From positions 62,001-126,000 of the forward strand of contig NW_026920828.1 of assembly GCF_032062105.1 (NCBI RefSeq): 64,000 nucleotides of DNA. The letters run 5' to 3'. Under the pieces are notes generated by a model. The model was not told the origin of the DNA. It saw only the letters and a program-made list of their open reading frames with translations, and ran no database searches. The position numbers and the translations under genes were made by a program. Origin of the DNA: Saccostrea cucullata (lineage: Eukaryota). Each line of letters begins with the position of its first letter. The stretch's first letter is position 1. Of this stretch, positions 1-64,000 are shown in pieces.

Positions 1-11944: not shown

Positions 11945-12965
11945 CATCTTCTGTCGACCGGTCACAGCCACCGTGTGATCCTTGTCATGATCGGGTATCC
12001 GAAAATCCGTAGATAATTCAGTATCAAAAAATGGTCTAACAATTTGCGTGAAAAACATCAGTCAACATTTGGTATGATGATAGATGCTGTTGCTGACAAG
12101 TCATTGTATCGATCGACAATAGAAATTACGAAATATAGACTTTAAACGATGGTCTTGATAACAAACGCAATCTATTGTAAAGTCGTGTGTCTCAATTTTC
12201 ATGGGTACCAACTGCCACCGGCCCATTAATTATAAGCAAATATATTTTTGAATTTATATGAAGCAGAATTTATTTACAAATATGTGCTGTGGCCTTCAAC
12301 TCGATATACAGATATATCGACAAGGTATTATCAATTAAGAATAGTTACTTCCATTCATATGTCGATTCGATATATTCCCGTGATCTTTAAATGAAAGACC
12401 CCATGGAGTCTGACACAGTTGTTTTATATTTGAACTTTTAACTAGAAAAAGACGTTAGTTTGAAACTAACAACAAAACTTTATGATAAACGTAATCACTT
12501 CACGTTTCCCTAATTATGTAGCAAAATGCCTTATCACCAATATTTGGGGTTTCCGTCTCCCAGTTCATTCGATATGCAAGAACATTCGCTACTTACATGA
12601 TGCAAGCTATTTATCAACAAGTTGATGAAACAAGTATATCAGCAGACTCTTTTACAGTCATCATTTCGTAAGTTCTATGTTCGATACAATGAGCTGATCA
12701 GCGGATGCAATCTTTCATTATGTCATATGATAACTAACGTTTTGTTATACTAATTGTAAGACTATTTTGCACACTGAAATCTACGGATTTTTCCTTTTAG
12801 GCCTACCTGATCATAACAAGGAGCACACTGGGATGTGACCGGTAGACAGGAGATGCTATCTCCTCCATGGCACCTAAATTCTCTGCTATTTTTTAGGTCC
12901 ATGTTCTTCCTACTCCCGCTTTGCATTTTTCAAATAGACTTTAAATTTGAATACTGATTGTTATC
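11945..12965. mobile_element. Inverted pair of Penelope-like (Naiad-type) 3' fragments: 11945-12150 (-) and 12195-12965 (+)
   Basis: The plus part carries decayed RT motifs (MGTNC, YID.VLSI, TKLYDKR) and then the conserved 3' module; the left part is the same 3' region on the opposite strand. Confidence 0.8.
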
Positions 12966-15077
12966 CCTGATCAACTTGTATTTCATCAGTCGTTTGTAAT
13001 TTTCAAACTTTATTTGAAAATCATTCTTTTTAGACATGCAATCTATGTTAAAATTTTAAAATGAATTCTCACATAAACCCATATCATTTTTTGTCCACCA
13101 CACATCAATACTCTTATGCAGTATTTTGATTTTATATTCTTTTGTGCAGAAAAACACTATGTCTTCCATTTGACATCTTATTTCAGTTACATTGTATTTG
13201 CTACTTGCATATATATTCTTATGCGCATTACATATTACATTTTTTATTTTCTTTCATAGAAATAATTATATGCACCTTAGATTGATGAAGACATTTTCCC
13301 CCTTAAGTCTTTGCAAAGAAATATACTTTGTAAAGCAACCATAGTCACTACACTGAGCTGAAAACTGTCTAAAACGGTCTCTGCTCAGAAGATGAAAATG
13401 AGGGCGTATGTAACAAATGCGCTTCTTTATAAATTTTTGCTGCAGAACCAATGTAAAAGATGTGGTATTGTTATCTGAAAAGGACACGTCTTTTTACGCA
13501 AAGTGTTCGGATGGATAAAAAGATCCAAATAATGGATGGTGTTACAAGTTTGCAATTGAACTGGACAATCAAAATCTGTTTGGACACCAAAAAAGAAAGA
13601 ACAAAATAAAAACATTTTGCTTATTATTGTAAAGAGAAGCCAGAGCTCTAAAATAGAAACACAGAGGTCCGATAATACATGAAACCATATCCAATGGAAG
13701 AGCTATCAGTGATTTATCTCATGAAATTAATACAAAGAAGAAAGTTTCTTTCAGATAAGTCCAAACGCTTGTACCTGGGTTAATGTTCTTGGGTCTGACA
13801 ACTTTATGACAAATATAAGCTTGGAAATAAAGGACGTTTTGCTGTGGTATTCATGTTGTGTATACAAAAACCCGAGACATTTTTTAAGGTTATCTTTGGC
13901 AGTCTTGAAGGATTTAAAATTTCAAGAAAATGCTTCTTGTGCATTTTCTTATTTTAATACAATTATATTGCATTACTAATTGAAAGTATGTCTGTTGAAT
14001 GCTATTTGTCCATTTTCATGAGGGGAATATTTTTCAAACTGATTTTGTCATAGAAAGTACTATAAATGTCTTTCATTTATGTGTTTCATGATCATTTTTG
14101 TGCAGTCATTGTTTTATATTGACTTGCAGTATTAAACGCTTTAGAATATATTTTTTTTAAAAACACTTCGAAATTTAAACGTTTTCCAATAATGATAAAT
14201 GATCAATATAATATAAGGAAAAATAGAGAATCATAGGTCTTCAAAAGAAGCAAAATTAAAAAGATTTTAGATTAATTATAAATGATATCAATTAATCATA
14301 CACCTCAATTCCTGTATATAAATAAGGACAAGGCTGAAAAAATGACAGAAACACTTAAATTGCATGTGTATAAACTTTTAATGTTCAATCGGATTTGCCT
14401 CTATCATAAATAGTGAATATAATAGTAATGTTATTTACTTTTTTATTTATTTGTTTAATAGAAATAAGAAAATATATTTTCACTAATTGAAATTAATTAA
14501 CACAAGCTTAATTAATTCATAAAATTTTAAGGAAGTTGTGATTACTATGTAAATTTTACCAGATACAAAATAATGTCATGAAAACAATTCATGGAATTTA
14601 ATTCAACAAACGTTCTAGTAGAACTTCACAAAATAATTCAACCGTATATGTCACAATGGCTTTATTTAATAAACATTTATAAACCATTATTACCGCAAAA
14701 TGCATTCATCGCGTGGCTTTGGGATGATATGACAGGTATTTTAGTTTTGCTTTTTGTGGCAAATTCCGACACAACTGAACCAGTGACTTTTCACCACACC
14801 GATATTAATCTTGTTGACTGAGCCATTGTCTTATTGTAGTCCTTTGTACCGAGACATAAGACTTTCCGGATATTCTTCCGCTTGTTGACGTAGGCGTGAA
14901 TTGCCTCAATGCAGAAGTGACTGTTTTTCAGTTATTAATAGTTTGCTCTTAAGTTTCACGAGATGTGAAATTGGACAACAGTGCATAAAAGTACTAAATA
15001 CATTCTTGCCAGAATGAACATTTAAACAGGAAAAAAACCTGAATCTGTTCACTTCGGAATTTATTAACTGAGTAAAT

Positions 15078-18000
15078 ATGAAAGATTACTGTGATCACCA
15101 GGAACACAAACGGGCTTCATCCTCCTCCCTGCAGGAGTCTGAAGTAAAACTCCGCAGGAAAGAAAGAGTGCCGAAATGTTGTGTAGTGGGGGACGGAGGC
15201 ACGGGGAAGACCAGCATGATGATGAAGTACACTCTGGGGAAAATACTCTCAGACTACCAACCAACCTGCTTTGAAAATTACACAAGTAAGTTTACATGGA
15301 ATTCATTCAAATATTAAGATTCGTTCTATTGTGTACCAATTGTTCATAATCTACTCTACATATTGATTTTCAATGTTACTAGTAATGGTTATGTATACCT
15401 TAACCTAGAACGATTATGGGTGACATATAAAATTTTGTTCAATCAAATTCATGTATGATGAATAAAATGTATATGAACTATATAAATATGAAATAAGATG
15501 TTTTAAAGTAATACAAAACCAGTTAACTGATGATCAATTCAAAAATCAAGATTCTAAATACAGCATAAATGATATGATGTTGAACTCATATTGTTCTATA
15601 TGAATGAAGATCAGCCAAAGATTGATTTGAGAATTAGGGACTAAAATATCTTAAGTAGATTTTTATATTTGAGTATGGGTTGGTACATTGTTAAAAAAGA
15701 TAGATAAATAGTAATTTCCGTGCATTGTGTTATCACGAGAAGTTCATTTATTTTTACTCATGTACAGATTCTTATTTTTGAAAAAATACAAGCTTAAGAT
15801 TATTTTTAGAACTGAGTGTAATATTCCCCGTATTAAATGAAAATATTTATCTAATTCAATTCAAAATTAAAATAAGAATTAAAAATAGAAGTTTTAGCAA
15901 TCATTTATTTAAAACAGAAAAAACCGAGAATCGCAGTTTTAACAGTAAGATTTTTTTTAATCCTGAAAGACAGAAACTCCCGGAAGTGTAATTAATATAA
16001 TTGATGTTAAACAAAGAACACATGTAATGCCAAAATGTCAAAAAAATTACGTAATAAACAAAAATAATCATAAGCTGTATTGCATTGCTATATCTTGTAT
16101 TGAATCAATGGGCAATGTAATATTTATTCACCAGTAAAATGTACCTCTGTAGACATATGTAGACCCTTTGGGTTAAATCTGTTTTATTATTCAATTTCAT
16201 TGTCTGATTTGCACCTGAAGCATACAACTTTTGTCAGGTTTCTAATGTCTCGTTGAATGCTGCACAGGTAAATTCCAAATAATTTCACAGGTGTGTCGAT
16301 TATGCATTTCTGAAGGAGCACAATTAAGTTCATTTCTGACGGCACCCGCTACAATATTCATGTCATTGTGATTATTTTAACTACTAATTCATGTCAAGTC
16401 AATCATATCTACTCTTATAATACTCTCCATCAGAATACGGTGCACGTAGGAACGATGATCTTAATTTCTGGGAGAATGCTACACATACATGTACTTTTCA
16501 CAATCAATTTTGGTTCAAAAACGGAAGTTGAGGCTTTTTCACATCAGTTTTTGTTAAAAATTGAAATTTTCTACATTTGTTTTGAATATTCGGGAATTTT
16601 TTTTTAAAATGCAATCCTGAAGAAATTTATATATCTTATTCGTTCTTTCCTTGTAAATCTCAGCTCTACTTCAGAACAGCCGGAATAAGAGTATATCACA
16701 CACATACTATGATAAGTATCAGGGTACACTTCCTGTCTCAGTCGACATTTACATGGTCCCTAAAGTTCATACAAGGTCAGGATTTCCGCTTCCCTGGTGT
16801 TTCTGTTATCTTAGGTTAGACACTCTCCTGATTTCTTTTATAGAATATTAAATCCTTCTTTCTTATAGATCGTGGCATCTGAAGAACTTTTTAAATGTAA
16901 AACGTTCAAAAGTATTTCATCTGACTGTCTTGTTAAATCAAAATAAAATATTGTACTTGTAGTAAAATGACCGAATTCCTGTACTTAAGATAGGAACATG
17001 ATTAAAGCACTAATAAATCTTATACGGCGTCAACTGACAAATATCTTAAATAATAATGCCTGATCAAAGAGTCACCTTTTTGATAAATATAAATGCGATA
17101 TTAATAGTTTTATTTGTCAAGGAATTTCTGCCCATTCATTATCACAGTCAGTATTATTTCTCCTCTTGCACTGTTAATTATGATATAGTTAAGATTTTAC
17201 CTTGAGCAAAGAATAAATTTCTCTTTTTTACGTTTTTGGCAAGATGAAATAACAGACATATGGTGTGTCCCAGTGACTTGTATAAGTGTCTCTCATTCAT
17301 TCAGATCTGAGGGCGTCTCCCGTGTAGAGTTATTAATGAATGTTAAGTGATGACATCATAGAAGAATTATGTTACTAGTGTGTACTTATATACAACACTT
17401 AGTATCACATATATCTACCTATCCAGAGCTAAAATTTAAAGTTTTTGTAAAACATTTTATTATCTGATTTGACACTGATATGCATGTATACACAGATATT
17501 ATATGACATTGAAGCCAATGAAATTTAAAACTACTTTTTTTTAATTGTTTGAATTTTGCATCATGTACTCATGTCGAAATTTAGTACATGTAGAAATTTT
17601 TAATTAAAATGATTTTGATAGTATGTATGCCTATTTATATTTTGTTGAAAGGAAAGATTATAATAAACTTTTCAGAATCTACATAAACATTGCAATATTT
17701 ATACAAAAAATAACAGGAACAAAAGCATGATAAAAGACTCCGTAATGCGTTGTTTATTTGAATTTTTAACACAAGGAAATACAGAGATTGGGTCACTTGT
17801 AAATACAAATCATTTAGTTTATGTGGTAACAAGGAAAAGATTGCATAAATAAATTTTTTTTTTCCGTTTCGATTTTTATTATTTTTAGTTTATGTTTGTG
17901 AGATTTGAGAACACGATTTGGAGCATCGAGTTAATATATTCCTGTTCACGTATACCACAAATTAATTTTTTTAACAAAGTGATAAAAAAAAAAGCTGATC

Positions 18001-18260
18001 GGATGTTTAGTGGGATGTTAACTAGGGTGTGTTTATAAGCAAATGAGAATATAAACCATAAAACTGAAAAGATCACTGATGTATGGTGGACGAAAGAAGA
18101 TATGTGTTTATTTGAGAATTGAGAATACGTGCAAAGTCTAAACATAGATCGCACGAGTATAAAGAATGGTGTTCAAGTTAATTCTAAAAAAAATTAGATT
18201 TAACAAACTCGATTTTAGAGTTTTTAGAAACCGGACTTTGGTTATTGATTGTTGGAAACG

Positions 18261-18295
<35 letters not shown>

Positions 18296-18320
18296 CACTA
18301 AAAATGACCAACGACACGAA

Positions 18321-18352
<32 letters not shown>

Positions 18353-18465
18353 TTGTTCGTGTCGTTGGTCATTTTTAGTGCTTTATATAAATTTCCATCC
18401 GTGACCTTGTATCTACTTGGTAGATCCGACATTTAGGATATACAGTGTTGTTGGTTTTTTAGTGC

Positions 18466-18555
<90 letters not shown>

Positions 18556-19954
18556 ATTCCTGGTCTTTCGGATGAGACCGTATAAAACGAGGTCCCGTGG
18601 CGCACGGAAAAGATCCCTCACTGCTCAATGGCCCCGAGTTTCGAGTATAGGTATATATTTCCAACCCTCTAAGGCAAAGGGGATGGGACGTCTCCATACG
18701 AGCGAAAAATTCGTGAGAGGGGCGTTTAACTACAAACAGGAAAAAGATTTCATTTATTCTTAACCAGGTTCTTGAAAAGAAAATTTTTGATTGACACACC
18801 CCATTTCTTAATCACTGTAAAATTGCATATTTTTGTTGTGCCAAATAATTTAGGTTTGAGGTAAAAATATTTTTGTGGGAATTGGATTTCGTGAATGGAA
18901 AATGTTTATTAGTAATGTATTCAAAAAAAAAAATACATTTCAAGGTGGTTATAAATTCGTGGGTCTCTCCATACCTCAAAATCAACGAAAATAACCCCCT
19001 CCGGAAATTAGTGATTTAAATTCACAGCACCTCTTATTAAAAGAGAATATGGCCTTTTTAGCAAAGGATATATTTAAAATTAGCTCCGTGGCTCTAGAGA
19101 AGATGAGCTAAAGAGTACATTTTTTAAAAAAAATATCTCACGAGTCAGCAAGATCTTGGTTTCCTCTTGCTGCTTCGTATCAGAAAAGATAGTTTTATAC
19201 GAGGAACAAGGATCTTTCTCACTCCATTAATGGCATACATTTATTATACTTAGATATTTGATCATTACAGATTAGTTTTCATTAATTTAAATCATTATGA
19301 TATATTACAGTTGATGTACGGGATGGAGAGAACACACACCAACTTTGTGTACTAGACACTGCTGGTCAGGTAAGTTGTCTAGCACTTCAGTATAACGACT
19401 ATGGATTTATAATTGTTGTTTATTGTAATTTATGTTTGGATTTAATTTTAATTAAATAATCTGAAAAATTAACTTTGAAAAATATGAATGAAATTAATTT
19501 CTATGGTTTTCGGTAAGACTATATATTTGATATTTACTCGGTCTGTTTTCAGGAAACATATGATCGACTTCGAACTTTGGCATACTCCGATACAGATGTG
19601 TTTGTTGTTTGTTTCTCTGTATATGACAGTGACTCGTTTGAAAACGTTAAACAGAAGTGGATTCCAGAAATTAAACAATTTAAACCTGACACCCCGTTTT
19701 TCATTGTGGGGACACATACAGACTTACGTCATTCCGTGGTAGACATTACAAACGATTGTATCAGTACGTCTAAAGGGAAGAAGTGTGCCAAGAAGTGGGG
19801 AGCTATGAAGTATCTAGAGTGCAGCTCGATAGATGGGTCAGGGCTTGACGAAGTGTTCCAGTTAGCTTACTCAGCAGCAGTTTCTCCGAAAAAGAAACGA
19901 CAAACATGGAAAAATTTCAAAGACGCTTTCAGAAGACGCACCATGAAGTTTTAG
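15078..19954 (+). CDS. Atypical Rho-family GTPase 1 (RhoU/RhoV-like), 222 aa, no CAAX
   Basis: Exons 15078-15285, 19311-19369 and 19553-19954 with GT-AG introns join in frame. Motifs: GDGGTGKT, YQPTCFENY, DTAGQETYDRLR, VVCFSV, KWIPEI, GTHTDLR, YLECSS, tail PKKKRQTWKNFKDAFRRRTMKF. Confidence 0.9.
18266..18553. repeat. (TA)n microsatellite interrupted by a perfect inverted repeat with a poly-T spacer
   Basis: Arms TATATAAAGCACTAAAAATGACCAACGACACGAACAAT and its exact reverse complement (about 18287-18389); a third degenerate arm at 18445-18473; TA runs on both sides. Confidence 0.85.
18555..18740 (+). mobile_element. 5'-truncated SINE with a Deu/Nin-type central domain
   Basis: GGTCTTTCGGATGAGACCGTATAAAACGAGGTCCCGTG resembles the Deu/Nin-domain core from memory; the 3' end is shared with 7626-7710. 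Confidence 0.6.
18814..19028. mobile_element. Degenerate MITE-like element
   Basis: CTGT...ACAG ends with repeated TTTCGTG/ATTCGTGG and (A/C)ACGAAAAT-type sub-motifs; weak support. Confidence 0.35.
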
Positions 19955-21764
19955 TGCAATATAAGTACAAATTGTTTATTGATATGTTGACATTATACAG
20001 ATTTTGTATATTTTGATTGTTTCCGTTTATTGTTGTGTTACCAGTACGACAATGTTTATGGTACAAGTGCTATTTCACGAAATCCACAAATGAAACAAAT
20101 TGTATTGTCTGTTAATTTTGAAATAAATACTGTTTTGAAAAAGTATAACTTTGCATGTATTTTAAAAACGTTGGGTGTGGATGATCAGTGGGAGATGCTT
20201 ATTCCTCGTTGGGTCCTGATCCCATCTCTTTGTTTCCAGATGACCCGTATTTTTGTCCTGTTCACAGTTCCTCTTTAAGATTGTAATTATTTCTTACTTG
20301 TTTTAATGTAACAGAGAATGCAGGGAAATCTTTGAAAAAGTCCACAGAACATTAGATCCCGTATCATTGTAATTTACGGGTATATGTTTACTTTAGTTTA
20401 TTCAGAAATTTATTTATATAATTTGCAAAGTAGCTGATTATTACCTTGACAATGATTAATAAAAAGAGAATCTTCATATTTTATTTATTTCGGATGAACG
20501 AAGAAAATTTCTTCCTTAAGGTTCCTTATACTGAAATATGTTATATGTACGGAAAATGATTATTTGGAATCAATCTGTTGGTTCTTGCCAGCAAAGCTAT
20601 AGATACCGTCATTCTTTATCATTAAGAAGTCCTCCTTATTTTAAATGGAGTTTGCATCCTATTTTTGCTTCAGACATTCCCTGACTCTTGCTTCGAATAT
20701 CTAAGAGAAGTCAAGCTCAGAATTCTATTGAAACAATACAAGTTGGGACCAGAGCAAACACGGGTCCTAAACATCATAGGTTAAAAAAGATGTCAATAAG
20801 GTGAAACCATCTCCTGTCACACTCGCCATGTGCTCGTTATTCTGATTAGGATAATAGGAGAACCGTTGTGCAAGTAATTGTTTAACAATTAATTGGTATG
20901 TAAAACACTACCCAACACCCAAGTCAAAAAGTAGTAGGGAAATTCTGGTGGTGGTTTTAATGACCTTTTATGCAACTTCAATGCACCATTGGGTCGCTTT
21001 CTGAGTGAGATCATACTAATATTTATCTATTTTTTTTAAATTATGATTTGGCATTGCAGGAATAATTTATTCCAATCCATACAAAGGGCTCACGGCAGAT
21101 ATGAACTGTCAGTAGGGGATTTTTCTCTTTTAAGGTTCTTGACTTATTCTCTCGTGCTTCTAGAAGTATATGCATTATAGTATTTACATGAATTGACCTC
21201 AATTCATATATTTTCAAGACAAATTCAGTGATGTCCACGTGATTAAGAAAGAATCATACTAGATAATATTCTGTTGTAAAGCAATTACTGCAAAAGTGAA
21301 AACCGATATAGTATGTATTGTATTAAGTAAATCAAACAAATCTTGCTTTTTTTCAAAGGTATTTATTTTTAATAAATCTACTCCAAAGTTTTAATACAGG
21401 GCTTTTTTCGATGATAAAACTAAAATTTTAATTTAAAAAAAACAAACTAAAATGAAGTATTATATTATAAAAATTCAAGCAACTATACTATACTATATGT
21501 TTCAGGCCAACAAATGCAAAGAAAGGTAACTCAAAATTAAAAATTCTCACAAGTCACAAAGTTAGTTACCAATGGCATGTTCTTTTCAAAACTCATCATG
21601 TTAAAAGTATTTTATGGCGTAAATTGTCAAATAGAAAATATTTTCAGGAAACTTGAATAAAATCACCATATTGTCATATTAAAAGAAATATCAACAACAA
21701 CTAAAAAAAAGAATCTAATTGTCATTGGATTATTAGTTATTTATAAATTGAATAAAGAAACACA

Positions 21765-24240
21765 TGGAGATAACAAACAGTATTCAAGATCGAAAGTCCA
21801 TAAAACAATACAAAATAGGAGCAGAGCAAACACGGACCTCCAAAATATCAGAGGTGGGATGGATAAGGTGCCATTGATGAGATACACCCCTTGTCGAACA
21901 GTCACACCAGCCGTGTGCTCCTTGTCATGATCGGGAAATAACGAATATCCGTCGTCAATTCAGTGTATAAATAATGGACTAACAATTAGTATGAAAAACG
22001 TCAGTCAGCGTTTTATTCAATGATAATGTATTTGCTGACAAGGTCATTGTATCGACCAAAGAACTTACGAAATGATTACTTTAAAGCAGACTGCTGATAT
22101 TCTTGTTTCATCAACTTGTTGGTCAATAATTTACCTCGTTTTAGAAATTGTTCATACGTAGAGCATGCTCTTGCGTATCAAATCATCTGAGATACATAAA
22201 TTCTGTATGCAGGTGATGAAGGTATATTGCTGAATAAGTAAGGGAAAAGCCGATAGAAAAGTTAAAGTCATCACTTTTATCATAGAGCTTCGTTGTTAGA
22301 TTGACATTAACGTCTTTTTCAAGTAAAATATTCTTATATGAAACAGATGAGATAGACTCTGTAATATCATTTATCTTAAGCTCACCAGGATATATCGTAT
22401 CGACATTAGAATGGAAATTACAATTATTGATTGACAATACGTCGTCGATATATCTAAATGTCGAGTTGAAGGCCAAGCAAGTATTTTCTTCTTTTCACGC
22501 ATAAGATTTTGCACAAATTCTGTTTCATATGAATACATAAATAGGTCTGCTAAAAACGTGGCGCAGCTGGTACCCAAGGGAATTCCAAAAGATTGTTGGA
22601 AGACCTGCACAACATATATATTGTCAATCAGAAACTCAATTATCTTTTTGATGTCGACATCAGAGTACTTGTGTGTACAATCAGAATGTTTTTTATCAAA
22701 ATAATTTTGCAAATGACCAGGTAAGTAAAATAACGAGTTCTATTTTTATTGAAAAAGCAGCTGTCAATGATATTAAAAAGCATGGACTTTAATTTATCGT
22801 AGGGAATGGTTGTGTATAAAGTTGAAAAGTCGGAAGTTTTTAAGCTGTTGATTTTGGTAAAATCTTGTGATTTCAAATTGTCTAAAAGTTCCTTGAAATT
22901 TTTACGTATCCACATCTGATTTAACCACTCCTTGAATATATTGTTGCACTCTTGAAGTTTTTCATTCACTACTGTTAATATGAGGAGTAAAGAAAGAGAC
23001 TTGGTTGAACATTTACTGGAACTGTCTATGTATCTTTGGAAGCATTCTTATGAAGTATCGGAATCCAATATAAATATGGTCGTTCAAAATCATTTTGGTT
23101 CTTCGGGATATTAAAAATATTCAAAATTGACATATGATTTTGAGGTATTTCCTCCTTAGAAAGGGAACTATGAGTATAAGTTGGATTGCCACTTGTAGAA
23201 TTAAATCCAAGTTCTTTTAAAATACAATTTTGTTGAGACTTGCAAACAAAGACAATGGTGTTACCCGCTTTGTCAGCAGGGACCGTGTAATTTATCTAAT
23301 TATTTATTCACTTCTGGATTATTGAATACAGAAGGATAGATAGTTTTCATATTGCCCCTCAATCTTTTAATACGCGAGTTCAACATGGACCTGATACATT
23401 TAATCCATTATGACAAGGTGTCAACGTCTTCTTTTTCATATCTGGCCTATCGCCTGGCATTATCTTCAAAGGAATCCATAATATTTATGAAATTCTGACG
23501 CCCGTTCAAGGATCAGGGTTCTCTATATTTAGAATCTTTTAAAATAAGTGATGTAAGGTCCTCATTAGTAACTATATTTACGTCACCTGTAATAACGTGT
23601 CCAGCAGGACTATAGTTATAGAGCGACGAAGAAAATGTTTCATATACTCGGTATCCAGGTTGTGTAAAGTTTTTTTGTAATTTAAAAGTTTTGAAGCAAT
23701 GGTCGATTTATATTTGTAGGAAATACAAGGTGTAGTCTTTAACTTGAAATATGGTGGAATACAAGACTGGACCCTTTTGTGATTAAGAATATTACTTATA
23801 TTAACTGCGTGAATTCCTTTATTGGCATATTGAAGTTTAAGGGAAAGACATATTGTTTAGCTGCATTTTCTTCGATAATACGTGTGGGTTTAAAAAGCCT
23901 ATGACTTGCAATATCAATAATCACAGATCCGAGTCTATTTTCTGGTGTCGAGGAATCAAACAATGGGTTTTCCTTGATTTTTTCAAGAAACTATTTAAAG
24001 TTTCAAAGGGACAGAGTAAAGTTTGGAGCGAATATGATGTAGACCTAACGTTTGAATAACATAAGGTAGTTATTAATAAAAAGAGACATTATGTAGTAAA
24101 GGTTTATTGTAAGACCGATGCCCATGACTCCGCTTACGTCTCTGTGTATGGTTAAAATGTCCCATCACATTTACACTGTTACACTGTGGACTGGAAAGAT
24201 TTCCAACGCTATCGACATTGTCATTACATCCATAATATAA
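21765..24240 (-). mobile_element. Decayed, 5'-truncated Penelope-like retroelement of Naiad type (C-terminal RT)
   Basis: Frameshifted minus-strand motifs in order: YGCNDNVDSVGNLSSPQC...RRKRSHGHR; SPAGHVITGDVNIV...KYREP; PADKAGNTIVFVCK; PYLYWIP.LHKN; DFSTLYTTIP; GIPLGTSCA..LADLFMYSYE; FRYIDDVLSINN; KLYDK.DDFNFSI. The 3' module follows, with no endonuclease after the RT. Confidence 0.85.
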
Positions 24241-24934
24241 ATTGTTCAACATTCGATGAAAAAACTGCTCAAAAATTTACATAGAAGCTAAATTTATGAT
24301 GGACTATCTATTTTTATGGACGGATATTTCGAAGAAAATTCTGCATATCTGCACATTTATTCAATTTCATATCTTGAAACTTTAGCCTCACATACTTTTA
24401 CTCGGAGAATATTTTTCCGTTATGATATGCTAGGAAAATCAAATATGGGTCTCAATTTATGTTTTTAGAACAATTTTTTCACCTTCCCTCAACAAACTTT
24501 GCCGAAAATGAATATTTCAGGGAAAAAAATTTTAAACTAAGAGGTATCAAGTTTGCTCTTTTATGAGGTACAAATATCAATGATATTCCAACCTCAGTTG
24601 CATACGACCTTTTTGACTCCCAGCTTAACTCTTAACTTCTTCCCTCAAGAGCATGCTCCGAATACGAATAATTTTTAAACCAAGACAATTGCAAGATGCA
24701 GTGCGGAAAATAAATTAGTATTACAAGAATCAATAAACCTATTCAATGTCAGCTTTTTGCAATGACCTTGATTGTAAAGATGTATTATTGCTTGATTTGT
24801 TTTAAATCAATTTTTAAAACTTGGCAGATTATTTCATCTTTTACATTATTTGTTTTACACTTTTCGTATTGTCAATCCTTTTATTCTAAGTTTACTAAAT
24901 TATCCGTCTATCAAGTCAATATAAAGGGTTTACG

Positions 24935-27508
24935 GCCGGTGTAAAGACGAAACGTGACCCCCGTAGAATATTGACCGGGGGTCATTTTTCTACGTAGAAA
25001 TTTGACCCCCTGGTCAATATTCTACGTAGAAAAATGACCCCATTTTTGGTAGAAACTATGGCCTTGGGGTCATTTTTCTCTGTGTGCATTGTAGAAAAAT
25101 GACCCGGTAGAATAATGACCTCTTGTCATATTTTGATGTAAAAACATTCGTTTTGGTAGGAATATTCTTGTTAGACGAATGCATACAGATAATATCAAGC
25201 AACCTTTTGATATGAAGTGTTCATTTTTGAAAGTTTTTAAGCTTAAATAACGAAATCAAAGCTATACTATGCTACACTTTACATTAATAATACAAACCGT
25301 TTTATCCCCTATGAAAGAAAAACAATATCTATTAAATGTTCAATGGCTAATAGAGCAAAGATACGTACATTTATAGATTTGTTCATTACATTTTATACAA
25401 TAGGTTTCCACAGTTGTCATTTAAATCTTTAAAAAGGTCATTTTCTAGTTGATGTCAGAAACTAAATTAAGTTAACGTTTTTGATCCCTACTTTTAAAAC
25501 TGGCGCGAAAAAGGGCACTTGCTTAGAAAATTGGATGTAATAAAAACATTTTTTTCTATGAATAAAGTTTTCAAACTTCTCATTAAAAGAGGGATGATTT
25601 AATTTGTAAAAATAAGTACTAAATTAAATTGCCTATGACCTATGATACCAGGGACACAAAAAAACGGAAAGCTCAACACCTTTAAAATGTCTTTGTCGTT
25701 TGCTAGTGTCAACAAAACCTTAACGAAATGGGGTTGTTGCATAAAAAATGAATACTAGTAACTAAAAGAAGAAGTGCTCGTCTTACCAAAATTTGGCACA
25801 TGTAATTATATAAAAATTAATTGCGCTTTATTTCTAAATTTTCTTTTGTGAGCGTTTTTAAAATCGCTAAACTTTCATCTCGCTAAAAAAAATACCATTT
25901 TTTAAAAGAGAAATCGCTAAATTTGGATCTCGCTAACATTTCCACTTATATGTATTAAATGCATGCCCCCGTAAACCAAGTTTCGGGGATATGTAGTTTT
26001 TAGCTGTCCGTCCGACTGTCTGTTTGTCCGTAAAAACTTTAATCTTGCCCATAATTTTAATTTGACTGGGTGGGACCATGACTTTCATATTTCATGATCA
26101 CAGGTGTATTTTTTGTGACAAAATCTTTCTTTGGGTACAACCAATTTTGACCTAGGAGTTTGACATACTTTTATGCAATAATTCCAAACTTTTAATCTGA
26201 CCTTAATTAAGTTTTGAACGATTTGTGCTAGGACTTTAGATATCGAAATAATGACATGATAGACTAAGAGTTCATTTGTTTTTGCAAAGTTTGTGTCAGA
26301 GAAAATCTCAAATGAAATGGGATGTTACAGCTACCATTTGTCAGGGGTCTGTGGGCTAAAAAGTGTGGGAAAAAGTTTTTCAAAATGAATCTATAGACAT
26401 CTGAGAAGGTTGACTTATTTTTCACTCAGATGTAAATTTTGGGGGATTTTTTTAATTCATCATAAGAACGTTCTTGATGTGTATGGCATGGAGGAGTGAG
26501 CATACCTTGCTGTTCGGTCACACCCACCGTGTGCTCCTTGTCATAATCGAAAAATAACGGAAAAATCTGTCGTCAATTCAGTGTATAAATAATGGAATAA
26601 CAATTGGTACGAAAAACGTCAGTCAGCATTTGACTCAATGATAAACTGTATTTGCTGACAAGGTCATTGTATCGACCATAGAACTTTCGAAATGATCGAT
26701 GACCAGTACTTTAAACGAGACTGCTGATATTTTTGTTTCATCAACTTATTTGTCAATAATTTACCTCGTTTAAGAAATCGTTCATAGGTAGAGCATGCTC
26801 TTGTGTATCAAATGAATTGAGATATATAAACTCCATATGCAGATAATGAAGGTATATTGCTGCGTAAGTATAAGAGAAGTTGACGATAGAAAAGTTAAAG
26901 TCATCACGTTTATCATAGAGCTTGGTTGTTAGATTACCATTAACGTCTTTTTCAAGTAAAATATCCAAGTATGAAATAGATATGTCAGACTCCATGGTAT
27001 CTTTTATCACTAGCTCACCAGAATATATCGTGTCATTTTCGGAACAAAACCTTTGAATTATTAAAAAACACCCAGTATACTAGTAATGATAAATTTATGC
27101 TCCTGAATTAGTTAATATTCATTGGGATTCTGTAAGCAAAAAAAAAAAAAAAAAAAACAATCCATACCAGATACATTGCTAATGATGCTTCTATTAAGAT
27201 ATGCAATCAAATATATATTGGGAAGGAATAAAGTACATTCCTCCTCCTTACATTTGAAAGTATAAAAAAAAATATCAGGAGACACAGATAAAAGGTTTTA
27301 TTGTATGAAAAAGTAGGGGGTCAAATTTCTATGGGGGTCATTTTTCAACGTGTGTGGAGTCGTAGAATTACTGGTCTGGAATGTTTTTCTACAGTCGAAA
27401 AATGACCCTACTTGTCGTAGAATATTGACCAGGGGGTCATTTTTCTACGTAGAAAAATGACCCCCTGGTCAATATTCTACGGGGGTCACTTTTCGTCGTT
27501 ACACCGGC
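24935..27508. mobile_element. Non-autonomous TIR DNA transposon with long, internally repetitive TIRs; hosts nested insertions
   Basis: Left end GCCGGTGTAAAGACGAAACGTGACCCCCGTAGAATATTGACC matches the reverse complement of the right end GCCGGTGTAACGACGAAAAGTGACCCCCGTAGAATATTGACC; sub-repeats GTAGAAAAATGACCCC occur in both orientations; no clear TSD. Confidence 0.85.
26485..27032 (-). mobile_element. Naiad-type PLE 3' fragment nested in the TIR element
   Basis: ORF 26753-27010 (SYLDILLEKD...KLYDKRDDFNFSIVNF) plus the 3' module. Confidence 0.85.
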
Positions 27509-28125
27509 GAGACTTGATGACAGGGGAGGCTTCCTCCATCTTGGTACCTGAACCCTGCTCCTGGGGTTTGTGCCATTACCCTGTTAACGATTCGAGATCG
27601 AGAGAGAGATAGAGAGAGAGAGAGGGTGTTCATTCTACCTGTAATTTCCACTTTTTGACAATCAGGTAGGAAACGGCAAGAATTCATGTGGGAATAGGTG
27701 GAATTTTTGTCTTAACAAATAATTAACTATGAAAACATATAACTTCTATGTTTTAAACAATTATCAACAATTATTGATTACCTGTTGAAATAGAGGACTG
27801 ATATATTTACTTTATAGAATTATAAATACGACTTTTTTAACTAATATCTTAAAGCCATATAAGTAAATTAAATAATTTTTCACAATGTTCATTTTAAAAT
27901 CCAGCTATTTCAATATATTTTCCCCGACAAATCTATTTATTTTATGTTGTAGAATCAAGATATGAAAGTGCTTATTCTTGTAAGACTTTTTTCTTTGTTA
28001 TTTTCTCAAATCCATAAAATTTAGTAATAAATGAAATAGTTCATATTTTTCATTCATTTAGTCGTTATTTTCTGTCTTAAAATGTACAAAATACAGATCT
28101 ATAAATCTAAGAGGGAACGTATTAA

Positions 28126-28464
28126 AGCCATATATGGCGTATGTACAATGAAAATTATTGGACTAAAATTATAAGAACTTATTATTTGTATCATTACTTT
28201 ATAAAAAGATAGAACTTTTCCGTAAATTACAAAATCTAAATCAATTGCGTTATAAAGATATCACAATTTAATTTGGATTCTCGGAATTTTCTCCGACTCG
28301 GAAGAAAATACAAAAGATTTAAAGAAGATAAAATCGTATTATTAGATGAAACGAGATGTTCTCCGCGTTCAGAATTGTATGAAAAGCTTTAATTTAAATG
28401 TATCAACTATATTTTGTATTTTTCAAAAATATATTTTTTTCTATCAGTTACGCCATATATGGCT
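28126..28464. mobile_element. Kolobok-type MITE
   Basis: Perfect 16-bp TIR AGCCATATATGGCGTA flanked by TTAA on both sides (28122-28125 and 28465-28468); AG...CT termini with a TTAA TSD fit Kolobok. Confidence 0.8.
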
Positions 28465-28510
28465 TTAAAGTGGGAATAGGTAGAAGACACCGAGAGAGAC
28501 AGCATTTTAT

Positions 28511-29090
28511 TACGAAAGCCGGATAGGCTCATTTCTGAGTAGATAAAAAAATTTAACGCGTTATAACGAGTTAGTTATCTCGTTATAACGAGTTTTAGAA
28601 TTATTTCGTTATAACGACTTAGTTTTTTCGTTATAACGAGATAATTAACGCGTTATAACGAGATAAAAACTGGTCTAAAGTTGATAGATCTAAGTGATTG
28701 TAAGTATAGCACATAAAACCGAGTCGATCAAGTTTGTTTAAAGTGTGTATGATATAGATTTTATTGAAAAGCAGGAAACAAGTTATTTTTTTGTTTTTCG
28801 AGAGCCTGTGCCTGTGACTGTAGTTCGCTTATGTATAAACAATGCGGTTGATTGTTTATTTAAAAGACCGAATACATGTATAAGGAAACTTATGACTGCC
28901 TCGTGATGCTGTGTTATGAGTGGGCAGTAGTCCCCGAATTGTAGGCCCATGACCTAATTGCTGATGTCTCCATATCCCTCTTCTTCAAAACATTTCTGAC
29001 TCTCAAAATAATATATATCACACTGTGAGTTATAACGAGTTAAATGGTTTATTTTTATCTTTTCAGAAATGAACCTATCGTGCTTTCGTA
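28511..29090. mobile_element. MITE with ~28-bp TIRs and an internal CGTTATAACGAG repeat array
   Basis: TACGAAAGCCGGATAGGCTCATTTCTGA matches the reverse complement of the right end TACGAAAGCACGATAGGTTCATTTCTGA; five or more palindromic CGTTATAACG units; the terminal TA may be the TSD. Confidence 0.8.
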
Positions 29091-30238
29091 TTTTATAGAA
29101 CTGTTAGGGGCAATTATTAGTAATTACACAGAGTAAAAATAATTTGTTATCTGACTCACGTATCAATGACCCTTCGCGCGATTGAAGACGAATTAGATAG
29201 TCCAAAAAGATTCGAGGGCAACCCGTAAAATATGTGACTCAGGTATTTTTTACTGTATAAGAATGTCTATAATCTTCAAGAGAAACGTGCATTTTGCACG
29301 CATTCTCTTAAGTTGATAAGACTTAGCACAGATTTTAAAGAAGAGGCCGAATTGATAAAGATTGTAATAAATAGTAACAAAAGCTTTTTCTAATTCTTTC
29401 AGTAAACAAACAAAATTTCAAGATAAAGAACGCGAAAAGTGATCGATCCTCAAAGATCTTAAATTATTGTATATTTCAAATCAGCAATTCGCTAATCCTC
29501 TTTATATAGAGATTTGTATAAAACAGTAAAAGTATTATGTCTTTACTATTGGTGTTATAGTTATGTTATTTTATGGATTTATTAAATAAGAAAAGTCAAT
29601 GTAAGAAAATAAAATAGCAATTACACCTACACAATATTATCAACTTCAAAGCCAAGTAATTGTAAAATTATACAGTGCTTTTGCTTCTAAAAATTTTGAA
29701 CACGTAAAAAAAAACAATGGTTGAAGAATATTGATGCTAAGACTAGAGAATTCATACTTTAAGTCAATCCGGGAGAATATGATGTTAATATACGTGGATA
29801 GAACACCTGACTGTTTCTTTAATTTTCCTGGATTTTTTTTCAGTTATCATCATTAATTTTAAACAATATCTTTATTGAGACAAAACAATGTAAATAATTG
29901 ATAAAAAATATTTAAATCATCACAGATATCATGCATAAATACACATAACACATATCACTGCTTTTTTAAGCATCTAACAATAAATACTATAAATACCATG
30001 TATTTCATCACACACGATCATTTGGACAACTATTGCTACAAAACAAACAGCTATACTGATAAGACTCTAATTCATCAACCTTGTTTTACTTACAGTAATA
30101 AAAGTAAACCATTTTAATAATACCATTCAAAAGAACCAGCATTGTAGGTTTTAAAATTGAAACAACCTGCATGTACATGTTCAACACAAAGATAGATTTG
30201 TAAGTACACCACCTTCTTTTCAATCTTTTAAATATCAT

Positions 30239-32690
30239 CTACAGAATGACACACGATAAGGCATCATACAATCCATCCCTGGGATGAAGAACTGTCCCGA
30301 TAGCTTTGTTTAACACCCTCTTCATCTTCTTCTCCAGTTCGGGAGAACTTTCAAAAAACCTAGAAGCTCCGATTTTTCTGGCCATTTGGAATCCTTCCGA
30401 AGAACTGATACTTTTTTGCCCATTTTGTCTTAAATTGAATTGAACAGAACAGTCCATTCGGAGATCTGTCTGAGTTCCCACTAAGATTATAGGAACATCA
30501 CCTAAGCAGCTTTTCAGATGAGGCGCCCATTTTTCTTCCACATTTCTAAATGACGTAGGCTGAACCACCGAATAGCAGACGACAACAATGTCTGCGCCAG
30601 GTAGAATGTGAATACTGTTCTCCTGATCTTTGTCCTAAAATTATTTTTTTTCAAAAACAAAATTAGGAAAATGGAAAATATCTATGTAAAAATCAGCTGC
30701 ATTTTTTTTTATTTTGTGCTAAATTTTTGATGAAGTTTATTTCTATAACAGTACAAAAAGGTATTTTGTGCACAGTATATACACAGTTATCTATTTAATA
30801 TGCATGCGTATCGAAACATATTTCGATTTTCACTTCAATTTGTTTATTTAGAAATAGATAAACAATAAATAAACATTTTGAACCTTCTTAGAAAAATGTT
30901 TGACCTTTTTTATTTTAATTTTGTTTGTTAGAAGTACATCTTTTTTCACTGACTATACATTTCTATGTCTACCTTATACAGCAAATCGGTAATCCTTTCA
31001 TAATCATGAAAAGATAAATTTATTTGTAAAAAGAAAGTAATTCAAATTTACATATTTGTGTATTTGTGAACTAGACTTACAAGCCCTTATCTTATATTAA
31101 AGAATATGCAAAGAAAAAACGTCTTATAGAGTAGAATGAAAATTAGTCGGAATTTGTCAAGTGGACACCGTGGGAAAAGTTTATCAAATATTGACTTAGT
31201 GTGAAGGACAGCCCCAAACATTCTTTATAATCTAGGTATTTATTTATAGGTAACCTTGTTTGTTGTTTAGATAATTTTCAGATTACCCTGCCTATTTTCA
31301 ATTTGTGAGATCGTTTCAAAGGATTGTAAAACGCTGATATCTTTACGCACTGGATGTGTGTTTAGCGAAATCGTTTTCAACATTCCATCTCTATCAAACT
31401 TATAGAATTGAGGAGTTTGCATACTTCTTGTAGCTATTTATGTATTACATAATAAAACAGATTAGAGGGTCTATCTATTTATATTGATTAGCAATCACAG
31501 ATAAAAGTAAATGGCTGGAGAAGGGTAATATATTAAAGAGAGAGGCCTTAGGGTGAATGGGTGGTCCAGGTGTTTAACTTCTCTCTTTCTTGGTGGTATG
31601 ATTAGTTACAATTGAAGGGGACAGTTTATGGTTTTCTTTTGGCTTTTCTATAGTGTAAAAGAAAGTATAAAACGCAAGGTCTAGAGCAATAAGACTATAG
31701 TTAGTGGACCTTGTTTGCCCCCCCCCCCCCAAAAAAAATGTTATTCAAATTACTTTCTTTACAAATGTTACAAAAACAAATTGAAATCGAACTAAATCAA
31801 ACAAATTTGAAGAAAAAAATATTCAACATGGTAATAATATATAAGAAACTTTTTAAAAACTACTTTAAAACATAAGTGCAACTTAGCCTATAATGTAAAT
31901 GAACTCATTCAAAGACATTTGTAATGAATTTTCTTAAAATAGAAGTTCACAGATAACAGAAAAATTTGAAACTTGCCTCTTCCAGGGTGTCGAGAAGTTG
32001 CAGATGATATTTTTTACCAGACATTTCTAAAGTCCCTGCAAAATAGACAAACCATTCAATTATCATCCGTGCATTACACTTAGGAGAGTAATATTTAGAA
32101 GCCAAACATGTAAAGAGATTGCAGGAAAATGTTTTAATTCTGCGACTTTCAAGCTTAAGATATATCATCTTAAGAAAAGGCACAGGTGTTTTCAAAACTA
32201 TATGAATAAAAATGTTTATTAATAGAATACATATCTTGGCATGCTTACGTGATGTGTTAATTATAATGCTGTGTGCTTTTCTGTTTATCTAAACACGCAA
32301 TATACAGCTCCCAGCAAGCTAGATTTTATGTCCAAATTTTCGAAGGCTTTCTTTTTTTTTATCGTACAACAATTTTGATTTAATGCTCCAATTAAGATAC
32401 ATGTAATAGTGTAACTATACATTTGTTCAAATATTCACTGATACTATTGATTGAAATTTATAATAAACTTAAAAGTAAAATACTTCTTTGAAAAAATTAA
32501 AAAAAAATCGACGAGAAAAAATGTCTGTTTGTTCCAGAAAATGATAATTACCTGCATAGTTATCAAAAACACTAGGCACGTGCTTCGTGGGGAATCTGTT
32601 TGTAGCGTAATTCACAAGCAAACTTGTCTTCCCAACGGAATCATCCCCTAAAACAACACATTTAATTAAGTCCGAACGAAGAACCACCAT
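30239..32690 (-). CDS. Atypical Rho-family GTPase 2 (Cdc42/RhoU-like, predicted hydrolysis-deficient), 197 aa, CAAX CVIL
   Basis: Exons 32690-32552, 32035-31977 (GC donor AG|GCAAGT) and 30634-30239 join in frame and align gap-free to Cdc42 from I4 through the Rho insert: [49 protein letters not shown], full Rho insert, CVIL. Confidence 0.87.
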
Positions 32691-34439
32691 CTCAACTCTA
32701 TGAAGTTTGTCATTCACTAAAAAAATTAAATTCTCCCGTAATCTAATCTTTGGATTGCACCATATCGTATTGTTGACAATTCTCTTTGTTTACATCTGTA
32801 CACGCGCAAGCAGACTAGCGTATAGATTTGAAGGATGTCACGTGATGTTCAAAACTCGCCCTCGCACTATTTACCTATATCATGTGGAATGCAGAAAATC
32901 CACAGGTGGAAAATAAACACAATTTAGAAGGGATGTGTCTAAGTGTCTAAATAATGAAGAATCGTTGCATGGGCGTCCTGTGGTCATTATTACCGATAGG
33001 ATCGTACGGTTTTATCACGGATTTGATCAGCCGTTATTCTGTTAGATATGAGTTTGTACTTCAAAGTCTTTTTTAAAATAACAAAAAAAAAGTGAAGAAA
33101 AGAGTATCTTTTCTTAATGCTGGACAATATATACCTACTTTAATATTTTCGGAGTTTTGAGTATACATGTATAAATTTGAATGTAAAGGAAAGAGATATT
33201 GAACATTTTCTAAGGGTTATCTGGTAGAAAATAAAATGATTCATCTTAAAAAATAATTTTTTATCCATTCTTAGGCACAACATTTTACAGATTATACCCT
33301 AAACCTTTCCAATTACTTTTAGTTATCACTTCCTTTCGTTAATAACTATATTTTTGGTACTTTCATCTGGTTCCATAAATGTTATCTGTTATTATTTGTA
33401 ACGAATCATTTAATTTGTCTCATATTGTTTGTATCATTTTTCAGTTCATGAACTTTACATAACCCAGGAAAATTAAGAAACACATAAAATGTTGTTTTTT
33501 TTTAATGTTTAAAAATATTTTGAATAATATTAGTTTTATATGAATTTATTTGGCACATATAAATATTCATTTATATCTCAAATAGAATTAAATTGCCTAA
33601 AAATAACATTATGACAACGTTCTTCCAGTGGGTACAATTAATAAATAATTAGAAAAAATGTAACAAGAACCGAGTTTTTGCTTTCACTACAGAATTTCTG
33701 GATACTTTTTATGTGAGCTTATACTAAGAGAGTTTATGATGACCTTTCAATTCCAAATACTAATGGATGTCCATTTCTAGACTGAGAAAGATGTACATAG
33801 TATGCAACAAATTACGCATCAGTTATACAGTATACCCGGTATATAGGTCAGTATGTCCTGTGATATATTAAAAGTAAACACAAAATAATTGGTGGGATAA
33901 GAGTATCAAAGTGTTAAACCAATCCCATGACGGTGATAATAATATCAACATTCAGAGTCACACACTAGCTGAACTACCTCTAAATTTGCGTTGTGGTTCA
34001 CCCTGGACGATCAAGTGCATTGTACAGTTTGCAGTAATATAAAAGATAACTCTTAAATTTTAATTAAACTTTTTTATTTGCTTTTGTTTTATTTTTTACT
34101 TGAAAAATAAAAACTGAGAATTCTATGAAGTATTCATAAAGAATAGTTTTCTATTCTACATTGTCTAGAAATATTGATAAAAGCGTAATAAGACACAAAG
34201 TCGATCGTTTGATAGAGCTTAAGATAATTTCTGGCAACATAGACAGCTGCCTTTTTCAATAAAAACTGAGCTCACAAATTTACTTACTTTGTTATTGGCC
34301 CTTTGCAAAATTATTTTGTTACAACACAATTAGTCCGAAATTTATATATAAAAAAAAAGAACACTTGAACTTCTGGTTGATAATATCTATACCGTTTTTT
34401 GTGGTTATGTGTACAAACGATCTTTTTTTCCTTCATAAA

Positions 34440-35236
34440 TCCACTGTAATAAAACAAACTGCGAACAAAGTAAAAATGTAAGAGGTGGAATTAGTTGCCA
34501 TGGAGGAGTAAGCATCCCCTGCCGACCACTCACACTTGCTGTATACTTTTTCGACATGATTGCATAAACGGGAAAAACCATAGTCAATTCAGTTTGATTA
34601 TAATGATATAACAATTAAGTGTTTGTTATTAGTAGGCTGGTAATATAAACATATCGTGGGAAGAATATGCTCTTCCAAATCGAATCAACTAAAACAAAAA
34701 AATCTGCAGGATAATGGTAATCTGCTATTAAATAATGAACTTGATAGAAAAGATGAAGTCGTTATTTTTTAGCAAGGGTCCTCCTTAATATGGGGATGGA
34801 AGTATATAGAAAAATAAACATTAACGTCAATTGTATGAAATATAAGGAGATAACGAATAGTATTCAAACTCAAAAATTCATTAAACAATACTAAATTGGA
34901 GCATAGCAAACACGGAGCACCAAAATATCAGAAGTGGGATCTGGTTCCAAGGAGGAGTGAGCATCCTCTGTCTACCGGTCAAGCCCGCCGTGTGATTCTT
35001 GTCATGATGGGGGCATAACGGAAAAATTCGACGACAATTCAGTGTGTATATAATGAACTAAGATAAGTAAGGGAAGTTGACGATTGTAAACTTAACCATA
35101 CGTTTATCATAAAGCTTGGCTGTTAGATTACCATTAACGTCTTTTTCAATTTAAATATCTAAATGTGTAACAGACGTGCAAGACTCTGTGGTACATGTAA
35201 CTTATTTCAAGCTACATAGGGATTTATCGTTTCGAC
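34440..35236 (-). mobile_element. Two Naiad-type PLE 3' fragments (about 34440-34600 and 34846-35236)
   Basis: Both carry the GGAGGAGT(A/G)AGCATCC...ACC(G)..TCA module; the second also has RT C-terminal remnants. Confidence 0.7.
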
Positions 35237-35638
35237 AGAAGAGTAGGAAAACCATTGTAAATTTATATGTACAGTCTGTGCACTGACCATTTGTTCTATA
35301 CTAGTGTACCGCCTACAGGAGATTCTTCAAACACTTTAGGGATGGAAAAATCTACAGTTATCTGAAAGTGACAAACCCAGTCTTAACAAATAAATACAAC
35401 TAGGTATGTCCAACAGAATGAAAAAAAAAAACGTTCACCAAAGAATAAAAAATAAAAAAACAATAGAGCATTGGGTTTTAATAGCATAATTGCTCGTAAA
35501 AACAGTTATAATTATGCATGAGAAAGGTATTCCTTTGTTCATGCATTCTCACTTATCAATCCAATTTATTGCGAGCGATATCATCAATGAATTATACTTA
35601 GTATTGTGAATTATTTATACTTTTATATATATCTATCC

Positions 35639-36298
35639 TGTTCTGCCTCTGTGCAGAGTGTTTACCAAACCAACAAACCAAAACAATAAGGGCGGATCAC
35701 TCTTTATTGCATCAATGCTTGTATGTGTATGGTAAAAGACTGAAAATAATAAAGAGACAAAACTTACAAACAGATTCATACAAAATCAGTGATACCCAAT
35801 TAACCCTATTTTACATTGTAAGTGACAAATCATAGACAAACAAGAATGATATCCAAATTTAGTGAACATTTTTCCAATTTAAATTCAATCATAAACTGGC
35901 CTATCATAAAAAATTAAAATGCGCTCTTAGTAACATGTAGGTTATTTATCACATAAACTGAGAAACAATATAGCGTTTACATACATAGCAGATTTTTACT
36001 TAACCATTTACTTTCTAATACACATCGAAATCTATTTCCCTATCTGATCAAAAGTAAACCGTAAAATATAATGTTAGATAATACATAAAAACTTACTTAT
36101 GGTGCAGGGATGTACCCGTAAAAGTGAAAAATAGGTTACAACAATGCTTGGAACAAGCGAAAATGGCCTCCTAGCCTCATGTAGGAACAACATAAAATAT
36201 TCTAAAAAACAAACCGTAAAAGGTTACATACCCGGAATAATGATCACAATGTAAAAAGAAAGATAACTCTTACGAGGTATAAATTGTGTAACACTACA
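35639..36298 (-). repeat. 3' LTR (660 bp)
   Basis: Direct repeat of 42385-43030; by eye it differs by two substitutions and one 14-bp indel. Confidence 0.97.
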
Positions 36299-36440
36299 CT
36301 CCCCGCCTGATATGAAATATCACACCCTTACAAGCAAAACAAATGTATACATTATCCTTAACTGAGGATACCTACAATGCACAAAATGTAGTTACTTTAA
36401 CTCCATACATAAACTAGTCATTCAACTTTTCACAAAACAG

Positions 36441-39400
36441 TTAGTTGTGATTTGACAGCAAAAGCACAATCTGGGTAATTGGTCGCACATATGTTCTCTT
36501 TGCTCCATCTTTGAATGTCATAAGTTCGACCTTTCTCACGAGATGATCCTCGCTAGGGAACACACGAGTAACACGACAGAGAGGCCAGAAGTTCCGATGG
36601 TGTTCCGCGTCCTTCATAAGGACAATATCTCCTTCTTGAACATTTGGTTTGGTATCGGCCCACTTTCTGCGTTCTTGTAGCGACTGGAGGTACTCCTTGC
36701 GCCATCTGTCCCAAAATCTGTTGGCAAGAATTTGGACTATCTTCCACTGAGAGGTGTACATGTCGCGAACATCAAAGTTCATATGACTTTCAGAGACATT
36801 CACCATTTTTTGGGTAAGTAGAACACTGGGTGTAAGTACCTGAGGCGACTCCGTATCAGTTGCAATAGGAACGATTGGTCTGTTGTTGACAATTGCCGAG
36901 ACCTCTGCAAGGAACGTGGTGAGTACTTCGTGGGTTAGTTTGACGTGACGATTCTCTTGTAAGATGGCATCAAGGATACGGCGCGTGACCCCTATGAGAC
37001 GCTCCCAAGTTCCTCCCATATGTGAGGAATGAGGGGGATTAAACCTCCAAACTGTTCCTTTATCTGTGAGTAGGTTATGTATGGGTGCGTCCTCAACATT
37101 CACTGAGTTAATACCTAATTCACGCACACTGCCAACAAAATTTGTGCCTCTATCTGAGTAAAACTCCTTGACATCTCCTCTTATGGCATAGAATCGACGT
37201 AGAGCATTCACAAAGGAAGGTGTATTCATCTGTTCTAATACTTCAATGTGCACAGCCCTACAGCACATACAGGTAAATAAAGCTGCCCATCTCTTAGAGT
37301 CAGCACTCCCACCACGAGTACGCCTAGTTGTCACACTCCATGGCCCGAAACAGTCCACTCCAACGTAAGTGAATGGGGGTGAGGGTTTCAACCTTATCGC
37401 AGGTAGGTCCGCCATCTTCTGAGTAAGAAGTTTCCCACGCCCTCTGCAACAAATCACACACTTGTAAATCAGTGAAGTCACAATACGTTTGGCACCAGTT
37501 ATCCATCGACCTGCATTGCGGATTGCTCCCTCTGTTATATGGCGCCCTTGATGGTGCGTTAACTCATGGAAATGTAGAGCTAAGAGCTTAGCAATATGAT
37601 GACTCCCTGGCACAAGTATGGGACTCCTTTCCCCCAAATCAAAGTCACCATGTTGTAATCGGCCTCCAACCCGCACCATGCCTTCTTCGTCTAATGATGG
37701 GTTAAGTCTCAAAATGGGACTGTTTCTAGGAAGGGGCCTTTCATTCTTAAGTGCAGTAATTTCCTTCTCGTAGACTTCTAACTGGACGTGATGTATTATA
37801 AGCTCCTCTGCCTTCCTAAATGCACTGCTATCTTCTGTAGCTTTAATATCCTTCCTGTGGTGTGCCACTGCATGGACAATCCGTTTCAGGCACATGATGG
37901 CTCTAACGAGATTCTTCCATGAAGAAAACCTCTCAAAGCGTGAAGTCCAGGATAAGGGGGTAGACACATCCACCTTGCATACCACAGTGTCCTGTTTGAT
38001 TTCCTTATCCATAGTTGGATCTACCAAATCATATGTTGGGGCAGGACCATCTACAGTATCTTCTGTGCGTAGCCATTCTATTGGTCCACTGAGCCATGAG
38101 TCATACAGTGCACTGTCGATAGTAGATTTAGTGCCATGGTCTGCTGGGTTCTGGTCCGTAGGGATGTAGTTCCATTGAGATGATTTGGAGAAGCTTAGAA
38201 TTCTTTGAACTCTGTTGCTCACGTAGGTTAAAAATCTCTTTGTGCGATTGTAAACATAACCCAGAACGATCCTGCTGTCCGTGTAGAATTTGAAATGATC
38301 TGCATTGATGTCTAGCTGATCCCTTATAATAGTAGCAATTTCTACTCCCAGGACGGCCGCGCACAACTCTAAGCGTGGTATAGAAGTGGCTGGTCTGGGT
38401 GCGACTTTAGATTTACCCATTATGAAACCCAGATTGATGTCTCCACCATGACTGTGAAACAGGTAGGCCACAGCAGCAATAGCAACCTCCGATGCATCTG
38501 TGAAAATCAGTATGTTCTTCTCTTGAAGCTGAGAGAAGCCAATAGGCAGGTACTTACGAGGTACATTCAATGCTCCAAGACGAGTCAGTGATTGGGTCCA
38601 ATCATCCCATCTGCTCTGGAATTCTTCTGGTAAGGGAGCATCCCAGTCTACAGACGGTGCCTGTGTCATTTCTCTAAGAAGTAACTTTCCCTGAATAGTG
38701 ATAGGCGCTATGAAGCCTAGAGGGTCGTACAGGCTATTAACACATGATAAAACTCCTCTTTTAGTGTACGGTTTCTCCTTCCTGCTAAGTTTAAACCCAA
38801 AGGCATCCCTCTGAAGATCCCACACGAGTCCTAGACTCCGCTGGGTTGGAAGATCATCATGTGTAATATCTAAGTCAATCAAGTCCTTTGCTAGGTCTTT
38901 CACATCAAAGCTCTGCATCACTCTAGGGTCATTAGAGGCAATCTTATGTAATCTGAGGTTCCCGTGGGTCAGTAAGGCCTGTTGAGTTCGTCGTAGGAGA
39001 TCTATGGCTTCTTGTGTTGTTGGTAGGGACACCAGACCATCATCCACGTAAAAGTTCCGCTCCACAAACTCTCTTACGTCCTTCCCAAAGCTGTGTTCTG
39101 CTTGAATGGCAGCAAGACGAAACCCATAAGTAGCTACAGCAGGTGATGGGGTGTTTCCAAAAACCTGGACTGTCATGCGGTACTCCGTTAGAGGCTTGGT
39201 AGGGTCATTGTCTGTGTACCATAAAAATCTTAAGAAGTTCCTATGTTTCTCTGAGACACCAAAGCAGTGGAACATTTGCTCGATATCTGCGGTCACAGCT
39301 ACGGCTTCCATCCTAAAACGCATCAACACTCCAATGAGACTATTTGTAAGGTCTGGACCTGACAAAAGTACGCTGTTCAGAGACAAGTCCTGGAAGCGAG

Positions 39401-41744
39401 CTGAAGAGTCGAACACCATGCGAATCTTCTCCGGTTTGAGTGGGTGGTAGACCCCGAAAATTGGTAGGTACCAACATTCTTCGTTTGGTTTCAGAGGTGG
39501 GGCTACCTCTGCATGATTTCTGTCAAAAATGTTCCTCATGAATTCTAAGGCATGTCCAAGTTTGGTGGGATTTTTTCTCAACGAAGCATCTAAGATCATA
39601 GCCCGTCTCATTGCTTGAGTGTAATTATTTGGTAACACAGGCCTGTCATGTTGGAAGGGTAATGGGGCTGTCCATTTTCCATAGGAATCTCTGTGAAACT
39701 CCCTGTCCATTATTTCCAGAAACTGGAGGTCCTCAGTCGACATTCCAGGAGTTTCATCATTCACTGTAGTACAGAATATCCCCGTACAAGAACCCACGCC
39801 ATGTTGATGTTTTTCTTGTGAAATAAGTAACTTGGAATCACAAGGCTCAAGTAGGGTACTACGCCCATTGTCCAACACATGAGTCTTATTCACTACAATG
39901 GAATTAGGTCTGTGAGCACTACCCAAACACACTTCACCGATAATAGTCCACCCCAAGTAGAGTTTTTGCGCAAACGGCAAGTCTGGGGGCCCAAGTTTTT
40001 GTTCGATCACATGATGCGCTTGGATCAGATCCCTTCCTATGAGAAGCAGAATCTCGGCTGTATGATCCAAATCAGGAATTAATGGTGCAATATCCAACAG
40101 GTGTTGATATGCAGACGCCACTTCAGGAGTCGGTATTTCCTTACGATTGTTGGGAATCTCGTCACATTCTATAATTTTAGGTAAGTACAACTTCTGTTCA
40201 GCTGACACTGGCTCGATGACAAATCCCTCTGCTGTTCTTCCAGAAAATGTAACACTTCCACCACAGGAATTCAACGTGAAAACACAGTCATTGCCCCCTA
40301 AACCAAAGTAATCAAAAAACTTGGAACGAGCTAAGGTTCTATTGCTCTGATCGTCTATCATAGCGTAAGTTCTAAAGGTAAGATCAGGTCTGTTAGACGG
40401 GTATACGTTCACAAGAACAATCTTCCCACAAGATCGGCCAACTCTATCCTTCCCGCACAATCGGGTACAAGAGGACGTGATAATGTTTTCATCTCCCTTC
40501 CCAGAAGGTGATTTCTTAGATGAACTCTCCCCGCCATTCTCTTGCCCAGAGTCTCTGTGAAAATGCATACACGTAACATGGCGGTCGCTTTTACAAACGT
40601 CACAACTCACTTTAAGTTTGCACTTGTTGGCCCTATGCTTTCCCTTGCAGCAACGGAAACAAAGTTCCCTACTTTTCAGAAAGTCGCGTTTACTTGGGAA
40701 TGTCATTGCCAGAAAGGCACGGCATTGTTCCAAGGAATGGTCAGCCTTATGTATAGGGCACCGCATAGAGGATGTTGGCGTTTCGGTACCAACGTCTGAC
40801 TTCCGGACAAAGACTTTGTTTGTAGGTTCTCTCTTCTTGTCGGGTGGATACCTGGTACTAGAAATAAGACCTGGATCATTTTTCAATTCACATATCTCCT
40901 GTATGAAACTGACAAATATGCTAAATGGTGGGAATGGAACATGATTCAAACGTTTATACTGAGATGCACGGGTGGCCCATTTATCTTGTACTTGATTGGT
41001 GAGTTTACTAACAATAGGCAATATGCCTGAGGAAGTGTCGTAGTAACCAAGTAGTCTGGAATATTTTGGGTCCTGCTTGTTGGATTCAATCTCATACAGC
41101 AAGTCAAGTAGATCATAATAACGCTTCGGATCCATCTCTGTAATTTTTGGAAAGTCCTTGAGCTTTGACTTCAACGCTGCCTCCACCATTTCTGGTTTTC
41201 CATAGAGGTCTTCTAATCGTGCCCATATCAGGGATAGACCCCTCTCAGGTTGGTGAGTATTTGCTGAACGTATGGATAGAGCGTGTCTTTTTGATTCAGG
41301 GCCCAGCCATTTTGTCAATAAATCAAGTTCTTCGATTGGTGATGCTTTCAATTCCTTCAGAATATTCAGGAATCCAACTTTCCACACTGTATAGTTTTGC
41401 GCCGAGTCATCAAATGCCGAGAAACGATGTAATAGTAAATCCTTTTTCAAAAGGTAGTTACTGAGGTCAACTATAGGTGACTGTTCATGAGGTTGAACAT
41501 GACTGGCAGTCGGAAAATGAAATCCTGCTTGACTGATGCTTGCAGGTCTCGAGCGATGTGAGGCATCATCATGTCGAACATAGTTAGGTGTGATTTCTGA
41601 GTGGTTGCTGGCCTGCGAGTTCACATAAGCTTCAGTTCTTTCTCTGGCCGTCCGTTCCACACTTTGTTCTTCAATGTCAAATTGAAAACTTCCTTGAGAT
41701 CCACGATCGTAATTTTCCATGGCGTTTACTTCTGCGTTTGCCAC
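36441..41744 (-). CDS. BEL/Pao Gag-Pol polyprotein (main ORF)
   Basis: Cys/His knuckles (CPIHKADHSLEQC, CFRCCKGKHRANKC, CDVCKSDRHVTCMH), protease AMIDDQS, RT FYVDD, RNase H (FTDASE, RLELCAA, YTDS, NPAD), integrase HH-CC and D-D-E (GVDCFGP, SDRGTNF, GGTWERL). Confidence 0.96.
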   Translation of the reverse strand: MANAEVNAMENYDRGSQGSFQFDIEEQSVERTARERTEAYVNSQASNHSEITPNYVRHDDASHRSRPASISQAGFHFPTASHVQPHEQSPIVDLSNYLLKKDLLLHRFSAFDDSAQNYTVWKVGFLNILKELKASPIEELDLLTKWLGPESKRHALSIRSANTHQPERGLSLIWARLEDLYGKPEMVEAALKSKLKDFPKITEMDPKRYYDLLDLLYEIESNKQDPKYSRLLGYYDTSSGILPIVSKLTNQVQDKWATRASQYKRLNHVPFPPFSIFVSFIQEICELKNDPGLISSTRYPPDKKREPTNKVFVRKSDVGTETPTSSMRCPIHKADHSLEQCRAFLAMTFPSKRDFLKSRELCFRCCKGKHRANKCKLKVSCDVCKSDRHVTCMHFHRDSGQENGGESSSKKSPSGKGDENIITSSCTRLCGKDRVGRSCGKIVLVNVYPSNRPDLTFRTYAMIDDQSNRTLARSKFFDYFGLGGNDCVFTLNSCGGSVTFSGRTAEGFVIEPVSAEQKLYLPKIIECDEIPNNRKEIPTPEVASAYQHLLDIAPLIPDLDHTAEILLLIGRDLIQAHHVIEQKLGPPDLPFAQKLYLGWTIIGEVCLGSAHRPNSIVVNKTHVLDNGRSTLLEPCDSKLLISQEKHQHGVGSCTGIFCTTVNDETPGMSTEDLQFLEIMDREFHRDSYGKWTAPLPFQHDRPVLPNNYTQAMRRAMILDASLRKNPTKLGHALEFMRNIFDRNHAEVAPPLKPNEECWYLPIFGVYHPLKPEKIRMVFDSSARFQDLSLNSVLLSGPDLTNSLIGVLMRFRMEAVAVTADIEQMFHCFGVSEKHRNFLRFLWYTDNDPTKPLTEYRMTVQVFGNTPSPAVATYGFRLAAIQAEHSFGKDVREFVERNFYVDDGLVSLPTTQEAIDLLRRTQQALLTHGNLRLHKIASNDPRVMQSFDVKDLAKDLIDLDITHDDLPTQRSLGLVWDLQRDAFGFKLSRKEKPYTKRGVLSCVNSLYDPLGFIAPITIQGKLLLREMTQAPSVDWDAPLPEEFQSRWDDWTQSLTRLGALNVPRKYLPIGFSQLQEKNILIFTDASEVAIAAVAYLFHSHGGDINLGFIMGKSKVAPRPATSIPRLELCAAVLGVEIATIIRDQLDINADHFKFYTDSRIVLGYVYNRTKRFLTYVSNRVQRILSFSKSSQWNYIPTDQNPADHGTKSTIDSALYDSWLSGPIEWLRTEDTVDGPAPTYDLVDPTMDKEIKQDTVVCKVDVSTPLSWTSRFERFSSWKNLVRAIMCLKRIVHAVAHHRKDIKATEDSSAFRKAEELIIHHVQLEVYEKEITALKNERPLPRNSPILRLNPSLDEEGMVRVGGRLQHGDFDLGERSPILVPGSHHIAKLLALHFHELTHHQGRHITEGAIRNAGRWITGAKRIVTSLIYKCVICCRGRGKLLTQKMADLPAIRLKPSPPFTYVGVDCFGPWSVTTRRTRGGSADSKRWAALFTCMCCRAVHIEVLEQMNTPSFVNALRRFYAIRGDVKEFYSDRGTNFVGSVRELGINSVNVEDAPIHNLLTDKGTVWRFNPPHSSHMGGTWERLIGVTRRILDAILQENRHVKLTHEVLTTFLAEVSAIVNNRPIVPIATDTESPQVLTPSVLLTQKMVNVSESHMNFDVRDMYTSQWKIVQILANRFWDRWRKEYLQSLQERRKWADTKPNVQEGDIVLMKDAEHHRNFWPLCRVTRVFPSEDHLVRKVELMTFKDGAKRTYVRPITQIVLLLSNHN

Positions 41745-42349
41745 AGCTGCTGCTTCTTTTCCTTAGAAAGCCATATATCAATATCGGTAGCTGCCTTTTG
41801 TTTTTCCAGAGCCGCCTGCTCTTCCAAGAATTTAAGTCTTGTTTGCTGGGTCTCCGCTTGCACTCGTTTTTTGAGTATTTCTGATATTGTCTTTGAGGCT
41901 TGTGATGAAGTCCCGGATTTCACTTCAAACTTTTCCGAGAGTCGTTCGGCTGCCTCTAATAGTTTATTATGTAGGACATCTCGAAATGTGAACACTACAT
42001 CGGAATATGTGCTATACTGAGACTCATGCTGCTCCAGTTTCTGTAGAGCTTGCTCTGTGCGTGCTCTTCCAAGGAAGTTTGCTAGGGCTTGACTTTCTTT
42101 AAGGTACTGTTTGAATTTTGCATTTATGTGGTCTTCTGTTGTCCTTAGGTATTTCCTGTCTGTATTGTCACCATCACAATTTGCGATGAGGTCCTCTACC
42201 TCCCTCCACGCGCTAGTGCACTTTTCTTGTAGATCAAGGAACGTTTGGTCAAAGGATGCCTGACCCTTCTCAGTAAGAGTCCGAATCCTGGATTGTTTAT
42301 CATCCTGTTCGTCTTTGACCTGTTGTTTCTCCCCTTCCCCTGTTGCCAT
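41726..42349 (-). CDS. N-terminal coiled-coil part of BEL/Pao Gag, separated from the main ORF by a 1-nt frameshift
   Basis: Starts just inside the 5' LTR; charged helical sequence; adding one base at GAAAAGAAG (41757-41760) gives a continuous KEKEAAAVANAEV. Confidence 0.8.
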   Translation of the reverse strand: MATGEGEKQQVKDEQDDKQSRIRTLTEKGQASFDQTFLDLQEKCTSAWREVEDLIANCDGDNTDRKYLRTTEDHINAKFKQYLKESQALANFLGRARTEQALQKLEQHESQYSTYSDVVFTFRDVLHNKLLEAAERLSEKFEVKSGTSSQASKTISEILKKRVQAETQQTRLKFLEEQAALEKQKAATDIDIWLSKEKKQQLWQTQK

Positions 42350-42384
42350 CGTCCTACAGGTTGTCCCTGGTCATAATCTTTTAC

Positions 42385-43030
42385 TGTTCTGCCTCTGTGC
42401 AGAGTGTTTACCAAACCAACAAACCAAAACAATAAGGGCGGATCACTCTTTATTGCATCAATGCTTGTATGTGTATGGTAAAAGACTGAAAATAATAAAG
42501 AGACAAAACTTACAAACAGATTCATACAAAATCAGTGATACCCAATTAACCCTATTTTACATTGTAAGTGACAAATCATAGACAAACAAGAATGATATCC
42601 AAATTTAGTGAACATTTTTCCAATTTAAATTCAATCATAAACTGGCCTATCATAAAAAATTAAAATGCGCTCTTAGTAACATGTAGGTTATTTATCACAT
42701 AAACTGAGAAACAATATAGCGTTTACATACATAGCAGATTTTTACTTAACCATTTACTTTCTAATACACATCGAAATCTATTTCCCTATCTGATCAAAAG
42801 TAAACCGTAAAATATAATGTTAGATAATACATAAAAACTTACTTATGGTGCAGGGATGTACCCGTAAAAGAGAAAAATAGGTTACAACAATGCTTGGAAC
42901 AAGCGAAAATGGCCTCCTAGCCTCATGTAGGAACAACATAAAATATTCTAAAAAACAAACCGTAAAGGGTTACATACCCGGAATAATGATCACAATGTAA
43001 AAAGAAAGATAACTCTTGTGTAACACTACA
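42385..43030 (-). repeat. 5' LTR (646 bp)
   Basis: Direct repeat of 35639-36298, followed by the TSD TATCC. Confidence 0.97.
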
Positions 43031-43849
43031 TATCCTCTATGTTCATAAATATTGATAAATAGTGTTTTTTTTAGTTTTGTCTATTGATATTTGTTCAGTG
43101 CATTTCCGAGTAAAGAAAACATGAGTATGATGACGTCCATTGTCTTTTTACCAGTTTTTGAGTCCAAAGTAAACTAACCCTTAACTGAGGCTTTTTAAAA
43201 AATATATATTTAATTTTTAATTCTATTTCTTATCATTTATTTCATTTGTGCTTTCTATAATGATACCAGGAGTGTTCTTTAATTTTTACGCATGCATTTT
43301 AGAGAAAATGATTTACAATGTTTTTTTTTCATGTTTTTAAATAATTTTAATGATTTTAAAAGAAATGTGTCAATTGATAACAAGTTTTATGGTTGATTTG
43401 TGAGTCTAATATATATCAGATAAAAAAAATCGACACGCATATTATTAAAACTTGGATGGAGAAAATCTTAATTCCTCATGACAAACAAATGGATTTCATA
43501 ATTTATCATGTCATAAGTGATGCTCAGTAATATTACAACAAAATCTTGGGTGAAGGGGCACCCTTGAAAAGTTTCGTCTGCCATCAATGTATTTTCTTGT
43601 TTATATTCAATTTATTTCCAGTTGAATGCTATACATCAAATCGATCAAAAATTGTGTTAAATGCTAAAACCTGAACGGCATAAGTCGTATCTTGACACTC
43701 TTGAAAGAAAAGGGAAACCATTCTACGCAATCTAATCTTTGCTTCATTTTAGTAATCTTTTATTTGAGGACAAACTGTACTGATGTATGATGACGCTAGA
43801 TCTCGCTGGTCCTATATAGAATGGAAGGATGTTCGACGTGAAGACATGC

Positions 43850-44222
43850 TCTACGTATGTAATTTCTAAAACGACGTAAATTACTGACAAACAAGTTGAT
43901 GAAACAAGAATATCGGCAGTCTCGTTTATAGTCATCATTTCATAAGTTCTATGGTCGATCAAATGACCTTGTCAACAAATAATGCTGACACACGTTTTCG
44001 TACTCTAGCTATAACTCCATCATTTACACATTGACTTGACGATAAATTTTACCATTTTACCGTTATTTCCCGATCATGACAAGGAGCACACGGCGGGGAT
44101 GCTCTCTCTCCTCCATGGCACCTGATTCCTTCTCTGATGGTTTTTGAAGTCCATGTTTGCTTTGCTCCTATTTTGTATTGCTTTATGGACTTTTGAGCTT
44201 GAATACTGTTCGTTATCTCCAT
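43850..44222 (+). mobile_element. Naiad-type PLE 3' fragment
   Basis: AACAAGTTGATGAAACAAGAATATC...AAGTTCTATGGTCGAT...GGCACCTGATTCC...GAATACTGTTCGTTATCTCC, matching the other copies. Confidence 0.8.
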
Positions 44223-44427
44223 ATATTTTATCTTTGTTATAGCCTGCTCTGCACTCATGCCATGAGCTCCACTAAACATGTGTCGGACTTTCTTGGTCAT
44301 TATAATTAATGAGAGAATTAAAATGTGATAGTATTGATAAATAAATCACGTTCGGGGCTGGACAAATAGAGACAGGTGCGGGGCTTGTAACACGTGAATT
44401 TGCGGAATCAATACCACGTAAATGCTA

Positions 44428-44577
44428 TAAGGAATAACTGTCAGGTTTTGGGGTTTCATCAAGATGATCAATCGATTGGATTGCCTCATAATTTTATGCA
44501 TAAACGCCGAAGACTTATCACGCAAGTCACTCGATTGATCACATCATGAAACCAAAAAATTAAACAGATATTCCTTA
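44428..44577. repeat. 150-bp foldback (hairpin) repeat, MITE/Crypton-like
   Basis: TAAGGAATAACTG..TTTTGGGGTTTCAT..GATCAATCGA pairs with TCGATTGATC..ATGAAACCAAAAA..CAGATATTCCTTA. Confidence 0.65.
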
Positions 44578-45495
44578 AATAAATTTATCATGTGTATACT
44601 GCTAAACACTTTTATTACTAATGAATTAGGAGCAACTCGGCACTTTTTATTGTACTTTTTGGAAATTAAAAAAAAAATTAAATCAATAGCCAATAAGGAA
44701 AGAGATTCCTTTATATGAAATACTACATGTATTTTATAGCTTTTTTTTAATCTCAGAAATATTATCTTCCTGAAATTCAGAGGGTTCGGAGGGAAGGTGG
44801 AAAATTAAAATTTTACAGTATCTTTATAACTTTTCCATTTTTTCTTAAATATCAAGGATAAAGTTTACTTCTTGAACATGTTATAATGTATACCGAACAA
44901 ACATGTCCCCAAATCGTAAATTTAAAGGGCTTCTAAACATGTTTTCATGACATTTTTGTGAATTACATTTGCTAATTGCATTAGCAATATATATACAATG
45001 AAATCATGCTGAAAATTTTAGAAAATATTGATCAAGCCAAAGGATTTGCATTTTAACAAGATGTCGATGTAGTCTGCGTGTAAAGTAACTGAAGTTTGTA
45101 AGGGATTCTACAGTCACAAGTGGACTCAGGACCCGACTTTGTGTTGATGAAAGCCAAGGCAATGACCGAATAATAAAGGACAATTCAGATTTTATTCAAT
45201 GAAAGATAACTCGTTTGGTATAGATTTTGTACATGCTTTACTACTTTTCCAGTTTGGATTAATATCGGTTAAAACATGTGGCATCAGACATGTGGGAATT
45301 TTATCAATACTTATGAATATTTCAGATAAATGGAGGAAAAAATAATGAACTTCATTATTAAATATGATGAGGAGTCGTGCACTCTACAAAACCCGTGATT
45401 ACAGTATCACTATTTAGTACTTTGACCTAAATCGTATTCATTGTCAGCTCTCTATCTAGTACCCTCCATACATTTGTACATTATTAGGTTTATTG

Positions 45496-46795
45496 ATGAT
45501 GAAAACAGAAACTAAAGAGGGTTATCTTCAAATTTTTATACCGTTATGTGCCGCAAATTTCTGTTTATTTTTTTCGATTGTTATGAGCTCGTACACTGCC
45601 AGTGAATATGGGCATGATACATTTCGGGATCTGAAATTTCCAAATAGAACATTGTCCAACAGTACAGACAAATCTTTGTGCGATACAAACACATCTTCTC
45701 AGGGATACAAGGATGAGCAGATTGTACAGAAGACAGTGGCGAGGTGGAATGTGTACATATCGATAGCACAGGGAGTGCCTCTTCTGCTCTCCAGCGTCCT
45801 ATTCTCCCCACTGAGTGACTCCATCGGACGGAGACCGTTTCTGTCTCTAGGAGCATTTGGTGCTGGCATCAAGCAGCTCCTCATGACATTAGCTATTGTT
45901 TTTCATTGGAATGTCTACCTGTTTATACCATTCACCTTGATTGAGGGTCTTTGTGGAAGTTGGGTTGCTCAGCTCGCCGTGGCAATGTCTGTCGTCTCCG
46001 ATCTGACAACAGCGGGAAAGTCCAGATCGTATTTGATTGCAGTGCTTAGTTTCGTACTTGGAGTCGGTTTTTCTCTGGGAACATTTGTTTCTGGTTACGT
46101 TGTCGTGCGTTTAGGGTATGATTACTCCATGGCTATATCATCTGGAATGTCTGGTTTGGCATTTGTTATCGCATGTTTTATACCAGAAACATTATCCGAT
46201 TCACAAAGACAATCTAACAGGTTTAGTTGTATGGGAAATTTCAAAGATATTTTAAGATTTTATACAAAGAATGACCCTGAATATCCTACCTCAACTCGCT
46301 GGAAATACAACACTGCAATTTTATCGTTTATTTTCATAATGATGTCTAAATTGGGGTCTTTTGCGATTGAAACATTTTATTTATTGAACTCTCCATTTTG
46401 CTTTAACCCAGAGACAATCAGTATCTTTGAAACGGCTAAAACCTGTCTTTCAGAGATTGTTATTTTAGTTGGGATAAAATTCATGCAACAGTGTATTACA
46501 GATGAAACCATCGCTATGTTTGGGGCAATATCCTCAACATGTAGTCTTGTGTTGTTTGGAATAGCATCATCGGACATTTATCTATATATAGGTAAGTGGA
46601 TTTGAATAACATGGAACGAAAAATACAAGTGTCTTTCGTGAAGGAAAACCTAGAAATCTATTTACTAATAATAAAGTTCTCTACACATGGTGAGTTAACG
46701 TAGATAATTGAGGTATACAAGTTTACAAACTGATAATATCAGAATGATATTATAATTAAGTGATGTCTGTTCCATTTGAGTAAAAAACCTAAAAA

Positions 46796-46854
<59 letters not shown>

Positions 46855-48876
46855 ATTTAAGACAACAAAGGATGGTGAATTTTTAAGGTTGGTTTCCTTG
46901 ATTTTCATGAATATCAACAGATATTAGTGACAGGTAATTACTTCAATGCTTCATAAACACAGAGCATGGACTTGTTCAGGGTCGAGCTCAAGAAATAATC
47001 AGTATTTCAGTATTGTTTTATATTGGGAGGTTTAAACACCATTGTGCATTGCAGGTATATTTTATCCTACTTCTTTCATCTTAAAAGCAGGATTTATTTA
47101 ACTTAAAGAATTATATTGTATTTATGTAAGGTATCTGTTTAAATGTGTAGTTTCAAACAAGGAAACTGATCTAATGTGGATAATTATTGTGTTTAATAGC
47201 GGCTGCTATTGGTACTTTGGGGATGGGCTCTATTCCAATGATTAGAGGAGTTATGTCAAAGATGACCCCTCCCCACAAGCAAGGTAAGCTCTTTTTAATG
47301 TCAAAATGAAATATATCAAAAATGACTCCTCTCCAAAAGCAAGAATCTCTATAATATGTTACGATGGATTCTTTCAAAGTAATGCCTCCAAATAAACAAA
47401 GTACAGTGTAACCTCTATTCTAAAGATTTCAGAAATTATTTGAAAGGTGACCAATTATGAGAAACAACGTAATCTTTTTTTCAATGATTAGATGACATGT
47501 CAAAGATGATTCCTCCCAAAAATTACTTGTCGCAAAAATATGGTGATCTATAGTTAAAATGATGTCCATGAAGAATTCCCCTCCCTCTCCTCTTCTTTAT
47601 ATAAGCTAATCCCTGATCCAATATTTAGATGAGTAAGGTCAAAGGTGAGTCTGCCTCACCAGCAAGGTATTTTCTACAATGATTAAGTGAGTAAAACCAA
47701 AGACCACATTTACAATGCAACCTCTGGTCCAATGATCAGAGAAGGTACGCCAAATACGCCCCCTCCTACAAGCAAGGCAATCTTTATTTTAATACTAAGA
47801 TGAATTGAGTCAGAATTTATTTTTCAGTCATTAAATGAATTATATCAATAATGACCCATCATCAAAAACAAGGTAACCTCTATTTCAATGAACAGAGGAA
47901 TCATTCCCATGAAGACCCCTTCCGATAAAATAAAGTAATCACTATTCCAATGAGCAGAGAAATTATGTCCAAGATAATCCATCATCACAAAAAAGAGATA
48001 AGTTGCAATCTAATTTTTTCACCTGCTAGTATACCAAAATAAAATAAAATCACTTTTGAAAGCCTGACTTTCTATTAACTCTCATGTTTCAATGCTCATG
48101 GAAAAAAATCTCACTAAAATCGATAGAATCAATTATGATTTTCATTGTCTTTGTATATAGGTACTTTGTTGGCAGTTCAACACATAGTGGAGAACATTTG
48201 TAACCTGACTGGATCTGTGTTAGGTGGCGCCATCTACTCAGAGACAGTGTCCTTCTACAGAGGAACCGTGTATCTAGTGTTCGCTGGCTTCTTGTTCTTG
48301 GCTTTCATACTTCTAATGTAAGTATTGGGATGAAATCATCAAGATTTACTCGTATTTTTTTTCTTTGAGGGCCAGCATTTTAATATAACTAGTATAATTG
48401 TACATCTTGTGAAATTAATTAGGAAATTGTCAATAGGGTTTCTTATTCAATGGACAATGAATTACATTGTCCTTTTAAAATTTCATTTTTTTTATGAATT
48501 TGACAATTCAACACATTTGAAAATTCAAGTTGTTAATAAAATAAAGCATCGGGCATATACTTGTATTTTCATTGTTAATTGGAGTCCATATTATGAATGG
48601 ATTGACCTAACGTATGTAGACCCTACTTTAACACTTAAAAAGGGGCTTTAATCTATCACTTCATACAGTCTGTGATGTGTACATGTGTTTGTCTTATATG
48701 GCACTGGTGATATAAATCACATTACCTTCCTTCGTTACTTTTATGAATATGAAATTTACTGTATATAACCATCAACATAAAATTACATTTATTTTCTTAG
48801 ATTCCTGATGAAAGACTCTAGAAGAATTAATACATATTTGGAGAAGGAGCACACTATAACAAAACCAACGAATTAG
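45496..48876 (+). CDS. SLC46/PCFT-like MFS transporter, paralogue A (470 aa)
   Basis: Exons 45496-46591, 47200-47283, 48161-48317 and 48801-48876, all GT-AG and in frame; MFS motif A SDSIGRRP; N-glycosylation sequons in the first loop; exon sizes 84 and 157 nt are shared with paralogues B and C. Confidence 0.9.
46799..46852 (+). repeat. Poly(A) tract in intron 1 of paralogue A
   Basis: About 54 consecutive A. Confidence 0.95.
47228..48002 (+). repeat. Degenerate ~61-bp minisatellite derived from the exon-2 3' end plus splice donor
   Basis: Unit CTCTATTCCAATGATTAGAGGAGTTATGTCAAAGATGACCCCTCCCCACAAGCAAG|GTAAG followed by about 12 decayed copies. Confidence 0.8.
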
Positions 48877-50449
48877 GCCATAGGAAAGAAATTTACTTTT
48901 ATCTTTAAGGACAGATGATACAAACAAACTTTTGTCAAAGAATTTGAAAATAACAATTTGGGTCATGTTCAAATAAATAAAATAAATAACGTTCACCACG
49001 TAGTTTTTAATTTTTTATTCAAATGTGCACAAAAATGGAGTTTGAAGTGAAAATTATTTGTATAGATTAATAAGGATGGTGTCAGAAGGGCAGACTTTTG
49101 AACACCACGGAAGGTTTACAATTTCTTTATATTCTAGAAATTTATTATTTGCATCATTTGCAATGAAATTAGGCCAAAAAATATACACCAATCCAGGCAT
49201 CCATTTTTTGTTTGTATCATATGTCCTTAAACACTGTGTAATGCTAAAGAATGTTAGTTTATCAATTACTTTCAGTGTTTTGAAAAAAAATCTGTCAATA
49301 TACATGCATCTGAAGAATCTATGTTTGTTTTATATTTACATCCACTTAATAATTTATTTCTTATGAAAACCACGATTGTTAATTTAAACAATAAAATGCT
49401 TTCTCTGGTTGTAAGTATGGGAATTAATGTTACAGCAGTTGCAGGAAAAATGCATGACCTTCCTATAATCTAATACAATCTACCATTAGCTCAAATGCCG
49501 ATGAACGATTTGTCATACTTAATGTTAGGCCATTATTTACACTTTGAATTGTCAACAGATTTTCCCCGTTATTTACCGATCATGACCAATCATGTGAGGC
49601 CCGTCGACAAGGGATGCTCACTTCTCCATAGAACCTGATCCCACCTCTTATGTTTTAGAGATCCGTGTTTGCTCTTCTGCTTATTACACATTTATATAAG
49701 TAGAAAAATAAAATTGCTTTCTTTACTTTTAGTTGGGAATTAAAGTTGGAAAAAAAATACCTAGTAAGCTTTAGCCAGTTACTCAACGTTCCTCGAGAGG
49801 ATACAAAGGCTAAATATGATAACCAAAATAAACATTTCATCAAAATCGTTACCAACATTTCAAAATCATCAAAGTTATAATTGTGTCATGTTGTATTTTT
49901 TTATATTTAGCGAGTGGCAATAAATACAAATTTTACATTTTGTATTTCAGTAAATACAAAATTCACACATTCTATTTACTGGTAAATTCAAAATTTACAA
50001 CATGTCAATGGACACAACTCATTTATTTATCTTATATTTTGCAGAATAAAATGATCAGTGGTTATGCATTGTACATGAATCTATTTAAATTGATTAAAAA
50101 TTACAGACATCAGTGAATGACCAGGGAATTGCTATATATTACAGAGGCCAGACAATGGGGACAAAGGTGTTATTGGCATTTTATTGGGTTCTATTACAGA
50201 TAGCTTATAATGCTATCTGTCATAATCTGTAGCGTAAATGCATTCCTTTGTGACATTTTTTTTTATCCTTTATTCAGCTCATGAACTTTATATAAACCCA
50301 GAAAAACTATGAAATCGTAAAATGTTTATCTTTGTTTACAATAATTATGAATACATTCATTTTATAATAAATCTGTTCGACAAAAATGAATAATTCATTT
50401 ATCAGAATCCCAAATAGATTACCTCGAGATGACTTAGGATCTTCCAAAA

Positions 50450-50599
50450 GTCGTAGAGATACTGGTCTGGAATGTTTTTCTACAGTCGAAAAATGACCCT
50501 ACTCGTCGTAGAATATTGGCCCGAGGTCATTTTTCTACGTAGAAAAATTACCCCTGGTCAATATTCTATACGGGAGTCACTTTTCGTCGTTACACCGGC
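50450..50599. mobile_element. Solo TIR of the 24935-27508 transposon family
   Basis: Close match to 27358-27508, ending in GTCGTTACACCGGC. Confidence 0.85.
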
Positions 50600-51269
50600 A
50601 CTGAATTCGAAAGAAGTTCGATCATACCTCTCATCCCCACCCCCACCCCCGAGGGTTGATTTTTTCCAGGTCACATCACAAAATTGATGATTGTTTTATC
50701 GGAGAGTAAATTGAAGGTGAACATATTAAAAGCAGTATTTAAAAGTCTTTGTTTGTTTCAGTATAATAAACAATTCATTGCATGAATGTTCGGGAAACAT
50801 GAAGATCTACTCAGCCAAGAAATAATTCCCCAAACTTTGCAAGTGCACTAAAGTCCAATGTAAGTTAGATATAGAATTGGCGGGGGAGTGGGTGGGTGGA
50901 GGCTAATTGAGAGAGAAAAAAACCGGGGGTGGGGGTGGGGTATTATGTTCAAACTTCTTTCAGTACCAATTTTTTACAAACACTACCAGTACATGTACCG
51001 ATACTTACTATGCTGCAATATGTCTGTTGAAAAAAAAAGGGAGGGCTAAACACATATGAAACCTACGCTCCAATGTTGTTCAATGCCTATATTATTTCTA
51101 TCTTTGCAAAAAAAAGTGGGGACCAAGCCCCTCTCAGGCACGTAGCGTCGTTTTTGAAAGTGGGGGGGGGGGGGGGGGGGGGGGGGAAAAAGTTGACAAG
51201 CCAGAGCCAACTTTTTCAAAGCCAATTTACTTTTTTTTTTTTACAATTCCTTGATATCACTATACTCTG

Positions 51270-52220
51270 GTAAAAAGTTGAAAAAGTTGACGTCCCTGTC
51301 TCTATATAACTCTTGAAAACAATGGAAAGTTTACTGAAGCCAAAAAACAACTGTATCAGAAAAGTTTAAAGTGCTTTAAATTCTATAGGGATGTGAAAAA
51401 TGCTAACCCCTCCTTAAAAACATTTTTACATATATTTGATCACTGTATTAAACCTATAGCTTTATATGGCTGTGAGAACTGGAGCATTATCAACGTTACT
51501 CCAAAAAGGAAAAATATTCCTCTTTTTGATATATTTAAAGATTGGGAAGTTGAAAAACTCAATATGAAATTCTGTAAATACATTATGGGTGTATCTAAAT
51601 CTTGTACAAACTTTTTCATTATATATAGCCATATTTACTTTCACTCCCAATTTTTTTTCCTACAATTCCTTGATATCTAAGTGAAAACAAATTTAAATAC
51701 TCTCAGTAATAGTTTTTTTAAACAAAAAGTACCAATTATTTGGAAGGCTTTGGTAAATTAAATACATATTTTAAGTATAAAAGGTCTTTTTTATTTTGAA
51801 AAATACTTGAATATGAAAAACCGAGACATCCTCACAAAATTCAGAATTAGTAATCATTTTCTATAGGAAAATTAATAAAGGTAATGTTGAGGATGAATTG
51901 CAAGAATGTTCACTTTATAATGACTCAAGAAGAGAGTTTTTAGATAAAATCTTTAAAACCTTTCCCCCCCCCCCCAACTTTTAAATGCAAATTTTAATAA
52001 GAGAAAACAACATAGTTCCCGATATTATACATAGGCCACTTATAATGTACATTCTATACATTAAAAGAAGATAACTAACTCTCTGTTCATTATACAATGT
52101 TTGTTTTGTTCTGTTTTGTATATGTATAACTGTGATGATTTTGGACACTGTTCTGTATGCTCCACTGTGGGCCCAAATTGGTTGAATAAATATTCTAATT
52201 CTAATATTCTAATATTCTAT
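51270..52220 (+). mobile_element. Decayed 3' part of a non-LTR retrotransposon (LINE)
   Basis: Post-RT motifs IFDHCIKPIALYGCENW, EKLNMKFCKYIMGV, LTKFRISNH and VEDE; AATAAA followed by a short tandem (ATTCTA) tail at 52186-52220. Confidence 0.7.
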
Positions 52221-52913
52221 ACCCCCCCCCCCCGGTTCCAACACCTATATATGGTATAAAAATTAAGAGTTTCTCTATTGTAGTTTTGTAGTTTTCAAAC
52301 AATAAAACCCCAACCTTAACTAAGGAAATAAATTTAGTTTTAATGGTAATGCAGTGCAAACTGTACCAAAATAGTAAATACTGCTATTTCAGGTATTATG
52401 ATGAAATGTCATTCAAAGTTTAATGTAGCAACAGCTGCGCTTATTGAAAAGGCTATAGAAAAGCATATTTTAAAATGAAAAGAATTATTGGATTTGATAT
52501 CCCATGTAAGCTCAAATCTTCCTAAGATTTGAAGTGACCGTCGGTTCAAACCAGTCATGGGGCAAATAGCGATTCACCTTAATTTGGCGTTGTCTGCCCC
52601 TGGAAGTTGTTTACAAAACAACACTCAAGCAAAGAGTAAAGACGTGGTTACATCTGGTACAGAACAAGGAAATCAGTGAAATTCTAATGGATAACTGTGA
52701 AAAATTTAATGACTTTCCTCGAACAGACGGTAGACATGGTAGAGTTTCCCGGAATAATTGTATGTTCTGAATTTTAACATAGTGCGATGACGATGGAATG
52801 CCATCCAGTTGATCGGACGGTTACTCAAGAAACAGTCTGTGTTCAAGTGTGTTGCATTGTTAAGATGTTCAATTGACAGTTATTTTGTTGTTGATCTGGA
52901 GATATTTGTCGGA

Positions 52914-54831
52914 ATGGAACCTCGGAGACCGGAGACAGAGGAGGGGTACCTCCGGAAGTTTTTACCTCTCTGTGTTGTGGAATTCTTCTTCTTCCTTGCT
53001 TACATAATGGGATACTTCATAGCAATTCAATATGGTCATGGCAAATTTCGTGAATCTCTGTTTCCAAACCAAAATCATTTAAATACAACAGATAAATCTC
53101 AATGCGATACTAATACTAGTTCTGAGAGTTATAGAAAAGAGCAAGAGGTGCAGAGAGTGGTCTCAGAGTGGAGTGTGTACATTAACCTAGCTCAAGGAAT
53201 TCCTTTAATATTTGCATCAATTATATTCTCTCCTCTAAGTGATTCTGTGGGCCGTAAGATTTTCCTTTTTATAGGTGGTGCGGGTGTTTGTATAAAACAG
53301 TTACTTATGACTCTAGCTATTGCATTGGATTGGAATATTTATCTATTTGTGCCTTTTACATTTATTGAGGGTTGTACTGGTAGTTGGGTGGCCCTGTTGG
53401 CCATCACTTTTTCCATTATGTCTGATATATCAACTGGCCAGTCTAGATCTTTTCTCATTGCTGCTATAAGCTTTGTGTTTGGGGTGGGTTACTCCGTTGG
53501 TAATTTCATACCTGGCTATGCAATCGTAGCTTTAGGCTACACTTATGCCATGGCGTTGTCCTGCGGTATATGTTTCCTATCGGTTATTGGTATATGTTTC
53601 CTGCCAGAATCACTACCTCCTAGTCGACGCTCAACAGTACATTTTCACTGTATTACCAACTTGAAAGAGATTCTCCAATTTTACATCAAAGAGGATGAAT
53701 CTTTCAGGGATTCTAAAAGATGGAAATACATAGTGGGTCTTTCTGCATTTGCTTTCATTATGTTGGCAAGGCTGGGTGCTTCTTTTGAGCTACTTTATCT
53801 GATCGATTCACCATTTTGTTTCAATCCAATCAAACTAAGCCTGTTTGAAACTTTGAAAGCAGTATTGTCTGAAGTCATTATTTTAGTTGGAATAAAACTG
53901 ATGCAGCTGTGTTTAAGAGATGAAATTATTGCATTCATTGGCACCATTTCCTCTCTAGCTTATTACATCTTATTTGGATTGGCCCCATCTGAGAAATACC
54001 TTTACATAGGTAAGACTTTGTCTGCATCTCTATTTTATTTAATGAATAGTGATGTGAGCACTGTTACAAAATTATATTGGATATAATTTCCTTTCTAGCT
54101 GCTGCAGTTGGTGCTGTTGGCATGTGCTCCATTCCAATGATCAGGGCGGTGATGTCAAAGATGACACCTGTAAACAAACAAGGTAATATTCAACAATGAG
54201 ACCACAAAATATTATTTCCATGAAAAAGAATTATCCAATAACCAGTGCTGTATTTTATGAACTTTGTTACAGCGACTTTTATGTAATTTATTTTTCTTTT
54301 TGTAGGTACAATGTTTGGAAGTATAGCTATTATAGAGAACATTTGTAACCTCTCGGGCTCTGTACTTGGGACAGCTATATATTCTGCAACAGTTTACTAT
54401 TATCGAGGGATGGCATATCTAGTGCTAGCTGGATTTATGTCTCTAGCTCTCATTCTTCTGCTGTGAGTAAATTATGTTCTCTTATGTAACAGCATTTTCT
54501 ACTTATTTTTCCAAAATTTGAGAAAGTTGTAGAGGTATGTTTTGTAATTTTTTAATCACATTCACCATGAGATATAACCTTTAAGGTTAATTGTAGTGAT
54601 TAATGTAAAGAAAAAGAAAATGACGACAATGTTTACTTTAAGATAATATGTTTTCCTCCCAAAAAAGTCCTTTTCTTGATGTGTAAATTTCAATTCAATG
54701 ACTTCTTTCTGAAAGTACAAGTATTAGAAAGGTTATATTTCCTTTCTTATAGAATTCTGGTAATTTGTGGCCGTGGACGGAGAGATCAAGATGACTATGA
54801 ACCCATTCCAACAGGTGAAAATATAAACTGA
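52914..54831 (+). CDS. SLC46/PCFT-like MFS transporter, paralogue B (471 aa)
   Basis: Exons 52914-54009, 54099-54182, 54306-54462 and 54753-54831, GT-AG and in frame; SDSVGRK motif; C-terminal tail contains YEPI. Confidence 0.92.
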
Positions 54832-56049
54832 TTTGTACTTTATTTTTTAAAGGTAACTAGAATATCTTGACTGAAGGTTCATTTATCTTTCAGCGAGGCA
54901 TTTTTGGCTTTTTCATACCTAAGTTATATTTTATTTGCCTTTCTTATGTTACTGCCCAGTAAAATTTAACACTTTGAACAATATATTTTACAGAACCAGA
55001 CAGATTTATTTCTAACTGAGAATTTTATGTAGGATATTTGTTATTCTAATCAAGTTTTGTTGACTTCTCATATTGTAAATAAAAGCAGCTGACATTACTG
55101 ATACAAATTTAGACAAAATGAAATTTTTTTTAGCAACCACTGTAAATTTGAAAATTTTCTAAAACAACCCTTTTATAATAAAAGTATTATCTCATTTTTG
55201 AGCTCATGCATATTTGTGATTTTCTATTTTATTTTATTGAATTTTATTTTTATTTATTTTATTTGATATTTTGAATGAATCTCTTATTATTTGCCATAGT
55301 AAGTTAGAAAAATGAATCAATGTATTTTCTACTTTCATTTTATTTTATCTGTCTGTAAATATGTTTTATACAGGACCATAATGAAAACTATCTAGCAATA
55401 TGTTACTAATTGTGCTATCACGTGTAAATAAAAGAATGTATTCTTATTGTTATATTTGAAAATATCCCTCTATTCTTTTATTTCTTATAACCAGAGATTT
55501 TTTTCTTTCATTTTCTTAAGTTTCTAATTACCAATAAAATAACTTGTGATTATCAGTTAATAAGTATCCTCTCTACATGTACAGATATTTTAACTTATAT
55601 TGTCAGTTTTACAAAGGAACATATTATGTCTGCAAGAAGAAGAATGCTGTAATATTCATACAGTTGAAACTTGGCATAATGTCAGATAAATGTTATTGAA
55701 TGTTTTAAAATCATGCCCTTTTAGGTGGTGGCTGAACTAAAACTTTCTTTTCTTTTTAACTCAATATATATAATTATTATGTAATGATCTATTTGGATGA
55801 AAGAAATCACCTGTCAGAAATTTATAGCCCACAACTTACTTATTTTATTAAGATGATGTTTACATGTCGTTCCTTTTGTATGATGTTTGTGCACCATGGT
55901 TGTGGATATCTTCATTTTTCATCAATATTGAAAGTGCTCTGGTATTTAAGTCTCCAAAAAATTCATACCATTTTCAAAAAGTATTGGTTATTAATTCTTA
56001 TTGGAACGGTGATCAGCTGAAAATTTAATAAATGATTGTGAAACTTGAT

Positions 56050-56950
56050 TCTTTTATGCCCCTGCAGTCAAAGATCTGGGGAGATAGTTTTTTTTTGTTA
56101 AAATGGGTCAAATTAAAAGTTCAGGAGGTAAAATTTGGTGGTACTCGAAGGAAAGTTTTGTCACAAGGAATACTCTTTTGAAATATGAAAGCCCCAGCTC
56201 TAACCATTCAAAAGTTATTGACAAGGTTAAAGTTTTTGCTGAAAAACAGACAGGCAGATGGATGGAGAGGGCAAAAATTATATACAATGTACCTACGAGG
56301 ACATAAAAATCAAAATCTTCTCACCTTTTTTGGGGGAGGGGGGGTAGGCTTATGTTATTCCCTCGACATGGACGGCCCAGGTTAATGGTTTTGAAGCAGT
56401 TTTATATTTAAGTACTTCTGTGCCCTACATTAATCAGACATGCATGGAGGTGCTCTAGTGTGTTTCATCGTACTAGTCAAGGTGTCAGACGCTAAAGTAT
56501 CGGCAAAGGAATTACCAAGTAAACATTTTTGGAGCAGGTTAACGTTTTGATGCAGGTCCCATTCCCAATTAACTATGAGCCCTATGATGACTGAACTTGA
56601 CAAGATGATACATTTAACAATGTAAACTAAGTGACTGGCTTCGAATGCTGGATCCAACATACGTTTTTCCGATAATGGACTAGGTTAAATTTCCGGGCGC
56701 AGGTCTATTACCAACCAAACTTGCATGGATAATGCATCAAGGGAAGAACACTCTCAAACTGGCTTCAGATGCTGGATTTGAGTTAAATTTTCTTGATAGG
56801 TGATTAGTTTGAAGTTTTTGGATATCTGTTTATAAGTAACTGCAAGCCCTATGAGATCAACATTCCATAAATGTTGCATCTTTGTGTGTAGATTTCTAGG
56901 TTTTTAGTTAATTAGGGACTCTGTCTAACTACCCATCCATTGAGATGAGA
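56050..56950. mobile_element. Fragments of Helentron-type non-autonomous elements and satellite-like repeats
   Basis: TGTCACAAGGAATAC...GAAATATGAAAGCCC...AAAGTTATTGACAAGGTTAAAGTTTT plus GACAGG/GATG microsatellite, resembling 3480-3570 and 63250-63360. Confidence 0.5.
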
Positions 56951-58011
56951 TCTGTAATATCTTATTACTTGTCTTTTCAATATCAAGATATGTCATTGCG
57001 ATTGTAAGAGTTGTGTCTTTATGTCTATTATATGTACATGTTTTTTGTCATGATTTTCATTGTTTTATATTTTAATTTTGAATAAACTTATTTATGCAGA
57101 CCTTATTTCTTAACATTATTGTAAAACTTTAATCTGCCAAGCAAAATAATTTGAAATCATAAAGGGGTTTAGATAGAATGCCATCACTTTGGCAAGTCTT
57201 TATTAGGTTTCATCAGACACTCTTCAGGAAGAATAAAATTTGTGTAGAATTGAACAAAATATTCTTCTCAGGAATAGAGAATTTAACTTTCCCAAAATTG
57301 TGAGCATATGTCTGTTAAGAATCTTGAAATATGTAGATAACGAAGAGTATTCAAGCTCAACAGTCCATTCAAACAACTCATATCATGAGCGCAGCAAACA
57401 GGGACCTCCAAAACATCAGAGGTAGGATCAGATGCCATGGAGGAGTAAGCACCCCATGGCAACCTGTCAAACTTGCCGTGTGATCCTTGTCATGATCGCG
57501 AAATAATGGAAAAATCCGTATACAATTCATTTCAAGTAGTATTTAAGTGATGGTCTGACAATTTGTTTATTAACTGTCACTGCCCACTTTTCATCACATA
57601 GTTTCATCGTGAGATGCTGGAAAACAAGGGCTATTACAGAGACTGAATTAAAAATAATGAATAGTAAAGAATCAGTAAACTAGAGGGGAATTAAACGCTT
57701 CATTAAAGCTTCTGAAAAAAATTTAAGAATCCCAAAGAAATAATCACTAAAATATGTGAAATTTACAGCAAGCGATGTCTGTTTTATAGACACATGAGCA
57801 GGTGGATTGCAATGAACAAAAATTATATAATTGGCTTCAAAGACAGATACCGTCCTCGACGACAAGGAATTACTAGTATAACAACCAATGTACTGTTTGC
57901 CAAAGTTCAACAAATTATCACTGATGATGTTTGACTTTAAGGCAGCTAGCAAAATTGACATCATTTTGAGGGTAGATTACATTGTTTAAAAAGAAACATT
58001 TGACTATTGTC

Positions 58012-58083
58012 AAAAAATAGGATCACTTTTGGGTATTAAGCTTTTTATTAAAAGCTTAATACCCAAAAGTGATCCTATTTTTT
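58012..58083. repeat. Perfect 34-bp-arm palindrome with a 4-nt spacer
   Basis: AAAAAATAGGATCACTTTTGGGTATTAAGCTTTT-TATT-AAAAGCTTAATACCCAAAAGTGATCCTATTTTTT. Confidence 0.95.
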
Positions 58084-58539
58084 AAAAAATGAATGCAACA
58101 GCGTGTAAGAATATCTAAACAAATATTCCAAAAAATCAAAAATTTTAGTTATCATCGTTTGTCTGAAATTCAAACAGATATTTAAACTTGAATCCATTGC
58201 TTTAAACCCTCAAAACAAATTTACAAAAAGATGCACTTGACAAAAACAGCCAAGGTTTGAGAAGAGCAAAGAATTATGAAAGCACAGAAACAGTTTTATG
58301 TGTCATTTTCTTAAATATTAGTGGTCCTGTTCAAATTCTTATTCAGGGAGGCAGTTCAATTTCTGGAGAAGTCTAGAATGCAAATTTTTGAACAAAAAAA
58401 TCAAAAATATTAATGAAAGGATGAAACCAGAATCAGGAATCAACAACATTAAATTTCTTCATGTCAGCGTCCAAACCCACACGCCATGAAGAGTAAAGGA
58501 GTTTGGGGGATAAAAAGATAGTTACCAACAATATTAGCC

Positions 58540-59495
58540 AGATGTTTTGGAGGTCCGTGTTTGCTCTGCTCCTTTTGTATTGTTTTATGGACTTTAATAT
58601 TGAATACTGTTCGTTATCTCCATATCCATCGTTCACCCTTTGACTTGTTTCATTTTCCAAACTAAAAAAAACACCTTTCAAAAAGAAGAAACAAGTCCAG
58701 AAAATCAGTAGATCTGCCATATCCCATTATACGAAGGATCATATTAAAATGTGTTCTAAAACAATCGGAAATTAGATAAAAATGTTGCGGACAATTTTAA
58801 TTAAAAGAGAATATTTTAGGGAAATCATTAAGACTAAATCTTTGAAAAAGTTTTTTTTTTTTGCTTCTTTCCGAGCACCAAGGACATTATTATTGGACAG
58901 CCCTCGTAATGAATAGTTTTTTATACGACCCTCCCCTTTATGCTCCATGTATCTGATTACAACAACTCCCAAAGATATTCAAATATACATGCACTGGGCT
59001 TTTCGTGACGTTTTTTTAAAAATGATACAAATACCATTGTAAACTATATAGAAATGATAAATTTTGTGAATTTTACTTCTAGTTTATATTGAAGAATCAT
59101 TTCTTTTTACTTACAATGAATATCAATGGAAAATCATGGTCTTTGATAAAGGATATGGAGATAATGAACAGTATTCAATATTAAAGTCCATAAAACAATA
59201 CAAAATAGGAGCAGAGCAAACACGGACCTCCAAAACATCAGAGGTGGGCACAGATGCCATGGAGGAGTGAGCATCCCCTGCTGACCGGTCACACCTGCCG
59301 TGTGATCCTTGTCATGATCGGAAAATAACGGAAAAATTCGTCGTCAATTCAGTGTATAAATATTGGACTAGCAATCAGTATGAAAAACGTCAGTCAGCAT
59401 TTGACTCAATCATAAATTCTATTTGTTGACAAGGTCATTGTATCGACCAAAGAACTTTAAAAATGATGACTTTAAACGAGACTGTTGATATTCTC
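58540..59495. mobile_element. Two Naiad-type PLE 3' ends facing tail-to-tail (58540-58629 +, 59150-59495 -)
   Basis: Near-identical ~90-bp inverted copies of the terminal sequence, about 520 bp apart. Confidence 0.8.
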
Positions 59496-59831
59496 GTTAT
59501 TTTAGTTTCGATAAAAGTATAGATATAAAGAAATATTGTACTTTACTTGTACAATTGTTTTCTTCTGTGAAGCAGGTTTTTATTTCGTTACACATAAAGA
59601 TAAACAAACAATTATTCAGACATGCGTTATTTATGCTCGTTATCGTTTGTCCAAAAGGATCAAGGATAGGTCGTTTTGACCATCGTCCTAATTTAATAAA
59701 CAGGTACCTTGATAAAGCACCTAAAGATGATATCCACTAGGTATATTTTTATTAATGCAGTAAGTCAGTAATCCTCACCAAGTCCGAAGTCTCAAACCCT
59801 TAACTAAGAGTTTGATGACTTATTTCACAGG

Positions 59832-62800
59832 ATGCCTACTGAATCCGACACCAGAGATGGCTATTTACGAGTATTCAGTTTATTGTGTGCTGCTGACTTT
59901 TGTCTGTTTTTCTCTTATGTATTAGGCCTAGACACGGCTAACGAGTACGGACGCGACCAATTTCGGGAGCTAAAATTCCCTAATAGAAGCCTTTTCAATA
60001 CCAGTGATGATTCGTTCTGTGAAACTAATACCTCGTCACAAAGGTACCAGGAAAGGAAAACTGTTCAGAAGTTAGTGTCTGAATGGGATGTGTACATATC
60101 AATAGCCCAGGGAGTCCCGCTTATTCTATCCAGTATGTTGTTTTCACCACTGAGCGATTCCATTGGACGAAGGCCATTTCTTTTCGCTGGATCGCTTGGT
60201 ATTTGTGTTAAGCAACTTCTAATGACCCTTGCTATCCTTTTTCACTGGGATATATATCTTTTTATTCCATTTGCAATGGTAGAAGGTTTCAGTGGAAGCT
60301 GGTTTGCTCAGCTGGCCATAGCTATGACGGTTGTTTCTGACCTAACCAAAGCAGGAAAGTCCAGATCCTATTTAATCACTGTGTTCAGTTTTATGTACAG
60401 TGTTGGATTTTCTTTGGGAACATTTAGTTCTGCCTATGTGGTTGCGTATTGGGGATACGAATATTCTATGGCAATCTCCTGTGGATTGTCGGCCTTTGCA
60501 TTCATTATCACGTGCTTTATTCCTGAAACATTGCTCAAATCGCAAAGAAAGAAAAATAACTTCAGTTGCCTTGGAAACTTTAAAGAGATTTTGAAACTAT
60601 ATTTCAAAGAGGACCCGAATTATCCAGAGTTGACAAGACGGAAATATCTTACTGCTATCTCTTCTTTTATATTCATAATGTTGGCAAAACACGGTGCATT
60701 TGCTGTAGAATCGTTATATATCAGGGATTCTCCATTTTGCTTCAACCCCAAAACAGTCAGTTTATTTGAAACATCTAAAACCATCTTTTCCGAAGCTGGG
60801 ATTTTAATTGTTATAAAGCTATTGCATAGATGCATCTCAGATGAAAGTATTGCATTTATTGGTGCTATTTCAGACATGTGCTGTTTTGTTTTATATGGAA
60901 TAGCTTCTTCAAAAAAGGACGTGTATACAGGTTAGTTATACGAGAGCAAAAACTTATTCAAGTATATTACAAAAAATATAGGATCTTCCATGATTTGTAG
61001 TTAAATATAATGAACGAATTGTGAATTGTGTGTTTTTCACCCCCGAGCCTTTGCAGCCTCCCAAGAATCATGGGAGATTCTTTTTATCCCATGTAAAATA
61101 CTTCACGGCCAATGTTTTACGTTTTGCGTCAGCGTAATGAAGTAAAATAAAGTTGAGTCCTCTATATTCAAAAACTGTGGAAAACATTGATAGTGAAGTA
61201 TTAAACAAAAAAGAAATTCTCATGATTTGTAGTTGGATATGATTTTTATCCAACTCATTTATATCCCCTTGTAAGCCTCGGGATATAAAAAAACGACAAC
61301 ACACAACTCGGATAAAAATCATATCCTGCTACAAGAAGGATATGGAGATAACGAACAGTATTCAATATCAAAGTCCATAAAACAATACAAAATAGAAGCA
61401 GAGCAAACAGGGACCTCCGAAACATCAGGGGTGGGATCAGGTACCATGGGAGATCCTAAATACGTCCTATTTATACATGTATTATGATTTCTCATGTCAG
61501 TAAGAATTTAACGTAAAAATATACTTGCGGCTTTTGTTGTTAAAATCATTCAACTAATTGTTTATGTAGAACCTTTCATAAAAAAGCTATGTTAATTTTA
61601 AACAATGGTTAGAACCATTTGATATTTTGATCATTTTGTAAACAGCGGCTGCCGTTGGAGCTGTGGGTGTGAGTTCTATCCCAATGATCAGAGGAATTAT
61701 GTCAAGGATGACTCCACCCCACAAACAAGGTACATTATTTATACTATTTTTAGCTGTTTACAACAGATATAGTTTTTTGTTTTTTGTTTTTTTTTTGTTA
61801 TTTCTGCCAGGAATTAATATTTTTAAAATGCCAACATCTAGATGTAGTACATTTTACCCACAACACCCACTAACCCAATGGCCAGTACCTATTGTAGTTA
61901 TTTATGTTAGATTAATTTATATTGCGTTTTATTTACTTTGAATTAATATGCATCAGTATCAAATCGTTTACTTTTGACTGAGATAATTTTAATTTCATGA
62001 TGAAACCAATACATCAAGCAGATTTTTTTCTTCAATGAAAACAATCATCAAAAAATCTCGAAGAAATAAAAAGAAAGGAATTTCTAAGAAATGAAAACAT
62101 CATATATTGTTTAAACTTTCAGAGATATTCTTGAAGTGTAAACTGTAAATCCAAGGTTTTTTCAGTACCAGTGAAATAAGTTTAATTTGAATGAAAGAAA
62201 CAAACTTTAAGATGAGGGTTAAAGGAAGGGTATGGAGATAACGAACAGTATTCAATTTCAAAGTCCATAAAACAATACAAAATAGGAGCAGAGAAAACAT
62301 GGACCTCCGTAAGATCAGAGGTGAGATCAGGTGTGTTTCTTGTTATGATCGGATAATAACGGAACAATCAGTCGTCAATTCACTGTATAAATAATGAACT
62401 AACAATTAGTATGAAAAACGTCAGTCAGCATTTGACTCAATGATAAATTGTTTTTGCTGACAAGGTCGTTGTATCTACCATAGAACTTACGAAATGATTA
62501 CTTTAAACGAGACTGCTGATATTCTTGTTTCATCAACTTATTTGCCAATAATTTACCTCGTTTTAGAAATTGTTCATTATAAGAATTTTGAAGTTTTAAT
62601 TTTAATTTTAAAATGTTAAAGAAATTTTCAACAAACAACATGGTTTATTATCTGCTCAAACGTAGCTTTTTAATGATAGAAATTTATTTGTTTTAATTTT
62701 TAGAAACGTAATAGAGGTTTATATTTTAGCCTTTTCAATATTTGCCCTTGAAATAGTTAAGCCATGTAATTTTGAAAGTGTATGCAATATAAAAATGAAC

Positions 62801-63719
62801 AAACATATTGTTTTTAATACATCTAGGAATGCTGTTCGGCAGTCTGGCAATAGTAGAGAACATCTGTAACCTCTCTAGTTCAGTCCTAGGGGGCGCTATC
62901 TACTCGGAGACAATATCCTTCTACAGAGGAACAGTATATCTAGTGTTTTCGGGATTTCTCTTATTAGCAGTGTTACTTTTATTGTAAGTACAATTTTATG
63001 ATTCTGTAAAATACATTACATAAATCAGATGGTTATGCTTGTATTAAAGTTCTTAAAAAATGGATAAACAGGGCAAGCAAAATGTCTTTTGTGAAACGAG
63101 AATTAAAAAAAAAAACAAGATGTGTTTGTGAAACACTTTACGCTCGGCGACAACAAAATTCGAAAAAAAATTATTTGTAGAATATAGGTCATAGCTCAAA
63201 GTCAAACAGTCATTGACCTTTGTGTCATTTAAAAGATCTTAATTAGTGGAGTATGCATACCGAATATGAAGTCACTATCTTTAATAGTTCAAAAGTGATG
63301 GTGAATGTTAAAGTTTTCCGACAAACAGACAAACAGACAGGACAAAAACAATATATGCACCGGATCNNNNNNNNNNNNNNNNNNNNNNNNNNNNNNNNNN
63401 NNNNNNNNNNNNNNNNNNNNNNNNNNNNNNNNNNNNNNNNNNNNNNNNNNNNNNNNNNNNNNNNNNNNNNNNNNNNNNNNNNNNNNNNNNNNNNNNNNNN
63501 NNNNNNNNNNNNNNNCTTTGATATTTCTTATAACCTGGATGTACAAATCATTATGTAAAATAACTACAAATTGCAATAATCTTACGAAATTATTCGTCAA
63601 TGAAATATTTTATGTTGAATGGACATAATGAATGGCATTTCTTTTGCAGGTTTCTAGTTAAGGACTCCGTGAAAAATTATAATCGGAGAGAATACAGTAT
63701 CATAGTGAACCCGGAATAA
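59832..63719 (+). CDS. SLC46/PCFT-like MFS transporter, paralogue C (469 aa)
   Basis: Exons 59832-60930, 61646-61729, 62827-62983 and 63650-63719, GT-AG and in frame; SDSIGRRP; last exon (FLVKDS...YSII) is homologous to the last exon of A; intron 3 spans an assembly gap. Confidence 0.9.
60980..61455. mobile_element. Palindromic (Crypton-like) repeat interrupted by a Naiad-type 3' end (61338-61450)
   Basis: Same hairpin arms as 7456-7573; the right arm GCTACAA..CATGGGAGATCCTA is split by GGATATGGAGATAACGAACAGTATTC...GGGATCAGGTACC. Confidence 0.65.
62229..62578 (-). mobile_element. Naiad-type PLE 3' fragment in intron 2 of paralogue C
   Basis: Colinear with 21765-22155, apart from an internal deletion in the 3' module. 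Confidence 0.85.
63115..63366. mobile_element. HINE-like element running into the assembly gap
   Basis: AACAAGATGTGTTTGTGAAACAC start, one satellite-like unit, GACAAACAGACAGGAC microsatellite. Confidence 0.55.
63367..63515. other. Assembly gap (149 N)
   Basis: Run of N. Confidence 1.
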
Positions 63720-64000
63720 CAACATTGTGAACTATGAAATGAAGGATATAAACTTTAAGTGGAGGGAATATAGCATCAATGTCTGAAATTACATAGCTAT
63801 TATGATAGAAAAGCATTACCAGGTAGCAATACAATATCAATTGGAAAAAAAAATGTTGTAAACTGTTAACGGGAAAGGTAGCAAGGAAGTTAAATCCTAA
63901 AAAAAAAAACCAAACAGATGATAACGATAACGAGGATTATGATGATGAGCTGATATTTTAATAAGGGGTTCACTATATGGAAGTTATTGTTTCTTATCTT

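What the first reader, a model, noticed from the sequence alone, without database searches (positions are those of the whole stretch)
15078..32690. Convergent pair of divergent Rho paralogues with identical gene architecture and complementary defects: candidate uncharacterised signalling module
Seen: both genes have three coding exons, a 59-nt middle exon and introns at the same positions (phase 1 after residue 41, phase 0 after residue 61), and lie tail-to-tail about 10 kb apart. One keeps the catalytic residues but loses lipidation and nucleotide-retaining residues; the other keeps CAAX and F28 but loses the catalytic residues and switch II. From memory (to verify), RHOU/RHOV share this three-exon layout. 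Inference: an old local duplication produced two different routes to GEF/GAP-independent Rho signalling, in parallel with vertebrate RhoU/V and Rnd/RhoH. Any link to the adjacent GPCR trio is speculation.
Basis: partly seen in the sequence, partly recalled or inferred. Interest (0 to 1): 0.7.

Follow-up and report, generated by a model that had tools for sequence, protein, structure and literature searches.

The report
Mollusc-wide switch-broken Rho GTPase subfamily
Two real, expressed oyster Rho-family genes sit tail to tail, but they likely come from different branches and are probably not a working pair; one belongs to a subfamily found across clams, oysters and snails that has lost its GTP-cutting residues and is predicted to act as an always-on switch.

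Summary
Both genes have three coding exons, a 59-nt middle exon and the stated intron phases, and both are spliced in RNA. The layout does not mark them as a pair: oyster Tc10 (RhoJ/Q), RhoU and four more divergent Rho genes have the same exon. A and B are 32% identical, and they grouped in 0 of 300 bootstrap trees in two datasets. AU tests did not reject the grouping (p 0.14, 0.11). Gene B is the more interesting gene. It has orthologues in 14 bivalve and 9 gastropod genera and groups with Tc10/RhoJQ. In 34 of 34 sequences G12, A59 and G60 are replaced and A159 is P or T, while the P-loop and switch I stay conserved. It is predicted to be a GTPase-deficient, GEF/GAP-independent Rho, arisen apart from Rnd/RhoH. 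Gene A was found only in oysters, a pearl oyster and one unnamed record. It groups with a large CAAX-less oyster radiation and is predicted to be fast-cycling, with a basic amphipathic tail. A module or a GPCR link is unsupported. Neither gene is in the published bivalve Rho catalogue. No biochemistry was possible.

The parts
15078..15285 (+). Gene A coding exon 1 (208 nt; P-loop, switch I); phase-1 intron follows
   Evidence: splice joint 15285-19311 read in 4 of 4 runs
19311..19369 (+). Gene A exon 2 (59 nt), ends on the Q61 codon of an intact DTAGQ
19553..19954 (+). Gene A exon 3 (switch II, G4, insert 6 residues shorter than Cdc42, G5 with A159S, basic amphipathic tail, no CAAX); 3' UTR read to about 20270
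32552..32690 (-). Gene B coding exon 1 (139 nt; P-loop with D12, conserved switch I); 5' UTR read to about 32794
31977..32035 (-). Gene B exon 2 (59 nt), ends on codon 61 (DTLEE in place of DTAGQ); GC donor follows
30239..30634 (-). Gene B exon 3 (degenerate switch II, intact G4, G5 with A159P, no polybasic tail, CAAX CVIL); 3' UTR read to about 29812
19955..30238 (.). 10.3-kb spacer between the stop codons; holds both 3' UTRs, which do not overlap, and repeated non-coding pieces

Best explanation
These are two expressed atypical Rho GTPases that likely come from different branches of the Cdc42/RhoJQ group and probably work independently: B is predicted to be a prenylated, GTPase-deficient, always-loaded Rho, and A is predicted to be an unprenylated, fast-cycling one. 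Gene B heads a mollusc-wide subfamily that likely arose from Tc10 (RhoJ/Q). Shown: G12, A59 and G60 are replaced and A159 is P or T in every full-length orthologue aligned; the P-loop, G4, switch I effector loop and CAAX (31 of 34) are kept; switch II drifts freely. Inferred: B binds GTP, cannot hydrolyse it, exchanges nucleotide without a GEF, ignores GAPs and most GEFs because switch II is gone, and signals through switch I. It would be controlled by expression and turnover, like Rnd and RhoH. With CAAX but no polybasic stretch it would likely favour internal membranes. Gene A keeps the catalytic residues but has lost F28 and A159. Inferred: it reloads GTP spontaneously, like RhoU/V, and reaches membranes through a basic amphipathic C-terminal helix. 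Their adjacency is most likely inherited gene order in oysters.
For: B range: top hits and cluster members name 14 bivalve and 9 gastropod genera. B residues in 34 full-length sequences (several per genus): position 12 D29/P3/E2; position 59 never A; position 60 never G (E28, D4, S1, Q1); position 61 Q in only 14; position 159 P31/T3; G10, D11, G15, K16, T17, P29, F37, D38, N39, D57, D118 invariant. The register at 57-61 is anchored by the exon 2 boundary in the window's gene. Mean pairwise identity in 22 orthologues: P-loop 88%, switch I 83%, G4 77%, switch II 26%, whole domain 55%. The model keeps the Rho fold (pLDDT 79.7; residues 66-72 under 50) and matches Rac1/TC10/Cdc42 at TM 0.77-0.84. 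Changes at 12, 59 and 61 define GTPase-deficient Rho proteins (PMC9029563, passages). RAC3 G60D strongly suppresses hydrolysis and still binds PAK1 RBR (PMC9473360). RHOA A161P, the position equivalent to 159, is fast-cycling with reduced hydrolysis and binds effectors in the GDP state (PMC11339415). Trees: B is one clade (100/100); B+Tc10-like+RhoJQ 92/85, 267 of 300 bootstraps; A with other divergent oyster genes 89/93, 265 of 300; A+B 0 of 300. A in 7 sequences: G12, T35, A59, G60, Q61 all kept, F28 is I or M, A159 is S, no CAAX; the tail has net charge +7 to +10 and hydrophobic moment 0.75-0.86 (3 sequences scored), against 0.40-0.50 for Cdc42, Tc10 and RhoU.
Against: No biochemistry was done; every activity is inferred from mutants of other GTPases, and B stacks several changes whose joint effect is untested. 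T35 is S in 24 and T in only 3 of 34, and switch II is lost, so classical CRIB binding may be weak or absent. AU tests did not reject A+B as a clade (p 0.144, 0.114) or B+RhoU/V (p 0.053). Backbone support is below the starred level, and A's grouping with long-branch genes may be long-branch attraction; without them A was unplaced. By raw score both proteins are nearer Cdc42 than TC10. Rnd, RhoH, RhoD/F and RhoBTB were not in the trees, and the Atlas's top feature hit for the Pinctada A protein was a cluster named RhoE (0.97). A's range may be underestimated: it had one word-limited search, against a profile search for B. A and B share a chromosome-length record in four oyster species. The model of A is poor (pLDDT 62.3; tail helix under 50).
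Confidence: 0.62

Rival explanations
1. B is a pseudoGTPase scaffold rather than an always-on switch: it binds nucleotide weakly or in one fixed state, cannot sense the gamma-phosphate, and offers its conserved switch I surface to a dedicated partner, or competes with Tc10/Cdc42 for effectors.
For: The DxxG glycine is absent in 34 of 34, T35 mostly S, switch II 26% identical, A159P. RHOA A161P shows impaired nucleotide loading. RAC3 G60D had marginal SRF and no NFkB output.
Against: GKT, D57, G4 D118 and an aromatic residue at 28 are kept in 34 of 34, which argues for a used nucleotide pocket. RAC3 G60D still binds PAK1 RBR.
Confidence: 0.25
2. A and B are relics of one old tandem duplication of a Tc10-like gene that stayed together but evolved separate jobs (shared history, no module).
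For: Same intron positions; tail-to-tail in both genome copies; near-consecutive RefSeq numbers in S. echinata and the same chromosome-length record in O. edulis and C. virginica; AU p 0.11-0.14; the A-containing and B-containing clades are sisters (90/85).
Against: 0 of 300 bootstraps twice; 32% identity, lower than A or B shows to Tc10, RhoU or Cdc42; the layout is shared by six other genes.
Confidence: 0.2
3. One reading: A and B form a coupled signalling module with complementary defects (for example a heterodimer in which B supplies the lipid anchor and A the catalytic switch), perhaps tied to the neighbouring GPCRs.
For: Physical linkage in oysters; both transcripts present in 4 of 4 runs laid (three P-coded studies, and the runs were found with B).
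Against: B occurs in many molluscs where no A was found (the A search was less sensitive). A has its own likely membrane anchor. Both have pocket changes at 159, so the defects overlap. Convergent orientation, no transcript overlap. Depth in the best bin was about 113 (A) to 21 (B) in X21 and 24 to 9 in X22, and contig depth favoured B in X5; this is weak evidence, as the tool warns. The GPCR region is not beside A on C12572.
Confidence: 0.1

Closest known systems
RhoJ/RhoQ (TCL/TC10), bivalve Tc10
   Same: Three coding exons with a 59-nt middle exon and the same intron phases (oyster Tc10; identity as CgTc10 from S1 Table of PMC4669188). B groups with Tc10-like and RhoJQ sequences; B exon 1 is most like Tc10 exon 1 in the genome (69%). 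CAAX.
   Different: Tc10 keeps G12, DTAGQ, ECSAL and a basic tail; B has lost all four. The oyster has its own intact Tc10 elsewhere (G000:C6735).
GTPase-deficient Rho proteins (Rnd1-3, RhoH, RhoBTB)
   Same: B has substitutions at positions 12, 59 and (in 20 of 34) 61, the defining positions given in PMC9029563; it is predicted to be regulated by expression and turnover.
   Different: B branches from the Cdc42/JQ group, also lacks G60 and has G5 proline. Bivalves have separate Rnd and RhoBTB genes with 4-9 exons (Table 1 of PMC4669188). Rnd and RhoH were not in my trees. That Rnd and RhoH keep G60 is recalled, not checked.
RhoU/RhoV (Wrch1/Chp), fast-cycling atypical Rho
   Same: Same three-exon layout. 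A keeps the catalytic residues and lacks F28; B has Y at 28 in 11 of 34 sequences.
   Different: Neither gene joins the RhoU/V clade (A+UV 2, B+UV 0 of 300). A true RhoU is at G000:C22457. A has no C-terminal cysteine for palmitoylation.
Cdc42 (the usual database label, 'cdc42 homolog')
   Same: Best-scoring solved structures for both; TQxD-type G4; 50% (A) and 46% (B) identity to oyster Cdc42.
   Different: Oyster Cdc42 has introns after codons 96 and 162 only, none shared with A or B.
Tumour and disease mutants RHOA A161P, RAC3 G60D, RAC1 F28L
   Same: B carries natural equivalents of A161P and G60D; A lacks F28.
   Different: Here the changes are fixed and conserved across genera rather than somatic or de novo variants, and several are combined in one protein.

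Membership tests
Rho family | Ras-type G domain with Rho insert; nearest structures are Rho proteins | tested here: met
   Pfam Ras; top 60 PDB hits all Cdc42/TC10/Rac; insert helix 128-136 in the B model; A's insert is 6 residues shorter
Cdc42 orthologue | Cdc42 intron positions and clade | tested here: not met
   Introns differ; A+core Cdc42 in 30 of 300 bootstraps; B outside the Cdc42 clade
RhoU/V | Three-exon layout | tested here: met
   but the layout is not specific to RhoU/V
RhoU/V | Falls in the RhoU/V clade | tested here: not met
   A+UV 2 of 300, B+UV 0 of 300; B+UV AU p 0.053, borderline
RhoU/V | Tyrosine at 28 and palmitoylated C-terminal cysteine | tested here: not met
   A has I/M28 and no terminal Cys; window B has F28 and a CAAX
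RhoJ/Q (Tc10) lineage, gene B | Shared introns and grouping with Tc10/RhoJQ | tested here: met
   (92/85; below starred level); 252 of 300 with Tc10+Lineus
RhoJ/Q (Tc10) as a classical cycling GTPase, gene B | G12, A59, G60, Q61 and polybasic tail | tested here: not met
RhoJ/Q (Tc10) lineage, gene A | Grouping with Tc10/RhoJQ | tested here: inconclusive
   Introns shared; unplaced; in a clade sister to JQ+B (90/85)
GTPase-deficient class, gene B | Substitutions at 12, 59, 61 | tested here: met
   12 and 59 in 34 of 34, 61 in 20 of 34; definition from PMC9029563
GTPase-deficient class, gene B | No GTP hydrolysis, GAP/GEF/GDI insensitive, GTP-bound in cells | not testable with these tools
   needs purified protein
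Fast-cycling class, gene A | Intact 12/59/61 with a weakened guanine pocket | tested here: met
   7 of 7 sequences
Fast-cycling class, gene A | High intrinsic exchange rate | not testable with these tools
   needs kinetics
Rnd / RhoH / RhoD-F / RhoBTB | Phylogenetic membership | not tested
   No such sequence was in the trees; none appears in the top 60 PDB hits; Atlas lead 'RhoE' for A conflicts with A's intact G12/A59/Q61

The most novel reading that the evidence does not exclude
Molluscs evolved, before bivalves and gastropods split, their own GTPase-dead Rho subfamily from Tc10/RhoJQ. It has lost the DxxG glycine and switch II and fixed a G5 proline, so it is a natural, conserved stack of disease-type activating changes that signals through switch I alone. 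Genome annotation hides it as 'cdc42 homolog', next to an uncatalogued radiation of CAAX-less Rho-like genes that includes gene A.
Probability: 0.55. Interest if true: 0.6.

Novelty: new variant of a known kind. Interest (0 to 1): 0.46.

Why it matters
The published bivalve Rho catalogue lists 9-12 genes per species and calls the family conserved (PMC4669188). B has orthologues in scallops and Pacific oyster, yet motifs of A and B were not found in that paper's supplements. If B behaves as predicted, it is an independent origin of a GTPase-deficient Rho. It would also be a natural test of whether a Rho can signal without switch II or G60, and of how A159P-type changes act when selection keeps them. 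The paired-module idea would matter more, but it is the part with least support.

Tried and rejected
Architecture as proof of a pair: rejected after modelling other oyster Rho genes. In that script the anchors for A and B were out of frame, so A gave a wrong model and B none; the trees used RefSeq proteins P0038 and P0022 instead. Metagenome scan for A loci: 80 loci kept, best segment identity 24-49%, no orthologue, no synteny data. Exhaustive profile search with oyster B: 3 of the best 150 were B-type by their motifs and seeded the wider search. ESM Atlas: generic Rho clusters; two Mollusca-rich clusters for B could not be opened. First tree (73 rows): the careful search did not finish, so only the quick tree was seen; K02, K05, K06 and one Rac-like gene were left out. 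Second tree left out all other divergent oyster genes; third held 8 of them. Oyster Rnd was sought in seven more loci and not found. Earlier findings: three look-ups, nothing returned. No complex prediction was run, because no binding is claimed. Two wanted papers were not held (a pseudoGTPase review and a Rho evolution paper). A 'rhoj' gene upregulated in clam D-larvae (PMC9768464, one passage) could not be tied to B; its supplements were not read. A search for papers on polybasic amphipathic anchors gave nothing I read, so that mechanism rests on recall.
Full report
Observation. Gene A (+) has exons of 208, 59 and 402 nt and codes 222 residues. Gene B (-) has exons of 139, 59 and 396 nt and codes 197 residues; its second intron opens with GC. 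In Cdc42 numbering the introns fall in phase 1 after residue 41 and phase 0 after residue 61 in both. The products equal named RefSeq Saccostrea proteins, labelled 'uncharacterized' (A) and 'cdc42 homolog' (B). I laid 4 of the 24 runs listed. They are 90-99% alike to the window, so they come from a related strain or species. All four joints were read, including the GC intron. Transcripts end near 20270 (A) and 29812 (B) and do not overlap. Neither gene is a pseudogene.

The architecture is not special to the pair. A search of the own genome with A's exon 3 gave 44 matches. I modelled 21 other Rho-like genes from fetched DNA (models not checked against RNA). Six have the same two introns and a 59-nt exon: Tc10 (C6735), RhoU (C22457), C13073, C8711, C13386 and C20703, the last two with one more intron. 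C1324 modelled with a 65-nt exon at similar positions, less surely. Nine of ten genes in a cluster on C13111 keep only the intron at 61, and one only that at 41. Cdc42 has neither. The Tc10 and RhoU names rest on close resemblance to CgTc10 and CgRhoU in S1 Table of PMC4669188 (compared by eye), whose Table 1 gives 3 exons for both (I read the first three of six parts and searched the supplements). So the layout marks descent from the RhoJQ/UV side of the Cdc42 group, not a local pair.

Relationship of A and B. They are 32% identical over 170 residues, less than either is to Tc10 (43%, 41%), RhoU (40%, 41%) or Cdc42 (50%, 46%). In a 40-row tree without the other divergent genes, B joined oyster Tc10 and a Lineus protein (85/72), and A was unplaced. 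In a 36-row tree with eight of them, B sat inside Tc10-like plus RhoJQ (92/85) and A with the divergent genes (89/93). A+B appeared in 0 of the 300 bootstrap trees read, of 1000, in each set. Against this, AU tests did not reject A+B (p 0.144, 0.114), the backbone is not starred, long branches may attract, and Rnd, RhoH, RhoD/F and RhoBTB were absent. Sisterhood is unsupported, not excluded.

Gene B is an old molluscan subfamily. A profile seeded with three distant hits returned 1145 proteins, 120 listed. The top ranks are B-type. With cluster members they name 14 bivalve genera (Saccostrea, Ostrea, Magallana, Crassostrea, Mytilus, Pecten, Argopecten, Ylistrum, Mizuhopecten, Potamilus, Sinanodonta, Mya, Mercenaria, Mactra make 14; Solemya is a further one) and 9 gastropod genera (Gigantopelta, Haliotis, Lottia, Littorina, Bulinus, Aplysia, Nucella, Babylonia, Elysia). 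No named non-mollusc, cephalopod or chiton B-type protein was among the 120; the Lingula and Lineus hits keep DTAGQ and ECSAL. Eleven unnamed fragments among the top rows were not inspected. In 34 full-length sequences positions 12, 59 and 60 are never G, A and G, position 159 is P in 31 and T in 3, and CAAX is present in 31 (the three Mya records differ). The P-loop (88%), switch I (83%) and G4 (77%) are far better conserved than switch II (26%). The fold is intact, with low confidence at switch II.

How B likely works. Shown: the residues above. From papers: changes at 12, 59 and 61 define GTPase-deficient Rho proteins, which escape GAPs, GEFs and GDIs (PMC9029563, passages; PMC13236570, passages). 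RAC3 G60D loses hydrolysis yet binds PAK1 RBR (PMC9473360, passages and one section). RHOA A161P has 9-10-fold higher off-rate than F30L and binds effectors with GDP (PMC11339415, abstract and passages). Inferred: B loads GTP unaided, does not hydrolyse it, and presents switch I to effectors from a prenyl-anchored, probably internal, membrane; its tail has net charge 0 to +1 in three sequences scored. The main rival is a scaffold that no longer senses nucleotide, since T35 is mostly S and switch II is gone.

Gene A. The one search made (13 candidates) found clear orthologues in oysters, Pinctada and one unnamed record. All 7 tabulated keep G12, T35, DTAGQ and switch II, replace F28 and A159, and lack CAAX. 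The tail is basic and amphipathic; the model draws a helix there at low confidence. A short insert, no CAAX and a basic tail also mark the C13111 cluster, C13073 and C8711, and five more loci end in a similar tail. A is therefore likely one member of a wider CAAX-less group. Inferred: fast cycling as in RhoU/V or RAC1 F28L, with membrane binding by the tail (mechanism recalled from CAAX-less Ras-family proteins, not checked in a paper).

Linkage. The pair is tail to tail on a second contig, C12572. No species outside oysters gave both genes. In Mya and Mactra, B shares a chromosome-length record with an intact Tc10-like gene, which fits its origin weakly. The three GPCRs are real, but C12572 shows no match to them in 18.8 kb upstream of A, although they start 5.4 kb from A in the window.

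Literature. Eight searches were made; five concerned Rho evolution or molluscs and returned no description of either gene in their listings. Four A/B motifs had no hit in the 8 supplements of PMC4669188; spaced-letter sequence files could hide a hit. PMC7600811 (passages) lists no such mollusc gene and notes, citing another paper, a cnidarian RhoUV with G3 changes, a precedent for loss of hydrolysis in an invertebrate Rho. Key Rho-evolution papers in subscription journals could not be read, so an earlier mention of B is possible.

Verdict. Observation confirmed; module not supported. The result worth keeping is a conserved, apparently uncatalogued, predicted GTPase-deficient Rho subfamily of molluscs. 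It is a new variant of a known kind. Interest 0.46.

Noticed in passing
G000:C13111:297990-407950 (L031-L043): Cluster of ten divergent CAAX-less Rho-like genes in about 110 kb, two coding exons each, most with changed G2/G3 motifs and a basic amphipathic tail. Expression not checked.
   Followed up: partly
G000:C2151, C18977, C12579, C10105, C3064 (L153, L155-L158): Five more CAAX-less Rho-like loci with one intron near residue 41 and a degenerate G4; some are probably allelic copies.
   Followed up: no
G000:C13073:125800-126730; C8711:12900-13830; C13386:397280-402030; C20703:621510-627350; C1324:79900-82740: Further divergent Rho-like genes with the same middle exon; two pairs group strongly in the trees.
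   Followed up: partly
window 31976-31975 (- strand): Intron 2 of gene B uses a GC donor, confirmed by spliced reads.
   Followed up: yes
window 270-1871, 4049-5719, 8210-9700 (- strand): Three tandem single-ORF rhodopsin-family GPCRs with long third intracellular regions; not found beside A on C12572.
   Followed up: partly
window 45460-46602, 52791-54083, 59808-60932 (+), and G000:C2965 near 128393: Tandem array of at least four similar MFS transporter genes.
   Followed up: no
window 36444-41762 (-), with upstream ORF 41729-42370: Pao/Bel-type LTR retrotransposon with a 1773-codon open frame; a repeated stretch near 35600 and 42300 may be its LTRs.
   Followed up: no
G000:C12572 against window 14146-33433: Second copy of the gene pair, 84-97% alike in its main collinear blocks, with no match to the window upstream of A: an allelic haplotype with a structural difference, or a duplicate.
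   Followed up: partly
proteins P0077, P0233, P0234 (Mya arenaria): Three B-type records on one chromosome, with P at 12, T at 159 and no terminal CAAX.
   Followed up: no
proteins P0271, P0283, P0279, P0282: An intact Tc10-like group in clams, Lingula and Lineus labelled 'cdc42 homolog'; may be Tc10 itself or a second lophotrochozoan paralogue.
   Followed up: partly
L009, L010 (G000:C21937, C12276): Intronless RhoA-like open frames, possibly retrocopies.
   Followed up: no
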